Positions 1 through 64,000 of a stretch of DNA of 64,000 bases are shown in pieces. Origin of the DNA: an uncultured Amylibacter sp. (lineage in GTDB: Bacteria; Pseudomonadota; Alphaproteobacteria; Rhodobacterales; Rhodobacteraceae); contig CAXXWA010000036.1 in the NCBI GenBank assembly GCA_963662815.2, forward strand, positions 16,701 to 80,700, read 5' to 3'. Position numbers and translations under genes: made by a program. Under the pieces are notes generated by a model. That model was not told the DNA's origin. It made no database searches and worked only from the letters and a program-made list of their open reading frames with translations. The stretch's first letter is position 1, and each line of letters starts with the position of its first letter.

Positions 1-409
1 CGTATCCCATGCGCAGGATTTCGGTCTCGACGATCGTCCTGCATGTCTCCTGCGCGCCGAAGTCGTCCCTCGGAAGGAATATCTGGCCAACGGCGATGCG
101 TTCCCCGTCCCGCGGTTCGTGGCCCGTTCGGCGGACCTGGTCCTGAAAGAAGAGCTTTGGCAGCTGAACATGGATGCCCGCGCCGTCGCCGGTCTTGCCG
201 TCGGCATCGACGGCGCCCCTGTGCCAGACCGCCTTGAGCGCCCGGATGCCGTACTCGACAACCCTGCGCGAAGGTTCTCCGTCGACGCTCACCACGAAGC
301 CGACCCCGCACGACGCGTGCTCGTCAGCCGGCGTGTACATTCCCTCCGCCGCGAGGCGCCTGTGCGCCGCCTCGCGGCGCTGCGGCCAACCGGATTTCGG
401 CCTGTCCAT
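1..409 (-). CDS. gltB: glutamate synthase large subunit, N-terminal part (gene continues past the window start)
   Basis: Not in the ORF track because it runs off the edge. Reverse-strand translation from ATG 409-407 reads MDRPKSGWPQRREAAHRRLAAEGMYTPADEHASCGVGFVVSVDGEPSRRVVEYGIRALKAVWHRGAVDADGKTGDGAGIHVQLP... This is the Ntn-amidotransferase N-terminus with the catalytic Cys in CGVGF. A GGAGGAAG RBS lies just upstream (rc of 412-419). The start is 28 nt after the gltD stop, giving the gltD-gltB order known from Azospirillum. Confidence 0.85.
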   Translation of the reverse strand, partial: MDRPKSGWPQRREAAHRRLAAEGMYTPADEHASCGVGFVVSVDGEPSRRVVEYGIRALKAVWHRGAVDADGKTGDGAGIHVQLPKLFFQDQVRRTGHEPRDGERIAVGQIFLPRDDFGAQETCRTIVETEILRMGY

Positions 410-437
410 TTCTTCCTCCGTCAAAGCTCCCCGCCGG

Positions 438-1928
438 TCAAGCCGCCGCATCCAGACTGCGTGCGTCCAGATAGGCCAGGATCGCGTCGGCCGCTTCGCG
501 TCCGTCGCGTATCGCCCAGACCACGAGCGATGCGCCGCGGACAATGTCGCCGGCTGCGAACACGCCGTCCAGGCTGGTGGCGTGGGTGCGGAAATCTGTG
601 CGGACCGTGCCCCAGTTTGTGACCCGAAGATCCGGCGCGCTCCAGAGTCCTGGCAAGTCCTCCGGCTCGAATCCGAGCGCCTTGATGACGAGCTCGGCGC
701 CGGTCAGCGTTTCGGCGCCGGAGATTTCCTCCGGGCTCTGCCGGCCGGTAGCGTCCGGCGCGCCCAGTTGCATGCGGGCCACCTTGACCCCGTCGACCGC
801 CCCGTCGCCGGTGAAGCCCTTCGGGATGGAAAGCCATACGAACTCGACGCCCTCCTCTTCCGCATGGGCCGTCTCGCGCCGCGACCCCGGCATGTTGGCG
901 CGGTCGCGCCGGTACAGGCAGCGGACGGTCCGGGCTCCCTGACGCACGGCCGTGCGCACGCAATCCATCGCCGTATCGCCGCCGCCGATCACCACCACGT
1001 TCTTTCCGGCTGCGTAAAGTTCCCCGGTCTCGATTTCCCGCACTAGGTCGCCGAAGATCTGCCTGTTGGATGCGGTCAGATAGTCGATCGCCCTGACAAT
1101 TCCGGCGTTTCCGGACCCCGGCCCGCCGATTTCCCGCGACTTGTAGACACCCGTTCCGATCAGCACTGCATCATGGATGTCCCGGATTTCGGCGAATCCG
1201 ATGTCGGTCCCGACATTGCAGTTCAGCCGGAAACCGACGCCGCCCTCTTCCAGTTGCCGGACCCGGCGCATGACGACATCCTTTTCCAGCTTGAAGCCCG
1301 GTATCCCGTACGTAAGGAGGCCGCCGGCGCGGTCATGCCGGTCGTAGACGGTGACCTGGAGGCCATGCCGGCGCAACACCTCCGCAGCCGCCAGCCCTGC
1401 CGGACCCGCGCCGATCACGCCGACGCTTTCGCGACGCTCGGCCGCCGCCTCGATCGGCCGCACCCATCCCCGCTCCCACGCCGTGTCCGTCAGGTACTTT
1501 TCGACTGATCCGATCGTCACCGTGCCGTGACCAGCGAGTTCTATGACGCAGTTTCCCTCGCAAAGCCGGTCCTGCGGACAGATCCGACCGCAGATCTCGG
1601 GGAACGTGTTGGTTGCCTGGCTGAGTTCGTAGGCTTCCTGGAGACGGCCCTCCGCCGTAAGGCGCAGCCAGTCCGGTATGTTGTTGTGCAGCGGACAGTG
1701 AGCCTGGCAATACGGCACTCCGCATTGCGAGCACCGCGAGGCCTGTTCCGCCGCCGAAGCGTCGCCGTAGCTGGCGTAGATCTCCCGGTGATCCCCGAGG
1801 CGAACGTCGGGCGCGCGCTTGCCGGGCATGTCCCTCCCGAGCGTCACGAATTTAAGCATGCTTTCGGGCGCCATTTCCTGCCTCCGAATCCAGTTCTCCA
1901 CCCGCCCACGGTCCAGAGCGTCCATCAA
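438..1928 (-). CDS. gltD: glutamate synthase small (beta) subunit, NADPH-dependent
   Basis: 496-aa ORF. It has Cys clusters CSQCGVPYCQAHCP and CGRICPQDRLCEGNC, followed by two dinucleotide folds (VIGAGPAGLAAA, VVIGGGDTAMDC). This is the classic GltD architecture. Confidence 0.95.
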   Translation of the reverse strand: MMDALDRGRVENWIRRQEMAPESMLKFVTLGRDMPGKRAPDVRLGDHREIYASYGDASAAEQASRCSQCGVPYCQAHCPLHNNIPDWLRLTAEGRLQEAYELSQATNTFPEICGRICPQDRLCEGNCVIELAGHGTVTIGSVEKYLTDTAWERGWVRPIEAAAERRESVGVIGAGPAGLAAAEVLRRHGLQVTVYDRHDRAGGLLTYGIPGFKLEKDVVMRRVRQLEEGGVGFRLNCNVGTDIGFAEIRDIHDAVLIGTGVYKSREIGGPGSGNAGIVRAIDYLTASNRQIFGDLVREIETGELYAAGKNVVVIGGGDTAMDCVRTAVRQGARTVRCLYRRDRANMPGSRRETAHAEEEGVEFVWLSIPKGFTGDGAVDGVKVARMQLGAPDATGRQSPEEISGAETLTGAELVIKALGFEPEDLPGLWSAPDLRVTNWGTVRTDFRTHATSLDGVFAAGDIVRGASLVVWAIRDGREAADAILAYLDARSLDAAA

Positions 1929-2139
1929 TAATCTTCCGGGAGTGGAAATCCGGTTTCTAAAGCAATTTTTTGCGTCATAAAAGTAAGTAATACTGTCCTA
2001 TAGGGAAAAATCCTGCTTTCGGAGCAAGATCTCCGTTTGGCTGCGACCCGTTTCAAGACAATATTGCTTACCTATTAACCGCGTTTTCATCCGGAAGCCC
2101 GGAAACTATGGTGTTCTGAAAGAATCGGGAAGTCACGAG

Positions 2140-2943
2140 ATGGCGCTGTTCCAAATGGTCGTACTGGCCGTCATTCAGGGCCTGACGGAGTTTCTTCCCG
2201 TATCTTCTTCGGGTCATCTTGCGCTCCTGCCGCAGCTGACGAACTTCCCGGACCAGGGTCAGTTCATCGACGTCGCGGTCCACATCGGGACGCTCGGCGC
2301 CGTGTCCCTCTATTTCAGGTCCGACGTCCTGCGCGCCGGACGGGGTGTGGCGCACATCGCATCCGGCAGGCGCGGCACGGAGGAGGCGCGGCTTGCCCTT
2401 GCTCTCGCCGCCGCGACGGTTCCGGTCGTTGTCGCCGGTTTCCTGCTCTGGGCGACAGGCATTTCCGAGCACTTGCGGTCGATCCGGGTCATCGCCTGGA
2501 CGACCGTGGTCTTCGCGCTCTTGCTCTACTGGTTCGACAGGTCAGGTTCTTCGGCAAGATCCGCGGCGGACTGGAACCTGCGGCATGCATGGATTCTGGG
2601 GATGTGGCAGGTGCTGGCTCTCGTTCCGGGAACTTCGCGGTCGGGGATAACCATTACGGGCGCGCGGTCGCTTGGCTATGCCCGGACCGACAGCGCCCGG
2701 ATCGCCATGCTGATGTCGATACCTGCAATCGCGGCCTCGGGCACGCTTCTTGGAGCGGACGCGGTTCTGACTGCGGATGTTGGCATGTTGCGGGACGGCG
2801 CCGTCGCGGCGGCTCTCGCCTTCCTGGCGGCGCTTGCCGCCCTTTCGTTTATGATGCGGCTTCTCAGGCGATGCAGCTATTCGCCGTTCGTTGCATACCG
2901 GCTAGCTCTCGGCTGCGTCCTGCTCTGGATCGCCTACGCATGA
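2140..2943 (+). CDS. uppP: undecaprenyl-diphosphate phosphatase
   Basis: 267 aa, polytopic membrane protein. The N-terminal signature VIQGLTEFLPVSSSGHL and the later PGTSRSGITI motif are typical of BacA/UppP. Confidence 0.93.
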   Translation: MALFQMVVLAVIQGLTEFLPVSSSGHLALLPQLTNFPDQGQFIDVAVHIGTLGAVSLYFRSDVLRAGRGVAHIASGRRGTEEARLALALAAATVPVVVAGFLLWATGISEHLRSIRVIAWTTVVFALLLYWFDRSGSSARSAADWNLRHAWILGMWQVLALVPGTSRSGITITGARSLGYARTDSARIAMLMSIPAIAASGTLLGADAVLTADVGMLRDGAVAAALAFLAALAALSFMMRLLRRCSYSPFVAYRLALGCVLLWIAYA

Positions 2944-2963
2944 TCGGCGCAGGTCAAGTCCTC

Positions 2964-3971
2964 TCAGCGCCGCTCTCCCAGGTTCTTCGCAGATTCGGTC
3001 AGCGCGGAATACTGGCCGTACGGCCGGTAGCAGTAGAGGTATTCGTCGAGGACAGCGTGCATGGAGGTCGCGTCGATTCCCAGGTCGGCAAGAGTCTTCG
3101 CTCCCTCGGAAACCACGTTGTCGCTGCGCAACATCATGACCTGGTCCTTAGTGAGAATCCTGTTCACGAAGAGGCCTCCTGAAAGAAACTGAGCGATGTC
3201 AAGCGCACGGGCCTTGAGCGCGACGACGGAGAACGGCGCATTGACAACGAGCCTGCGGCGGCGGACCGACTTCAGCATTCTCTGCATGAGTTCGCGAAAC
3301 GTCTCCGTGTCCGGTCCGCCGAGTTCGAATACGCCGCTGGCTGACGCGGCCGTTTCGCCGCGCCCGCAAACGAGAGCTTCGACTGCGGCAGCGACGTCGT
3401 CGACGTATACCGGCTGGATGCGCGTCCCTCCCCCGACAAGCGGTATCACCGGAGATATGCGTGCAAGTCGCGCGAAGCGGTTGAAGAACTGGTCCTCGGC
3501 GCCGAAAACCACCGACGGCCGCAGTATCGCGGCGTCGGGGAACGCCGCCAGCACGAGGCGCTCGCCTTCCGCCTTCGTCCGCGCGTATTCGCTCGGCGAT
3601 TCCGGGCTCGCGCCGAGCGCCGACACGTGAACGAAGGTTCCGACCCCGGCATCGCGCGAAATCCCGGCGATCCGGCCCGCGGCTTCGGCGTGAATTCCGG
3701 CAAAACGCTGCCGCCCCGCCTCTACAAGGATGCCGACGCAGTTCACTACCGCATCCGCTCCCTCGACGGCGCGGCGCGTCGACGCTTCGTCGCGAACATT
3801 GGCGAGCACAGGTTCGACCTGTCCGACCACGCCGTAGGTCCGGACGAAATGTGCCTCGTTCGGCCGCCTGCAGGCAACGCGGACGCGCCAGCCCCTCCGC
3901 GCAAGGCGCCTGGCCGCATATCGTCCGACGAATCCGGATCCGCCGAAAACAGTCGCAATACTCGAATTCAC
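2964..3971 (-). CDS. NAD(P)-binding SDR, complex I NDUFA9-subunit-like family protein
   Basis: The ORF track gives 2964..4181. The family-typical N-terminus ATVFGGSGFVGRY (Rossmann GxxGxxG) begins right after GTG 3971-3969, which has GGAGG about 10 nt upstream. The 70-aa upstream extension is Arg/Pro-rich junk. The C-terminal half (RPSVVFG, PVYVDDVA, LGGP) fits atypical SDRs of the NDUFA9/NmrA type. Confidence 0.75.
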   Translation of the reverse strand: MNSSIATVFGGSGFVGRYAARRLARRGWRVRVACRRPNEAHFVRTYGVVGQVEPVLANVRDEASTRRAVEGADAVVNCVGILVEAGRQRFAGIHAEAAGRIAGISRDAGVGTFVHVSALGASPESPSEYARTKAEGERLVLAAFPDAAILRPSVVFGAEDQFFNRFARLARISPVIPLVGGGTRIQPVYVDDVAAAVEALVCGRGETAASASGVFELGGPDTETFRELMQRMLKSVRRRRLVVNAPFSVVALKARALDIAQFLSGGLFVNRILTKDQVMMLRSDNVVSEGAKTLADLGIDATSMHAVLDEYLYCYRPYGQYSALTESAKNLGERR

Positions 3972-4782
3972 AGCCAGTGCAGCCTCCGGCTTATGCCACC
4001 GTTGCGGAATACAGCCCTCAAGTAATGCATACAAGGAGGCAGGGCGCCGAATCTCGGGCGATCGGAACCGCGCGGGATGTTCATGCGAATTTCGCCTGCG
4101 GGGCACCTTGGGCAAGTCAACTGCCTTGCTCGGCGACAGCGACCGGGGCCGCATGCTCGCGAGCAATGCGGAAGCGAGCACCGGGCATGTGGTCGTGACG
4201 GCGTGCCTGCAACCTTGGCCACGCTAGGAGAATAAATTGCAAGCCGCTTCCGGGGAAGCATTCGATGGCAAGATCAAGCCGCATCCTGCCCCCTTGCATT
4301 CCAACGGATGCGTTTGTTCGGTTACGCCGCGGCGCAAGCCCCAATTTCCGAAAGAAGCCGTGCGCGAAGTCAGCGAATGCTGCAACTACCAGCTGTGCCG
4401 GCCAAGGCCGAGAAAATGGCGGGGAACTGTCCTGACCAGCGACACGCGGCGCGCACGCTGAACTTGACTGAGCGTTGCCTCAAGTGCTACTTGAAGCAAA
4501 TTTTCGGAAATTCGGTGAAAGTTCGGGCCGAATGCGCGGTGCAAGTGCAGACCACATCGGAGGGGTCCGCATACTATTCGCGTTTTGGGGCGGAGCCATT
4601 AAACCATGGACAGTCAATTTCGCGTGTTCCTCGGGAAGTCTCCGGCCGGTTCGCTCGAATGACTTCCGCTGCGGCCAGTCTTTCATTGGGACGGAGGCCT
4701 GCGCCCTCGAGGAACCGGAACATCCGGACCACACATCTTCGAAACCGCGGGCCATTGAACGAGCCGCTGCCTGAGTGCCGCC

Positions 4783-5811
4783 ATGAGTGACACGGCACAG
4801 ACGACCCTGCGAGACGTCGCATCCGAAGCCGGCGTAGCCGAGTCGACGGCGTCGAGGGCACTTGCAGGCCATCCCGGAATTGCCGAGGGCACGCGCGCGC
4901 GCATTCTCGCGGCTGCCGAACAAATCGGTTACAAGCGGTCAAACAGGTCCACGAACGAGATATCCGGCCGGCGCGGTCTCGTCGGCGTGGTCGTCGAGGC
5001 GCTTCACAATTCCTTTTTTTCCTACATCGTCGATCGAATTCATGCGGAACTGGACATTCTCGGCTACGACGCGATGCTCATCGTCGACGAATCCGTCAAT
5101 CCGGGAAGCCGGCGAAAGATTCATTCCCTGATCGATACGGCGTTCGACGGCGTGATTGTCACAACCGCCTCCATCGGGTCTCCGGCGGTCGACTTTCTGG
5201 TTGAGCGGCGAATTCCCACCGTTCTTGCCGTTCGGTCGAACAAACAGGGCAATGTCGACGTGATCGAAAGCGACAACCGGATGGCCGGAATCGAGGCCGC
5301 TTGTCACCTTCTCGAACTGGGCCATCGCAAGATCGCCTTCATCCTGGGACCGCAGGAGACGTCGACCAGCATGGACCGTTATGAAGGATGCCTCTCGAAG
5401 CTGGCGGCGGTTTCGCTTCTTCCTCCCGAAAACCACGTTATCTGGGGCGGTTATTCGCACGAATCAGGTTATTCAGGCCTTGTGCGCCTGATGACCGCCG
5501 ACAACCCGCCAACCGCGGTTTTCTGCGCAAACGACGTGATTGCCATTGGGGCGCTGGATGCCTGCCGAAAGCTGGGCGTCGGCGTGCCGGGAGATCTTTC
5601 GATCATCGGCGTTGACGACATGCCCATGGCCAGCTGGTCAATGATCGGGCTTACCACGATTCGACAGCCAATCTGGGAGATTGGCACCCGCGCCGCGCGA
5701 CGGGTCGTTGAGCGCATCAAGTTCGGCAGAAGCGAGGGAGCCCAGCACGACATCCTGCCGACAAGCTTCATTCGAAGAAACACTACGGCGCCTCCCCGGG
5801 AAACCGGCTGA
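4783..5811 (+). CDS. LacI-family transcriptional regulator
   Basis: 342 aa. It has an N-terminal HTH (TLRDVASEAGVAESTASRALAG) and a periplasmic-binding-protein-like sugar-binding core (VFCANDVIAIGAL, SIIGVDD). Confidence 0.9.
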   Translation: MSDTAQTTLRDVASEAGVAESTASRALAGHPGIAEGTRARILAAAEQIGYKRSNRSTNEISGRRGLVGVVVEALHNSFFSYIVDRIHAELDILGYDAMLIVDESVNPGSRRKIHSLIDTAFDGVIVTTASIGSPAVDFLVERRIPTVLAVRSNKQGNVDVIESDNRMAGIEAACHLLELGHRKIAFILGPQETSTSMDRYEGCLSKLAAVSLLPPENHVIWGGYSHESGYSGLVRLMTADNPPTAVFCANDVIAIGALDACRKLGVGVPGDLSIIGVDDMPMASWSMIGLTTIRQPIWEIGTRAARRVVERIKFGRSEGAQHDILPTSFIRRNTTAPPRETG

Positions 5812-6221
5812 CCAGAGCCTTTCCCGTTCGCCCGACCAGCTGGGCGCAACTCTCCATTCATATGCGTCTCATATGCGTCGCGGGGGAGGCTGCTCGGCCC
5901 CGCATCCTCCGCAGCGCAGTGCGGCAGGCCGCTCCCGGGCCGGCATGAAGCAGGGCGGATCGGGGTTGGCGGATCGCACCCGGCGGCCGGAACATCCTCA
6001 ATGATGACGGCGTCGACGACGAACCGGCCCGTGTTGGTTTGCTGAGCCGTTTCTCGGATACCCGGGAGCAGGAAATCCCATCCCGCCAATGCCTGACGGA
6101 ATCCCGCATTTGCCCGGATACGCCGACGGCCTTCAGATCATTTTAGGTCCGGCGCCGGGTGCTTGGGCGAATTCATTTTGAGCCGCAGGCACGGTGGAAG
6201 TCGCGTTTGTCGAAATCTTGC

Positions 6222-6250
6222 TTGACATTTTTGCAATAACGCCATTTACT
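6222..6250 (+). promoter_or_regulatory. putative sigma70-type promoter with overlapping TTGCAAT operator-like repeats for the ThDP-enzyme/ABC operon
   Basis: TTGACA (6222-6227), a 17-nt spacer, then TTTACT (6245-6250), about 48 nt upstream of ATG 6298. The motifs TTGCAAT/TTGCAAA/TTGCTGCAAT recur at 6231-6270, including the small palindrome ATTGCtGCAAT. Confidence 0.3.
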
Positions 6251-6297
6251 TTTTGCAAATTGCTGCAATATTGAGGCAATAACTTTCGGAGGAGCTC

Positions 6298-8112
6298 ATG
6301 GCACAAACTGTTGGCCAAGTCGTTGCGAAATCGCTGAAGCAATACGGCGTCCCCTACGTCGTCGGGCTGCCGGGACACGGCAACTGGAGTCTCCTGGACG
6401 CCCTAAACGACGAAGCCTCGTCGCTTCCGTTCATCCAGGTCATGCACGAACAGAGCGCGGCCCACATTGCCGATGCCCATTATCGGGCGACCGGACAGCC
6501 GGTCTGCGCATGCACTTCGATCGGGCCAGGAGCGACAAACACGGTCATAGGAATGGCGACTGCATCCTGCGATTCCACAGCATTTCTGCTCGTCACGGGT
6601 TCGGCGGCAACTCACATGCGCGGACACGGCGTCATGCAGGAGCTCGACCGCTACCACGCTCCCGACTTTCCGCATGTTGCGAAGGCGGTCACGAAACGGA
6701 ACTTTGATGTCATCACGGCCGACATGGCGTCATTCGTGATGCACCGCGCCTTCAACGCCATGCTGACCGGACGGCCCGGACCTGTTAATGTCGACATTCC
6801 GCTCGACGTTCAGGTCCAGAAAACCGAAGTCGACGTCAGAAGTCTCGACAACCGCATGCCCGTTGGCCGGGTGCGCGCCGACAGCCGAGCGATCGAGACG
6901 GCTGTACGGCTTCTTCTGGATGCCGAGCGACCCTGCATCGTTGTCGGAGGAGGCGCAATCACCGCCAATGCGTCGCGCGAACTCACCTCGCTCGCCGAGA
7001 CGCTGGCAATACCCGTCGTATTCACCTGGAACGGAAAAGGCGCCATTGCCGAAGACAACAGAATGTGCGCGGGCACTGTGGGCTGGCCGGGATCCCTGCC
7101 AGGCAACAGCGCGGCCTCGACCGCAGATGTTGTCATGTCCGTCGGCTGCCGGTTCACCGACTGGTCGGCGTCATCGTACCGGAAGGGCTCGGCTTTCTCG
7201 ATTCCCCCCGCCAGGCTGATTCACGTCGACATCGATCCGCATGAGATCGGCAAGAACTACGAGACGGAGTGCGGAATCGTTGGGGACATCAAGCTCGTCC
7301 TCGAGGACATCCTCGCCGGAATCTCTCCGGACCAGGCTCGCATAGCCCGGGAAAGGCGGACGGGCCATCTCGACGAGATCGATCGGCTCAAGGCGCATTG
7401 GGAGACGACGCTGGAGAACCGCCGCAGCCACGACTCGATTCCCACGACCATGCTCCGCACGCTTCGTGCGCTTCGCAGCGTGCTCCCGCGCGACGGCATC
7501 GTCACGGTCGGGTCCGGTCATCCGCAATCCTCGACCAAGCAGGCCTTTCCCGTCTTCGAACCCCGTACGCACATCACGTCGGGCAGCTTCTCGTCCATGG
7601 GCTTCGCAGTTCCTGCAGCGATCGGGGCCAAGCTGGCGAAGCCGGACGCGCCTGTCGTCTGCATTATCGGAGACGGCGACATGATGATGTCGGTACAGGA
7701 ACTGGCACTCTGCGTGATGTACAACCTTCCGGTTGTCTTCCTGGTACTTAACAACTCCGGATACATTTCAATCCGCGACGGTCAGGACGGCCTGATCGGC
7801 CGGAGCATCGGCTCGGAATTCAACTACCACGCGGGAAACCGCAATGCCTATTCCGTCGACTTTCCCTCCTTGGCACGGTCGTTCGGATTCGAGGTTGCCA
7901 CCCGCGTGAACGACGTCTCGGACCTGGAAGCATCCATCCGGCGCGCGCTGGACTCCGGCGCGCCGGCGCTGGTGGAAGTGCCGATTACGCGGGACGTTTC
8001 CATCGCCGCAGCCGAGGTCGTCGGCTGGTGGGACTTCCCTTTGCTTCCCCATGCGCCCGAGCCGGCCTTGTCCGACTACGCCGCCGGCGTCGCCGCCGAA
8101 CAGCACTTCTGA
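6298..8112 (+). CDS. thiamine-diphosphate-dependent enzyme (acetolactate synthase / IolD / Xsc superfamily; substrate unknown)
   Basis: 604 aa with the three-domain ThDP-enzyme layout. It has the N-terminal Pyr domain (GLPGHGNWSLLDAL...HEQSAAHIADAHYRATG...SIGPGATN) and the C-terminal ThDP motif IGDGDMMMSVQELALCVMYNLPVVFLVLNNSGY. GGAGG RBS upstream. Confidence 0.8.
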   Translation: MAQTVGQVVAKSLKQYGVPYVVGLPGHGNWSLLDALNDEASSLPFIQVMHEQSAAHIADAHYRATGQPVCACTSIGPGATNTVIGMATASCDSTAFLLVTGSAATHMRGHGVMQELDRYHAPDFPHVAKAVTKRNFDVITADMASFVMHRAFNAMLTGRPGPVNVDIPLDVQVQKTEVDVRSLDNRMPVGRVRADSRAIETAVRLLLDAERPCIVVGGGAITANASRELTSLAETLAIPVVFTWNGKGAIAEDNRMCAGTVGWPGSLPGNSAASTADVVMSVGCRFTDWSASSYRKGSAFSIPPARLIHVDIDPHEIGKNYETECGIVGDIKLVLEDILAGISPDQARIARERRTGHLDEIDRLKAHWETTLENRRSHDSIPTTMLRTLRALRSVLPRDGIVTVGSGHPQSSTKQAFPVFEPRTHITSGSFSSMGFAVPAAIGAKLAKPDAPVVCIIGDGDMMMSVQELALCVMYNLPVVFLVLNNSGYISIRDGQDGLIGRSIGSEFNYHAGNRNAYSVDFPSLARSFGFEVATRVNDVSDLEASIRRALDSGAPALVEVPITRDVSIAAAEVVGWWDFPLLPHAPEPALSDYAAGVAAEQHF

Positions 8113-8176
8113 CGGCCCGGCCCGGCCCGGCACCTCATCGAGCAGGAACCACCCATCTGATTAAGGAGACTACACA

Positions 8177-9331
8177 ATGACGAACCATGTATCGCGTCCA
8201 AGGGGGCTCGCACTCGGCTTGATTGCGTCCGCACTGCTCTGCAGTCCAGCGTTCGCTGCCAGCCCCGAAGGCTACACTGGCCAGGACAGGATCTTTATCT
8301 GGAACCCCGGATTCAATGATGTCGTGGACACAACGGACTACAAGAAGGAGGCCCCTTTCGTCATCGGATTCTCGAACGCCGGCGTCGCTGACGGTTGGCT
8401 GGTTACGTTCAAGCACGGTGTTGAATGGGCCGCGTCCCAGAACAGCGAAAGGATCGAGAAGTTCATCATCACAGATGCCAACTGGGATCCCGACAAGCAA
8501 ATCCGCGACATCCAGGATCTGCTCAATCAGGACATCGACCTTCTGTTGGTCAATCCGGTTACGCTTGAGGCGCTGGACCCCGTGCTTCGCAGGACGATGC
8601 GATCGGGCATTCCCGTGGTCAGCGTCGTGCGCCGGGTCAAGAGCGACGACGCATTCGTTTCGTTCGTTACGGCTTCCGATACGGCGCTTGCCCGACTCAG
8701 CGCGCAATGGCTGGTGGAGACGCTCGGCGGTTCGGGAAAGATCATCGTCCTTCCGGGACAGGCCGGAGCCAGCCCTGCAGAGTTTCGGCTCCGCGCAGCT
8801 CGAGAGGTGTTCGATCAGTATCCGGGAATCGAGATTCTCAGCGTGCAGTACACTGATTGGAGTCCGGCCAAGGGCAAGGAAATCATGGCCGCGCTCATCC
8901 AGGCCCATGGCGACGACATCAGCGGTGTCTGGGCTGACTCGGGTCTCCAGGGCTCCGGTTCCGTGGAGGCGTTTCTGAACGCCGGAGTCGCGTCCGCCGA
9001 CATTCCGCCGCATACCGGTGGCGACCTGAACTACATGTATCAGCTTGCGCACGAGCACGGCTTCCCCTTCATCGGAATCGACTACACGGCTGCCATCGGA
9101 ATTGACGGCGTCCGAATCGCCTTAGACGTCCTGGACGGGAAACGTGTGCCGGCGCGCTATGATCGCAACTTTCAGATCGTGATTCCGGAAGGTCACGAGA
9201 CGACGTCCATCAAGGCCGATGTCTGGCTTCGGGACTATGTTCGGCTCGACAAGCCCGGAGAGCTGATCATGGGTCATGGTCTTGGCGAGGACTACGACCC
9301 GCAGACCTTTGCCGCCGAATATCCTCGCTAA
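8177..9331 (+). CDS. sugar ABC transporter periplasmic substrate-binding protein (ribose/xylose-type, cluster B)
   Basis: 384 aa. It has a signal peptide (LALGLIASALLCSPAFAA), a type-I PBP fold and an AAGGAG RBS at 8163-8168. It is followed by the cognate ATPase and two permeases. Confidence 0.85.
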   Translation: MTNHVSRPRGLALGLIASALLCSPAFAASPEGYTGQDRIFIWNPGFNDVVDTTDYKKEAPFVIGFSNAGVADGWLVTFKHGVEWAASQNSERIEKFIITDANWDPDKQIRDIQDLLNQDIDLLLVNPVTLEALDPVLRRTMRSGIPVVSVVRRVKSDDAFVSFVTASDTALARLSAQWLVETLGGSGKIIVLPGQAGASPAEFRLRAAREVFDQYPGIEILSVQYTDWSPAKGKEIMAALIQAHGDDISGVWADSGLQGSGSVEAFLNAGVASADIPPHTGGDLNYMYQLAHEHGFPFIGIDYTAAIGIDGVRIALDVLDGKRVPARYDRNFQIVIPEGHETTSIKADVWLRDYVRLDKPGELIMGHGLGEDYDPQTFAAEYPR

Positions 9332-9363
9332 AGATATTCCTCCCGACTTGGCATCCTCGATGC

Positions 9364-10926
9364 GTGCACAATTTCTTGCCCGTTCGAGGATGCCCTGTTT
9401 TTTCGGAAAACGGGTGGGGCGCTGTGACTGAGCGCCCCACCATCAGCCTAGATCTCGTCGAGGTCTCCAAGCGCTTCCCCGGAACACTCGCGCTGGACAA
9501 GGTGAACTTTTCCGTTCGCGGCGGCGAGATCCATGCTCTGGCCGGAGAAAACGGAGCCGGCAAGTCGACGCTCGTGAAAATCATCGGCGGCGCCGTCGCC
9601 GCAGACTCCGGAAACCTCTCGATGGACGGGGAAATCCGGCATTTTTCCTCCCCGCGAGATGCCCGGGCAGCAGGCATACATGTCATTCATCAGGAATTGA
9701 TGCTGTTTCCCCAACTGTCCGTCGCAGAAAACGTCTTTCTCGGCATGCAGGAAAGGCTGGGAATCGTACGCCGCAAAACTTGGGAAACCGAAGCGTCAGA
9801 CATCCTGGAATCGCTCGGACACCCTTTAGACCCGCGACGCAGGGTCGGCGAGTTGTCAGTCGCCGACCGACAGATGATCGAGATTGCAAGGGCGCTCGCA
9901 AGCAACGCAAGAGTGCTTGTCCTGGACGAACCGTCGGCGGTCATTGCCGGCGAGGAGGCGCGGGTTCTGATGGATCGCCTTCGCGAGATGCGCAGGCTGG
10001 GCGTCGCGATTGTCTACATCTCGCATCGCCTCGAGGAGGTCTTCGCGATCGCCGATCGCGTGACCGTGCTCAAGGACGGTCGACGCGTGGCGACGCGTGG
10101 CGTGCGGGAACTGACTCCGGATTCCCTGACCGTCATGATGGTCGGCCGGACCATTGAAGACGTTTTCCCTCCGGCTCCGACGCGAACCGAGGACGCCGAA
10201 ATCGTACTGAGCGTTCAGGATCTCAGCAGTCCGCCGCGTGTGCTTGACGGCAACCTCGACTTGAAGGCCGGCGAGATTCTCGGCCTGGGAGGACTCGCGG
10301 GTGCCGGCCGTTCTGAATTGGCGGAGGCGATCTTCGGCGCGGCTCCCGTCATGGGCGGGCAGGTCCGGCTGGCCGGCGAGGAGGTGACAGGCTGTTCGCC
10401 GGAACAGATGATCAGCCGCGGCGTGGGTTTCCTGACCGAGGACCGAAAGTCCCTGGGGCTCCTGATGCAGCTGGATATCGCCGCCAACATGAGTGCGCCC
10501 GCACTGAGCAAGTTCAGCAGAAGAGGTATCTTCGCACGAAAGAAGGAACTTGCGATGTCGGAGAACGAAATTGTCCGCCTTTCCATCGCGGCGCCGAACG
10601 GTGAGGCGCCCGTAGCGACGCTTTCAGGCGGGAACCAGCAGAAGACCCTGTTCAGCAGATGGTCGCGAACCGCACCAAAGGTACTGATCCTGGACGAGCC
10701 CACGAGAGGCGTTGATGTCGGCGCAAAGGCGGAGATCTACCGCATAATCCGGACGCTGTCTGTCAGCGGTGTGGCGATTCTGCTCATCAGTTCGGAACTC
10801 GCCGAACTCGTCGGGCTCGCCGACCGCGTCGTGGTCATGCGCGAAGGCCGCATGACCGGGTCCTTGGACAAGTCTGCAGTAAGCGAGGAAGCAATCATGC
10901 GCCTGGCAGTCAGAGGCACCGCATGA
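9364..10926 (+). CDS. sugar ABC transporter ATP-binding protein (duplicated ABC cassette, RbsA/XylG-like)
   Basis: Two cassettes are present. The first has Walker A GENGAGKST, signature LSVADRQ and Walker B VLVLDEP. The second has a GLAGAGRSE P-loop, LSGGNQQK and VLILDEP. The true start is more likely GTG 9424 (VTERPTISLDLVEV...). Confidence 0.9.
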   Translation: MHNFLPVRGCPVFSENGWGAVTERPTISLDLVEVSKRFPGTLALDKVNFSVRGGEIHALAGENGAGKSTLVKIIGGAVAADSGNLSMDGEIRHFSSPRDARAAGIHVIHQELMLFPQLSVAENVFLGMQERLGIVRRKTWETEASDILESLGHPLDPRRRVGELSVADRQMIEIARALASNARVLVLDEPSAVIAGEEARVLMDRLREMRRLGVAIVYISHRLEEVFAIADRVTVLKDGRRVATRGVRELTPDSLTVMMVGRTIEDVFPPAPTRTEDAEIVLSVQDLSSPPRVLDGNLDLKAGEILGLGGLAGAGRSELAEAIFGAAPVMGGQVRLAGEEVTGCSPEQMISRGVGFLTEDRKSLGLLMQLDIAANMSAPALSKFSRRGIFARKKELAMSENEIVRLSIAAPNGEAPVATLSGGNQQKTLFSRWSRTAPKVLILDEPTRGVDVGAKAEIYRIIRTLSVSGVAILLISSELAELVGLADRVVVMREGRMTGSLDKSAVSEEAIMRLAVRGTA

Positions 10927-11888
10927 AACCGGATTCTGCCTTGGTTCGCCTTCGCGACGTCCTGCGCGGCATTGGCGTTTCGCGCCTGGTTCTGGCGTTC
11001 ATGCTGGTTCTGGCGCTCGTGGCAGGCATGCTCGTGAACGAGCATTTCGCGAGCTGGCGCAATTTTGCGAACATCCTTGAGCAGTCCGCAGGATTCGCAT
11101 TTGTCAGTATCGGCCAAACGCTGGCGATCCTGACCGGCGGAATTGACCTGTCGGTCGGTGCCGTGATGAGCGCATGCGCAGTTTTCCTTGCGGCCGGCAT
11201 CGACGGCCGCGACGCGCTGGTCTGGCCAATTACGGTGGCGGCCCTCGCTCTTGGCGCGTTGATCGGAATCGTCAACGGCCTTCTCGTGACCCGTCTCCGG
11301 GTTCATCCGCTGATCGTCACGCTCGGCACGGCCGCGATCATCGAGGGTCTCATACTTCTCTACACGCTCAAACCGACCGGCTCCGTTCCGATCTGGTTCG
11401 AAGATTTTGCCTGGGCCCGTCCTGCGGGAATCCCCGTGGCAGCCATGGTCATGGCGGCCATTTTCGCGGCAGTTGCCCTGTTTCTCGCCTTCACGGGTTT
11501 GGGCCGGAGCATCTATGCGGTCGGCGACAACAGCGAGGCGGCCTCCCTCCGCGGCATCCCGGTGAACCAGGTTCTCGTGTTCGTTTACGGCGCGTCGGGA
11601 TTCTTCGCGGCACTGGCTGGAGTCTATTTCGTGAGCCGCACCGGTGTGGGCGACCCGAGGATCGGGGTGCCGTTCACCCTGGCCTCGATCACGCCGGTGA
11701 TCATTGGCGGAACAGTGCTCTCCGGCGGCAAGGGCGGAGTCATCGGAACCTTGTTCGGTGTTCTTCTTCTGGCTCTCATCGGAAACGTCCTGAACCACAT
11801 GAACGTGCCAACTTCCATTCAATGGGTCGTACAGGGCCTGATCATCCTGGCGGCGGTCAGCTTTCACGCAAGGGGCGCGCGCAAATGA
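10923..11888 (+). CDS. sugar ABC transporter permease (RbsC/BPD_transp_2 type)
   Basis: 321 aa, about 9-10 TM segments. Its start overlaps the ATPase stop (ATGA). Family-typical motifs TGGIDLSVGAV and GGTVLSGGKGGVIGT are present. Confidence 0.9.
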   Translation: MKPDSALVRLRDVLRGIGVSRLVLAFMLVLALVAGMLVNEHFASWRNFANILEQSAGFAFVSIGQTLAILTGGIDLSVGAVMSACAVFLAAGIDGRDALVWPITVAALALGALIGIVNGLLVTRLRVHPLIVTLGTAAIIEGLILLYTLKPTGSVPIWFEDFAWARPAGIPVAAMVMAAIFAAVALFLAFTGLGRSIYAVGDNSEAASLRGIPVNQVLVFVYGASGFFAALAGVYFVSRTGVGDPRIGVPFTLASITPVIIGGTVLSGGKGGVIGTLFGVLLLALIGNVLNHMNVPTSIQWVVQGLIILAAVSFHARGARK

Positions 11889-12901
11889 GCACGCAGTCGG
11901 AAAACCGGCCTCCGGGGCGCAAGGAAACCGGTTCGCTGGGATCCGCCATATCCGCGGCGACGCGCAGGATCAGGAGTGAAGTCGGCCTTGCGGCGTTTCT
12001 CGGGATGCTGATGCTGGTCGCAACGCTCATCCAGCCTCGGTTCATCGATCCGGCCAACCTGCGGGACATCCTCACACAGGCGGCGCCGCTTCTGATAGTC
12101 ACCATGGGTCAAGCATTCGTAATCCTGGTTCGGGGGCTGGATCTTTCGGTCGCGTCTCTCATGGCCACGGTTGCCGTCCTCGCAACCGCTTTCAATGCCC
12201 AGTCAGACATCATGATCGTACCGATCTTCGCGGCCGCGATTGCATTTTCGGCCACCGTTGGATTGATCAACGGCCTGTTGGTAACAAAGCGACGCGTCTC
12301 GCCGTTCCTCGCTACGCTGGCCATGATGATCCTGCTTCAGGGACTTCGCTTTTCCTACACGCAGGGCGCACCCGCAGGGACCCTACCGCCGGGATTTCGC
12401 TGGCTTGGAACAGGAGATTTCGCCGGTGTGCCTGTAAACCTCATGGCTGCGGCGCTTTTGGCAGTGGTGCTCTGGATAGCGCTTCACAAGGGGGTCTTCG
12501 GACGCAGGGTGTTCATCGTCGGCGGGAATCCGAGGGCGGCGGAACTGGTGGGAATCAAGGCCGACCGGACGATCGTGGCCTGCTACGTGATCTGTTCGGT
12601 CATGGCGGGAATTGGCGGACTCTTCCTTGTGGGCTACGTCGGCACCGTCGACAACTGGGTGGGGCGCGGCTACGAGTTGGATTCAATTGTCGCCGCGGTG
12701 ATGGGCGGCGTGGTGCTCAGCGGCGGACGCGGCAGTATTGCCGGGGCGTTGCTGGGCGCGCTGATCCTGGTCACCATCTTCAACATCATCATCATTGTCG
12801 GCCTTCCGGTCCAGGGCCAGTTCGTGGTCAAGGGCGCCGTGATAATCGGCGCGGCGGCAATCTACGCAAACCTGGCAAACCGCAATTCGTCGACGCCATG
12901 A
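11885..12901 (+). CDS. sugar ABC transporter permease (second subunit)
   Basis: The real start is ATG 11885, an ATGA overlap with the upstream permease stop. The protein begins MSTQSENRPPG... and contains VRGLDLSVASLM and GGVVLSGGRGSIAGA. The 575-aa ORF in the track (from 11174) is an out-of-frame run-in. Confidence 0.88.
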   Translation: MSTQSENRPPGRKETGSLGSAISAATRRIRSEVGLAAFLGMLMLVATLIQPRFIDPANLRDILTQAAPLLIVTMGQAFVILVRGLDLSVASLMATVAVLATAFNAQSDIMIVPIFAAAIAFSATVGLINGLLVTKRRVSPFLATLAMMILLQGLRFSYTQGAPAGTLPPGFRWLGTGDFAGVPVNLMAAALLAVVLWIALHKGVFGRRVFIVGGNPRAAELVGIKADRTIVACYVICSVMAGIGGLFLVGYVGTVDNWVGRGYELDSIVAAVMGGVVLSGGRGSIAGALLGALILVTIFNIIIIVGLPVQGQFVVKGAVIIGAAAIYANLANRNSSTP

Positions 12902-13002
12902 CATCCGCTGCCACTGCCGTTTCATCCGTAGTCGCTATGTATGCGCTGCATCGAAGAAACGACCACCACATCGACTTGGAATGAATATTTGGAGATCTCA
13001 AC

Positions 13003-14289
13003 ATGGCCGAAATCCTCAAGCACGGGCTCGCACCTGATCAAGGGGCTGAAGACCAGTGGAAAGTACGCGAAACCGTGGCCGGGATCATCGAGGATGTCGA
13101 GGCGCGGGGGGAAGCCGCCATCCGTGACCTCAGCGAGCGATTCGATCAATGGAATCCGTCAAGCTTCCGCCTGACGGACGAGGATGTCGAGACATGCCTC
13201 GCCGAACTGACGTCTCGGCAGGTCGCTGACATCTCCTTTGCCCAGGAACAGGTTCGCCGCTTCGCTGAGGCGCAACGGGCAGCGCTGAAGGAAATCGAAG
13301 TCGAGACGATACCCGGCGTAACGCTTGGCCACAGGAACATCCCGGTCGACAGCGTGGCCTGTTACGTGCCTGGCGGCAAGTTTCCGATGGTCGCCTCCGC
13401 CCACATGGGCATAGTTACGGCGAAGGTCGCTGGCGTGAAGCGGGTCATCGCATTGTCTCCGCCCTTTCAAGGGCGGCCGAATCCCGCCGTCATATCCGCC
13501 ATGCACCTTGGAGGCGCCGACGAGATCTACTGCCTCGGCGGCGTCCAGGCGGTCGTGGCAGCGGCAGTTGGAGTGGAATTCTGCGAGCCCGTGTCGGTGA
13601 TCGTCGGTCCGGGAAACGCTTTCGTGGCCGAGGCCAAGCGCCAACTCTTTGGCCGGGTCGGAATCGACCTTATCGCCGGGCCAACGGAGACGCTGCTGAT
13701 CGCCGACGAAACATGCGACCCGGAAATGGCGGCGACCGACCTGCTCGGCCAGGCCGAGCACGGATACAACTCTCCGGCCGTGCTCGTTACAACGAGCCGA
13801 AAACTTGCCGATGCGGTTCCCGCCGAAATCGAACGCCAGCTCGCCGTCCTTCCGACGGCAGAGACGGCACGCATGTCATGGCAGGACTACGGCCAGATCA
13901 TTCTGTGTCGCGACAATGTTGAAATGATAGAGGTCGGAGACCGGCTCGCCTTCGAACATGTTCAGATCATGACGGCCGATCCGGAATACTTCCTCGAGAA
14001 TCTCTCCAACTACGGAGCGCTCTTCCTCGGGCATGAGACCAACGTTGCATTCGGCGACAAGGTCATCGGCACTAACCACACCCTGCCGACTTCCCGCGCC
14101 GCTCGCTACACGGGCGGCCTATGGGTCGGGAAGTTCATCAAGACCTGCACATACCAGAGGGTCTCGCCGGGGGCTGCCGCCGAGGTCGGCGCAGCGTGCT
14201 CGCGCCTTTGCGAACTCGAAGGCTTCTGGGGACACAAGGCTCAGGCCGACCTTCGCGTACGGCGGTACGGTCAACTCAACTCGGCCTAA
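13003..14289 (+). CDS. histidinol-dehydrogenase-family (HisD paralogue) NAD-dependent dehydrogenase, non-his context
   Basis: 428 aa. HisD hallmarks are present: [36 protein letters not shown] and the [15 protein letters not shown] region. It is the last gene of the ThDP-enzyme/ABC cluster and no other his genes are nearby. Confidence 0.85.
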
Positions 14290-14620
14290 TTTCCGGCGAT
14301 CACCACCGAGCGATTCGCATGGATGTTGGTCCCGCAATGCGGGGCCATATCCGCTCCGGATGTCGTCACGAGCGGCGATTGCCAATCCGGGTCTGTCGTT
14401 CGACCCGTGGAAAGTGTCAAGTTAACAGACTCCTGCCGGAAAGGGCGCCGTTGCCTTCGATATCCATTCCAATCCCAACCAGCTACATGGAAGTTCGAAC
14501 GCAGTTGAAGGGATTGGGTCGCATGCAAAATTCGCGGATTCGGGCGCTCGCGACGCTTACCCCGATTTCGGCAACCTTTGACATGCCTGTCCGGTTGCCT
14601 GCGCCCGCAACTGCGTTCTA

Positions 14621-14837
14621 CGGGGCCCGTTCCACTCTGAATTGCAACACCAGCAGTGGTGGCGACTTCCGTCCTTCGACGCAGGATGTTATGAATCGAC
14701 CAGATGGCGGCGACAGTCCCGGCGTTGAAGGAAGGAGACTGTCATGCCGTAGGGCTGCCACCACCTGACATGCGGAGAGCGCTGCCGGACATGCGCGCTG
14801 AGGAAAAGCGAACCGCCGGATCCGGCCATTGCCCGGC
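14621..14837 (+). mobile_element. truncated IS30-family-like left-end remnant (inverted-repeat arm A)
   Basis: This is about 217 bp and, by eye, roughly 80-85% identical to the reverse complement of 15422-15640. It starts with the terminal motif CCACTCTGAATTGCAACACC and ends inside the remnant of the transposase HTH (RKSEPPDPAIAR), after which similarity stops. Confidence 0.45.
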
Positions 14838-14879
14838 TCCGGCGGCACTGCGCCCAGCCAGACAATTGTCAGAAACTGA

Positions 14880-15185
14880 AAACCAAACCACACCGGCGGA
14901 AATCAAACCAAGCTTTGACTTGCTGTCCCCAACCTTGAACGAAAATTGCTCGCACTCGAAACGCACGGCCATGTTATCGGTGAACGTGTATTGCCCGCCC
15001 AAACCACCGACAAACCCGACGTCCGACAAAGAAGTTGTTCCGTCGTCATCGCCAATACCTGAAAGGGACCGATCAACAGCCCAGCGGTGAACCCCGATCC
15101 TGCCGAATACGACAAAGTCGTCTAGCGGATACGACAGCATAGCTGTTCCGAATACGCTGTATTTGCGCTTGAGCGACGTCACATT
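14880..15185 (-). pseudogene. C-terminal fragment of an outer-membrane beta-barrel protein (OmpA-like/Omp25-31/OmpW-type)
   Basis: Translation reads ...KYSVFGTAMLSYPLDDFVVFGRIGVHRWAVDRSLSGIGDDDGTTSLSDVGFVGGLGGQYTFTDNMAVRFECEQFSFKVGDSKSKLGLISAGVVWF. It shows amphipathic beta-strands and an aromatic terminal strand. There is no signal peptide or N-terminal half. IS-derived sequence bounds both sides (14837 and 15188). Confidence 0.55.
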
Positions 15186-15187
15186 TG

Positions 15188-15640
15188 GTGCCCCACTTCC
15201 ACTCCGAAGTGCAACACCGGCCACTTCCGCTGCGAGCGCGCAGCCCGGGCGCAGAAGATGGCCCTGTGATGGCGAATCCAGGCCCCGGGGCGCCCGAGAT
15301 CCTGACCCGACGCGGCCGAAGTCCCGTCGAGGACTTTCCCTGCGCCTGCCTGTGCCTGTATCCGCGGCGGCCGCTGTTGCGCCGGATCTCGCGCCAGACA
15401 GTCATCCGGTCCCGGCCGAGCTGCCGGGCAATGGCCGGATCGGACAGCCCGCTTTTCCTCGGCGCGTATATCCTGGCATCGTTCGGCGTAGGTCAGGTGG
15501 TGGTAGCCCTACGGCATGACAGCCTCCATGTTTCATCACAGGGACTGTCGCCGCCATCTGGCCGATTCACAACATCCTGCGCCGAAAGACGCAAGTCATC
15601 ACCACCTCTGGTGTTGCACTTCAGAGTGGCACGGGGGCAC
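15188..15640 (-). mobile_element. internally deleted (MITE-like) IS30-family element remnant carrying only the transposase N-terminal HTH
   Basis: Terminal inverted repeats are GTGCCCCACTTCCACTCCGAAGTGCAACACC (15188-15218) and the rc of 15610-15640, GTGCCCCCGTGCCACTCTGAAGTGCAACACC (about 26/31 match). The minus-strand translation of 15489-15333 is TPNDARIYAPRKSGLSDPAIARQLGRDRMTVWREIRRNSGRRGYRHRQAQ. This is the IS30-type HTH (IARxLGRxxxTIxREIxRN...GYR). No DDE domain follows. Confidence 0.5.
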
Positions 15641-15666
15641 GGAAAATCGACCGCACTCGCTGAAGA

Positions 15667-16461
15667 TCAGTCGGCGGAACCGAAAGATGCGATGACCGGC
15701 GCGTGATCCGACGGCTTGTCCCAGCCGCGCACGGAGCGGAGAATCCGGCTCCCGCTGCTCCCTCCGGCAATGTCCGGCGTCGCCCACAGGTGGTCGAGAC
15801 GCCGTCCCCTGTCCGACGCGCTCCAGTCCCGCGCTCTATAGGACCACCAGCTGAAGAGCCTGCCATCGGGAATATGCTTGCGGGCAACGTCGACCCACCG
15901 GCCCGCCGAGCGCACGGTCTCGAGCCTTTCGACTTCCACCGGAGTGTGCGAGACGACGTTCAGGAGTTTCCGGTGGTCCCAGACATCGTCTTCGCGCGGG
16001 GCGATGTTGAGGTCGCCCGCGAGGATCGAGCGCGTCGGCGGCTCCGCTTCGAACCAGCTCCGCATCTCGTCCAGGAACTTCAGTTTGTGGGCGAATTTCT
16101 CGTTCAATTGCGGATCCGGCACGTCTCCGCCGGCCGGCACGTAGAAGTTGTGCACGATGACGCCGTTCGGTAACCGCCCGGCGACGTGGCGCGCGTCACC
16201 CTTAGCGCAGAAGTCCCTGTGACCCGCATCCTCCACCGGCAGCCGCGAGAGTATGGCGACGCCGTTGTAGCCCTTCTGTCCACGCGCAATCAGCCGATCG
16301 TAGCCGATCCCGGCAAATCCTTCTGTCGGAATGTTCTCGACGGGAGACTTGCATTCCTGCAGGCAGAGCACGTCGGGGGCCTGTTCCAGGAGGAACCTCA
16401 TGACAAGGCCTTCACGGAGCCTGACTGAGTTGATGTTCCAAGTGGCGATGGTGAACTTCAT
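15667..16461 (-). CDS. xthA: exodeoxyribonuclease III
   Basis: True start is ATG 16461 (MKFTIATWNINSVRLR...LCLQECK...). The C-terminus carries the SDHAPV catalytic motif. The upstream 74 codons in the track ORF are an extension. Confidence 0.92.
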   Translation of the reverse strand: MKFTIATWNINSVRLREGLVMRFLLEQAPDVLCLQECKSPVENIPTEGFAGIGYDRLIARGQKGYNGVAILSRLPVEDAGHRDFCAKGDARHVAGRLPNGVIVHNFYVPAGGDVPDPQLNEKFAHKLKFLDEMRSWFEAEPPTRSILAGDLNIAPREDDVWDHRKLLNVVSHTPVEVERLETVRSAGRWVDVARKHIPDGRLFSWWSYRARDWSASDRGRRLDHLWATPDIAGGSSGSRILRSVRGWDKPSDHAPVIASFGSAD

Positions 16462-16705
16462 GGCATTCGCTTCCAGTCGGATTCGTTCAGGATAGGGACT
16501 CGGACGAAGGCGGCCAACCGGAATTCTCGGCAAGCTTCCCGAGCAAGCGGGCGGGAAGGGCATGTCCTCCGGCGGGCTTCGACGGAAAGGGCCATGAAGC
16601 GTCGCGACAAGCCGGGGCCTGTTGTAGCACTGCGGGGATGCTGCTAGCGTATCGAAACGGTCGCGCCAGGCATGACCGATCACGAGTTGAAAACGGAGAA
16701 TCTAC

Positions 16706-17725
16706 ATGTACCGGATCGCAAGAAGGCCCATGATTTCCGGCGCCGTGCTGGCCGCGGCGGCCACGGCAATGGCTGCCGACGCCGTAGCCGTCGAGTGGAA
16801 TGTCTCGCTTTGGGGCAAACGCCGCGCATTCACCGAACACGTCGAAAAGCTCGCCGAGCTCGTCTCCGAAAGGACCGGCGGGGAGTTCACGCTGAACCTT
16901 TCGTACGGCGGCCTTTCGAAAAACCGGGAGAACCTCGACGGCATTTCCATCGGAGCCTTCGAGATGGCCCAGTTCTGCGCCGGATACCACGGCGACAAGA
17001 ACCCCACCATCACCGTGCTTGAACTTCCCTTTCTAGGCGTGAACACGCTAGAGGAAGAGGTTGCGGTCAGCAATGCTGTTTACCAGCACCCGGCGACGGT
17101 TGCCGATCTCGCGCGATGGAACGCGAAGCTGCTGATGACCTCCCCGATGCCGCAATACAACATCGTCGGCACCGGAGCGCCGCGCGACGAACTGTCGGAG
17201 TTCGAGGGCATGCGCGTCCGGGCCACCGGCGGCCTCGGGAAAGCCTTCAAGGCAGTCGGGGCCGTGCCCACGTCGGTCACCGCGACCGAAGCGCAGCAGG
17301 CCATGGAAACCGGCGTCGTCGACACTGTCGCCTTCGCGCAGCACGCGCATCTTTCCTTCCAGACGATCGACCTCGCTGACTGGTGGACGGAAAACCTGAA
17401 TCCAGGCACCGTCAACTGTCCGGTCGTGGTCAATGTCGACGCCTACGAAGCCCTTTCACCCGACCATCGCGCAGCGCTCGACAAATCGGTGGGGATCGCG
17501 ATCGAGCACTACCTCGACAACTACGGAACGCTCCTCGCGACCTGGGAGAGCATCCTCGCCGAAAAGAACGTCCGGAAAGTGTCGATCAGCGAGGAAGAGC
17601 TCGCCAAGTTCCGGGAGGTTGCCGGCCCGGTGCGGGATGCCTGGATCGAAGAGATGACAGCGCAGGGGCTGCCGGCGCAGGAGTTGTACGACCTGGTCCA
17701 GTCCACGCTGCAGGCGATGCGCTGA
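16706..17725 (+). CDS. TRAP transporter substrate-binding protein (DctP family)
   Basis: 339 aa. It has a signal peptide (AVLAAAATAMAADA) and is followed by the DctQ and DctM components. Confidence 0.85.
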   Translation: MYRIARRPMISGAVLAAAATAMAADAVAVEWNVSLWGKRRAFTEHVEKLAELVSERTGGEFTLNLSYGGLSKNRENLDGISIGAFEMAQFCAGYHGDKNPTITVLELPFLGVNTLEEEVAVSNAVYQHPATVADLARWNAKLLMTSPMPQYNIVGTGAPRDELSEFEGMRVRATGGLGKAFKAVGAVPTSVTATEAQQAMETGVVDTVAFAQHAHLSFQTIDLADWWTENLNPGTVNCPVVVNVDAYEALSPDHRAALDKSVGIAIEHYLDNYGTLLATWESILAEKNVRKVSISEEELAKFREVAGPVRDAWIEEMTAQGLPAQELYDLVQSTLQAMR

Positions 17726-17779
17726 CATGAACGGGGCGCGCCGCCCGGCGCGCCCCGGACTACCGAACAGGCAAGCTGG

Positions 17780-18409
17780 ATGACCGCCTCGTCCGTCCGG
17801 ACCGACGGGACAAGACTGTCGCGCGCGGACCTTGCGTTCCTGCGCATCGAATCCGTTCTCAACGTCGCCAGCGGCCTGCTGATATTCTCGCTGGTCTGCC
17901 TTGCGGCGGCCAACGTGCTCGGCCGAAAGCTCTTCAATTTGCCGATCCCGGGATTCATCGACTGGGTCGAGCAGTTCATGGCGTTCTTCGTGTTCGCCGG
18001 CCTCGCCTTCTGCCAGAGGGAAGGCGGACACATACGCATGGAAATGTTCGTCGGCAGACTCCGGGGAAGGCGGCTCTGGTTGGCGGAAATCCTCTCGATC
18101 CTGCTGATGCTGTTCCTGACCACGGTCCTGATTTACGGCGGATGGTATCACTTTCTCCGGAGTTTCGACTTCGCCTCGCCGCTGTGGAGCCGGGACAGCT
18201 CGATCGACATTTCCCTCCCGCTCTGGCCCGCGAAGCTGATCGTTCCGGTTGCAATGGCCGTGCTCTGGTGCCGGCTCGCACTGCAGCTCTGGGGATTCGG
18301 CCGCGCGTTCCGCCTGAATTCCGACACACCCGTCGCCGTTCCGCTGGTGCTGGACGCGGCGGCGCATGCGGCGCACGAGGCGAACACGGTGCGCGGCGCC
18401 GATGGATGA
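17780..18409 (+). CDS. TRAP transporter small permease (DctQ family)
   Basis: 209 aa with 4 TM segments. It sits between the DctP-like and DctM-like genes. Confidence 0.8.
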   Translation: MTASSVRTDGTRLSRADLAFLRIESVLNVASGLLIFSLVCLAAANVLGRKLFNLPIPGFIDWVEQFMAFFVFAGLAFCQREGGHIRMEMFVGRLRGRRLWLAEILSILLMLFLTTVLIYGGWYHFLRSFDFASPLWSRDSSIDISLPLWPAKLIVPVAMAVLWCRLALQLWGFGRAFRLNSDTPVAVPLVLDAAAHAAHEANTVRGADG

Positions 18410-19823
18410 GCTGATCGACGTCCGCGCGCTCCTCGAGGGTGCCGATCCCTTCCAGACCGCGCTCTGGCTGTCCGCGCTCCTTCTGGCCTTGGTCGTGGCT
18501 GGCGTGCGCGTTGCGTTCGCGGCGGCCTTCATCGGCTTTCTCGGCCTCTGCATGTTCTTCATGCAAAGGCAGGGGTTCGACCGCGGCCTGATCACCGCAA
18601 TGAAGCTCGCCGGGCAGATCCCGCATTCCAAGTCCACGACCTACGCCCTTTCGCTCATTCCGACGTTCATACTGATCGGCTACCTCGCCTACTTTGCAGG
18701 CCTCACGCGATACCTGTTCGAAGCCGCGAAGAGATGGGTGGGATGGCTCCCGGGCGGGCTGGGCGTCGCGACGGTTTTCGCGACTGCGGGATTCGCCGCC
18801 GTCTCCGGCGCATCGGTCGCGACCTCAGCCGTCTTCGCGCGCATCGCAATCCCGGAAATGCTGCAGCTCGGATACGACAAGCGGTTCGCCGCAGGCGTCG
18901 TTGCCGCCGGCGGCACCCTGGCCTCGCTCATCCCGCCGTCGGCCATCCTTGTGATCTACGCGATTATCGTCGAGGAATCGGTCGGCAAGCTTCTTCTGGC
19001 CGGGTTCGTTCCGGGCGCCGTATCAGCCCTGATCTATGCAGTTCTGGTCACCGGAATGGCGAGCCTGCGGAAAAACATGGCGCCGCCCGTAACGGGGTTC
19101 AGCTGGCGTTCGCGTTTCCGCAGCCTTCCCGGCGCCTTTCCGATCCTCCTCGTCGTCGTAATCATCATCTATTCCATATATTTCGGTTGGGCGACCCCCA
19201 CGGAGGCCGGCGCCCTAGGCGTGTTCATCGTCCTACTGATGGCGTTCTGGCAGGGAATGAAGTGGCGCCAGTTGCGCGGCGCGCTGATGGAAGCGGCAAA
19301 ACTCACCGTCATGATCTTCACGCTGATCTGGGGCGTGCTCATCTTCGTCCGCTACCTGGGTTTCGCGGACCTTCCGGGCACGATCGCCGCATGGATCGAC
19401 GGCCTGAACCAGCCGCCGCTGCTGACGCTGACCCTGATTCTCCTCTGTTACGTCGTGCTCGGCATGTTCATGGACGCGATCGGCATGCTCATCCTGACGC
19501 TTCCAGTGGTTTTCCCGGCCGTGATCGCGCTCAACGGCGGTCCCGACGTCACCCGGGAAGCGTCCGGCCTCGGCATGACTGCGGAGGAATGCGCGATCTG
19601 GTTCGGAATCATAGTGGTCAAGATGGCTGAACTTTGTCTCATCACGCCGCCAATCGGGCTGAACTGCTTCGTCGTTGCAGGCGTCAGCAAGGAACACCGG
19701 CTGCCGATTTCGGCCCAGGACGTTTTCCGCGGCGCAGCACCTTTCTTCGTTGCGGATGTCGTGACTGTCGTCGTCCTGATCGCGTTCCCCGGAATCGTGC
19801 TCTGGCTTCCCGGACTCGTCTGA
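18402..19823 (+). CDS. TRAP transporter large permease (DctM family)
   Basis: About 473 aa, polytopic. The start is taken at ATG 18402, which overlaps the dctQ stop (ATGGATGA). The track ORF starts 12 codons earlier. Confidence 0.88.
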   Translation: MDELIDVRALLEGADPFQTALWLSALLLALVVAGVRVAFAAAFIGFLGLCMFFMQRQGFDRGLITAMKLAGQIPHSKSTTYALSLIPTFILIGYLAYFAGLTRYLFEAAKRWVGWLPGGLGVATVFATAGFAAVSGASVATSAVFARIAIPEMLQLGYDKRFAAGVVAAGGTLASLIPPSAILVIYAIIVEESVGKLLLAGFVPGAVSALIYAVLVTGMASLRKNMAPPVTGFSWRSRFRSLPGAFPILLVVVIIIYSIYFGWATPTEAGALGVFIVLLMAFWQGMKWRQLRGALMEAAKLTVMIFTLIWGVLIFVRYLGFADLPGTIAAWIDGLNQPPLLTLTLILLCYVVLGMFMDAIGMLILTLPVVFPAVIALNGGPDVTREASGLGMTAEECAIWFGIIVVKMAELCLITPPIGLNCFVVAGVSKEHRLPISAQDVFRGAAPFFVADVVTVVVLIAFPGIVLWLPGLV

Positions 19824-19867
19824 CGCCCCGATTCCCGCTGCGCCGCGAAAACATCGTCGCAGATTCG

Positions 19868-19896
19868 TTGACAGCCGCCATGCGTCGGTTTAATCC
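19868..19896 (+). promoter_or_regulatory. putative sigma70 promoter of tRNA-Leu
   Basis: TTGACA (19868-19873), a 17-nt spacer, then TAATCC (19891-19896). The mature tRNA 5' end lies 18 nt downstream. Confidence 0.4.
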
Positions 19897-19913
19897 GGGT
19901 TCCCGTTGCTTGA

Positions 19914-20000
19914 GCCCAGGTGGCGGAATTGGTAGACGCGCTAGCTTCAGGTGCTAGTGCCCGTATGGGCGTGGAAGTTCGAGTCTTCTCCTGGGCACCA
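19914..20000 (+). tRNA. tRNA-Leu (anticodon CAG), class II with long variable arm, CCA encoded
   Basis: The sequence is GCCCAGGTGGCGGAATTGGTAGACGCGCTAGCTTCAGGTGCTAGTGCCCGTATGGGCGTGGAAGTTCGAGTCTTCTCCTGGGCACCA. The acceptor stem is GCCCAGG/CCTGGGC. The anticodon stem is CTAGC/GCTAG with loop TTCAGGT. The T-loop is GTTCGAGTC. Confidence 0.95.
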
Positions 20001-20051
20001 GACCGCTCACGTCGCATGCGGCGGAAAGGATGCGGCATCGCAAAGGCGAAC

Positions 20052-20669
20052 ATGGCAAGTCATCTGCATGTCGGCGATATTCCGGACGGGCTGGACCTGG
20101 GCCCGGTGGTCGCCGTCGACACGGAAACGACGGGCCTCGACCTGCGCCGGGACAGGCTTTGCGTCGTGCAGCTTTCTGCGGGCGACGGCGATGCGCATGT
20201 CGTCAGGGTGCCAGGCAGCGCAACGCGCGCCCCGAACCTCGAAGCCCTGCTTGCAAATCGGAACCAGCTGAAGCTGTTCCACTTCGGCCGATTCGACATC
20301 GCGGTCCTCGACAGCCGGTTCGGCAAGGAAACCGGGCCCGTCTACTGTACGAAGATCGCGTCCAAGCTGGCGCGGACCTACACCGACAGGCACGGCCTCA
20401 AGGACCTCGCGGCGGAGTTTCTCGACGTGGAGCTGTCGAAACGCCAGCAGAACTCCGACTGGGGCGCGGACGAGTTGTCGGCGGCGCAGGTCCAGTATGC
20501 CGCCAACGACGTGCTCTACCTGCACCGAATTCGCGACCGGCTGAACGCGATGCTGGAACGCGAGGGCCGGATGGAACTCGCCCAGGCCTGCTTCGACTTT
20601 CTGCCGACCGTGGCGAAGCTCGATCTCGCAGGCTGGCACGACATGGACATCTTCGCACATAAGGCATGA
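20052..20669 (+). CDS. rnd: 3'-5' exonuclease, short RNase D-like (DEDDy) protein
   Basis: Start ATG 20052 (MASHLHVGDIP...). Motifs VAVDTETTGL, LKLFHFGRFDIAVL and YAANDVLYLH are present, about 205 aa. The N-terminal extension in the track ORF overlaps the tRNA. Confidence 0.8.
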   Translation: MASHLHVGDIPDGLDLGPVVAVDTETTGLDLRRDRLCVVQLSAGDGDAHVVRVPGSATRAPNLEALLANRNQLKLFHFGRFDIAVLDSRFGKETGPVYCTKIASKLARTYTDRHGLKDLAAEFLDVELSKRQQNSDWGADELSAAQVQYAANDVLYLHRIRDRLNAMLEREGRMELAQACFDFLPTVAKLDLAGWHDMDIFAHKA

Positions 20670-21346
20670 CGACCGGGTCCGAAGCATCCGCGCCGCTGCC
20701 GTTCCGGAACCGGTCACGGCGCGCGGACCTGGACCGGTATTCCCGTTTCATCCGGACGACCCGCATCCTTCTGGTCGCGGCCGCCGCAATCCTGCTGGCG
20801 ACCATCGCGGTACTCGCCAGCTTGAACCCTTTCGGTTCGCTGCAGACCATCGCCGACATCGACGTTTCCCGCTTTGCGTCCGGCCAGGAAATGACGAACC
20901 CCCAGTTTTCGGGCGTCACGCTGCAGGGAGATGCGTACTCCATGTCCGCAAAACGCGCCCGTCTCGACGCTCCGATTCCGAACTCCCTGCATCTTGACTC
21001 GCCTCGAATCGAGATCGACTTCCGGGACGGCCGGAAACTTCGAGCGTCGGCCCGCAGCGCATCGCTCGATGTCGGGAAGCGAAGCACTGTCCTGGAAGGC
21101 GGCGTCCGGATCTGGACGTCAGACGAGTTTGTTGCAACGACGCAGAAAATTCTGGTGGACTTTCGCACCGGACGCGCGATAAGCCCACTCAGCGTGAGCG
21201 CCATGGCGCCATTCGGCAGCATCGAAGCCGGGTCGATGGCGGCCTACCGGGATTCCGGCGGCGCGCGCGGCGACTCGACCAGCGTCCTGAAGTTCGAGCG
21301 TGGTGTGAAAGTCGTGATCCGGCCGGGAAAGCAGGGGCGGCAATGA
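20666..21346 (+). CDS. lptC: LPS export system protein LptC (putative)
   Basis: 226 aa with a single N-terminal TM (ILLVAAAAILLATIAVLASL). It lies immediately upstream of lptA-lptB with overlapping stop/start codons. The call rests mainly on position and topology. Confidence 0.65.
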   Translation: MTTGSEASAPLPFRNRSRRADLDRYSRFIRTTRILLVAAAAILLATIAVLASLNPFGSLQTIADIDVSRFASGQEMTNPQFSGVTLQGDAYSMSAKRARLDAPIPNSLHLDSPRIEIDFRDGRKLRASARSASLDVGKRSTVLEGGVRIWTSDEFVATTQKILVDFRTGRAISPLSVSAMAPFGSIEAGSMAAYRDSGGARGDSTSVLKFERGVKVVIRPGKQGRQ

Positions 21347-21843
21347 CTGTCCGAAAAACATGCCTGGCAGTCTCTTGCGCCGCGCTGTTCGCGGCGCACG
21401 CTGCCGCGTCTTTTGCGCAAGCCAGTCTGACTCTCGCCGGCGACGCCCACGACAAGTCGCTGCCGATCGAGATTTCCGCGGATCGTCTTTCTGTCGAAAA
21501 CGAGACCGGTCGCACCGTCTTCGAAGGAAGCGCGGTTGTCGTGCAAGGCGACTTGCGACTGGCGGCCGAGAGAATAGTCGCCATCTACGACGAAGCGCTC
21601 GGGGACATCAAAACCGTCTCGGCCGAAAGCGGCGTCTCCTTCTCGAACGGCAAGGAAACGGCCAGCGCGGACTTCGGCGACTACAGCGTCCAGGACGGCA
21701 TTCTGGTTCTGCGCGGAAACGTCGCCCTGAACCAGGGTCCGAACATCATTCAGGGCGACATGCTTACGCTCGACCTCAATGCGGGGACCGCGGCTGTCGA
21801 GGGAAACGTCACGACGGTGTTGCATACGAATTCCGGCGAATGA
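21343..21843 (+). CDS. lptA: LPS transport periplasmic protein LptA (OstA-like)
   Basis: 166 aa. It has a signal peptide (AALFAAHAAASFAQA) and an OstA-like beta-jellyroll pattern (IEISADRLSVENETGRTVFEGSAVVVQGDLRL...GNVAL). It sits between lptC and lptB. Confidence 0.8.
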   Translation: MTVRKTCLAVSCAALFAAHAAASFAQASLTLAGDAHDKSLPIEISADRLSVENETGRTVFEGSAVVVQGDLRLAAERIVAIYDEALGDIKTVSAESGVSFSNGKETASADFGDYSVQDGILVLRGNVALNQGPNIIQGDMLTLDLNAGTAAVEGNVTTVLHTNSGE

Positions 21844-22601
21844 TCCGGAGCGACGGCAGCGGGTCGCCGCATCCTGCCGCCGGGCTGGTAGTCGCCGGCG
21901 TCGGCAAGTCCTTCAGGCGCAAGCCGGTTCTGCGCAATGTCAGCCTGGAATTGAACCGGGGCGAGGTGGTGGCGCTGCTCGGTCCAAACGGCGCCGGCAA
22001 GACGACCTGCTTCTACGCGATCGCCGGCCTGACGTCGCCAGATCACGGAACGGTCCATATCGACGGCACGGACGTCACCGGGCTGCCGATGTATCGCCGG
22101 GCGCGCCTCGGGCTCGGGTACCTGCCGCAGGAGGCAAGCATTTTCCGCGGCATGACGGCGGAAAACAACATCCGGGCGATCGTCGAGTTCTGGGAAAGCG
22201 ACCGTCGGCGCCGCGACGCCCGCGTCGAGAACCTGCTCCGCGACTTTTCAATAGGCCATGTCAGGAACACGCAGGCCATCGCACTCTCGGGAGGCGAGCG
22301 CAGGCGGGTCGAGATTGCCCGCTGTCTCGCCAGCAGTCCGAGCTACATTCTTCTCGACGAACCCTTCGCCGGAGTTGATCCGATCGCCATTTCGGACATC
22401 CGTGAGCTCGTCGGCCAGCTAAGGGGGAGAAACATCGGCGTGCTGATCACTGATCACAACGTTCAGGAAACGCTGGAGATTGTCGACCGCGCGTATATCC
22501 TGAACGCAGGCGAGGTTCTGATGTCCGGAACCCCGGCGGAAGTTGTCGCCGACCCGGACGTGCGACGCATCTATCTCGGCAACGAGTTTCCCGCCGCCTG
22601 A
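21840..22601 (+). CDS. lptB: LPS export ABC transporter ATP-binding protein
   Basis: Start ATG 21840 (ATGA overlap with the lptA stop). Walker A GPNGAGKTT, signature LSGGERRR, Walker B ILLDEPFAGVDP and the C-terminal VRRIYLG motif are present. Confidence 0.93.
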   Translation: MIRSDGSGSPHPAAGLVVAGVGKSFRRKPVLRNVSLELNRGEVVALLGPNGAGKTTCFYAIAGLTSPDHGTVHIDGTDVTGLPMYRRARLGLGYLPQEASIFRGMTAENNIRAIVEFWESDRRRRDARVENLLRDFSIGHVRNTQAIALSGGERRRVEIARCLASSPSYILLDEPFAGVDPIAISDIRELVGQLRGRNIGVLITDHNVQETLEIVDRAYILNAGEVLMSGTPAEVVADPDVRRIYLGNEFPAA

Positions 22602-22780
22602 CGCAAGGTCGCGGCAGGCGTCAATCCGCGCGCTCGGGAAACTCTGCCCGGACAACCGGGTTGCGCCTGACGGGAACTCGAAATATCCGGATACCAACCC
22701 CCCAGGCTGCGCCGGCGGTCGAATCGTCCATCGCGGATCTGCGCCGGATGCGCCCGCACACCAGAATGCAAGGAACCGAC

Positions 22781-23359
22781 ATGCGCTACCAGATAAGCGG
22801 CAAGCATCTGGATATCGGATCATCCCTTTCCGAACACGTCGAGAAGGAGACGGCCGACATCCTGGGCAAGTACGCGATTCGACCGGTCGAGGTCTTCGTG
22901 ACCTTTTCGAAGAACCGACACGAGTTTACATGCGAGGCCGCAGTGCATCTTTCTACGGGATTGACCGCGATTGCGCACGGCAGCTCGACCGACATTTACG
23001 GATGCTTCGACATCGCGGCCGAGAAGCTGAACAAGCAACTGCGTAGGTACAAGCGCCGGTTGAAGGACCACCACCGGAATCGGACATCTCCGGTTGAATC
23101 CGCCGGTGCGCAGCAATATATCCTCGCCGCTGAAGGTGATGGAGGAGAATCACCCGAACCGGAGCTGCTCCAACCGGTCATCATCGCCGAACTCGAAACC
23201 GACATCAAATCCGTCTCGGTCGGCGAGGCGGTCATGCAGATGGAACTCGCAGGTGAACCTGTTCTCGTGTTCCGCAACGACAGCCACAAGGGCATCAATG
23301 TGGTCTACCGGCGGAATGACGGAAATATCGGCTGGATCGACCCGGAGCGACTTGACTGA
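22781..23359 (+). CDS. hpf: ribosome hibernation-promoting factor (long form)
   Basis: Start ATG 22781 with an AAGGAA RBS. The protein begins MRYQISGKHLDIGSSLSEHVEKE... and has the C-terminal dimerisation domain (VSVGEAVMQMELAGEPVLVFRN...NVVYRRNDGNIGWI). Confidence 0.9.
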   Translation: MRYQISGKHLDIGSSLSEHVEKETADILGKYAIRPVEVFVTFSKNRHEFTCEAAVHLSTGLTAIAHGSSTDIYGCFDIAAEKLNKQLRRYKRRLKDHHRNRTSPVESAGAQQYILAAEGDGGESPEPELLQPVIIAELETDIKSVSVGEAVMQMELAGEPVLVFRNDSHKGINVVYRRNDGNIGWIDPERLD

Positions 23360-23388
23360 ACATCTTCGCCGACCGGCGGGAGAATCTG

Positions 23389-23853
23389 ATGGACCTGACA
23401 GGGATTCTTGACAGCCGCGCCGTTCGGGTCCTGTCGGGTGCGCCATCCAAGAAGCGGCTTCTTCAGATCATCAGCGAACACGCTGCGGAAGTCTACGGCC
23501 TGAACGCTGCCGGGGTCTTTTCCGTCCTTCAGAACCGCGAGCTCCTCGGGTCGACGGGTATCGGGCGCGGAATTGCGATTCCGCACGCGCGAATGGACGG
23601 GCTGGACAGGGTGATCGGACTGTTCACCAGGGTCATCGGACCGGTCGACTTCGCCTCGCTGGACCACCGGCCGGTCGACCTCGTTTTCACGCTGCTGGCT
23701 CCGGATGCGGAAGGGGCCGAACATCTGAAAGCCCTCGCGCTCGTTTCCAGAACGCTCCGGGACGAAAGCGTCTGCGACAAGCTCCGGGCGAACCCTGAGG
23801 CGAATACACTGTTCACGATCCTGTCCGAAGCGTCCCTTCAGAAGGCGGCGTGA
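23389..23853 (+). CDS. ptsN: PTS IIA-like nitrogen regulatory protein (EIIA-Ntr)
   Basis: 154 aa with the phosphorylatable His motif GIGRGIAIPHAR. It follows hpf, as in the canonical lptB-(rpoN)-hpf-ptsN cluster. Confidence 0.9.
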   Translation: MDLTGILDSRAVRVLSGAPSKKRLLQIISEHAAEVYGLNAAGVFSVLQNRELLGSTGIGRGIAIPHARMDGLDRVIGLFTRVIGPVDFASLDHRPVDLVFTLLAPDAEGAEHLKALALVSRTLRDESVCDKLRANPEANTLFTILSEASLQKAA

Positions 23854-23866
23854 CCCGTCCGCCAGC

Positions 23867-24682
23867 CTACTTGAGCTCCACGCCCGGCGAGTGCGCAACG
23901 AAAAACGGGTTCCGGTAACCGGGTTTGCCGTAGGTCAGCGTCGTCTCCCCGTCGAGTTCTGCAACCCGCCCGCCAGCGGCGGTCAGGACGGCTTGTCCGG
24001 CAGCAGTGTCCCATTCCATCGTAGGCCCGAGTCGCGGGTAGATGTCTGCCTCGCCGGCGGCCACAAGGCAGAACTTAAGGGATGATCCAGCGCTCACGAT
24101 TTCCCTCACCCTGTAGCGGGCGATGTAGTCCTCGGTAGCCGCGTTGCTGTGCGATCTGGACGCGGCGACGACAAGGCCCTGGTTGTCGGGACAAGAAACC
24201 CGCAAGCGCCGCGCGCGCCGGTCACGGGAACCTCGACCCGCCCTCGCGCCGGACCGCCGCTCCTCCACCGCGGACCCGTCCGGCCGCGTCGCGAAAAGCC
24301 GCCCGCTGACTGGTGCGTAGACAACGCCGTGAACGGGCACGCCGTCTTCCACGTAGGCGATGTTGACCGTGAAGTCCCCGGCGCCGGAGATGAAGCTCCG
24401 GGTGCCGTCCAGGGGGTCGACAATGAAGAATCGGCGGTGGTTCATCGCCTGCGTGGCAACCTTTTCCTCGCTGACGACGGCGGAGCCGGGGTACCGGCGG
24501 GTTAGGCCCTCGAAAATCAGCCTGTCGGCCGCGAGGTCCGCTTCCGTGACCGGGCTGGAGTCCGCCTTGCGCCACTTCGAAAGCGATCCGCCCGCGCGGA
24601 CCTTCATGATCTCGGAACCCGCATCCAGGGCCAGTTTCCGGATTGTCCTGCACAAGGGTTCCGCTTCTGGCCGGCTGTTCAT
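23867..24682 (-). CDS. cysQ: 3'(2'),5'-bisphosphate nucleotidase / inositol-monophosphatase-family protein
   Basis: 271 aa. IMPase-family motifs VSEE, FIVDPLDGTRSFI and WDTAAG are present. Confidence 0.8.
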   Translation of the reverse strand: MNSRPEAEPLCRTIRKLALDAGSEIMKVRAGGSLSKWRKADSSPVTEADLAADRLIFEGLTRRYPGSAVVSEEKVATQAMNHRRFFIVDPLDGTRSFISGAGDFTVNIAYVEDGVPVHGVVYAPVSGRLFATRPDGSAVEERRSGARAGRGSRDRRARRLRVSCPDNQGLVVAASRSHSNAATEDYIARYRVREIVSAGSSLKFCLVAAGEADIYPRLGPTMEWDTAAGQAVLTAAGGRVAELDGETTLTYGKPGYRNPFFVAHSPGVELK

Positions 24683-24692
24683 GACGCGCCCT

Positions 24693-25307
24693 TCACTTTC
24701 GGCATGCGTCCCGGCCGACGACCCGAAGCGTCACGTTGATGCGGCCCCCTCCGGGAAGGAGTTCGGAGGACCCGTATCGGATCCGGTCGATCCCGTGGAA
24801 CAGGAGCCGGGCCGAACCGCCCATGACCGCAACGTCGCCAGACTCCAGCCATGTGGATTCAGTCGATCCCCCGCGTTCGAGGTTGCCGATGCGGAACAGC
24901 GCCGAATCGCCCAGCGAAATCGACACGACAGGCCAGGAAAAGTCGCGTTCATCCGCATCGCGGTGCATCCCCATACGCGCGTCCTTGCCGTAGAAATTGA
25001 CGAGGCAGCAGTCCGGGTCCCGCCGTTCACTCCCGTAGGTTCGCCAGATGGAAAGCACCGTTCCGGGGATTGCCGGCCACGCCACTCCGTCGGGGTGGAG
25101 CGCCTCGTAGCGGTAACCGCGCCGGTCGGCGTACCAGCCAAGGCGTCCCGCGGACGTCATGCGAACCGACATGCGTCCGCCCCTGGGCGTCAGCGGCGAA
25201 AATGGCGGCGCAGCGTCCGCGACGGACTGCAGCGATTCCACGAGCGCCAGCTGATCGCCGGCGCCGATCACTCCCTTGTGAATTTCCACACCCCGGATTC
25301 GCATCAC
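24693..25307 (-). CDS. alkB: alpha-ketoglutarate/Fe(II)-dependent dioxygenase AlkB (DNA/RNA alkylation repair)
   Basis: 204 aa. It has [20 protein letters not shown] (HxD), ...LLFHGI... (distal His) and RINVTLR (2OG-binding Arg). Confidence 0.9.
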
Positions 25308-25421
25308 TGCCGTTCCCGTTGCTCCTGCGCCGCCGGACGCGTCTCGGCCACCGCGCCCGCCACTCTGGCCCGGCTTCCGGGCAGACGCAACGCCCGCAAG
25401 CGGCCAAATTGTCGCCCGGCG

Positions 25422-25450
25422 GTTGAAGGGTCACACATGCATTCCTATAT
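25422..25450 (+). promoter_or_regulatory. putative RpoH (sigma32)-type heat-shock promoter of dnaKJ
   Basis: GTTGAA (25422-25427) and CCTATAT (25444-25450) are present. This is close to the alphaproteobacterial heat-shock consensus CTTG-N17/18-CYTATNT, about 95 nt upstream of the dnaK ATG. Confidence 0.5.
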
Positions 25451-25545
25451 TAGCCTCACGAAATCGCGGGTGCACCGCAACCAACTTCAGTGAAGATGGC
25501 CCGCGACTGGCTTGTCTTCCAGTTCCGCAAAAGAAGGGGATGAAG

Positions 25546-27456
<1,911 letters not shown>

Positions 27457-27533
27457 TTCGATCCGGACGTCTTTGCGGCCCGGCTCACCCGAATTGCGGC
27501 CGGGGGCCGGCCGCAGCGTGACGCGGGGACGAG

Positions 27534-28658
27534 ATGGCCAAGCGTGACTACTACGACGTTCTGGGCGTCCCGAGAGACGCATCCGACGCCGATATCAAGA
27601 AGGCCTTCCGGAAGAGGGCCATGGCGCTTCACCCCGACCAGAACAAGGACAATCCCGACGCGGAAGCGCAGTTCAAGGAACTCAGTGAAGCCAACGACAT
27701 CCTGAAGGACGCCGAAAAGCGGGCAGCCTACGACCGTTTCGGACATGCCGCGTTCGAGGGCGGAAGCGGCGGCGGCGCTCACGGCGCGGACTTCGCGTCT
27801 GCATTCTCAACCGTGTTCGACGACCTTTTCGGCGACTTCATGGGCGGCAGCCGCGGCGGCCGCCAGCGATCGGCGCGCGGATCAGACCTCCGGTACAACC
27901 TGCCGTTGTCGCTCGAGACGGCCTTCAGCGGCACGCGGCAGACCATATCCGTCTCTCGATCCGACTCCTGCGAACAGTGTTCCGGAACGGGGTCGCGCGG
28001 CGGGTCGGAGCCGGCCACCTGCCCGACCTGCTCCGGACTGGGCCAGGTTCGTACGCAGCAGGGCTTCTTCACCATGGAACGAACATGTCCGACCTGTCAC
28101 GGCCAGGGGCGGGTCGTTTCGAATCCATGCAGGTTCTGCAGTGGTTCCGGTCGGCAGAAACGCGAGCGCCAGCTCAATGTCAGGGTTCCGCCGGGCGTCG
28201 AGACCGGAACCCGGATTCGCCTGGCCGGCGAAGGAGAAACAGGAGTCAGGGGCGGACCTTCGGGCGATCTCTACATCTTCATCGAGGTGGAAAGGCATCC
28301 GATCTTCGAACGGGACGGCGTGAATCTCCTATGCCGCGTTCCGCTGCCGATGGTAACGGCCGCGCTTGGCGGCGAAATCGAAGTGCCCACGATCGACGGC
28401 GGCATGAGCCGGGTCAGGATTCCGGCTGGCGCCCAGAGCGGCAAGCAGCTGCGTCTCAGGAACAAGGGCATGCCGGCGCTGAGGGGAAGCGGACGCGGCG
28501 ATCTTTTTCTCGACCTCAACGTGGAAACGCCCGTCAATCTGACGTCCCGGCAACGGGAATTGCTGCAATCGTTCGAAGAGGCCAGCGACGAAAACAGCCC
28601 CGAATGGTCGGGGTTCGGCAGGAGTGTCAAGCAGTTCTGGGAAAGGATGAGAGGCTGA
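27534..28658 (+). CDS. dnaJ: molecular chaperone DnaJ (Hsp40)
   Basis: 374 aa. It has the J domain (DYYDVLGV...HPD), a G/F region and four CxxCxGxG zinc-finger repeats. Confidence 0.97.
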
Positions 28659-28680
28659 CACGCGCGGTTGGCGCGGCCGG

Positions 28681-30939
28681 CTAACCCACGTCGCAGGCCG
28701 CCAGCACCGCCATGTTCAGTATGTCGTTCACCGTCGATGTCACCGAACAGAGCTTTATGGGCTTGTCGATTCCGGAAAGGATCGGCCCGATGACCGTTGC
28801 GCCCGCGAGTTCCTGGAGCAGCTTGGTCGAAATGGACGCGGAGTGACGCGCCGGCACGACCAGGACATTTGCCGGACCGGACAACCGGCAGAACGGGTAC
28901 TGCTTCATCACTTCCGCATTGAGCGCCACGTCCACTGTCATGTCGCCGTCGAATTCGAAGCTCACGCCCCTTTTCTCCAGGACGCGCGGAGCCAGGAGCA
29001 TTTTTTCGGCGCGCTCCGAAACCGGATACCCGAAGTTCGAGAAACTCACGAAGGCGACCCGCGGCTCGATCCCGATGCTGCGCGCAACGCCTGCCGCACG
29101 TTCTGCGATATCGGCAAGGTCATCCGGCTCGGGCCACTCGTGAACGAGCGTGTCCGCGACAAGGATGATGCGTCCGCGCAGGAGCAGGACGGAAATGCCG
29201 ACGGCGCCGTCGCCTGGGCCTGCATCGAAGACATGGTTGATGAACTGGAGAATGTTCGCAGACTTCCTTGTGGCACCGGTCACCATGGCATCCGCATGCC
29301 CGTGCGCGAGCATGAGCGCCGAAAAGACGTGCCGGTCGCGGGAGGCGAGCCGGTGGCAATCCGCCTGGTCCAGCCCCTTTCTCTGAACGCGCGAATAAAG
29401 GAACTTCCTGTAGTCTTCGAGGTGCTCCGTCTTCGCGGCATTGATGATCTCGATGTCCGCGAGCGCATCCGAAAGGTCCTGCTGTTCCAGCCGGCGGATC
29501 ACGTCGTCTTCCCGCCCAACGACGATCGCGTGCCCCAGACCCTGGCGGACGTATGCCACGGCGGCGCGGACGACACGGTCATCGTTGCCTTCCGAGAAGA
29601 CCATCCGCGCCTGCTTGTTGCGCGCGCGCGCATAGAGAGCCTGCAGAATGGATGCCGTTGGGTCGAGCCTCGACTTGAGATCGAGTTCATAAGCCTTCAT
29701 GTCGGCGATCGGGCGGCGGGCGACTCCTGTGTCCATTCCCGCCCTTGCAACCGCGGGCGGCACCACGTGGATGAGCCTCGGGTCAAAGGGAGTCGGAATT
29801 ATGTAGTCCCGACCGAACCGGAGTTTCTTGCCGTATGCCAGCGCGACTTCGTCCGGCACATCCTGACGGGCAAGCTCGGCGAGCGCTTCCGCGCAGGCGA
29901 TCTTCATTTCGTCGTTGATCGCCCGGGCCTGAATGTCGAGGGCGCCGCGGAACAGATATGGAAACCCGAGCACGTTGTTGACCTGGTTGGGATAGTCTGA
30001 CCGCCCGGTCGCGATGATCGCATCCTCCCTGACCGAGTGCGCCTCTTCCGGCGTGATCTCCGGGTCGGGATTGGCCATGGCGAATATCACCGGGTTCTCG
30101 GCCATGGACAGTAGCATGGATTCCGTGACGGCCCCCTTTACCGAGACTCCGAGGAAAACGTCGGAACCGATCATGGCGTCCTCGAGGGTGCGGGCGTCCG
30201 TCTTTGCCGCGTGGGCGGATTTCCACTGGTTCATCCCCTCGGTCCGGCCCTTGTAGATCACGCCCCTGGAGTCGCAGACGATGCAGTTGTCCGGCCTTGC
30301 CCCCATCGCCTTCACGAGTTCCAGGCAGGCGATGCCGGCGGCGCCGGCTCCATTGACGACAATCCTGCACTCCTCGATCTTCTTGGAGGACAATTTCAGC
30401 GCGTTGATCAACCCTGCGGCGCAGATCACCGCGGTTCCGTGCTGGTCGTCATGGAAGACGGGAATGTTCATCTCGCTCTTGAGCCTCTGCTCGATGATGA
30501 AGCACTCGGGAGCCTTTATGTCCTCGAGATTTATGCCGCCGAATCCGGTCCCCAGAAGCCTGACCGCGCTGATGAACTCTTCAGGATCCTCAGTGTCCAG
30601 TTCGAGGTCGATCGAGTTGATGTCCGCGAAACGCTTGAAGAGCGCGGCCTTGCCCTCCATGACCGGCTTCGCCGCAAGTGCTCCGAGATTCCCGAGGCCG
30701 AGAATTGCCGTACCATTTGTCACGACGGCAACTATGTTGCCCTTCGTCGTGTAGTCGTAGGCGAGTTCCGGCTCTTCGGCGATGACCTGCACGGGGACCG
30801 CCACGCCTGGCGAGTATGCCAAGGACAGGTCACGCTGTGTCGTCATCGCACTTGAGGCGACCACCTCCAGTTTCCCGGGATTCGGCTCAGCGTGATACTG
30901 AAGCGATTCCTCGGGAGTCAGTTTGGCGTTCTCACTCAT
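28681..30939 (-). CDS. maeB: NADP-dependent malic enzyme with C-terminal phosphotransacetylase-like domain
   Basis: Start ATG 30939 (MSENAKLTPEESLQYH...), about 752 aa. It combines a malic-enzyme core (VVTNGTAILGLGNLG, VVNGAGAAGIA) with a PTA-like C-terminal domain. Confidence 0.92.
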   Translation of the reverse strand: MSENAKLTPEESLQYHAEPNPGKLEVVASSAMTTQRDLSLAYSPGVAVPVQVIAEEPELAYDYTTKGNIVAVVTNGTAILGLGNLGALAAKPVMEGKAALFKRFADINSIDLELDTEDPEEFISAVRLLGTGFGGINLEDIKAPECFIIEQRLKSEMNIPVFHDDQHGTAVICAAGLINALKLSSKKIEECRIVVNGAGAAGIACLELVKAMGARPDNCIVCDSRGVIYKGRTEGMNQWKSAHAAKTDARTLEDAMIGSDVFLGVSVKGAVTESMLLSMAENPVIFAMANPDPEITPEEAHSVREDAIIATGRSDYPNQVNNVLGFPYLFRGALDIQARAINDEMKIACAEALAELARQDVPDEVALAYGKKLRFGRDYIIPTPFDPRLIHVVPPAVARAGMDTGVARRPIADMKAYELDLKSRLDPTASILQALYARARNKQARMVFSEGNDDRVVRAAVAYVRQGLGHAIVVGREDDVIRRLEQQDLSDALADIEIINAAKTEHLEDYRKFLYSRVQRKGLDQADCHRLASRDRHVFSALMLAHGHADAMVTGATRKSANILQFINHVFDAGPGDGAVGISVLLLRGRIILVADTLVHEWPEPDDLADIAERAAGVARSIGIEPRVAFVSFSNFGYPVSERAEKMLLAPRVLEKRGVSFEFDGDMTVDVALNAEVMKQYPFCRLSGPANVLVVPARHSASISTKLLQELAGATVIGPILSGIDKPIKLCSVTSTVNDILNMAVLAACDVG

Positions 30940-31431
30940 CGCTTTCTTCCGCTCCCGTCCAGGAGGTATCGCCGACGCGGCAAGGCCTCTTCCGGGCCCG
31001 CCGCCGGCACAGCCCGTCCAGCCCACTTTCGGTGGCGCTCCGTATTTTGTTCAACGTTGAACGATATGTTAGATCAACTGCTTCAAGAAAACAACATTGG
31101 GATCAGGTTTCGAAAGCACTCGCGACGCAAAGCCGCGCGGCATACTGTTTCAAGCGCTGGAGCTGGATGTACCCGTCACCCTCGCGGAACGGGTAGACAT
31201 GTTAGACCTGGCCCAGCACTGAATTCGCGCCTTCTGCACCCTGTCTGGATCGAAACCCGTAAGTCCCCCGTCGACGCAATGCTACGGAGAACGGGCCGCA
31301 GCACGACATGGAATACGCGGGACGATGTGGTGGGAACGGCGAATGGCAAATTGACGGCGATTGCAGTGTCTGGAAGCGGCGTTGCGTGACGATGTCGCCG
31401 GCAATTGTGGGTTAAGTCGTAGGAGAAAAAC

Positions 31432-31757
31432 ATGAAGAGCACAATTTGGCTGTCCTACGATCTGGGGGTGAGCAGCGACTGCGAAGGTTTGTATTCTTGG
31501 TTGGAGAACACGGAGCGAAGGAATGTGGTTCGAGTGTCGCGTTCCTGAAAGACTACGAATTCGAGGACAATCTGCTGGATTGCTTGAAGGCAGACATTGG
31601 CGATGCTGTTGCACTGAATCGCCGATCACGCATCTATGTGATTTTTCGGGATAGGGACAACGGACGCTCACGAGGAAAATACCTGATTGGAAGGCGAGGG
31701 GCTCCACCGCGGACTGGTTTCGGCGATGAACCGGAACACGAGCTTGACGAAGACTGA
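31432..31757 (+). pseudogene. small unknown protein (about 108 aa if repaired) upstream of and overlapping the PIN gene; candidate antitoxin/partner, frameshifted
   Basis: AGGAG RBS (31421-31425), then ATG 31432. This frame reads MKSTIWLSYDLGVSSDCEGLYSWLEN and runs to TGA 31546. The obvious continuation, HGAKECGSSVAFLKDYEFEDNLLDCLKADIGDAVALNRRSRIYVIFRDRDNGRSRGKYLIGRRGAPPRTGFGDEPEHELDED, is in the frame of track ORF 31446..31757. A 1-nt indel near 31505-31510 would join the two. The stop TGA overlaps the PIN ATG (TGATG). Confidence 0.5.
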
Positions 31758-32201
31758 TGGTCGACAGAGGGCGGGTTTTGGTTGATACCGGCTACTTCTT
31801 TGCGCTGTTCAATGAGCGGGATCGATTCCACGAATCTGCCCACGAGATGGAAGAGTTGCTTGATTCGGCACCGATTATCCTGCCGTGGCCCATCCTGTAT
31901 GAAGCCTTGAACACCCGTCCTGTGCGCCGGCCTGGGAATCTGGCGAGGTTTCGCGCGATCGTCGGATCGGCAGAGACGATTTTGCTCGATGACACGCCAC
32001 GCCACGCCATACCGGGAAAAGTCGCTCTCGGCGTTGCTCACGCGACATTTGGCGACAACCTTGCCCAGTCTGGTCGATGCAGTTCTTTTCAACATCATCA
32101 AGGATGTGAATGTGCCGATATCGGCCATGTTGACTTTCAACGAGCGGGACTTTCTGACGATCTGCCATCAAAACAATGTCGAGTTGCTGAACTCCACCTG
32201 A
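31757..32201 (+). pseudogene. PIN-domain (VapC-like) ribonuclease toxin, frameshifted by a pentanucleotide repeat expansion
   Basis: The N-terminal part (frame of 31757) reads MVDRGRVLVDTGYFFALFNERDRFHESA...ILLDDTP, with the first PIN acidic residues. The C-terminal part (frame of 31989) reads YREKSLSALL...SLVDAVLFNIIKDVNVPISAMLTFNERDF...ST*, with the last PIN acidic motif. The two frames switch exactly at (ACGCC)3, 31994-32008. With one repeat copy the ORF is a continuous 144-aa PIN protein. Confidence 0.7.
31994..32008 (+). repeat. (ACGCC)x3 tandem pentanucleotide repeat inside the PIN gene
   Basis: Read directly: gac ACGCC ACGCC ACGCC atac. Copy numbers 1 or 4 keep the PIN frame open, and 3 (as here) breaks it. 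Confidence 0.9.
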
Positions 32202-32760
32202 AGCCAGGCGGAGTATCGGAGAGGCCTGATCTTTCGATGTCGCGAAGAGCAGTCGCCAATCGTCGGAAAACGCGACGCGGAAAGTGCAGAAAAACTGCAC
32301 TGCTTGGGGAAACCATGCATCCGCCACTTTCAGCCCGTAGCACATCGCTGGCCGGTTTCGCGAAAATGCAACGCAACATCGCCTCCTGGTGCATGAACCG
32401 GATTCGAATTCTGCGCCGCAATCTGGCTGACGATGTCAGGAAAACTCCACGCAAGGCAGAGCGTAAACTGACGGACAGATCAAGAAACTCGCAAAGCCGA
32501 TCGCCAGCTCTGGATGTCGCTCGCGACATTCATCATTCCAATCGAGCCGAGCAACCCGCGATGCCAGGACGCGCGGCGCGGGATTGAACAAAAGGCCGCC
32601 GAGTCGGCAATGCGACAGGCTGACCAGATAGTGCAGCTGACCGCCCGCGCGGCGCTGGCGAAACAGCACTTCATTCGGACGGCTTGGCACTTCCGTTTGA
32701 CAGGGCTTCCCAATTTGGCAGACATAGCGTCTGCCGAAGTCCGGGACAGGAGAAAGCCAG

Positions 32761-35421
32761 GTGCCGAAGTCCGCGTTGTCGGTCACGCCAATGATGGCCC
32801 AGTACCTGGAGATCAAGGCCGACTACCCTGACGCGCTCCTTTTCTACCGCATGGGCGACTTCTACGAAATGTTCTTCGACGATGCGGTCGCTGCGGCCGA
32901 TGCGCTCGACATCGCCCTGACGAAGCGCGGGAAACATCGCGGCGCGGAAGTGCCCATGTGCGGCGTACCCGTTCAGGCCGCCGACGGATACCTCCAGACA
33001 CTCATCCGGCGCGGCTTCCGCGTTGCCGTCTGCGAACAGCTCGAGACTCCGGAGCAGGCCAGGGCGAGAGGTTCGAAATCGGTCGTGAAACGCGACGTGA
33101 CCCGCGTGATCAGTCCCGGAACCGTGACCGAGGACAGCCTGCTCGTGGCACGACAGCACAGCTTTCTCTGCGCATTCTCGGAGATTCGGGGGCATTCCGC
33201 AGTCTCCTGGGCCGACATAACGACCGGCGACTTCCGGGTTCAGCAGTGCCTCCGAGTGTCTCTCGGGCCGATGCTCGCGCGCCTGGCGCCCAGGGAAGTC
33301 CTGATTTCGGAAGCGATCGACGATTCCTTGCGCAGCGTGATCGAGGAAGCCGGCGCCAGCGCGACCGTGCTATCGCGGGCGAGTTTCGACAGCGCGTCCG
33401 CGGATTCCAAGTTGCGGGAACTGTTTCGCGTGGCTTCGCTTGAAGGATTCGGCTTTTTCGGGAAATCCGAACTTTCGGCAATGGGCGCCATCGTCGACTA
33501 TCTGGAATTGACCCAGAAAGGGAGTTTCCCCAGACTTCGCCGCCCTGTCCGGGAGAACAGCAGCGATACCATGCAGATCGACGCCTCAACCCGGCGCAAT
33601 CTGGAACTGACCAGGAGTCTCTCGGGCGATCGAACCGGATCGCTCCTTGCCAGCGTGGACCGGACGGTCACGAGCGCCGGCGCCAGGATGCTCGAACACA
33701 GGTTGGCGAGCCCTTCGACGCGCGTCGAGACGATCGAGCGCCGACTCGACTCCGTCGACTTTTTCCATGCCTCCGGGGAGCTTGCCCGTGCGTGCAGGAA
33801 ACTTCTCCGGCCGGTACCGGACATGGGTCGCGCCCTCAATCGCCTGTCGCTCCGGCGTGGCGGTCCCCGCGATGTCGCGGCCATTCGCGATGGCCTGCGT
33901 CAGGCGGACATGATCGCCGCCGAGTTTCCGAAAGACGGGTTGCCCGCCGAAGTCGCCGAAGCCGTTGCAAACCTTCGCGGTCACGGGGAATTGCAGACAT
34001 GTCTTGACGCGGCGCTGGTTCCTGACCCGCCGTTCCTCGCCAGGGACGGCGGTTTCGTCGCTCCTGGACATGATCCCGACCTCGACGCGGCCAGAGACCT
34101 GCGGGACGGCGGCCGCAGGGTCATATCCGGCCTCCAGGAAAAATACCGCGATCTCAGCGGAATCGCGTCGCTGAAGGTCCGGCACAACAATGTCCTTGGA
34201 TACTTCGTCGAGACTCCGTCACGCTACGCAGATGCGATGCTCGGAGCCCCTCTCTCCGAGACCTTCATCCACAGGCAGACGACTGCGAATTCTCTGCGCT
34301 TCACGACGCGGGAGCTGTCGCAGCTCGAGACCGGCATTCTGGAGGCTGCCGGTCAGGCGCTGGAAATCGAATTGCGGATATTCGACGCTTTGTCGGATCA
34401 GGTTGTCTCCGGAGCGGAGTCCGTCGCTGAAGCCGCCGATGCCCTCGCGGCCATCGATCTCGCCGCTTCTTTCGCCGACCTCGCGGCAGAGGAAAACTGG
34501 GTCCGCCCGTCCGTCTTTTCCGATAGGCGGTTCCGGATCCGCGCGGGCCGGCATCCCGTGGTGGAAGCAGCACTTCGAAAGGGCAGTTCCGGGTCGTTCG
34601 TCGCGAACGACTGTGATCTCTCCGGCGAAGATGGGCGTGAATGTTCGATTTGGCTCGTGACCGGCCCGAACATGGCGGGAAAGTCCACTTTCCTTCGCCA
34701 GAACGCGCTCATTCTGCTTCTCACGCAGACGGGCAGTTTCGTTCCGGCGGAAAGCGCGGAAATCGGAATTGCGACGCAGTTGTTTTCACGGGTCGGCGCA
34801 TCCGATGACCTAGCACGCGGGCGTTCGACCTTCATGGTGGAAATGGTCGAAACCGCCGCGATACTCAATCGCGCTGACGAGAGCGCATTCGTCATTCTGG
34901 ACGAGATCGGACGCGGCACCGCAACCTATGACGGTCTGTCGATCGCCTGGGCGACTCTCGAATACCTTCACGAGGTCAAGCGGTGCCGGACAATGTTCGC
35001 GACGCACTACCACGAGTTGACCGCGCTCGAAACGAAGCTCGAAAACCTGTCCAATGCCACCGTTGCGGTTCGGGAATGGAAGGGAGAGATCGTCTTTCTT
35101 CACGAGGTCCGGCAAGGTGCCGCGGACCGGTCGTACGGCGTGCAGGTCGCGCGGCTCGCCGGCCTGCCAGAGGGCGTCATCGAACGCGCGACCTCGGTCC
35201 TGGACGCATTGGAGCGCGGAGAACAGCAAGGCGGCAACCGTGTCGAGGCGGCGTTGACAGGATTGCCGCTGTTCGAAAACGCGCCCGTTGCGACAGCGCC
35301 CGCGCAGAGCGTCGAGCGCTCGCCGGTGATCCGGAAGCTGCGCGACGTCCATCCCGACGAATTCACGCCGCGCGACGCGTTGGACCTCATCTACGAACTG
35401 AAGGCGCTCCTCGACCCTTGA
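32761..35421 (+). CDS. mutS: DNA mismatch repair protein MutS
   Basis: 886 aa starting at GTG 32761. It begins (V)PKSALSVTPMMAQYLEIKADYPDALLFYRMGDFYEMFFDDA, has Walker A GPNMAGKST, and contains DEIGRGTATYDG. Confidence 0.97.
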   Translation: MPKSALSVTPMMAQYLEIKADYPDALLFYRMGDFYEMFFDDAVAAADALDIALTKRGKHRGAEVPMCGVPVQAADGYLQTLIRRGFRVAVCEQLETPEQARARGSKSVVKRDVTRVISPGTVTEDSLLVARQHSFLCAFSEIRGHSAVSWADITTGDFRVQQCLRVSLGPMLARLAPREVLISEAIDDSLRSVIEEAGASATVLSRASFDSASADSKLRELFRVASLEGFGFFGKSELSAMGAIVDYLELTQKGSFPRLRRPVRENSSDTMQIDASTRRNLELTRSLSGDRTGSLLASVDRTVTSAGARMLEHRLASPSTRVETIERRLDSVDFFHASGELARACRKLLRPVPDMGRALNRLSLRRGGPRDVAAIRDGLRQADMIAAEFPKDGLPAEVAEAVANLRGHGELQTCLDAALVPDPPFLARDGGFVAPGHDPDLDAARDLRDGGRRVISGLQEKYRDLSGIASLKVRHNNVLGYFVETPSRYADAMLGAPLSETFIHRQTTANSLRFTTRELSQLETGILEAAGQALEIELRIFDALSDQVVSGAESVAEAADALAAIDLAASFADLAAEENWVRPSVFSDRRFRIRAGRHPVVEAALRKGSSGSFVANDCDLSGEDGRECSIWLVTGPNMAGKSTFLRQNALILLLTQTGSFVPAESAEIGIATQLFSRVGASDDLARGRSTFMVEMVETAAILNRADESAFVILDEIGRGTATYDGLSIAWATLEYLHEVKRCRTMFATHYHELTALETKLENLSNATVAVREWKGEIVFLHEVRQGAADRSYGVQVARLAGLPEGVIERATSVLDALERGEQQGGNRVEAALTGLPLFENAPVATAPAQSVERSPVIRKLRDVHPDEFTPRDALDLIYELKALLDP

Positions 35422-35438
35422 TCCGGCATGATGCCGGA
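35422..35438. terminator. GC-rich hairpin between convergent mutS and grpE (possible bidirectional terminator, no U-tract)
   Basis: TCCGGCA-tga-TGCCGGA is a perfect 7-bp stem directly after the mutS stop. Confidence 0.3.
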
Positions 35439-35456
35439 ATCCGGGGCGGCGAGGAA

Positions 35457-36158
35457 TCACGTGTTCGGCGACCCCGACGACACCCCGACCTCTGCCGGCC
35501 TGAGGAGGCGGTCCGCCATGACGAAGCCCTCCCTGAGGACGGTCGCGATGCAGCCGGCCGGGACATCCGGATTGGGCGCATTGAAGACGGCGGAATGTTG
35601 CTTCGGATCGAACTTGTCGCCGACCGACGGTTCGACCGGAACAATGCCGTTCCGCGAAAACGCTTCGACAAGGTCGCGCTTCGTCAACTCGATTCCCTCA
35701 ATCAGCCCGCCCGCCACCTCGCGTTGCGAATCATCTACCGCCGAAAGAGCCCTGTTCATGTTGTCGAAGACCGAAAGCAGGTCCATTGCCAGCCTCCTGC
35801 CGCCGTAGACCTCCGCATCGCGGCGTACGCGTTCGCCGCGCTTGCGCGTGTTGTCGACTTCCGCAAGGGCGCGCATGAGCCTGTCGCGCAGGTCGTCGAC
35901 TTCGGCGCGCGCCGCCGCAAGCTCTCCCGCGACGTCGGCATCGGCGCCGCCCTCGTCGGACACGTCATCATTGGCGCTGTCCGCGGCGCCGGCGTCCTCC
36001 GGAGCATCCGCAGTCTCCTTGCCGTCAAGGTCCGCGGGCGCTGCCGCATTGGCGGAAACCGCCTCCTGCTCCCCGGCATCGCCGATGCGCTTGTCATCCG
36101 AGGATTCTCCGGAAAATTCGGGCTCCGGGCCGGATTCTTCTTTGACGTTCTTGTCCAT
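35457..36158 (-). CDS. grpE: nucleotide exchange factor GrpE
   Basis: 233 aa. It has an acidic N-terminal region and then the GrpE core (LRDRLMRALAEVDNTRKR...FDPKQHSAV...V.REGF....RLLRPAEVGV). Confidence 0.93.
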   Translation of the reverse strand: MDKNVKEESGPEPEFSGESSDDKRIGDAGEQEAVSANAAAPADLDGKETADAPEDAGAADSANDDVSDEGGADADVAGELAAARAEVDDLRDRLMRALAEVDNTRKRGERVRRDAEVYGGRRLAMDLLSVFDNMNRALSAVDDSQREVAGGLIEGIELTKRDLVEAFSRNGIVPVEPSVGDKFDPKQHSAVFNAPNPDVPAGCIATVLREGFVMADRLLRPAEVGVSSGSPNT

Positions 36159-36176
36159 CTCGTCCTTCGCGCCTGC

Positions 36177-37307
36177 CTAGTTTTTTGCAGACATCAGCCT
36201 CCCTACCAGTTGGGCCGTGTAGTTTACAATGGGAACCACGCGCCCGTAGTTGAGGCGCGTCGGTCCGATCACGCCGACTGCTCCGACAATCCTGTGATCG
36301 GAATTGATATAGGGCGAAACGACCATAGATGAACCCGAGAGCGAAAAAAGTTTGTTTTCGGATCCGATGAATATCCTCACGCCTGCTCCGTGTTCCGCCA
36401 GTTCGAGGAACTCCACGATCTCCCGCTTCCGCTCCAGATCGTCCAGAAGCTCGCGAATTCTCTCCAGTTCCTCCTCGCCGGCCGCGTCGTCGAGAAGGTT
36501 GGATCTGCCGCGCACGATCAAACGCGACTCGGGCGAGGCCTCTTCCGACCACACGGCGACGCCGTTCTCGATCAGTTCACGCGCAAGGCTGTCGACTTCC
36601 TGCCATCGCGAGTTGATCTCGCTTTCCACGACCGCCTTCAGCTCGCTCACCGTGTGATTCTTGGTAATCGCATTCAGAAAGTTCGCCGCCTCGCGCATTG
36701 ATGACGGCGTCTGTCCTCTGGGCAACTCGAAAATCCGGTTCTCCACCTTGCCATCTACGGTGACCAGCACCACGAGTCCCCTTTCGGGCGACAGCGCCAC
36801 GAGTTCGATGTGCTTTATCGGCGCATCGGATTTCGGCACCAGCACGATGCCCGCGTTTCGTGTCAGGTTCGAAAGCAGCGACCCGGCGCGTTCAAGCATC
36901 GATTCAATGCCGCCGGACCTGTTCTCCAGCGAATCCTCGATCCACGTCTGTTCATGCTTCTCGATATCGCCGACTTCCAGCAGCCCGTCCACGAATATGC
37001 GAAGGCCGACCTGGGTGGGGACCCGTCCCGCGGAAATGTGCGGACTCGCAAGCAGTCCGAGAAACTCCAGATCCTGCATGACATTGCGGACGGTGGCGGC
37101 GGATACCCTTTCCGACATGCTGCGCGTCAAGGTCCGCGACCCGACGGGGTCGCCGTGTTCGAGATATGATTCCACAAGGAGCCGGAAGACCTCGCGGCTT
37201 CTGGCGTCCAGATCATCGAGAGGATTTGTTTGGGGCAGAACCAAGCCGCAATCCCGGTCATTCTCCGGCAGCGCATTCAGCCTAATGACCGGGCAACATC
37301 CGGTCAA
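36177..37307 (-). CDS. hrcA: heat-inducible transcription repressor HrcA
   Basis: It contains [30 protein letters not shown] (winged helix) and a C-terminal GSENKLFSL...[21 protein letters not shown]. The start is uncertain: the track start is a TTG and an internal start is possible. Confidence 0.9.
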
Positions 37308-37372
37308 TCGGCTTGCAAGGGTCCGTACAGGATTGTATCTGCGGTCTTCGGCGACAGAACGGGATTGAAGCC

Positions 37373-38089
37373 TTGCGACAATTCGGACGGAAATCCGACG
37401 AACTCAGGCTGACGGACATCGAGACTGGCGTGAACAGGCATGCCGAGGGATCCTGCCTGATCAGGTCCGGCGACACGCATGTCCTGTGTACGGCGACCCT
37501 TGAAACGCGCGTGCCGCACTTCCTCAGGAATTCGGGACTCGGTTGGGTAACCGCAGAGTACGGCATGTTGCCTCGCGCGACGACGGATCGAAACCGACGC
37601 GAGGCTTCGGTAGGAAAGCAGTCCGGCCGAACCCTTGAAATTCAACGCCTTGTCGGCCGGTCTCTCCGGGCATGCGTGGACCGCGTCCGCCTTGGGGAAC
37701 GGCAGATCACCATCGATTGCGATGTCTTGCAGGCCGACGGCGGCACGCGATGCGCATCCGTCACGGGTGGATGGGTTGCTCTCAGGCTGGCCGTCGACCG
37801 CCTCTTGTCCCGGGGTGTGGTCAAGAGCGACCCCATCCTCGACCTTGTTGCCGCGGTAAGTTGCGGAATCGTCGGCGGACGGGCGATTCTCGACCTGGAC
37901 TACGGGGAAGACAGGCAAGCCGGAACAGATGCCAATTTCGTGATGACCGGCTCGGGCAAATTGATCGAGATCCAGTGTTCCGCAGAGGGCGCGCCCTTCG
38001 ACCGGTCCGAGTTCGACGCGATGTTCGGGCTTGCGGCGCGCGGCATCTCGACAATCGTGTCGCTCCAGAAGGACGCTGTAGCCGAATAA
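37373..38089 (+). CDS. rph: ribonuclease PH
   Basis: The best start is TTG 37373, giving a 238-aa protein ([30 protein letters not shown]...), the canonical RNase PH length and N-terminus. [14 protein letters not shown] and [12 protein letters not shown] motifs are present. Confidence 0.9.
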
Positions 38090-38700
38090 TGCGAATGCTC
38101 CGCGAGCCGGTTGTCGTCCTTGCGACAGAAAACGCGGGAAAGCTCGAGGAGTTCCGGGATTTCCTGGCGCCGCACAACCTGAAGGCGGTTCCCGTCCGGG
38201 ATTACGGAATCGAACTTCCCGAAGAGACGGAAACAACATTTTCGGGCAACGCACTGCTGAAGGCGAGGTTCGCGGTCGCCGCCACCGGCGTCCCTGCCAT
38301 CGCGGACGACAGCGGCATCGCGGTCGATGCGCTTGACGGCCGGCCGGGCATTCACACCGCCCGCTGGGCCGAGACGCCGTCGGGGCGGGACTTCGACCTG
38401 GCGATGGGAAAAACCTGGCGGCTCCTCGAAGAACGGAACGCGCCTGAACCTAGGATTGCCCGGTTTTTCTGCGCTATAAGCGTGGCCTGGCCCGATGGCG
38501 GCGAGGCTGTGTTCGAAGGCGAGGTGCGTGGCCGCTTCGTCTGGCCGATGCGCGGCGATAGGGGCTTCGGCTTCGACCCTGTTTTCCAGCCCGACGGCAA
38601 AGATCTGACTTTCGCGGAAATGGACCCTCTCGACAAGCACCGCATGAGCCACCGCGCGCGGGCATTCGACAAGTTCCGTGCGGCGTGCCTCCGCGAATAG
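38089..38700 (+). CDS. rdgB: non-canonical purine NTP pyrophosphatase (RdgB/HAM1 family)
   Basis: ATG 38089 overlaps the rph TAA. The protein reads [22 protein letters not shown]...ADDSGIAVDALDGRPGIHTAR...GFGFDPVF...SHRARA. Confidence 0.9.
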   Translation: MRMLREPVVVLATENAGKLEEFRDFLAPHNLKAVPVRDYGIELPEETETTFSGNALLKARFAVAATGVPAIADDSGIAVDALDGRPGIHTARWAETPSGRDFDLAMGKTWRLLEERNAPEPRIARFFCAISVAWPDGGEAVFEGEVRGRFVWPMRGDRGFGFDPVFQPDGKDLTFAEMDPLDKHRMSHRARAFDKFRAACLRE

Positions 38701-39895
38701 GGATGCGGGGGACGGCAGACTTGCCGTCTACGTTCACTGGCCGTTCTGCGAATCCAGATGCCCCTACTGCGACTTCAATGTCCATGTCCGCCGCGCCGTG
38801 GACCAAGATCCCTGGGTGCGTGCGCTCGGACTCGAGATCGACCGGGTCGCCGAACGCCTGCCGCGTCGAAGCGCCGCCTCCATCTATTTCGGCGGCGGCA
38901 CGCCGAGCCTCATGTCCCCGGAAACCGTCGCCGCGGTGGTCGACAGGATACGATCATCATGGCCAGCGCCGCGACACGTGGAAGTCAGCCTCGAAGCAAA
39001 TCCGACCACTGTGGAATCAACGCGGTTCCGCGACTTCGCCTCCGCAGGCGTAAACAGGATATCCATAGGCGTCCAGGCGCTCTCGGACACGGACCTGATC
39101 CGGCTCGGCCGACGTCATACTGTCCAAGATGCCACGCAAGCTATTGATATTGCATGTAAATATTTTGACTCTGTCAGTTTTGACCTGATGTTCGCGCGCC
39201 AGGGCCAGACATTGTCCGCATGGAAAGACGAACTTGAACGGGCACTCCTGTTCGGTGTCGGGCATCTGTCGCTCTACCAGCTCACGATCAAGCCTGGCAC
39301 CCGATTTGCCGATCTGGCCCGGCGCGGCCGGCTGCGCCAGCTGCCCGGGGATGCGCTTCAGGCGGACATGCTCGAGGCGGCCTGGGACATCTGCGGGTCG
39401 AGAGGATTCGGGTCGTACGAGATTTCGAACCACGCTCGAGCGGGCTTCGAGTGCGTTCACAACCTCCACTACTGGCGATACGGAGAGTTTCTGGGCATCG
39501 GACCCGGCGCGGACGGGCGCGTTGACCTGGATGGAAGGGTCATCCGGTCCGCCGGTGAGCGCAATCCTGAAGCCTGGCTCGACGCTGTCCTTTCCGGCTC
39601 CACCGGATTGTCTGACATGGAGGAAATTCCGCCGATCCAACAAGGCGTCGAGTACCTCATGTCTTCGCTGCGTCTTGCGGAAGGTGCGGATCTCGATCGA
39701 TTCGAGGCGCTCTCCGGCGGAGCCCACATTCCTCTCCGCACCGACCGGCTCGTGGATGACGGGTTTCTCGAAATCGACCGGCGACGGATTCGGGCAACCC
39801 GCAGAGGCCGCCTCCTCCTCGACTCAGTCCTCCTCGAACTCCTGGACGAGTATTCGCCGGAAGAACAGCCGCAGCCGGTCGCAACCGGCGTCTGA
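38678..39895 (+). CDS. hemW: radical SAM family heme chaperone HemW (coproporphyrinogen-III-oxidase-like)
   Basis: GTG start 38678. It has the motif LAVYVHWPFCESRCPYCDF (CxxxCxxC) and the HemN_C-like C-terminus. Confidence 0.88.
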   Translation: MRRASANRDAGDGRLAVYVHWPFCESRCPYCDFNVHVRRAVDQDPWVRALGLEIDRVAERLPRRSAASIYFGGGTPSLMSPETVAAVVDRIRSSWPAPRHVEVSLEANPTTVESTRFRDFASAGVNRISIGVQALSDTDLIRLGRRHTVQDATQAIDIACKYFDSVSFDLMFARQGQTLSAWKDELERALLFGVGHLSLYQLTIKPGTRFADLARRGRLRQLPGDALQADMLEAAWDICGSRGFGSYEISNHARAGFECVHNLHYWRYGEFLGIGPGADGRVDLDGRVIRSAGERNPEAWLDAVLSGSTGLSDMEEIPPIQQGVEYLMSSLRLAEGADLDRFEALSGGAHIPLRTDRLVDDGFLEIDRRRIRATRRGRLLLDSVLLELLDEYSPEEQPQPVATGV

Positions 39896-39935
39896 CCGCT
39901 GCCCCGGCGGTCGCGACGCGGGCAATCCGATCCCG

Positions 39936-40847
39936 TCAGGTGTCTCCGAATCCGCCGAGGCGCAGGCACAGCGCATCGAGGTCGTCGAGCGTCTTGTAGG
40001 AAATCCTGATCGAGCCGCCGGTCGTGCCCATTCGGTGGTTGATGCTGACCGGCAACTTGAGATTTGCCGACAAACCGGCTTCCAATGCCCGCGTATCGGC
40101 ATCCTTCTGCGTGGGCACCGCCCGCGTCCCGCTCGCGCCGCCGTCTTCCCTTCTGACAAGCGCCTCGGTCTGGCGAACATTCAGGCCCCTGTCAACGACC
40201 AGCGCCGCAAGCCCGGACGGATTCCGGCTTGATACGAGCGCCCGCGCGTGACCCGCGCTTAATCTGCCCTCCTCCAGCATGCGACGGACATCTTCCGGCA
40301 AGCCGAGGAGCCGCACCATGTTTGCAACGTGACTCCTGCTCCTGCCGAGAAGCTCCGAGAGGCTGTTCTGCGTATGGCCGAACCTGTCCAACAGTTCTCG
40401 GTATCCGGACGCCTCCTCCACAGGATTGAGATCTACGCGCTGCACGTTTTCGACGAGGGCGATCTCGAGTGCCTGACTGTCGTCGAACTCACGCACCAAC
40501 GCGGGGATTTCATGGATTTGCGCCAACTGCGCAGCGCGCCATCTCCGTTCTCCGGCAACGATCTGGTAGGGCGTCTCGCCGGCAGGGTCGGTCCTGACCA
40601 GAATCGGCTGCAGGATGCCGTGACGCTTCATCGACTCCGAAAGGCCTTCGAGTTCCTTTTCGGAGAACCTGCGGCGAGGCTGCTCCGGATTCGTGCGGAC
40701 CAGTTCCACGGGGACCATGACGCTGCCGATTGAAGTTTCCTCGTGCCGCCCGGCCGGGCCGGCTTCTGGGGCGAGGGGGCCGCCGCCGACGCCGAGTTCG
40801 CCGATCAACTCCGTGAGACCGCGTCCCAGTCCTCTCTTTTCCGCCAT
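39936..40847 (-). CDS. parB: chromosome partitioning protein ParB
   Basis: 303 aa. It has MAEKRGLGRGLTELIG, the GERRWRAA box and an HTH region. Confidence 0.95.
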   Translation of the reverse strand: MAEKRGLGRGLTELIGELGVGGGPLAPEAGPAGRHEETSIGSVMVPVELVRTNPEQPRRRFSEKELEGLSESMKRHGILQPILVRTDPAGETPYQIVAGERRWRAAQLAQIHEIPALVREFDDSQALEIALVENVQRVDLNPVEEASGYRELLDRFGHTQNSLSELLGRSRSHVANMVRLLGLPEDVRRMLEEGRLSAGHARALVSSRNPSGLAALVVDRGLNVRQTEALVRREDGGASGTRAVPTQKDADTRALEAGLSANLKLPVSINHRMGTTGGSIRISYKTLDDLDALCLRLGGFGDT

Positions 40848-40891
40848 GTCCGGCCTTCCCTTGCTTGGTTCAGTTGTCTCGCGTCATTCGA

Positions 40892-41680
40892 TCATCGGCC
40901 CGCCGGCGGAGCGGCCGCGTTCAGGAACTCGGCAGCGAGTTCCCTGTAGGCGCGGTTGCCGGTGCTGCCAGGATCGTACTGCGCGACGGGCACCCCGTGG
41001 GACGGAGCTTCGCTGAGGCGAACATTCCTCGGAATAACTGTCCTGTAGACCAGCGTACCGAGGTTCTCCCGGGCATCCTGCTCGACCTGGACGGAAAGGT
41101 TGTTCCGACGATCGAACATGGTGAGCAAGACGCCCTCGACCCGCAATCCGGCATTCAGACTCTCCCGGACCTTTCTTATGGTCAGAATGAGTTGCGACAG
41201 GCCTTCAAGCGCAAAGAACTCGCACTGTACGGGAATCAGGGCCGAGTGGCTCGCTGCCAGTGCGTTCAGCGTAAGCAGGTTGAGAGACGGCGGACAATCG
41301 ATCAGGACATAGTCCGGCATCTCCGGAAACCCCGCCAGATCGCGAAACGCGTCCTTCAGTCGCAGCGCCGGCTGCCGGAGCCTGACCAGTTCAACGTCTG
41401 CCGAACTGAGGTCGGTCGCGGACGTCGCAATCTTGAGGCCCTTGACCAGTGTCTCGACGCTCGCCGCCTTCAAGGGGGCATTGTCGACAATGACGTCGTA
41501 CATTGTCGTCTCCCTCGCCCGGGGGTCGATACCAAGGCCGGTCGATGCGTTGCCCTGCGGATCCAAGTCGACGAGAAATACCCGCTTCCCGGCCAGGGCG
41601 AGCGATGCGCCAAAATTGATCGCCGTCGTTGTTTTCCCGACACCGCCCTTTTGATTGGCTATGGCAATGATCTTGGACAC
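40892..41680 (-). CDS. parA: chromosome partitioning ATPase ParA (Soj)
   Basis: 262 aa with the deviant Walker A IANQKGGVGKTTT. Confidence 0.95.
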   Translation of the reverse strand: MSKIIAIANQKGGVGKTTTAINFGASLALAGKRVFLVDLDPQGNASTGLGIDPRARETTMYDVIVDNAPLKAASVETLVKGLKIATSATDLSSADVELVRLRQPALRLKDAFRDLAGFPEMPDYVLIDCPPSLNLLTLNALAASHSALIPVQCEFFALEGLSQLILTIRKVRESLNAGLRVEGVLLTMFDRRNNLSVQVEQDARENLGTLVYRTVIPRNVRLSEAPSHGVPVAQYDPGSTGNRAYRELAAEFLNAAAPPAGR

Positions 41681-41690
41681 TTTTCGCCTG

Positions 41691-42338
41691 TCATCCCCGG
41701 TGCGAACGGGACATGCACTCGATTTCGAGAATCCTGGCCTCCCGGTCGGTCAGGCTTGGAAACTCCGACAAGGAAAACTCCCATGTCCTTCTGGCATCGG
41801 CTACTTCACTAGCATGACCGCGACCCTTCAGGAACAGGCAAACGCCACGTCCCCGAAGCAGGTGCGAAGCCAGCGGAAGCAGCTCCTGCAGGGGCGCAAC
41901 GGCGCGTGCGGACACGATGTCGAAGCAGGCGCCATCCATGTCCTCCGCTCGCGAATTGACGACCCTGACCGATGTCGATGTTTCACGTGAAACATTTTCC
42001 AGGAATGCGCACTTGCGCGAATTGCTCTCGATCAGACTGACGCACAGCCCGGGAATCTGGTCCAGCGCCAGCATTGCCGCGACCATTCCCGGAAAGCCGC
42101 CACCGCTTCCGAGATCCGCCCAGGTTTCCGGACTGCGCTTCGAAGCAAGCGGAAGGAGCTGGGCAGAGTCGAGGAAATGCCGGCTCCAGACGGCATCCAG
42201 CGTGCGCCCCGAAACGAGGTTCAGGGAGGAATTCCACTTCCGGAGAAGCTCCGCATATCGTTCGAGCCGGCAAAATGTTTCACGTGAAACACCGATGTCC
42301 TCGAAAAGCCGCCTGCGCGCATCGTCCTCCGGATTCAT
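41691..42338 (-). CDS. rsmG: 16S rRNA (guanine527-N7)-methyltransferase
   Basis: 215 aa. It has the GidB N-terminal VSRET motif, the SAM motif [10 protein letters not shown], and an ATGA overlap with the mnmG stop. Confidence 0.92.
41978..41993. promoter_or_regulatory. parS: parS centromere site (perfect palindrome TGTTTCACGTGAAACA) inside rsmG
   Basis: This is an exact 16-mer that matches the universal parS consensus TGTTNCACGTGAAACA. It encodes the ..NVSRET.. segment of RsmG. Confidence 0.85.
42276..42291. promoter_or_regulatory. parS: parS centromere site (perfect palindrome) inside the rsmG 5' region
   Basis: Exact TGTTTCACGTGAAACA. It encodes the conserved N-terminal GVSRET motif of RsmG. 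Confidence 0.85.
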
Positions 42339-44215
42339 GCGCTCCGCCGTTTCGAACCGGTCTCGAGGCGGCGGAGCCGCCCCAGGATGAGAATCAGGGC
42401 GGCTGGAGTCATCCCGTCGATCCGTCCGGCCTGGCCAAGCGTTCCGGGCCTGATGCGCAGGAGCTTTTGCCGGAGTTCGTTCGACAGGCCGGGAATTTCG
42501 TCATAGGACATCCCGGCCGGAATCCGGATTCCCTCGTCTCGACGCAGGGCCCTTGCATCTCGTTCCTGCGCCTCGATGTAGTGCATGTAGGTCGCGTCCC
42601 TTTCGAGCTGGACAGCGATCTCGTCGGGAACTTCCGCAAGATCCGGCCAGATTGTCGCAAGCCTGGCGAAATCTATGTCCTTTCGGGACAGGAGCTCCAT
42701 GCCGTTGCGGCGAATTCCGTCGTGATTCAGGGCGATTCCCGCCTTTTCCGCCTCATTGGGCGTCAGGGACACGTCCCGCAACCGTGATCCGGCCGAGTTC
42801 AGGAGATCCATCTTCCGATCGTGAAACCGGCGGCGCGCCTCGCCAACGCATCCGATCCCGATGCCGACGCCCGTCAGGCGCTGGTCGGCATTGTCGGCGC
42901 GAAGCGACAGCCGATACTCCGCCCGCGACGTGAACATCCTGTAGGGCTCGGCCACGCCGCGCGTCACGAGATCATCGATCATGACCCCGATATAGGAATC
43001 CATGCGGCTGAATGTCACGGAATCCCGGCCGGCCGCGAGGGAAGCCGCATTGAGACCCGCGACGAGCCCCTGGGCTGCCGCCTCCTCGTATCCCGTCGTG
43101 CCGTTGATCTGGCCGGCGAGAAAGAGTCCGGGCACGTCCTTCACTTCCAGCGACGGAGACAGCGAACGCGGATCGACATAGTCGTACTCGATCGCGTATC
43201 CCGGCTGCGTGATTGCGGCGGTTTCAAGCCCGGCGATGGTGCGCACGTAGGCCTTCTGCACGTCGGCGGGCAAGGACGTCGAAATCCCGTTCGGGTAGAC
43301 GGTCACGTCATCAAGCCCTTCCGGTTCAAGGAATATCTGGTGCGACTTCCTTTCCGCGAACCGGGTGACCTTGTCCTCGACCGACGGGCAGTAGCGCGGC
43401 CCGATTCCCTCGATGTGACCGCCGTACATCGCGGATCGCGAAAGGTTTTTCCGGATTATGTCGTGCGTGCGCTCATTCGTCTGCGTTATTCCGCAGGAAA
43501 CCTGCCGGACAGCGGGCATCCCGGAAAGAAACGAGAACATCACGGGATCGCTATCACCCGGCTGCTCGCCGACAGCGCCCCAGTTCACGGTTCGGCCGTC
43601 CAGTCGCGGAGGGGTGCCGGTCTTCAGCCTGCCGAGGGGAAGCGAGTACGAGTCGAGACGCTCGGCAAGACGAACCGCGGGTGAATCGCCGATGCGCCCG
43701 CCCTGCATCCTGGCGTCGCCAACATGCACCACGCCGCGCAGGAATGTCCCGGCCGTCAGAACAACGGCGCCAGCGGGCACTTCCGCGCCGTCTGCGAGGA
43801 TGACTCCCGCGACCCGCGAGCCCTCCACGAGGAAATCCGTGACCTCGCCCTGCACCACGTCGAGACCGGGAAGGCCGCGGAACTCCGCCTGCATTCCCGA
43901 TCGGTACAGGGCGCGGTCCGCCTGAGCCCTCGGACCCTGCACGGCCGGCCCCTTCCGCCGGTTCAGCAGCCGGAACTGGATGCCGGCCCGATCCGCCACA
44001 CGGGCCATGAGTCCGTCGAGGGCGTCGATTTCGCGAACCAGGTGGCCCTTGCCCAGGCCGCCGATCGCCGGGTTGCAGGACATTTCGCCGATGCGGTCGA
44101 AACGGTGGGTCACGAGAATCGTCCGGGCGCCGGTGCGCCACGCGGCATGCGCGGCCTCGGTTCCCGCGTGTCCGCCGCCCACGACGACCACCGCGGTTCC
44201 GTCTTCGCGGTCCAT
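42335..44215 (-). CDS. mnmG: tRNA uridine 5-carboxymethylaminomethyl modification enzyme MnmG (GidA)
   Basis: The start is taken at ATG 44215 ([22 protein letters not shown]...). The track ORF starts at GTG 44272 and would read through the parS site. Confidence 0.93.
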
Positions 44216-44225
44216 GTCGTCCCTA

Positions 44226-44241
44226 TGTTTCACGTGAAACA
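44226..44241. promoter_or_regulatory. parS: parS centromere site (perfect palindrome) in the mnmE-mnmG spacer
   Basis: Exact TGTTTCACGTGAAACA, 11 nt upstream of the preferred mnmG ATG. Confidence 0.85.
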
Positions 44242-44268
44242 CTGTACGGTCCCTCGGAGTGAGCGGGT

Positions 44269-45582
44269 TCACTTCCCCATGCAGAAACTGGCGAATATCT
44301 CGTCCAGAACGTCTTCTACATCAACCCGCCCGATTATGGAATTCAGAGCGTGCGCGCAGCTCCGGAGTTCCTCGTAGACAATCTCCGGCTCTCCGCGTTC
44401 GCGCCGGAGCTGTTCGCGGGCAGCGACAAGGCACTCGAGCGCGCGGGAAATCGCGTCGCGGTGACGTCCGCGAACCGCGGACTGCGACGGCACCACACGC
44501 GTCGACAGGTTCTTGTCGAGCATTCCGATGATTTCTTCGATTCCCTGTCCCGTGACGCCGGACACGGGCAGCCCCGACCCCCGGTCATGGATGTCGCACT
44601 TTCCCCGGCAGACGATGTCTCCCGGCCGGCAGTCCACGCCCAGTCCGGACATCCCTCCGCCAAACGTAAGGAACAACCGGACGTCGGCGCATTCCGCCCT
44701 GCTTCTGGCCCTTTCGATTCCCAGCGTTTCGACGTCGTCCACGCCGTCCCTGAGCCCCGCCGTATCGAGAAAAATGACGGGAATTCCGTTCACGTCCATC
44801 CTGACCTCGATGACGTCGCGGGTGGTGCCGGCCGTTTCGGACGTAATCGCCGCTTCCCGGCCGGCAAGCGCGTTCAGAAGTGTCGACTTACCGACATTTG
44901 GCGGCCCGATGATCGCAACCTCGAATCCGTCGCGAACGCGTTCCGCGGCAAAAGAGCCGCTGATCTCGCCTCGGAACCCGGCTTCGAGGTCATCCAGGGT
45001 GCGAAGCACGCCGGTCCGCGCGTCGACAGGAACGTCGTCCTCGTCCGGAAAATCGATTGTCGCGTCGAGCAGGGCCATCGCCCGAATGAGAGACGAGCGC
45101 CACTCCTCGACTAGGTTCCGCAAGCCACCGCGCATCACGTGCAGCGCCTGCACGCGCTGATGTTCGGTTTCCGCCTCGATCAGGTCCGCGAGACCTTCGA
45201 CCTGGCTGAGGTCAAGGCATCCGTTGTCGAGCGCACGACGCGTGAACTCGCCGGGTCTCGCATGTCGAAGCCCCGGAAGGCACGCAAGCGCAGCCTGGAT
45301 CGCCTGGACAACGGCGGGGCTTCCATGTACTTGAAATTCCACGGTTTTTTCGCCGCTGAAGCTCGCACCACGGTCGAATGCAAGGACAAGCGAGCTGTCC
45401 AGAACGTCTCCGTTTGCGTTCCTCAGCGTGCAGAGCGACGGTCGTTTGACGGGGATAGCCTTGCCGCAGAGACTTCGGGCCGCCAGAAAGGCCGAGGGCC
45501 CCGATACCCGGACCACCGCGATGCCGGCCTTGCCCCGCGCGGATGCGAGAGCAAATATCGTGTCGGGCTCTGCATCATTCAT
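44269..45582 (-). CDS. mnmE: tRNA modification GTPase MnmE (TrmE)
   Basis: 437 aa. It has the N-terminal [21 protein letters not shown], the G domain [12 protein letters not shown] / DTAG, and the C-terminal FCMGK motif. Confidence 0.95.
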
Positions 45583-45604
45583 GTGCGGCGGCAGTCGGAG
45601 CGGA

Positions 45605-46894
45605 TCAGGTGTTCATCGAGTCGAAGAACTCAGTGTTCGTCCTCGTCTTCCTGAGCTTGTCCAGAAGGAATTCGATGGCGTCGGTGGTTCCCATCGGGTT
45701 CAGAATTCTCCGCAGGACGAAGGTCTTCGCAAGTTCCCCCTTGCTGACCAGAAGATCCTCCTTCCGCGTGCCGGACTTCAGTATGTCGATCGACGGGAAA
45801 ACCCGCTTGTCCGCGACCTTGCGATCAAGAACGATTTCGGAGTTCCCGGTACCCTTGAACTCCTCGAAGATGACCTCGTCCATCCGGGATCCGGTGTCGA
45901 TCAGGGCGGTTGCAATGATGGTCAGCGATCCGCCTTCCTCTATGTTCCGGGCGGCACCGAAAAACCGTTTCGGCCTCTGCAGCGCGTTTGCGTCCACGCC
46001 ACCGGTGAGTACCTTGCCCGACGAAGGCACGACGGTGTTGTAGGCGCGTCCGAGACGCGTGATGGAATCGAGAAGGATCACCACGTCCCGCTTGTGCTCC
46101 ACCAGCCGCTTCGCCTTCTCGATGACCATCTCGGAGACCGCCACATGACGCGTAGCAGGTTCGTCGAATGTCGAGGAGACGACCTCGCCCTTCACCGAAC
46201 GCTGCATGTCCGTGACTTCCTCGGGACGTTCGTCAATCAGCAGCACGATCAGGTAGCACTCCGGATGGTTTTTCTCGATTGAGTGCGCGATGTTCTGCAG
46301 GATCACCGTCTTGCCGGTTCGCGGCGGCGCAACGATCAGCGAGCGCTGACCCTTTCCGATCGGCGCGACGAGATCGATGACCCGCGCCGACTTGTCCTTT
46401 ATTTCCGGATCGGGGATTTCCATCTTCAGCCGCGTATCGGGGTACAGCGGCGTCAGGTTGTCGAAATGCACCTTATGGCGCGCGCTGTCCGGTTCGCTGA
46501 AATTTATCGACGAGACCCTGACGAGTCCGAAGTACCGTTCGTTTTCCAGGGGCGCGCGAATGACGCCTTCGACAGTGTCCCCGGTCTTGAGGGAGAATTT
46601 CCTGATCTGGTTCGGGCTGACGTATATGTCCTCCTGCCCCGGAAGGTAGTTCGCCTCGGGCGAACGCAGGAAACCGAACCCGTCCTGCATGACCTCGAGC
46701 ACGCCGTCGCCCGAGATCTCCGCACCGCCCTCGGCCTTCTCCTTGAGAATCGCGAACATCATTTCGCCCTTGCGCATGGGCGCCGTGCTCTCGAGTTCGA
46801 GTTCCTTTGCCATGCGCAGCAGGTCCGCGGGGCTCTTCGCCTTCAGTTCGGAAAGCGTAAGCGATTCCTGCTTCATCAAAGTGTCTGGATTCAT
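45605..46894 (-). CDS. rho: transcription termination factor Rho
   Basis: 429 aa. It has the N-terminal [13 protein letters not shown], the RNA-binding GFGFLR, Walker A PPRTGKT, and a C-terminus typical of Rho. Confidence 0.96.
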
Positions 46895-47558
46895 TGCAAA
46901 TTCCGCGCCGCCGCACCGTCGACTGGCGGCATGAGTCTGATCATTGGAAACGGCTCTCTTGACGGTCGGGAAACCGAGCCGAACGACAATTACCGCACCG
47001 CACCGGGGAATGTCAAATCCGACGGCGGCGCGTCAGGGAACTTCACTATGTCATATTTGCTGTCAATTTCTGATTCGGACGGTGCAGACAATGCGGGAAT
47101 TCCGGGCGGAATCCAGAATCGCCGTGCACGTCCGCAATCGGGCGGAAAGGCTGCCTCTCGACCGTGCGGGACTGTCCCATACATCTTGGAAGAATGGTCG
47201 CAAGATCGAAACGGCGGCATAGTTGGCTTGCTGACAAAGTCCAGGCTCAACACGGCCGGTCACTCTGCGAATTTCTTGCAGGCAGCGCGCGCATTTGGCG
47301 TTCAACCTCCGCGCCAAGCCAGCTTGACACGCTGCCCGGACAATTCTCCCGTAAAACGGGAAGAAACATTCATGGTCATCGTCATGACCGTCTTTGCGTT
47401 CTTTGATGAGCCGCTGCCGTGACCACAAAGTACACGGGTGCCCAATGAGCCAGAACGACATTGTATTCCCGGCCCGCAGAAGTTGCGAAAATAGGGGAAC
47501 GAGGTTGTGAACCCCCCGCACGAACTGACCTGTGTTTCGTGACAACCAACCGCTTTTC

Positions 47559-48134
47559 CTATGGCGACTGCACGCACCTCAAGGCTTGGCATTTGGCATC
47601 CCTAAAACAGACAAAGCTTTGCGACGAATTCGCCGTAGGATCCATGTGCTGTCCAATTTTGTTCGCTGCCTTCACCTTGGACAAGCCGTTCACATAGTAA
47701 CCGTGCTTCTTCATGACGCGTTCGAATGCCTCCCATGTACCACCCGCAATAGAATCAGGATTCCTGTAGGCCCTTTTGCGAGGAACATTCGCTGACACCC
47801 TCGGGTAAGCCCTTGTCACTGCGCGCCAGTCTCCGAAATACCACGCTTCCACTTCCTCTATGGCAATACGCGTTACCACCTGCCAGTCATGTCCAACTGA
47901 GGCACTCTTGCTTCGTAACCCTGCTCGATCGCAAATCTCCTCCAGTCTTGACTTTAGGTTCTTGCAGTTCTCGCCGTCTCGGTCCACGACGACAACGACG
48001 CAATGCTCGGGCGTTAGCCATGTAGCGTAGCCCCTGAGGCGCGCCTCAAGCTTTCGCAAAAATGCATGCTTGCCCTGATAAGAGTGAATCTGGAATCCGC
48101 AGCTTTTCGGAAGAAATGTCGGCAGCCATTTCAA
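47559..48134 (-). CDS. DUF4276-like small Toprim-like protein, partner of the upstream ATPase
   Basis: 191-aa ORF from TTG 48134, overlapping the ATPase stop (TTGA). Motifs [52 protein letters not shown] (DxD), [13 protein letters not shown] and ..NSSQSF resemble the DUF4276 family as I remember it. The family assignment is from memory only. Confidence 0.55.
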
Positions 48135-49371
48135 AGTCTGCTTACATCAAGGGTTGGCGATCCGGAATTTTTCAATGGATCCCCGACCCCGAAGTGACCC
48201 TCCATCCAGAGATCGCCCAATTGAGCGCCTGCATTCATGAATGCCTTTACTATTTTATTGTCAGTCAATGCATTACATCTCGTATAACCTTCTTCGTCGC
48301 GCCATAGAACCCGGACCTCGGCCGGCCGCAACGCGTCCAGAAAGAAAGGTGAGTGTGTGGTCACGAGAATCTGTGTCGCTTCCGTAGCTTCCCGACACTC
48401 CTCCGCCAACCCATGAAGCAGGCGGGGATGCAGAAAGTTCTCTGGTTCTTCAATTCCGATAAACGGGGGTGGGGCGACGGGTCACATAGCAAGGCAAGAT
48501 AAGCGAGCACTTTCAGCGTACCATCCGATGCGAATCGAGCCATGACAGGCTTTTCGAACGGACCATCCTTGATTTCGAGCAAGAGCCTTCCATCCGGCAT
48601 CTGGTTTGCCGAGACGTTCTGAATTCTCGGCACGCGCGCCCGGAGGCGTTCAAAAATTGACTCTAGGAGATCAGGGTGCTCTTCGGACAGGAACTGGATC
48701 ACGTTGGCGAGATTGTCACCGGTTTTGCTCAAGCGCTCCTGCGGGCCTGCCTCGGGCTGACCTCTCGCGTCCTCGCTTGAAAGATATGATACATGCCAGC
48801 CCATGATGAAATTTCGAAGTGCGACCACGCGAGGGTTTTCAGCCAACTGACCGAGCGCATTTGCCGCAAGGGTGTCGGGCGAATTTAGAGGGACTTCGAT
48901 TCGGGCGTCCTGCGCATCTGGCAATTCGCCAGAAATGACGCGGCCACGGCCTCCAGCGTAATCTAGAAACCTAAAGGGGGCGCCATAGCGCCCACGCTTC
49001 CAGCGGACCCACTCCGAAACAATTGCTGGCCGCCCGTTTTTCTCGTCTACTTCCAGATGGTAGGTGATCAGCGGCGTGCCCGGACGCTCCCGGTATGCAA
49101 TTTCGATCATTAACGGACCTCTCCCGCCACGCGACTTCAATTCCTTCGCCTTGCCGTGTTTTTCCCAGGCCCGACGCAATCCGAATTCAAAACACTCCGC
49201 GAGGAAGGCAAATACATCAAACACCGTCGACTTGCCGCTACCGTTCGGACCAAGCAGAACAGTCAACGGAGTCAGATGCGACAGTTCGACATTTCGAAGT
49301 GCACGGAAGTTATGTACCTTCAACCGTTCGATTCGCGGTGGCACCGCTTGGGCAGTCTTCACCTGAGTCAT
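48131..49371 (-). pseudogene. ABC/AAA_21-type (OLD/SMC-like) ATPase, interrupted by a 1-nt frameshift at a G5/C5 run
   Basis: Start ATG 49371 (AAGAGG RBS). The protein begins [49 protein letters not shown] (Walker A) and continues to ...[23 protein letters not shown]. The frame then breaks at the run 48464-48468. The +1 frame continues [43 protein letters not shown]... (Walker B, then the TTHSP H-loop region) to the stop at 48131. Repaired length is about 413 aa. Confidence 0.8.
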
Positions 49372-49703
49372 CACTTTGGCCTCTTGGACGACATTTCTCA
49401 TTTCTTTCGCACTTCTGTGCCGATTCATCAATCCATTCCGGTTCAATGCACTTTGGCAGGGAAATTGGTGTGTCACTACCGGCACGAGACTCCATCTGGT
49501 TAACCGGAAACGAAGGCGACTTCAGAGAGACGTCAAGCGGGCGGCGCTAGCGATCCGGAATCCTGGCGTCGCTCAGTCTCGCCGACCCAATCTGCAGATC
49601 GAACTGGAAGTTTTGTGACAAACAGGTTGAGAAGCCGAGCGCCACCGGGACTGGCGCGGTCAGCAGCAGTTGGATATGATTGGTTAGCAGGAAAGGGCAG
49701 CAC

Positions 49704-50891
49704 ATGTTCGAAACGCTCGCACCAGCCCAGCCGGACAAGATTCTCGCGCTAATTTCCATGTTCCGCGAAGACCCGCGGCCCGAAAAGTACGATCTGGGCG
49801 TCGGCGTCTACAAGGACCCTGCAGGCGCCACGCCCGTCATGGCCGCGGTCAAGGCGGCGGAACGCCGCGTGCTCGCGTCGCAGACGTCCAAGACTTACCT
49901 CGGACCCGAAGGCGATCCCCGGTTCAACGCCGCGATTTCACGGCTGGCATTCGGCAATGCGTTTGACGGCACCAGACTCCGCGCAATTCAGGCACCGGGC
50001 GGATCCGGCGCGCTGCGCATCATCGCCGAACTCCTCGCCGACGCGCGGCCCGGCTGCGCGGTGCATCTTCCGGATCCGACCTGGCCGAACCATCGCCCGG
50101 TTGCGGAAGCTGCCGGCCTCAAGGTCCGGACCTATCCCTATTTCGACCCGGTGAACGGCGAGGTCAGGTTCGAGGAAATGCTGGAAGCAATTCGCGAGTT
50201 GCCCGCCGGCGACATCGTCCTGCTTCACGGTTGCTGCCACAATCCGACCGGTGCCAACCTCGATGCCCGGCAGTGGAGCCGCCTCGCCGGCGCGCTGGCG
50301 GACAATGACCTGTTTCCCTTTGTCGACATGGCCTACCAGGGCTTCGGCGACGGACTCGACGAAGACGCGGCGGGGCTTCGCCACCTGGCTTCCGAAGTTC
50401 CCGAACTGGCGGCCGCAGTCAGTTGTTCGAAGAATTTTGCCGTCTATTGCGACCGTGTTGGCGCGGCGATCCTCGTCGCTGCGAACGGCCGCGATGCCGA
50501 AACCGCAATAGGCCGGTTGAAAACAGTCGCCCGCCGAAACTACTCCATGCCGCCGAACCATGGCGCCGCAACTGTCCGCACCGTCCTCGAGGATGCCGCC
50601 CTGTCGACGCAATGGCGGCAGGAGCTCGACGGCATGCGCACGCGAATGCTGCGTCTTCGAGTCGACCTCGCGGATGCCTTGAGACGCCAGTCGAATTCGG
50701 ATCGTTTCGACTTCCTGGCGATGCATCGCGGCATGTTCTCGTTGCTAGGACTATCCGACGACCAGGTCCGCGAATTGCGCGAGGACTTCGCGATCTACAT
50801 GGTTGGCGGCGGCCGCATAAACGTTGCCGGTTTGCGGGACGAAGGGCTCGACAAGCTGGCGGCGGCCATTGTCGAGGTGTCGTCGCGATAG
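49704..50891 (+). CDS. aromatic-amino-acid / aspartate aminotransferase (class I, AspC/TyrB type)
   Basis: Start ATG 49704 (MFETLAPAQPDKILALISMFREDPRPEKYDLGVGVYKD...). It has the PLP-Lys region SCSKNFAVYCDRVG and the C-terminal GRINVAGL. Confidence 0.9.
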   Translation: MFETLAPAQPDKILALISMFREDPRPEKYDLGVGVYKDPAGATPVMAAVKAAERRVLASQTSKTYLGPEGDPRFNAAISRLAFGNAFDGTRLRAIQAPGGSGALRIIAELLADARPGCAVHLPDPTWPNHRPVAEAAGLKVRTYPYFDPVNGEVRFEEMLEAIRELPAGDIVLLHGCCHNPTGANLDARQWSRLAGALADNDLFPFVDMAYQGFGDGLDEDAAGLRHLASEVPELAAAVSCSKNFAVYCDRVGAAILVAANGRDAETAIGRLKTVARRNYSMPPNHGAATVRTVLEDAALSTQWRQELDGMRTRMLRLRVDLADALRRQSNSDRFDFLAMHRGMFSLLGLSDDQVRELREDFAIYMVGGGRINVAGLRDEGLDKLAAAIVEVSSR

Positions 50892-50947
50892 GTGACATGG
50901 CGTGTTGTGCGCCGCCAGCCTGAACAAATGACCGGCCCGCTTTCCCG

Positions 50948-52021
50948 TCAACGTTGCGCCAACCCCGATCCAGATGTCGCGCTGAGTATGTTTTCACGCG
51001 TGATTATTTCGAACGACAGGGTTTCGACACGGAATGTCCGTTTTTCAAGGTGGGCCACCAGCACCTCGACGGTCTGTTCGGCTGCAGCCCGCATGTTCTG
51101 GTGAAGAACGATGTCCATGCTTCCATCCAGAAGATAGCCCTGGGTCTTCGGTGTCAGATTATGTCCGATGAAGACAAGTTCGCCACAGGCGCCACTGTCC
51201 TTGAGCGCCCGGACGACGCCCTCGTTTCCGCCCCCGACATTGTATAGTCCGACAAGGTCGGGCCGTTCGTCCACAAGTCTGCGGACCGCCCGGTAGTTTC
51301 CTTCAATGTCGTCGTTGCCGCACAGAGTCCCGATCACATCGAGTTTGCGGAAGTCTCTTTGCAGGATAGACCTGAATCCCATCTCGCGGTCCTCGTGGAC
51401 CCGATACAGCTGCCCGCCGGAGATCACGGCCACCGGGCCGGCGCGATGGGAAATCCTTCCCATCAGGTAGCCGGCAGTCCGGCCCGCGGCGCGATTGTCG
51501 AACCCGACGAACCCCAGCAACGACGGGCTCTTGATGTCCGACAGGAGTGCGAGCGAAGGGATTCCGAGCCGTGAGAGAGCCTCGACTCCGTCACGAACCC
51601 TGGGATCTTCCAGCGCCTGGAACGCGACCGCGTCAATGCCCTGCATGGAGCATGCGTGGAGTTTCCGGGCGAGAATCGAAGGTTCCATTTTCTTCGTGAA
51701 GACACATTCGATTGTCGCGTTGCCCCGTTCGCCGAATTCCTGAAAACACCGCCCGAGAAACTCCGTGGAAGGGCCGGCCTCTCCCGGCAGAAAGACCTTC
51801 AGCCGCCAAGTGCGTCTCCGCTCTTCCGGCCAAAGGCCCGCTTCAATCGCATTCCGGGCCTGAAGCACGCGCTGACGCGTGGTTTCGCTGACGTGCGGAC
51901 GGCCGTTGACAACCCGGTCCACAGTGGCTGTTCCGACTCCCGCCAGCCTGGCGATCTCCAAGACTCTGGCGCGGCGTGGACCGACCAGTTTTCCGTCGCG
52001 TATCGATGAATTATCCATCAA
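50948..52021 (-). CDS. LacI-family transcriptional regulator
   Basis: 357 aa with an HTH (RVLEIARLAGVGTATVDRVVNG) and a PBP-like effector domain. It is divergent from the decayed TRAP binding-protein gene. Confidence 0.88.
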   Translation of the reverse strand: MMDNSSIRDGKLVGPRRARVLEIARLAGVGTATVDRVVNGRPHVSETTRQRVLQARNAIEAGLWPEERRRTWRLKVFLPGEAGPSTEFLGRCFQEFGERGNATIECVFTKKMEPSILARKLHACSMQGIDAVAFQALEDPRVRDGVEALSRLGIPSLALLSDIKSPSLLGFVGFDNRAAGRTAGYLMGRISHRAGPVAVISGGQLYRVHEDREMGFRSILQRDFRKLDVIGTLCGNDDIEGNYRAVRRLVDERPDLVGLYNVGGGNEGVVRALKDSGACGELVFIGHNLTPKTQGYLLDGSMDIVLHQNMRAAAEQTVEVLVAHLEKRTFRVETLSFEIITRENILSATSGSGLAQR

Positions 52022-52139
52022 TTCACACCAAGTTCCGAGAATCCGGGTTGGCCTTTGGCATCAAAATACATCAATGCGCATTCGGACGTTACAATTTTCT
52101 TGTCCGTCCCGGGGCCCCGGCCATACTCTGAACGGCAAA

Positions 52140-52607
52140 ATGGACCAAGAATGCTCAAAACAGGGAGGAACAAATGGCAATAAACCCATTCTGTTGTCCG
52201 GTCTGGCCGGAGCGTTGATGTCCGCCGGAGTGGCGATTGCCGCGGATTTCACATTCAAGTGCGGGAACTCGCAACGCGAACAGGCTGCGCGGTCGCAATC
52301 GATGATCTTCTTCGAGAAGGCCCTCGAAGAACGGTCAGGAGGACGAATCGATGTCGAATACTACTTCGGCGCAGTTCTCGCCAATGAACAGGAAATGTTC
52401 GATCAGGTCACGACCGGCCAGTTGCAGGCGACCCGGGGCGGGTTCTTCGCAAACGCAAATCCGAAGTTTAACATTTTCCTTCTGCCCTTCCTTACGAGCG
52501 GGTAGGACGAAATGCAGTGCCTTGTTGGCAGCGACTTCGCCAAGTCCGTCCAGGAAGGCGCAGCAGCTAACGGATTCCATGTTCCGGCAACAGGCATCAG
52601 AGGCTGA
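52140..52607 (+). pseudogene. TRAP transporter substrate-binding protein (DctP family) - nonsense-mutated and 3'-truncated
   Basis: It has a signal-peptide-like LLSGLAGALMSAGVAIAADF, then FFEKALEERSGGRIDVEYYFGAVLANEQEMFDQVTTGQLQATRGG...NIFLLPFLTSG. An in-frame TAG follows at 52503-52505, where a Trp (TGG) would fit. The same frame continues DEMQCLVGSDFAKSVQEGAAANGFHVPATGIRG and then similarity ends. Only about 155 of about 330 codons remain, and no dctQ/dctM follow. Confidence 0.65.
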
Positions 52608-52699
52608 ATCATAATTCACTTTTCGATTTTCCCGCTCGTTTCAGCAGCTTGCCGCACGCGCCACCCGCCGCATCATGAACCGGCAGGCCGCCAGCCGGC

Positions 52700-52950
52700 A
52701 CCACGTCAGCGCCTTCTCCAGCATCCCGAGGATCACCGAAGGGGCGCCGTCCCGGTCCTGCACGTCGGCCTCGTGGATCTCGATCGTGATCGGGAACCCC
52801 TCGATTTCGACGGTGATGTGGCGCTTCCGGCCCTTGACCTTCCTGCCGGCGTCGCAGCCGGCAGGGCCGCCCCTTTCCGCCGTCTTCGCCAACTGCCTGT
52901 CGATCGCCGCCGCCGTCGCCTCTCCCGAGCGTCCCGCCAGTTCCCGCGGT
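52700..52950 (-). mobile_element. IS5-family transposase internal fragment (DDE region remnant)
   Basis: Minus-strand translation reads RELAGRSGEATAAAIDRQLAKTAERGGPAGCDAGRKVKGRKRHITVEIEGFPITIEIHEADVQDRDGAPSVILGMLEKAL. This matches the IS5/IS427-group core (..IDSQSVKTTE.GG.RGYDAGKK.KGRKRH..VDT.G....V.V..A.VQDRDGA). There is no start, no C-terminal E region, and no IRs were seen. Confidence 0.6.
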
Positions 52951-53073
52951 GGTATGCGACCAATCCCGGTTTTTCCTCCGCAAGCGATTCCGGACAGTTT
53001 TTCGATTCGTCCCAGTGATGGCCGACACCGCGATCCGACTATCCGTTTGAATCGGAGAAAGTGAGCAACGACA

Positions 53074-53964
53074 ATGTCGACCGCCGGAATAGTTGGCCTC
53101 GGGGACATGGGAAGCGGCCTCGCGCGAAACCTCGTCAGGAACGGTTTCCGGACGGTCGGATACGATCTGAGCGACCGGCGCATGATGGAATTCCGCGCGC
53201 TGGGCGGCGACCCGGCCGCGGATGTGGCCAATGTCGCCAGATGCTCCGATGCCGTCTTCGTCATGGTAATGACAGGAGACCAGGCCAGGTCCGTGATCCT
53301 CGGCGAAGACGGGCTCGTCGTGAACATGCGCACCGGTGGCACAATCATCCTTACAGCGACGATCACGCCGGCCGACGCACGTGAAATCGCCGACCGGATG
53401 GCCGAAACGTCCGTCCGGCTGGTGGACAGCCCGGTTTCAGGCGGCTTCCCCGGTGCCCAGAACGGCACCCTGACACTGATGGCCGCCGGCAAGAGTCGGC
53501 ACATAGACGATGTCCGCCCGTTCCTGGAAGCCGTGTCTACGCGGATTCACGTGGTCGGGAACAACCCCGGAGACGGGCAGACGGTCAAGGCCTGTCTTCA
53601 GTCCCTGATCGGCGCGATATTTGCCGCAACCTTCGAGACTTCCGTACTCGCCGCGAAAGCCGGCGTGTCGGGCGAGGCATTCCACGAAGTGGTCGCAAGC
53701 AGCGGCGCAGGATGCGGCGTCGCCAGCACCGCCCTCGAAAACATCATTGACCGGCGGTTCGAGGGCACCGGAAGCCACATCGACACGATGCACAAGGACC
53801 TGACGATCGCGCTCGACATGGCCGCGGAGCAAGGGGTGCCCGTACACATGGCCTCGACGGCCATGCAGATCTTCCGCGCCGGAAGAACGAAACACCCTCG
53901 CGGCGACAACTGGGTTTGCACCCGGGTCCTCGAAGATATCGTCGGCGCCGAACTGCATCGCTGA
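53074..53964 (+). CDS. NAD(P)-dependent oxidoreductase, 3-hydroxyisobutyrate-dehydrogenase family (tartronate-semialdehyde reductase / L-threonate dehydrogenase-like)
   Basis: 296 aa. It has an N-terminal Rossmann fold (IVGLGDMGSGLARNL), VDSPVSGG and GDGQTVKACLQ. Confidence 0.85.
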   Translation: MSTAGIVGLGDMGSGLARNLVRNGFRTVGYDLSDRRMMEFRALGGDPAADVANVARCSDAVFVMVMTGDQARSVILGEDGLVVNMRTGGTIILTATITPADAREIADRMAETSVRLVDSPVSGGFPGAQNGTLTLMAAGKSRHIDDVRPFLEAVSTRIHVVGNNPGDGQTVKACLQSLIGAIFAATFETSVLAAKAGVSGEAFHEVVASSGAGCGVASTALENIIDRRFEGTGSHIDTMHKDLTIALDMAAEQGVPVHMASTAMQIFRAGRTKHPRGDNWVCTRVLEDIVGAELHR

Positions 53965-53979
53965 GTCGCGGAACCTGTC

Positions 53980-54852
53980 ATGAAACTCGGAGTCATTACG
54001 GACGGCATAAGCCGCAACCTGTTTCGCGCCGTGGACGTGATGGACGAGTTCGGGCTTGCCTACGCGGAATTGCAATACGTTGGAGAAAAGGAGGTCGGCG
54101 ATCACACCAGCACCGAAATCGCTGACATCAATCGCCTGCTGCGCGACCGCGGCAAGTCCGTCAGTTGCATCTCCAGGCACGTATTCGCAGGCATGACCTC
54201 CGAGAATCGTCCGGGGGACCCGCTGCACGCAAGCCACATGGACTCCCTGAAACGCGTCATCGACATGGCGCATGCGACCGGCGCGCCGCTTGTCCGGATC
54301 ATGACACCGCGGAAGGAGCAGATTCTCTGGGGACGCAACGGGGCCGAAAAGTGGAATGTTGCCCGCGGCGCATGGGACGCTACGGCACCCCTGATCCGGC
54401 CCGCAGTCGAGCTCGCGGCAAGGGAGAACGTGACGCTTGTGGTCGAAACCGGGAACGGAACGATGGTCAACTCCAGCTATACGGCGCGCCGACTCATCGA
54501 CGAACTCGACGCTGCCGACCAGTTGAAGGTCCTCTGGGATCCTGGCAACAACTGCTGGTGCCACGAACCCGCCTATCCCGATGGATACATGGAGTTGCAG
54601 CCTGGCTATATCGGACACATCCACATGAAGGACCTCCTGGTCGACACCCCGCGCGCGACTCTCGAGGTCCGGCGATTCGGCCATGGACAGCTCGCAAGCA
54701 TGTTCGGCCCGATCGCAAGCGCCCTGCGTGCCGACGGCTACGACGGGGTGATATCATTGGAAAGCGTATTTCACCCGGGCAACGGCGATTTCGAAAGCGG
54801 CTTTCGCCAGTGCGTCGGCTCATTCAAGGCGCTCTTCGGACCCCGTTCCTGA
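53980..54852 (+). CDS. sugar phosphate isomerase/epimerase (xylose-isomerase-like TIM barrel, AP_endonuc_2 family)
   Basis: 290 aa with a pattern of conserved acidic/His positions (..VVETGNG.., HIHMKD, ISLES). Confidence 0.75.
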   Translation: MKLGVITDGISRNLFRAVDVMDEFGLAYAELQYVGEKEVGDHTSTEIADINRLLRDRGKSVSCISRHVFAGMTSENRPGDPLHASHMDSLKRVIDMAHATGAPLVRIMTPRKEQILWGRNGAEKWNVARGAWDATAPLIRPAVELAARENVTLVVETGNGTMVNSSYTARRLIDELDAADQLKVLWDPGNNCWCHEPAYPDGYMELQPGYIGHIHMKDLLVDTPRATLEVRRFGHGQLASMFGPIASALRADGYDGVISLESVFHPGNGDFESGFRQCVGSFKALFGPRS

Positions 54853-54907
54853 AGCCCTCGTCCATCCATGGAGCCCGCACGTTACTCTCCAGTGCCGCGG
54901 CAAGCAC

Positions 54908-55351
54908 TCAGAATGGCCGTACGACCACCAGCACGACCACCAGCACCATTATCGTGGCCGGCAACTCATTCATGAACCTGAACGTCCTGCCCGTAGTCCG
55001 GTTCTCGCCAGCAGCGAATTGCCTCAGGCACTTTCCGAGCCATGCGTGGTACCAGGTCAGGCCAACAACAAGCAGGATCTTTGCCCATATCCAGATCGAG
55101 TTCATGTCCACTGCTCCGGGCATGAAGAACAGAACCAGGCCGAACCCCCAGGTCGCCATCATTGCCGGGTTCATGATGATCTTCAGCAGCCGGCGCTCCA
55201 TGCCGGTGAAGACTTCCGAAAGTTCGCTGCCGACAGGAGCCTTTTCCGCATGATTCACGAAAAGGCGCGGAAGATACAGGAGTCCCGCCATCCAGCAAAT
55301 CACTGAAATGATGTGAAACGCCTTTATCCAGGGATAGACTACAGCAAGCAT
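54908..55351 (-). CDS. hemJ: protoporphyrinogen IX oxidase HemJ (UPF0093/CopD-like membrane protein)
   Basis: The start is taken at ATG 55351 (MLAVVYPWIKAFHIISVICWMAGLLYLPRLFVNH...). The protein has 4-5 TM segments. The track ORF begins at an upstream GTG (55393). Confidence 0.85.
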   Translation of the reverse strand: MLAVVYPWIKAFHIISVICWMAGLLYLPRLFVNHAEKAPVGSELSEVFTGMERRLLKIIMNPAMMATWGFGLVLFFMPGAVDMNSIWIWAKILLVVGLTWYHAWLGKCLRQFAAGENRTTGRTFRFMNELPATIMVLVVVLVVVRPF

Positions 55352-55496
55352 GAAATGCGGACTCCGGTTTTGTGTGAGGATTCCGGCGAACACATATATT
55401 CAATAGAAGAATATGAAAAGAATCCTGTTGGAGGAGTAGTATGCTGTTGAAAACGTGGATTACTGAAAACTTAACATTTTCAAAAACATGCAAATA

Positions 55497-55505
55497 TGTG
55501 GAAAA
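55497..55505 (-). promoter_or_regulatory. DnaA box-like 9-mer (TTTTCCACA, 1 mismatch)
   Basis: The plus strand reads TGTGGAAAA. Confidence 0.5.
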
Positions 55506-55583
55506 TCTTCGCACAACCTGTGAATTCGACAAATAAATCATTATTATTCCTATGGTTGCATAAAACACAGGCGGGGAAAAGAT

Positions 55584-55592
55584 TGTGGATGA
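55584..55592 (-). promoter_or_regulatory. DnaA box-like 9-mer (TCATCCACA, 1 mismatch)
   Basis: The plus strand reads TGTGGATGA. Confidence 0.55.
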
Positions 55593-55648
55593 TTTTCTTC
55601 GAATGCGGTAATCCCCGGAATTCACGGGTGTTGGCAAATTTTCCTCCC

Positions 55649-55657
55649 TGTGGATGA
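55649..55657 (-). promoter_or_regulatory. DnaA box-like 9-mer (TCATCCACA, 1 mismatch)
   Basis: The plus strand reads TGTGGATGA, identical to the box at 55584. Confidence 0.55.
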
Positions 55658-55820
55658 AACGGGGAATCCTGTTGACTGGCGTCGCAGAGACTGCGAACGA
55701 TCCGCGGAGATTGTGGAAAGTCGCCGCTAGTCCACATCTCCGTCCCCGGATCATCCACGGGATTTTCCACGGTTCGGGCCGGTCTCCGCGGATTGGAGGG
55801 CCGGCCAGGAGGAGATTGAA

Positions 55821-56423
55821 ATGACCGGACACCGACCCGTCCTTGCTTCCGGTTCCGCGACCCGCCGCGCTCTGCTCCGCAGTGCGGGCGTGGAGTTCGA
55901 TGTCAGGGTCGAGGGGGTTGACGAGACGGCCATCATCGATTCCTTGAAGGCAGAAGGCGTGCAACCGGAGGAGATTGCGCGGACCTTGGCGGAAACCAAG
56001 GCCCTCCGTGCGGGCAGACACGAGCCTGACCGCGTAACGATTGGGTGCGACCAGCTTCTCGTCTGCGATGGCGAAATTATGGTCAAGGCGGCTTCGCTCG
56101 ATGCGGCGCGGCGGACACTGGGCTTCCTTCGAGGCCGAAGCCATGACCTGGTTTCGTCCTGCGTGGTCGCGATGGGTTCCAGATCCGTCTGGCATGCCAC
56201 TCGGCGCGCGACCTTGACGATGAGAAGCTTTTCGGACGACTTCCTCGACGCGTATCTGTCTCGCAACTGGCCTGCAGTGAGTTCCTCGGTCGGATGCTAC
56301 AGGGTTGAAGAGGAAGGCATTCAGCTGTTCTCGGCGGTCGACGGCGATCACGCCACGATCCTGGGCTTGCCGCTACTGGATCTTCTGGAATACCTGAGGG
56401 TACGAGGAGACTTGGCACGATGA
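55821..56423 (+). CDS. maf: Maf-like nucleoside-triphosphate pyrophosphatase
   Basis: 200 aa (LASGSATRRALLRSAGVEFDV...), with an AGGAGG RBS. Confidence 0.88.
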   Translation: MTGHRPVLASGSATRRALLRSAGVEFDVRVEGVDETAIIDSLKAEGVQPEEIARTLAETKALRAGRHEPDRVTIGCDQLLVCDGEIMVKAASLDAARRTLGFLRGRSHDLVSSCVVAMGSRSVWHATRRATLTMRSFSDDFLDAYLSRNWPAVSSSVGCYRVEEEGIQLFSAVDGDHATILGLPLLDLLEYLRVRGDLAR

Positions 56424-57262
56424 TCACGGGAAGGAGCATACCGGTTGCGGGAGTTGTCGGCTGGCCCATCGCTCACAGCCGCTCGCCGCAGATTCACGGT
56501 TACTGGCTGGCGCGATACGGGTTGCACGGGCACTACGTGCCTCTCGGAATCGCGCCTGACGACTTTGATGCCGCGTTCCCGGCGCTTGCGAAACTTGGAT
56601 TTTCCGGTGTGAACGTAACCATTCCACACAAGGAACGCGTTCTGAACCACGTTACCAGCCGCAGCGATGCCGTGGAAAAGACCGGCGCCGCGAACACCAT
56701 TGTCTTTCATCAGGATGGGTCGGTGCACGCGGACAACACGGATGGAGCCGGTTTTCTCATGAACGCGAAGTCATGCGCACCGGAGTGGTCTGCAGGAGCT
56801 GGGCCTGCACTTGTACTTGGCGCCGGCGGCGCGGCGCGGGCTGTTGTCACTGCGCTTCTCTCCGATGGTGCCGGAGAAATCCTCCTGGCCAACAGAACGC
56901 GCTCCCGGGCCGAAGCGCTATGCGGCGACTTCGGGCCACCGGTCGCCTGCATCGACTGGGATCGCGCGGGGGATCGCTTTCCGGACGCGGCGACGATCGT
57001 GAACACAACGTCTCTCGGCATGATGGATCAGCCCCAGCTGCCATTCCGATTCCGGCCGGAGAGCAGCTCCGCCGTGGTGATCGACATCGTGTACAACCCG
57101 CTTTTGACCGATTTCCTGAAGACGGCGCGAGAAAACGGAAACAAGATTGTCGACGGGCTCGGCATGCTGCTGCACCAGGCCGTGCCGGGTTTCGAGGCGT
57201 GGTTCGGAGTAAGGCCGGAAGTCGACGCCGAGCTCAGGAAGGCCGTGCAGGCGGAGATCTGA
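56420..57262 (+). CDS. aroE: shikimate dehydrogenase
   Basis: 280 aa with IAHSRSPQIHGYW, GVNVTIPHK and LGAGGAARAV. Confidence 0.92.
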   Translation: MITGRSIPVAGVVGWPIAHSRSPQIHGYWLARYGLHGHYVPLGIAPDDFDAAFPALAKLGFSGVNVTIPHKERVLNHVTSRSDAVEKTGAANTIVFHQDGSVHADNTDGAGFLMNAKSCAPEWSAGAGPALVLGAGGAARAVVTALLSDGAGEILLANRTRSRAEALCGDFGPPVACIDWDRAGDRFPDAATIVNTTSLGMMDQPQLPFRFRPESSSAVVIDIVYNPLLTDFLKTARENGNKIVDGLGMLLHQAVPGFEAWFGVRPEVDAELRKAVQAEI

Positions 57263-57921
57263 TGGGACCCTTCTACATTCTTGGCCTGACAGGGGGGATC
57301 GGGTCGGGAAAGTCAACGACGGCCGCGTTCTTCCGAGAAGCCGGGATCCCCGTCTGGGATGCGGACGAGGCCGTTGAGCGGCTCTACGCAAGCGAAGGCG
57401 CCGCTGTCCGGGGCATGTCGAGGCTGGTTCCGGCCGCGACGGAACAGGGATTTGTCGACAGGGAAATTCTTCGCGCCGAAATTCGCCGGCGTCCTTCCAT
57501 TCTCGCGAAGATCGAGGAAGTCATTCATCCCCTGGTCAGCGCCGACAGGACGGCCTTCTTCGATCGAGCAGGGGCAGAAGGGCATTGCATCGTGGTCTGC
57601 GACGTGCCTCTGCTGTTCGAGACGGCCGGCGAAGCGTGGTGCGACGGGGTGCTTGTTGTGACAGCGCCGCTCGAGGTGCGCAGGTCGCGAGTACTGGCGC
57701 GGGAGGGAATGACGGAGGCCATGTTCGAAGTCGTTCTCGAGCGGCAGATCAGCGAGCCGAAGCGTCTTGCGAAAGCGGATTTCGTCATCCATACCGAGAC
57801 CCTGGATAGTGCCCGATCCCGGGTCAAAGACCTCATCGGGGAACTGGCGGCGGGACTCGGGAAGGCCCGCAGCTCCACCTGGCGCTCGGAGACTTGCGGG
57901 ACGGAAGCCGGCGATGCGTGA
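57262..57921 (+). CDS. coaE: dephospho-CoA kinase
   Basis: ATG 57262 overlaps the aroE TGA. The protein begins MGPFYILGLTGGIGSGKST (P-loop). Confidence 0.9.
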   Translation: MGPFYILGLTGGIGSGKSTTAAFFREAGIPVWDADEAVERLYASEGAAVRGMSRLVPAATEQGFVDREILRAEIRRRPSILAKIEEVIHPLVSADRTAFFDRAGAEGHCIVVCDVPLLFETAGEAWCDGVLVVTAPLEVRRSRVLAREGMTEAMFEVVLERQISEPKRLAKADFVIHTETLDSARSRVKDLIGELAAGLGKARSSTWRSETCGTEAGDA

Positions 57922-58630
57922 AGTCGTGGTCGACACAGAAACCACCGGGATCGACCCCGCCGCCGGACACAGGATCGTGGAAGTCGGCTGCATCGAACTC
58001 AACAATCACCTTCCGACCGGACGCAGCTTCCACAGCTACTTCGATCCCGAGCGCGACATGCCGGCGGACGCATATGCAGTACATGGCCTGAGTTCGGAAT
58101 TTTTGGCCGGAAAACCGACGTTTGCCTCGGTGGCGGACCAGTTTCTGGACTTCATCGTCGATGCGGTCCTGGTCATTCACAATGCGCCTTTCGATATCGG
58201 CTTCCTCAACGCGGAACTCGAACGCGCCGGAAGGCGCGGCCTTTCGGATTTCCGTGTCAAGGACACTCTGGAGATGGCGAGGAACAGGCATCCGGGCGCG
58301 CAGAACTCTCTTGACGCCCTTTGCCGGCGTTTCGGAATCGACAATTCCGGCAGGTCGGAAGCGCATGGAGCCCTGATCGATTCCGAACTTCTTGCCGCAG
58401 TGTACCTCGAGCTGATCGGGGGACGGCAACCGGATCTGATCCCCGTTGCCGAAGCCGGAAACAGCGACATTGACGATTCAGGTCCGGATGACGCGGTACG
58501 AGAAGTTCGCGAACGACCAACCAGTCTTCCGGGGCGGCTGACGGAAGCCGAACTGGCGGCTCACAGGGAATTCGTCGCCAAACTCGGCAGGGACTCCATC
58601 TGGAAAGCGGTCTACGGCTATCCGGACTGA
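57914..58630 (+). CDS. dnaQ: DNA polymerase III epsilon subunit (3'-5' proofreading exonuclease)
   Basis: ATG 57914. It has MREVVVDTETTGIDP (Exo I), LVIHNAPFDIGFL (Exo II) and HGALIDSELLAAVY (Exo III). Confidence 0.93.
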   Translation: MREVVVDTETTGIDPAAGHRIVEVGCIELNNHLPTGRSFHSYFDPERDMPADAYAVHGLSSEFLAGKPTFASVADQFLDFIVDAVLVIHNAPFDIGFLNAELERAGRRGLSDFRVKDTLEMARNRHPGAQNSLDALCRRFGIDNSGRSEAHGALIDSELLAAVYLELIGGRQPDLIPVAEAGNSDIDDSGPDDAVREVRERPTSLPGRLTEAELAAHREFVAKLGRDSIWKAVYGYPD

Positions 58631-59130
58631 CCCTCGGCCTGCTGCCTGGCCTTCTGCCGCGCCAGTTCCGACTTGTACAGGCTGACGAAATCGACGTTGT
58701 CGATGTTCAGCGGCGGAAAGCCGCCGTCCGCCGTAAGGTCCCGCGCAATTCGGCGGACGAAGGGAAAGAGCAGCCTCGGACATTCCACAAGGAGCAGCGG
58801 GTGAAGGTGCGCATCCGGAACATTCGAAAGGACGAACTGGCCGGCGTAGTCGACTTCGAGAAGAAACACCGTAATGTCGCCGTCCCGGGCGGATGCGTTG
58901 AGTCTCAGGATCACCTCGTACCTGTTTTCCGACCGCTTGTTCGCTTCAACGTTGACCTGTACGGTCAACTCGGGCTTGACCTCCATGTTGACGTACTTCT
59001 GGGCCGCGACGTTTTCGAACGAAAGGTCGCGGATGTACTGGAGGGCCACGTCGATGCGAGGCGGTTGCGCATCGTCCGATGACTGCGAGTTTCCTGCGCC
59101 GTTCTTCTTTCCGGCCGTGTCAGTCGCCAT
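58618..59130 (-). CDS. secB: protein-export chaperone SecB
   Basis: 170 aa (QYIRDLSFEN...ECPRLLFPFVRRIARDLTADGGFPPLNIDNVDF). Confidence 0.92.
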   Translation of the reverse strand: MATDTAGKKNGAGNSQSSDDAQPPRIDVALQYIRDLSFENVAAQKYVNMEVKPELTVQVNVEANKRSENRYEVILRLNASARDGDITVFLLEVDYAGQFVLSNVPDAHLHPLLLVECPRLLFPFVRRIARDLTADGGFPPLNIDNVDFVSLYKSELARQKARQQAEGQSG

Positions 59131-59416
59131 GGATCAAGCCCCCTGTGCGTGCAAAGTGCCGTCAACCATGCTGAAGTTCCGGCATCCTTCGGGTGGATAG
59201 TGCAGCAAAGCGAGAACCCGTATCTGGATTCTCGTTTCCCCGCAGTCGTCTGGCCCTACATGACACGGGGAAAAGCGTCGTTGCAAGCAAAGGAATTCCA
59301 AGAAGCCGTCCGTCTCTGCGCCGCCGTCCGGAACCTTCACGGAATCCGCCGAAAGGAGCCCCGTGCGGTAAAGCGGCACATGGCAGGTTTCCGCGAACTT
59401 CGCATGCGCTCCGGAT

Positions 59417-59872
59417 CTACCTGTCCGCGGGATCCCGAACTTCGTCGTACTCGCCGTCGATGGTGTCGGACCTGCGCGACATGCCGCCCGTCGGCTCGGC
59501 GACTTCCTTTTCGATGATGACGGAATCGGCGAAGCGGTTCGACAGCCAGTTAAGAACGGCAATCCTGACAGGCGGCATCAGCAGCAGGAATCCCACGCCG
59601 TCGGTGAAGAATCCCGGGGTGAGCAACAGTAGGCCCGCAGCGAGAATGAAGGCGCCGTGGGCAATCGACTCTGCGGGATTGCCGTGTCCGGCCAGGGAAC
59701 GGCGAAGCCTGTTGATTTCCGACACGCCCTGCATCCGGACCAGGAAGGTTCCGACCACGGCGGTCAGCACGACGATCGCGAGGGTCGGCCAGAGGCCGGC
59801 GAGGCTGCCAATCTGAATGAACAGCGCGATCTCGAGGATCGGAACCGCGACAAATGGTACGAGTAGCCACAT
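59417..59872 (-). CDS. fxsA: FxsA-family cytoplasmic membrane protein
   Basis: The start is taken at ATG 59872 (MWLLVPFVAVPILEIALFIQIGS...LLLTPGFFTDGVGFLLLMPPVR). Confidence 0.85.
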   Translation of the reverse strand: MWLLVPFVAVPILEIALFIQIGSLAGLWPTLAIVVLTAVVGTFLVRMQGVSEINRLRRSLAGHGNPAESIAHGAFILAAGLLLLTPGFFTDGVGFLLLMPPVRIAVLNWLSNRFADSVIIEKEVAEPTGGMSRRSDTIDGEYDEVRDPADR

Positions 59873-59999
59873 GGGCGTTGCTCCGGCAGACTTGTCGGAC
59901 ATCATGCGCAGGTGGACATGATCCGGCAGGTGACATACATATGCCTGAGGACAACCAAACACAAATGATCCTCCGCGAATCCCGGGAAAGGATATCCTC

Positions 60000-60662
60000 A
60001 TGGGCTCAGGCTATTTTCAGCTTCTGATTCTGGCCGCCGTGGCCCTGTTCCTGATTCTCCGCCTCAGGAATGTCCTCGGCACGCGTGGCGGATTCGAGCC
60101 GCCGCTCGAACGCAAGCCGGTCGAAATGCACGCCGACGTCGCCGACCGGCAGGATGCGATCGACGGGCGAGTCGATCAGGACATCGCAGACCACGTGGAT
60201 CCCGACGGACCTACCGGAAGGGCGCTGGCCGAAATGAAGGTTGTGGAACCGGACTTTTCCGTGTCGGGTTTTCTCGAGGGCTCCAGACAGGCCTACGAAA
60301 TCATCCTCATTGCGTTCGAGGAGGACGATCTCGATACGCTTGAAAGTCTTCTGTCGGAAGACGTTTACGAAAGCTTCGAGGCGGTGGTGCTCGACCGGCA
60401 GGAAAAGGGGCTCACGGTGGAAGCGAGCTTCATCGGCGTCCGCGAAGCGAAGCTTTCGGACGTGCGCTTCGACAAGAAGACCGAAGAGGCAGAGATCACC
60501 GTCCGCTTCGTCGGCGAACTGACGTCTGTCGTGAAACTCCCCGATGGTTCGATCGTCGAGGGCGATCCGAACACCATCAAGCGGCAGCGGGATTCATGGA
60601 CATTCGCCCGGGTCATGGGCGACGAGGATCCGAACTGGATACTGGTGGCGACCGGGGAATAA
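60000..60662 (+). CDS. Tim44-like domain-containing membrane protein
   Basis: 220 aa. It has an N-terminal TM and a C-terminal Tim44-like fold (FLEGSRQAYEIILIAFEEDDLDTLESLLSEDVYESF...WTFAR). Confidence 0.8.
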   Translation: MGSGYFQLLILAAVALFLILRLRNVLGTRGGFEPPLERKPVEMHADVADRQDAIDGRVDQDIADHVDPDGPTGRALAEMKVVEPDFSVSGFLEGSRQAYEIILIAFEEDDLDTLESLLSEDVYESFEAVVLDRQEKGLTVEASFIGVREAKLSDVRFDKKTEEAEITVRFVGELTSVVKLPDGSIVEGDPNTIKRQRDSWTFARVMGDEDPNWILVATGE

Positions 60663-61238
60663 ATGGCCGGCCGGAGGAAGCGGATTCTCTCGGAGGGGGA
60701 ACTGGCGCTCTGGAAACTGGCCACAAGCGACGTGAGCCCGGCTGGGCGGTCATGCCAGGACGCCGGAGACTCGCGCGACATACGGGAAGAAACTCCGGCT
60801 GACGAAGTCGAGGCCGCCCGCGACGGGCGCGCGCGCCCGAACGGGTCGCGGCGTGCGCGGACGCCAACCGCTCCTCGGCCGTCCCCGCCAAACGTCTTCG
60901 ACCGGAAACTCTATAAGCGGCTTTCGACAGGCCGGGCCGTCGTGCATGCAAGACTCGACCTGCATGGCCACACCGCCGAGGCGGCGCACACGCACCTCGT
61001 TTCATTCGTCAGGGGGGCGCATGCATCGGGAAAGAGGACGCTCCTCGTTATCACCGGGAAGGGAAGAGGATCGGGCACAGATGAATTCAACCGGCCTCGC
61101 GACGGCGTTCTGCGGCGCAAGGTTCCCGAATGGCTTTCCGCGCCCGACCTGTCGCACATCGTCCTTGCGTTCGTGTCGGCTCACGACCGGCACGGCGGTT
61201 CGGGTGCCTACTATGTTTCGCTGCGGCGGCGGCGCTAG
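60663..61238 (+). CDS. Smr-domain protein (MutS2-related small endonuclease domain)
   Basis: 191 aa with a C-terminal Smr domain (LDLHGHTAEAAHTHLVSFV...LLVITGKG...GGSGAYYVSLR). Confidence 0.85.
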   Translation: MAGRRKRILSEGELALWKLATSDVSPAGRSCQDAGDSRDIREETPADEVEAARDGRARPNGSRRARTPTAPRPSPPNVFDRKLYKRLSTGRAVVHARLDLHGHTAEAAHTHLVSFVRGAHASGKRTLLVITGKGRGSGTDEFNRPRDGVLRRKVPEWLSAPDLSHIVLAFVSAHDRHGGSGAYYVSLRRRR

Positions 61239-61278
61239 AGACGATGCGCTGCCGGAATGTCTTCCCGCGCTCGGGGGT

Positions 61279-62586
61279 TCACAGGACGTAGCGAGAGAGG
61301 TCCGTCGATCTCGCCAGTTCGCCCAGGTTTTTCTCGACGAATCCGGCGTCGACGGTCACCTTCTGACCGGGCTGGTCGGGCGCGTCGAAACTGAGTTCCT
61401 CGAACACGCGTTCCATGACCGTATGCAGCCGTCTCGCACCGATGTTCTCGACGGAGCGGTTGACCTCCGCGGAGATCCGGGCAAGCGCCATGATGCCGTC
61501 TTCCGCGAACGCGACATCCACGTCCTCGGTCGCCATGAGCGCGCGGTACTGGCGGGTCAACGCGTTGTCCGTCTCCGTCAGTATGCGGACAAAGTCCTGT
61601 TCCGTGAGCGGCCGCAACTCGACGCGAATTGGCAGCCGGCCCTGCAGTTCCGGAAGGAGGTCTGAAGGCTTGACGACATGAAATGCGCCTGACGCGATGA
61701 AGAGGATGTGATCCGTCCTGACAGGGCCGTGTCTCGTCGAAACCGTTGTGCCCTCGATCAGGGGAAGAAGATCGCGCTGAACCCCCTCCCTGGACACTTC
61801 CGCACCCTGCACGCCGGACCGGGCGCACACTTTGTCGATTTCATCGAGAAATACGATCCCGCTGCTTTCCACGGACTGGATCGCCTCGGCAACCACGGTG
61901 TCGGAATCGACGAGCTTCTCAGCCTCCTCGTTCACGAGAACTGCGTAGGAATCCGCTACCGTAAGGCGGCGTTTCACGGTCCGGCCCTGAAACGCCTTGC
62001 CGAAGATCTCGCCGATGTTGACCATCCCCATGTTCACGCCCGGCTGACCGGGAATGTCGAGCATCTGAAGGGGATTCGACGAATCAGAAACATCGAGTTC
62101 GATTACCCGGTCGTCCAGCTCGTTCGCGCGCAGCTTCGCGCGGAACATCTCGCGCGTGGAATCGCGCGCGTCGGATCCCGCAAGGGCGTCGATGACACGG
62201 TCTTCGGCGGCAGCGCGGGCATCCGCCTCGACGTCCGCATGCATGCGTTCGCGCACCATGTGGATGGCGTTGTCCAGTAGATCGCGGACGATCTGGTCCA
62301 CGTCCCGGCCAACATATCCGACTTCGGTGAACTTCGTCGCCTCGACCTTCAGGAATGGCGCTCTCGCCAGCCTCGCCAGCCTTCTCGAGATTTCCGTCTT
62401 TCCCACGCCTGTGGGCCCGATCATCAGGATGTTCTTCGGATATACCTCTTCACGGATGTCGTCATCGAGTTGCCTTCGCCGCCATCGGTTCCTGAGCGCG
62501 ACGGCCACGGCGCGCTTCGCGTCCCTCTGGCCGATGATGAATCGGTCGAGTTCGGAAACGATTTCGCGCGGGGTCAGATTGGTCAT
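61279..62586 (-). CDS. hslU: ATP-dependent protease ATPase subunit HslU
   Basis: 435 aa with [20 protein letters not shown]..., Walker [11 protein letters not shown] and IVFLDEIDK. Confidence 0.97.
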
Positions 62587-62672
62587 TCAGGCATCCATCC
62601 TGGCAGCAACGCCGAACCGCGGCGATCCGTTTCTTCAGGGACGCGCGACCTCCAGGTCCGAGCCCCGTCGCG

Positions 62673-63248
62673 TCACGGAGATTCCTCGATCAGTTCGACC
62701 GTGATTTCCTCGTTCGTGTAGACGCAGATTTCGGCCGCGATCGCGAGCGCCGACCGGGCAATCGTTTCCGCGTCCGCGTCTCCGTCGATCATGGCGCGCG
62801 CCGCCGCCAGCGCGTAGTTGCCGCCCGAACCGATCGCCGCAACGCCGTGTTCCGGCTCCAGGACGTCGCCTGCGCCGGTGACCACGAGCAGGTCCCTTCC
62901 GTCGGTGACGATCAGCATCGCCTCGAGATTGCGGAGATACTTGTCCGTGCGCCAGTCCTTTGCCAGTTCGACCGCGGCACGCGCGAGTTGGCCCGGGCTA
63001 GCTTCCAGTTTGGCTTCAAGGCGTTCGAGAAGCGTGAAGGCGTCGGCGGTCGACCCGGCGAATCCGCAAATGACGTCCTGTCCGCCAGACTGGATGCGCC
63101 GCACCTTCCTTGCCGCGCTCTTGACGATTGTCTGGCCGAGACTCACCTGCCCGTCCCCGGCGACGACCACCTTGCCGCCCTTTCTGATGCCGATGACGGT
63201 GGTGCCGTGCCATTCGGCACGTTCCGGAGAGTGATGCACAGGCCGCAA
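62673..63248 (-). CDS. hslV: ATP-dependent protease subunit HslV
   Basis: It has [24 protein letters not shown] (the N-terminal Thr nucleophile region). The start is TTG 63248 or GTG 63239. Confidence 0.93.
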
Positions 63249-63252
63249 GGGA

Positions 63253-64000
63253 CTACGCCAGGGTACGCTCGATTTCCTCGGACTCGAAGATCTCGATCAC
63301 GTCCCCCGCGCGTATGTCCTCGTAGTTCTCGAACGCCATCCCGCACTCCTGTCCGGCGACGACTTCCTTCACCTCGTCCTTGAAACGCTTGAGCGTCTTC
63401 AGCTTTCCTTCGTGGATGACGACGCTGTCTCGAAGCAGCCTGACGCCGGCGCTCCGGCGCGCCGTGCCTTCGTTCACGAAACAACCGGCAACCTTGCCCG
63501 TTTTCGAGATGGTGAAGACTTCCTTGATCGCGGCATAGCCGATGATGCTCTCGCGGACCTCGGCGGTGAGAAGTCCGGACGCCGTCGATTTGACATCGTC
63601 AATGAGGTCGTAGATCACGGAATAGTACCGGACTTCCACGCCCTTCTGGCCGGCCCTTTGCCTTGCTTGCGCATTCGTACGAACGTTGAAGCCGACAATG
63701 AAAGCGTCCGTCGCTTCCGCAAGAGTAATGTCGGTTTCGTTGATGGCGCCGACTCCCGAGTGGAGAATGCGCACGTTGACCTCTTCGTTTCCGATCTTGG
63801 AGATTGCCTGGCAGATGGCCTCGACGGACCCCTGGACATCGCCCTTTATCACGACCGGCAATTCCTTCGCCTCGGCGCCGGATCGCGCGCGGGCGAGGAG
63901 TTGTTCGATCGTCTGTCCGGAGCCTGCCGCGGATTTCTTGTCCTTGGCCAACTGGTTCCGGAAGGCGGCGATCCCCCGGGCTTCGGCCTCGCTCGACAGG
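63253..64000 (-). CDS. infB: translation initiation factor IF-2, C-terminal part (gene continues past the window end)
   Basis: The ORF is open to the window edge. It reads ...[63 protein letters not shown]...[25 protein letters not shown]...[22 protein letters not shown], which corresponds to IF-2 domains C1-C2. Confidence 0.9.

Follow-up and report, generated by a model that had tools for sequence, protein, structure and literature searches.

Identity of the two-gene locus

Whether a pair of minus-strand genes lying between rho and an aminotransferase gene represents an uncharacterised anti-phage system, as proposed in a first-pass annotation, or a copy of something already catalogued, is the question raised by this locus in the 64,000-nucleotide stretch of uncultured Amylibacter sp. 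DNA that was analysed (hereafter the window). Both of the co-oriented reading frames placed at 47559-49371 by that annotation are found (Table 1), and every motif that it quoted, for the ABC/SMC-type protein and for its partner, SQSF included, can be located in the sequence. In the HMM comparison that it suggested, the first gene matches PF13304 (1.9e-30) and PF13175 (5.5e-17) when its translation is repaired for a frameshift, while the second matches PF14103 (6.1e-24) over profile positions 32-184 of 192 only. PADLOC identifies the repaired ATPase as HEC-01A (PDLC04182, 1.1e-150, profile positions 2-404 of 406) and the adjoining co-oriented partner as HEC-01B (PDLC04202, 1.9e-72, profile positions 19-196 of 204 only). 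These matches bear out the suspected affiliation with a conflict system, but the pairing is not an undescribed one, having already been listed in PADLOC as HEC-01, or Hma-embedded candidate 01 (Payne et al., bioRxiv 10.1101/2024.01.29.577857). The locus is very probably a horizontally acquired, stand-alone module of the HEC-01 type that has been inactivated and is now decaying.

Table 1. Coordinates of features at the HEC-01-type locus and its margins
Feature	Position in window	Strand	Basis or remark
ABC-type ATPase pseudogene, HEC-01A type (AAA_21/AAA_15)	48131..49371	-	Pfam and PADLOC on repaired translation
Walker A GPNGSGKST, residues 41-49	49225..49251	-	Read from sequence
Frameshift site	48464..48479	-	2-nt insertion in a run of Pro codons just upstream of Walker B
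Walker B FIGIEEPE	48440..48463	-	Out of frame with N-terminal product (three-frame translation)
H-loop region ILVTTHSP	48347..48370	-	In shifted frame
DUF4276/HEC-01B Toprim-like gene remnant, family Trp22 to stop	47559..48126	-	Pfam, PADLOC
Native ATG of partner	48127..48129	-	One nucleotide separates it from the ATPase TGA (TGAAATG); same spacing in intact relatives
Junction of 62-nt deletion, TGGC	48125..48128	-	Alignments A1 (DNA) and A2 (protein)
DxD motif, D51-R52-D53 of listed ORF	47976..47984	-	Retained
Margin, rho start to partner stop	46895..47558	none	Mostly featureless (Pfam, Rfam, tRNA, repeat and hsd searches)
Margin, ATPase start to aminotransferase gene	49372..49679	none	No recognisable feature

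Frameshift in the ATPase gene

The ATPase gene extends from an ATG at 49371 to its native stop, the TGA at 48131-48133, and the frameshift between the two, already noted in the first-pass annotation, is real: three-frame translation puts Walker B and the H-loop in a different frame from the N-terminus. Aligned at the DNA level with two intact loci (alignment A1; L001 and L002), the window has CGTCGCCCCACCCCCG where the relatives have CGT--CTCCGCCCCC. The N-terminal product comprises 337 residues, its frame ending at 48361, and the Walker B frame offers no start codon ahead of the motif, since the ORF at 48131-48409 begins downstream of it. All of the ABC motifs are consequently present in the DNA, but split over two frames rather than joined in one polypeptide. 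The insertion cuts the protein downstream of the signature motif and upstream of Walker B, so that Walker A shares one fragment with the signature and the H-loop shares the other with Walker B; neither fragment can thus form a complete ATP site.

Little else in the gene has degenerated. Over the whole of its length the repaired ATPase shares 84% identity with P0121; its mean identity to the family is 78.5%, compared with 80.6% among the members themselves, and a deviating residue is found in 4 of 193 conserved columns (family mean 2, maximum 12). Because the coding sequence, apart from the two lesions, is no more diverged than that of other members, the inactivation looks recent.

Deletion in the DUF4276 partner gene

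The first-pass annotation took the two genes to be translationally coupled through an overlap between the ATPase TGA and a TTG start. This is an artefact, as the native start of the partner is the ATG at 48127-48129, which is now out of frame and opens a junk ORF of 27 codons. Relative to the intact loci L001 and L002, 62 nt have been deleted directly after this ATG, a loss that shifts the frame and severs the rest of the gene from the codon at which it should start. It is this deletion that gave rise to the TGA/TTG overlap, the TTG at 48134 being in frame by chance; from it the ORF finder lists the remnant as 47559-48134 (191 aa). The tetranucleotide TGGC occurs at nucleotides 2-5 and again at the Trp22 codon, a repeat in the sequence which suggests that the deletion was microhomology-mediated. 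Exact matching of the deletion junction against metagenome contigs returned 0 matches.

Gone from the gene are family codons 2-21, which hold strand 1, a Glu-Glu pair and most of helix 1 (secondary structure assigned from an AF2 model of the intact partner P0002). As a result of the 62-nt deletion, it therefore lacks the first ~20 residues of the family, including a nearly invariant V-E-E. In protein alignment A2, V10, E11 and E12 are each nearly invariant, and a full-length partner with a VEE-type motif is present in 73 of the 74 evaluable relatives' loci; the conserved Glu after strand 1 is among the residues deleted in the window. In the retained DRD motif, D70 and R71 are invariant and D72 nearly so in the same alignment. 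The remnant is 57-67% identical to its homologues. With the ATPase cut, and the nuclease devoid of strand 1, the Glu-Glu and most of helix 1 and separated from its start codon, the window module is most likely non-functional, a dead relic. Lesions in both genes tell against the proposal to rank this locus first among candidate active systems.

Two ways in which the locus might nonetheless be functional can be weighed against these observations. The catalytic ATPase motifs are all readable across the two frames, and the 191-aa partner ORF is open and keeps DRD and EExEAW, as might be expected of an intact, new split-OLD anti-phage system in which the ATPase is rescued by frameshifting and the partner initiates at the overlapping TTG. 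This is highly improbable: all of the 83 ATPases surveyed among relatives are encoded in a single frame, so that no use of frameshifting is seen; a -2/+1 shift would be needed where no known slippery motif is present; the partner has lost the nearly invariant strand 1 and Glu-Glu, which form part of the Toprim metal site (PMC12065111, 10.1101/2024.01.29.577857); and the pairing is in any case already catalogued as HEC-01. Similarly remote is the prospect that the shortened proteins persist because they have taken on another function, with a nuclease-dead DUF4276 fragment or the N-terminal ATPase fragment serving, for instance, as a decoy or regulator. The partner frame is still open over 191 codons and its sequence is not greatly degraded, but an open frame is to be expected for a while after a recent lesion. 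Furthermore, the remnant is cut off from its native start and ribosome-binding context, and similarly truncated homologues are seen in none of the 74 evaluable loci.

One or both lesions could instead be assembly errors, given that the sequence appears to come from a single draft or metagenome contig of 90,481 nt and that the insertion falls in a C-rich run, in which case the organism would carry an intact and possibly active HEC-01 module. The source contig is a draft, just one record contains an exactly matching protein, the ATPase frameshift lies within a CCCC-A-CCCCC run and the remainder of both genes is well preserved. Against this, the ATPase lesion is an insertion of 2 nt, not an error in homopolymer length, and the deletion is clean and bounded by TGGC microhomology, as is typical of real deletions. 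The nearby housekeeping genes mnmE and rho are neither truncated nor interrupted, and two independent errors within one 1.8-kb locus are unlikely to arise. The partner gene of another relative (L135) is also frameshifted, which indicates that decay of HEC-01-type modules does occur. Sequencing or assembly artefacts are hence an unlikely explanation, and genuine inactivation is to be preferred.

Intact relatives and their association with type I restriction genes

In intact loci the junction between the genes is TGAnATG, leaving one nucleotide between them (e.g. L087 and L086), and the ATPase and partner are probably co-translated. The 191-residue length given in many database entries was considered as a natural short form of the partner and rejected, as the locus of one such entry, L087, has MPASHLEFHVEE in frame upstream. 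Since this locus holds both an in-frame upstream ATG and the VEE strand, the 191-residue entries are start miscalls, and the true length of the partner is 205 residues. Across the subfamily, the ATPase is far more conserved than the nuclease.

The nearest ORF upstream of the pair encodes HsdS in 18 of 53 relatives' loci, and the nearest downstream ORF encodes HsdR in 7 of 48. The arrangement on a Meiothermus plasmid is hsdM-...-hsdS-...-ATPase-DUF4276-hsdR, with an ATPase copy 71% identical to that of the window. Ten plasmid records contain relatives, of which just one is close, while the phage collection yielded two matches only, both distant (28-31% identity). The scarcity and distance of these phage matches imply that, in the collections searched, the subfamily is not mainly phage-borne.

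The mode of action presumed for an intact module is modelled on PARIS, OLD, Gabija and PrrC/RloAB: the ATPase would detect infection or anti-restriction activity and would restrain or switch on the Toprim nuclease, and the latter would cut nucleic acid by means of the Glu that follows strand 1 and the DxD that follows strand 3. A more specific proposal is that the intact HEC-01 subfamily forms a distinct OLD-like class, usually sited between hsdS and hsdR, that guards type I restriction. The unusually conserved ATPase would then sense anti-restriction proteins or the loss of restriction activity and free the DUF4276 Toprim nuclease, resulting in an abortive response like those of PARIS and PrrC. 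This proposal is doubtful; were it correct, the window would hold a pair that had been orphaned from its restriction partner and was losing its function and decaying. The TGAnATG junction, the 205-residue partner, the hsdS and hsdR counts and the conservation of the ATPase could all aid work on the mechanism of HEC-01 with an intact homologue. Were the exact sequence of the locus in the window to be cloned, the outcome would be negative for trivial reasons.

Structural comparison of the partner with the Toprim fold

The AF2 model of the intact partner P0002 (pLDDT 90.3) has the order b1(5-10)-EE-a1-b2-a2-b3-DRD-a3-b4, which is the Toprim arrangement (b1-a1-b2-a2-b3-a3-b4). The Foldseek comparison proposed in the first-pass annotation found no significant match to this model in the PDB, and no OLD or Toprim structure among the top 50; the best match was to arylmalonate decarboxylase (E 3e-3), and 2p62/PH0156 gave a TMq of 0.47. 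Similarly, a profile built from the partner alignment had no match among PDB sequences under E 0.6. No structural match to OLD is accordingly claimed, and the Toprim assignment of the partner is based on the order of its motifs and on published work (PMC12065111, 10.1101/2024.01.29.577857). Among solved structures, those nearest to the ATPase in sequence are PtuA (8ee4, 1.6e-10) and an OLD-family nuclease (6p74, 3.1e-10).

Composition and origin of the locus

The pair lies within an islet, extending over ~46.8-49.8 kb, with a G+C content of 0.52-0.575 against 0.60-0.67 in the flanks, which agrees with the foreign appearance attributed to it at first sight. The non-coding margins reported on both sides are 664 nt (46895-47558) and 308 nt (49372-49679) long. 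Within the former only ~85 nt adjoining rho (46895-46979) match the rho leader of a relative (blastn against L085). No gene remnants, Pfam or Rfam matches, tRNAs, flanking repeats or hsd fragments were found in either margin, and the results of a promoter and terminator scan were at chance level. The neighbours of the window copy are rho and the aminotransferase gene, and neither hsd genes nor traces of them lie beside it. DNA homology to HEC-01 loci is limited to ~47665-49345.

A comparison of the interval upstream of rho, as suggested by the first-pass annotation, shows the pair to be absent at this place in the three nearest genomes available (L083, L084 and L085), all of which retain the order rho-mnmE-mnmG-rsmG-parA-parB. 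As these genomes are themselves distant (MnmE identity 62-65%), the comparison lends weak support to the acquisition being recent. Homologues of the ATPase with 79-83% identity are found in MAGs that their sources assign to the Alpha-, Gamma- and Deltaproteobacteria and to the Cyanobacteria. Scanning genome contigs for the aminotransferase gave best matches of at most 65% identity, none of them near rho, mnmE or the pair. In sum, the frames, motifs, G+C content, margins and frameshift observed in the first-pass annotation all stand, with the exception of the TGA/TTG coupling; its interpretation survives with respect to the protein families, the conflict affiliation and the foreign look of the islet, but not the undescribed pairing, the status as best active candidate or, again, the coupling.

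Relationship to known systems

The ABC ATPase head places the window protein in the same broad clade as the class 1/2 OLD-family nucleases, such as P2 Old and Gabija GajA, and Septu PtuA. In OLD and GajA, however, the ATPase and Toprim domains are fused, and the partner in Septu is an HNH protein; the second window gene also lacks a match to Pfam Toprim_OLD.

The placement of relatives between hsdS and hsdR corresponds to that of PrrC in the E. coli prr locus, although PrrC consists of one polypeptide, which carries an anticodon-nuclease domain. It is also the position of RloAB, comprising ATPase and Toprim pairs within type I R-M loci (PMC10802264), in Campylobacter (cited in PMC10802264), but RloB belongs to Pfam PF13707 and not to DUF4276. 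The window copy differs from both in the absence of adjoining hsd genes or remnants.

PARIS likewise consists of a separate ABC ATPase (AriA) and a separate Toprim effector (AriB), and AriA appears as a secondary match to the window ATPase. In that system the scaffold formed by the ATPase detects the anti-restriction protein Ocr and frees AriB, which cleaves tRNA (PMC11464382). The window ATPase is nevertheless far closer to HEC-01A (1.1e-150) than to AriA (3.8e-29), and its partner is a DUF4276 rather than a DUF4435 protein, with no AriB/DUF4435 match. Other ATPase and Toprim pairs are structurally distinct from PARIS according to the authors of PMC10802264.

The combination of an AAA_21-type ABC ATPase with a DUF4276 protein is shared with Mad3 and Mad4 of MADS, the methylation-associated defence system. 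Deletion of mad3 or mad4 lowers defence in P. aeruginosa (10.1101/2023.03.30.534895); DUF4276 has been described as a Toprim member and equated with Mad4 (PMC12065111), and MADS3-4 is numbered among the systems that pair an ABC ATPase with a TOPRIM nuclease (PMC11464382). The window ATPase, however, scores 113.9 bits against NCBIfam MAD3, for which the cut-off is 420, and is thus not an equivalog, and there are no methyltransferase or other mad genes near the pair.

The closest correspondence is with HEC-01 itself, where the ABC ATPase HEC-01A is likewise followed by the TOPRIM-like DUF4276 protein HEC-01B. This remains a candidate system whose role in defence is tentative: one study observed no protection (10.1101/2024.01.29.577857), while in another a representative protected against at least one of T4, T5 and T7 (10.1101/2024.09.26.614923). 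The window copy departs from it in lying outside Hma or any other defence operon, and in having neither gene as an intact ORF. The proper annotation of the locus is consequently as two pseudogenes belonging to a candidate defence module already catalogued, and not as a new system: the pair is a member of a known family, orphaned and recently inactivated.

Family assignment

The two co-oriented minus-strand frames described in the first-pass annotation between rho and an aminotransferase gene are present in the ORF list and in the sequence, as are the DRD, EEVEAW and SQSF motifs quoted for the partner. The expected domain families were also recovered from Pfam: AAA_21 (1.9e-30) and AAA_15 (5.5e-17) for the frameshift-repaired ATPase, and DUF4276 (6.1e-24, limited to profile positions 32-184 of 192) for gene 2. 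With PADLOC, the repaired ATPase covers the whole HEC-01A profile (1.1e-150) and gene 2 covers positions 19-196 of 204 in HEC-01B (1.9e-72). The AriA, PtuA, mad3 and AbiLi models score far below these, and the NCBIfam MAD3 equivalog model, whose cut-off is 420 bits, reaches 113.9. These scores place the pair in HEC-01, a candidate system already catalogued; identities as PARIS, Septu or MADS are rejected on the AriA, PtuA and mad3/MAD3 scores.

Coordinates of features in the window and in the model of P0002, an intact partner homologue
Feature	Position	Strand	Basis or remark
rho	45605-46894	minus	ORF list; one side of pair
Gene 2 as listed	47559-48134	minus	191 codons, TTG start; DRD, EEVEAW, SQSF inside
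Native partner ATG	48127-48129	minus	DNA alignment with two intact loci
ATPase stop TGA	48131-48133	minus	frame translation; end of Walker B/H-loop frame
H-loop region ILVTTHSP	48347-48370	minus	Walker B's frame, not the N-terminal one
Walker B FIGIEEPE	48440-48463	minus	frame other than the N-terminal one
2-nt insertion in Pro-codon run	48464-48479	minus	DNA alignment with two intact loci
Walker A GPNGSGKST	49225-49251	minus	N-terminal ATPase frame
ATPase start ATG	49371	minus	ORF list and minus-strand sequence
Aminotransferase gene	49680-50891	plus	ORF list; other side of pair
P0002 strand 1	residues 5-10, then E11-E12		AlphaFold model
P0002 helix 1	residues 13-26		AlphaFold model
P0002 strand 2	residues 32-37		AlphaFold model
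P0002 helix 2	residues 41-58		AlphaFold model
P0002 strand 3	residues 63-70, ends in D70-R71-D72		AlphaFold model
P0002 helix 3	residues 76-90		AlphaFold model
P0002 strand 4	residues 105-111, then EExEAW		AlphaFold model

Lesions in the two genes

The N-terminal ATPase frame carries Walker A and a signature-like motif and then stops at 48361. Walker B has no start codon ahead of it in its own frame, and the ORF finder opens the C-terminal piece at 48409. At the insertion the window reads CGTCGCCCCACCCCCG and the relatives CGT--CTCCGCCCCC. As these frames read, the fragments cannot form a whole nucleotide-binding site within a single polypeptide.

In the partner gene, the alignment with two intact loci reveals a 62-nt gap directly 3' of the native ATG, which now opens a 27-codon junk ORF, and the long remnant frame picks up at the family's Trp22. 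It is only the deletion that put the TTG at 48134 in frame and so made it overlap with the ATPase stop, and the translational coupling argued from this TGA/TTG overlap therefore rests on an artefact. In intact loci a single nucleotide separates the ATPase stop from the partner ATG (TGAnATG), and tight coupling of this form is the rule in the intact family. Both end points of the deletion have TGGC in common (nucleotides 2-5 of the gene; the Trp22 codon plus one base), which would fit a microhomology-mediated event.

The earlier reading of a split OLD-like conflict module was thus right as to the domains and as to a real two-gene module, but the family is a known one and this copy, bearing two lesions, is most probably a recently inactivated, orphaned relic of it. 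The main alternative, according to which the insertion and the deletion are errors of assembly, is considered unlikely.

Intact relatives

A survey of 80 metagenome loci of close relatives and three others found a single-frame ATPase match in every locus. Where there is enough downstream sequence, 73 of 74 loci encode a full-length partner, matching from residues 1-5 and with a VEE-type motif. The exception (L135:1562-2166) has a partner frameshifted into two frames (residues 1-128 and 114-203) beside an intact ATPase, and is a second case of decay in addition to the window copy. The two lesions aside, the window ATPase has a mean identity to the family of 78.5%, against 80.6% among members, and departs from consensus in 4 of the 193 columns that are highly conserved (family mean 2, maximum 12); this family-typical divergence points to a recent inactivation.

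Full-length partners have 205 residues and the N-terminus M-[PS]-A-S-H-F-E-F-H-V-E-E-x-S-M-E-A-F-L-A-A-W-L-P, in which V10, E11 and E12 are nearly invariant across the protein alignment. Entries of 191 residues (e.g. P0001, P0003, P0025 and P0036) take an internal Met (MEAFL...) as their start, and the many such calls in public collections lack the strand-1/Glu-Glu segment. A natural short form can be rejected in favour of start miscalls: the DNA of L087, the only such entry with its locus retrieved, encodes the 205-residue form, with MPASHLEFHVEE lying upstream in the same frame; in the Meiothermus copy the sequence is MMTLHYEILVEE. Because these calls omit a segment encoded in the L087 DNA, surveys built on them may under-count the catalytic Glu in DUF4276 partners.

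Homologues are numerous: those of the ATPase are 75-85% identical, and those of the partner 57-67% identical to gene 2. The ATPase is far better conserved than the nuclease partner (about 80% in P0121-P0240 versus about 57-67% in P0001-P0120); the former level holds across records that their sources assign to Alpha-, Gamma- and Deltaproteobacteria and Cyanobacteria, with 71% on the Meiothermus plasmid. Such conservation is unexpected, since the components of defence systems presumed to act as sensors tend to diverge more quickly.

Predicted fold of the partner

In the AlphaFold model of P0002 (pLDDT 90.3), the predicted elements are arranged as in Toprim domains, the Glu following strand 1 and the DxD strand 3, matching the published description (PMC12065111). 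Mapped on this model, the 62-nt deletion takes out strand 1, the two glutamates and two thirds of helix 1; any remnant that is translated would miss one core strand as well as some of the presumed metal site. A Foldseek search with the partner model recovered no OLD or Toprim structure; the fold assignment is therefore a provisional one, supported by motif order and the literature. The top TM-score in the Foldseek list is 0.47 (model m1b6887e09b79 against PDB 2p62_A, hypothetical protein PH0156), and gene 2 has a sub-threshold Pfam match to DUF3226 (PF11536, E 0.096), which together hint at a remote DUF4276-DUF3226 kinship.

Genomic context and origin

G+C is 0.52-0.575 over about 46.8-49.8 kb and 0.60-0.67 either side, in agreement with the islet first described. 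DNA similarity to HEC-01 loci is restricted to about 47665-49345, and the window shares no more than about 85 nt upstream of rho with one relative's rho leader; in the remainder of both margins, searches for Pfam, Rfam and tRNA matches, repeats and hsd remnants found nothing. A 160-codon ORF with no family match (47063-47545, minus strand) fills much of the margin between partner stop and rho, and may be spurious in G+C-rich DNA or a remnant of something unrecognisable.

One record matches MnmE at 100% (on a 90-kb contig), and the next, at 84-85%, lie on contigs of <2 kb. Relatives at 62-65% are Paracoccaceae/Rhodobacteraceae MAGs, which retain rho-mnmE-mnmG-rsmG-parA-parB with other genes upstream of rho; the ATPase/DUF4276 pair is absent there. 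ORF sizes and order at 39936-46894 (minus strand) fit the parB-parA-rsmG-mnmG-mnmE-rho of two of the relatives' contigs (L083, L085), the alignment covering mnmE and rho only. The islet therefore borders a conserved, probably origin-proximal block, at the point beyond which the gene order of relatives is lost. Lower G+C, the cross-phylum spread of near-identical ATPases and the lack of the pair upstream of the relatives' rho support the proposed horizontal acquisition; the comparison genomes are too distant for dating it.

In relatives, 47 of 53 loci have their nearest upstream ORF on the same strand as the pair; among these 53 ORFs are 18 type I specificity subunits (Methylase_S) and two N6 methyltransferases. 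On the downstream side, HsdR is the closest ORF in 7 of 48 loci. An N6_Mtase/Eco57I gene lies just upstream of the pair in L001, and in L002 the pair stands alone amid metabolic genes, as in the window. The Meiothermus taiwanensis plasmid pMtWR-220 (L086:1-10867) has the order hsdM-DUF262-hsdS-DUF4433-macro-ATPase-DUF4276-hsdR, so that a single type I R-M operon holds three inserted modules between hsdM and hsdR, namely the DUF262 protein, the DUF4433 and macro-domain pair, which we take to be DarT/DarG-like, and the ATPase and DUF4276 pair. In L087 (58-9694), the intact pair has three 457-aa DDE transposase genes and also IS1595-type transposases in its flanks, surroundings that resemble a composite transposon and suggest one route for its movement.

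Comparison with known defence systems

The first-pass annotation was aware of no mechanistic description of the pairing. HEC-01 was introduced as an ABC ATPase paired with a TOPRIM-like protein and embedded in Hma systems; structure predictions give the partner a metal-binding site in common with OLD, and a representative in E. coli gave no protection against a BASEL subset and several classic coliphages (10.1101/2024.01.29.577857). In a later study, one representative is reported to have shielded E. coli B from at least one of T4, T5 and T7 (10.1101/2024.09.26.614923). DUF4276 has been described as a Toprim member with Glu and DxD residues, and as a Mad4 homologue (PMC12065111); deletions of mad3 and mad4 lower MADS defence (10.1101/2023.03.30.534895). 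MADS3-4 and AbiL are placed among the systems of ABC ATPase and TOPRIM in PMC11464382, which also describes the mechanism of PARIS. RloAB are ATPase and Toprim pairs in type I R-M loci, discussed as possible PARIS-like restriction partners (PMC10802264). The pairing is thus already described.

On the basis of domain logic, the embedding between hsdS and hsdR, and the mechanisms of PARIS (PMC11464382) and PrrC, the intact pair would most likely act as a second line of defence, in which the ABC ATPase would detect infection or interference with restriction and govern the Toprim nuclease, in a manner like that of PARIS, PrrC and RloAB.

Follow-up and report, generated by a model that had tools for sequence, protein, structure and literature searches.

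According to DoriC, as described for Ketogulonicigenium vulgare Hbe602, an oriC position adjacent to maf is conserved in Rhodobacteraceae (PMC4793288), and maf itself is an indicator gene of Ori-Finder (PMC3794950). With the same program, oriC has been placed in 101 Rhodobacteraceae genomes on the basis of the skew minimum, the local GC minimum and the proximity of parAB (PMC6699656). These origins are predictions, and the literature searched yielded no experimentally mapped Rhodobacterales oriC. Another known alphaproteobacterial origin, Cori of Caulobacter crescentus, lies beside hemE, overlaps a DUF299 gene (CCNA_00001) and has CtrA and GANTC sites, five of each, as well as one IHF site (PMC6393856, PMC1914354).

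We analyzed a stretch of 64,000 nucleotides, hereafter called the window (C36:16701-80700), from a 44-contig draft assembly of 5,519,017 bp. Rho identities of 82-87% placed the organism in Rhodobacterales/Paracoccaceae. Between the divergent hemJ and maf genes of this window lies a noncoding gap which the first-pass annotation had proposed as a candidate oriC. We predict, with a probability of roughly 0.9, that this gap is the DnaA-dependent oriC of the main chromosome of this Rhodobacterales (Paracoccaceae/Rhodobacteraceae) bacterium. The proposal gained support from a DnaA-box array that is unique in the genome, from the A+T extreme of the assembly, from nearby parS sites, from synteny in 19 relatives and from the coincidence of the syntenic gap with the skew origin in complete relatives.

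Judged from its sequence features, the gap is a member of the predicted Rhodobacteraceae maf-adjacent class and not a Caulobacter-type CtrA-gated origin, because its layout fits the published descriptions (PMC4793288, PMC6699656) while the accessory features of Cori failed in our tests. Like the origins of that class, it holds an intergenic box cluster directly upstream of maf, forms a local GC minimum and lies near parAB; those origins also lie at the GC-disparity minimum, as the syntenic gap does in a complete relative of the same genus (G008). No essential difference from the class was found, and the particular traits of the present locus are the lack of a perfect box, the turnover of boxes relative to the genus and an 8-kb insert between rho and hemJ.

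The gap is bounded exactly by two start codons, that of hemJ on the minus strand (55351-55349) and the ATG of maf (55821), which leaves 469 bp. Its left part, about 55394 to 55560, had been described as A+T-rich, and indeed the GC content there is only 31.1%, compared with 55.8% in 55561-55820, 46.9% across the gap and 61.8% for the window as a whole. No other 300-bp segment of the window is as poor in GC as the one within the gap (37.7%), the next lowest reaching 46.7%. Among 110,252 windows of 170 bp sampled across the assembly, a single one was equally A+T-rich, and that one is presumably 55394-55560 itself; by these sampled windows, the gap holds the most A+T-rich 170 bp of the 5.52-Mb assembly. 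A scan of the gap for Rfam families, sigma-70-like promoters and terminator consensus sequences gave no match. A 96-aa open reading frame on the minus strand (55480-55770) was judged spurious, as it extends across the boxes and matched no family.

Table 1. Features of the hemJ-maf gap and its surroundings, in window coordinates
Feature	Position	Strand	Remarks
parB-parA-rsmG-mnmG-mnmE-rho block	39936..46894	-	Co-directional with leftward replication
Three parS sites, TGTTTCACGTGAAACA	41979-41994, 42276-42291, 44226-44241		Perfect 16-bp palindromes
hemJ (protoporphyrinogen oxidase)	54908..55351	-	Left flank, transcribed away from the gap; TIGR00701, 155.8 bits against a cut-off of 138
oriC candidate gap	55352..55820		469 bp, noncoding, between divergent hemJ and maf
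A+T-rich half, hemJ side	55394..55560		Candidate DNA-unwinding region by composition, boxes interspersed
Trio-like run	55429..55442	-	GC-ATA-CTA-CTC-CTC, from the tandem boxes toward A+T-rich DNA
DnaA box TTTTCAACA	55445..55453	-	2 mismatches; orthologous by position to the left-hand box that is best conserved in the genus and reads TTTTCCACA in relatives
DnaA box TAATCCACG	55454..55462	-	2 mismatches; abuts the 55445 box, forming a tandem pair
DnaA box TTTTCCACA	55497..55505	-	1 mismatch; lineage-specific
DnaA box TCATCCACA	55584..55592	-	1 mismatch; lineage-specific
Weak box TAATCCCCG	55607..55615	+	3 mismatches; orthologous to TTTTCC(A/C)CG in relatives
DnaA box TCATCCACA	55649..55657	-	1 mismatch; lineage-specific; relatives have an opposite-orientation box a few bp off
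DnaA box CTTTCCACA	55712..55720	-	2 mismatches; kept in 8 of 8 genus relatives
DnaA box TAGTCCACA	55728..55736	+	2 mismatches; box with at most 2 mismatches here in 7 of 8 genus relatives
DnaA box TCATCCACG	55751..55759	+	2 mismatches; equivalent (G/A)TATCCACA in 5 of 8 genus relatives
DnaA box TTTTCCACG	55763..55771	+	2 mismatches; weakly conserved
maf-aroE-coaE-dnaQ operon	55821..58630	+	Right flank, transcribed away from the gap

To locate DnaA boxes, 9-mers were compared with TTATCCACA on both strands of all contigs, allowing up to one or up to two mismatches, and counted per 470 bp. The eight 9-mers listed in the first-pass annotation all occur where it had put them, with the mismatch counts it gave relative to TTATCCACA or the complementary 9-mer. 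To that list we added TGTTGAAAA at 55445, likewise a two-mismatch box. None of the boxes in the gap is a perfect TTATCCACA. They share the core TCCAC(A/G), in which TCCAC is invariant; six of them point in one orientation (55445-55720) and three in the opposite one (55728-55771), in addition to the weak box at 55607. With 3 boxes of at most one mismatch and 9-10 boxes of at most two mismatches, the gap is the single maximum of box density in the whole draft assembly, since counts per 470 bp elsewhere in the 5.52 Mb never exceeded 2 and 6, respectively. The 9-10 boxes are packed into 330 bp, a cluster of more than three boxes at a mean spacing below 100 bp.

Could such an array arise by chance in an ordinary A+T-rich divergent promoter region? 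The box consensus leans toward A+T and the region is A+T-rich, and the minor motifs described below (GANTC and CtrA-like) occur at chance level, all of which would fit this reading. Composition-matched block shuffles of the gap (n = 2000) spoke against it, giving means of 0.13 boxes with at most one mismatch and 1.5 boxes with at most two mismatches, against the 3 and 9 observed; the former count had a P value of about 0.0005, and the latter was reached by none of the 2000 shuffles. By examining related genomes, we found that the enrichment is not confined to this assembly. The gap itself gave no usable nucleotide match by blastn against 40 relatives, even within the genus, and being too diverged for this comparison, its synteny was traced through Maf, HemJ and AroE instead. 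With Maf as probe, 36 of the 40 relatives yielded a locus, and a separate search for related loci with Maf returned only three distant matches. In 19 relatives, all of the same family, the order hemJ, gap, maf-aroE is kept, with gaps of 363-614 bp that are A+T-richer than their flanks; in most of them the A+T-richer half is the hemJ-side half. These 19 gaps contain 65 boxes with at most one mismatch, compared with 2.5 in composition-matched shuffles, which corresponds to 7.65 per kb versus 0.17 per kb in 59.5 kb of flanks (45-fold).

Within the genus, the gaps of nine members (this genome and 8 relatives) could be aligned. Four boxes, at 55445, 55712, 55728 and 55751, have positional orthologues in this alignment; those at 55497, 55584 and 55649, the three best of this genome, are lineage-specific. 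Conservation reached 0.81 in the box columns against 0.66 in the remaining columns (p = 7e-7). Since the enrichment recurs in 19 relatives and several boxes are positional orthologues, an accidental origin of the array in a promoter region is effectively refuted.

Next to the box array, we considered the GC skew of the contig on which it lies. The cumulative skew of C36 declines over 63 kb: it stands at +158 at 9 kb and bottoms out locally at C36:72,003 (window 55303) with -830, 49 bp to the left of the gap. Past the gap, the curve climbs by 200 over 6.5 kb and then drops to the contig end, near which the contig-wide minimum lies. In this draft of 44 contigs, C36 continues for just 18 kb beyond the gap on its right side, so the curve is local and not replicon-wide. 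An attempt to lengthen the curve by ordering the contigs of this genome on the complete relative G008 was abandoned, as synteny is too scrambled: over 200 kb on either side of the origin, gene order differs heavily between the two genomes although they belong to one genus, with blocks of 5-15 kb distributed over more than 10 contigs.

The stretch in which the skew of C36 turns negative again carries the minus-strand hslU-hslV-infB block (61279-64000; C36:78-90 kb), which is located 5.5 kb rightward of the origin and itself has a negative GC skew. Being on the minus strand and to the right of the origin, this block is head-on to replication, which would explain the renewed negative skew of C36. 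The arrangement is probably old, because G022, a complete genome of another genus, shares the smrA gene facing hslU to the right of its origin, and the skew is flat over those 20 kb; the large-scale skew switch of G022 is still at the gap despite its hslVU-infB block. In G008, the block is 150 kb away on the other replichore and is co-directional there.

Complete relatives gave a clearer picture. G008 belongs to the same genus and consists of one contig of 4,294,315 bp, for which the skew was computed over 918-1318 kb. The cumulative curve is sharply V-shaped and reaches its lowest point at 1,118,068, 121 bp from the syntenic gap at 1,118,189-1,118,651. Twenty 20-kb samples taken from the rest of this chromosome were positive in 9 of 10 cases from 1.5 to 3.2 Mb and negative in 9 of 10 cases from 3.3 Mb round to 0.7 Mb (means +0.025 versus -0.023, p = 6e-4), so the two replichores have opposite skew, and from these signs the terminus would lie near 3.25 Mb, opposite the gap. 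In G002, a further complete genome of the genus, and in G022, the skew changes from negative to positive within 9-18 kb of the gap.

These comparisons also bear on the reading in which the gap is a DnaA regulatory or titration site, either datA/DARS-like or a DnaA-controlled divergent hemJ/maf promoter, with the true origin on another or an unassembled contig. DnaA doubles as a transcription factor, the promoters of hemJ and maf must both sit in the gap, the assembly is a draft, and the skew of its own contig forms no clean V. Against these points, three complete relatives have their skew origin at the syntenic gap, the A+T extreme of the genome adjoins the boxes, and neither a second DnaA-box cluster in the 5.52 Mb nor another large contig with an origin-like skew minimum plus boxes was found. 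It seems that a purely regulatory role is very improbable, and that the oriC reading accounts better for the locus. Two other positions were considered and rejected. One was on contig C29, whose tail (422-446 kb) was examined for a second origin-like switch and has no DnaA-box cluster; this 24-kb contig end (C29:422000-446626) combines a strongly positive GC skew (0.1-0.23) with a low GC content (52-60%) and includes a 1554-aa open reading frame. The dnaA gene lies on a further contig (C9:109890-111218) with only two 2-mismatch boxes upstream and a monotonic skew along C9, and since this contig shows neither a box cluster nor a skew switch, the origin is not at dnaA. A separate observation concerns C24:65041-65457 (locus L002), where a weak match to a DnaA-model AAA+ domain (27.8 bits) lies inside a 327-aa open frame, possibly encoding a regulator of the Hda type or a DnaA-like plasmid replicase.

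The gene content around the gap agrees with a chromosomal origin. The annotated flank genes hemJ, maf, aroE, coaE, dnaQ, rho, mnmE, mnmG, rsmG, parA and parB were all verified, as was secB. Rightward after dnaQ follow secB (minus strand), a Tim44-like gene and smrA (plus strand), and then hslU, hslV and infB (minus strand), and the housekeeping operons on the two sides diverge from the hemJ-maf gap. The parAB genes are 14-15 kb from the gap. A scan of the whole genome for parS (TGTTTCACGTGAAACA), in which up to two mismatches were allowed, returned only three matches, all of them perfect, 11-13 kb to the left of the gap and inside the parAB-rsmG-mnmG-mnmE block; by the gene limits used, two lie inside rsmG, and the third falls where the mnmG and mnmE reading frames overlap. 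Several extrachromosomal replicons are common in Rhodobacterales (PMC3832669), and the draft contigs are not assigned to replicons, which leaves room for a reading of the gap as the origin of a chromid or plasmid. This seems extremely unlikely, because the flanks consist of single-copy core genes (rho, mnmEG, rsmG, dnaQ, secB, aroE, infB and hslVU), a chromosomal parAB-parS system stands beside the gap, and in relatives the syntenic locus sits on chromosomes of 4.3-6.0 Mb. An origin of the main chromosome is thus the reading retained here.

The interval from rho to hemJ (46895-54907) is filled by some 8 kb of accessory and decayed genes, among them a HEC-01-like ATPase/DUF4276 pair, an aminotransferase, a LacI regulator, a TRAP remnant, an IS5-family fragment, a dehydrogenase and a TIM-barrel gene. 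Because rho directly abuts hemJ in G022, this interval looks like an insertion hotspot adjoining the origin.

How far the locus resembles Cori was then a matter of distinguishing neighborhood from detail. Both are alphaproteobacterial, lie far from dnaA, have weak imperfect boxes and an A+T-rich region, and are flanked by a heme-biosynthesis gene. The wider surroundings of Cori, with par-gid-mnmE-rho on one side and maf-aroE-coaE-dnaQ on the other, are matched in the present window, and to this extent the earlier claim that the flanks fit the alphaproteobacterial, hemE-Cori context stands. The immediate flank, however, is hemJ (TIGR00701) and not hemE, so the analogy with Cori holds for the neighborhood only; moreover, Cori is bordered by hemE and the DUF299/COG1806 gene, whereas here hemJ and maf are the neighbors and no DUF299 gene precedes maf.

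The accessory motifs differ as well. Cori has five CtrA sites, whereas the gap has one CtrA-like site with one mismatch, TTAC-N7-TTAA, at chance level and absent from relatives. The site noted earlier (TTACTGAAAACTTAA at 55460) is present, but when the A+T-rich part is shuffled such a match arises with P = 0.34; CtrA-like sites were found in none of the gaps of the 8 genus relatives, and the gap has no set of multiple TTAA-N7-TTAA motifs overlapping boxes. Cori also has a GANTC cluster and an IHF site, whereas GANTC is unenriched in the gap and the IHF consensus WATCAANNNNTTR has no match in it. The two GANTC sites reported at 55420 and 55664 are exactly placed, and further ones occur at 55360 and 55379, but they are neither enriched nor conserved in relatives: the gap has 4 sites where the genome averages 1.8 per 470 bp, and at least 4 are found in 12% of windows. 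Similarly, the 11-bp direct repeat GAATCCTGTTG does occur at 55420 and 55664, with marginal significance (P = 0.024), and the same 11-mer is found 8 more times elsewhere in the genome.

The unwinding side of the gap was compared with the basal unwinding system of Bacillus subtilis and other bacteria (PMC8287927, PMC6669920). The published trio rule (PMC8287927) calls for a box with at most two mismatches followed within 16 nt by at least three NAN trios leading into A+T-rich DNA. Here, the triplets of the trio-like run follow 2 nt past the tandem pair (55454 and 55445) and 11 nt from the upstream box, with A+T-rich DNA beyond them, and their complement reads TAT-GAT-GAG-GAG in the 3'-to-5' direction, that is, four NAN triplets including one 3'-GAT-5'. 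The pattern at 55429-55462 fits the rule, yet so do 15% of shuffles (P = 0.15), and the orthologous place in relatives lacks it. Next to the box, the genus relatives have conserved GTAGTTGTTGTAGGGG rather than the trio-like pattern.

The conserved element of the relatives deserves a description of its own. Beside the best-conserved box, at a distance of about 60-80 bp from the start of hemJ, genus relatives (L009-L015) share GTAGTTGTTGTAGGGG(T/C)TGTGGAAAA, a 3-nt-periodic run with a G cluster. It is not a canonical DnaA-trio, as just 2 of its 4 triplets have A as the central base. Where the genus relatives have GTAGTTGTTGTAGGGG, the present genome carries GGAGGAGTAGTATGC. One might go further and regard the Rhodobacterales origin as a distinct alphaproteobacterial oriC sub-type, in which CtrA gating would have been lost, unwinding would proceed through a lineage-specific non-trio element (GTAGTTGTTGTAGGGG in the genus, GGAGGAGTAGTATGC here) beside the conserved hemJ-side box, and boxes would turn over rapidly and invert around four fixed ones; we consider this extension unlikely.

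The anatomy of the gap, its uniqueness in the genome, its conservation and the coincidence with skew in relatives were computed in this analysis; DnaA binding, the site of unwinding and firing are what we infer. In its anatomy, the gap agrees with a standard DnaA origin. Under the oriC reading, DnaA-ATP would occupy some ten imperfect boxes that share the core TCCAC(A/G) and would oligomerize toward the hemJ side, opening the A+T-rich stretch 55394-55560, at which the helicase would be loaded. Two forks would then depart along the transcription directions of the flanking operons, and ParB, by binding the three parS sites that lie 11-13 kb leftward of the gap, would segregate the new origins.

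The finding is solid but ordinary, as the position of the origin has already been predicted for the family and knowledge of replication initiation is unchanged. To an origin class that is only predicted in Rhodobacterales, the locus adds a documented case together with a genus-level view of which DnaA boxes are fixed and which have turned over. It also fixes the zero point of the draft chromosome, for use in orienting contigs, in replichore and gene-dosage analyses and in a replicating vector for the group.
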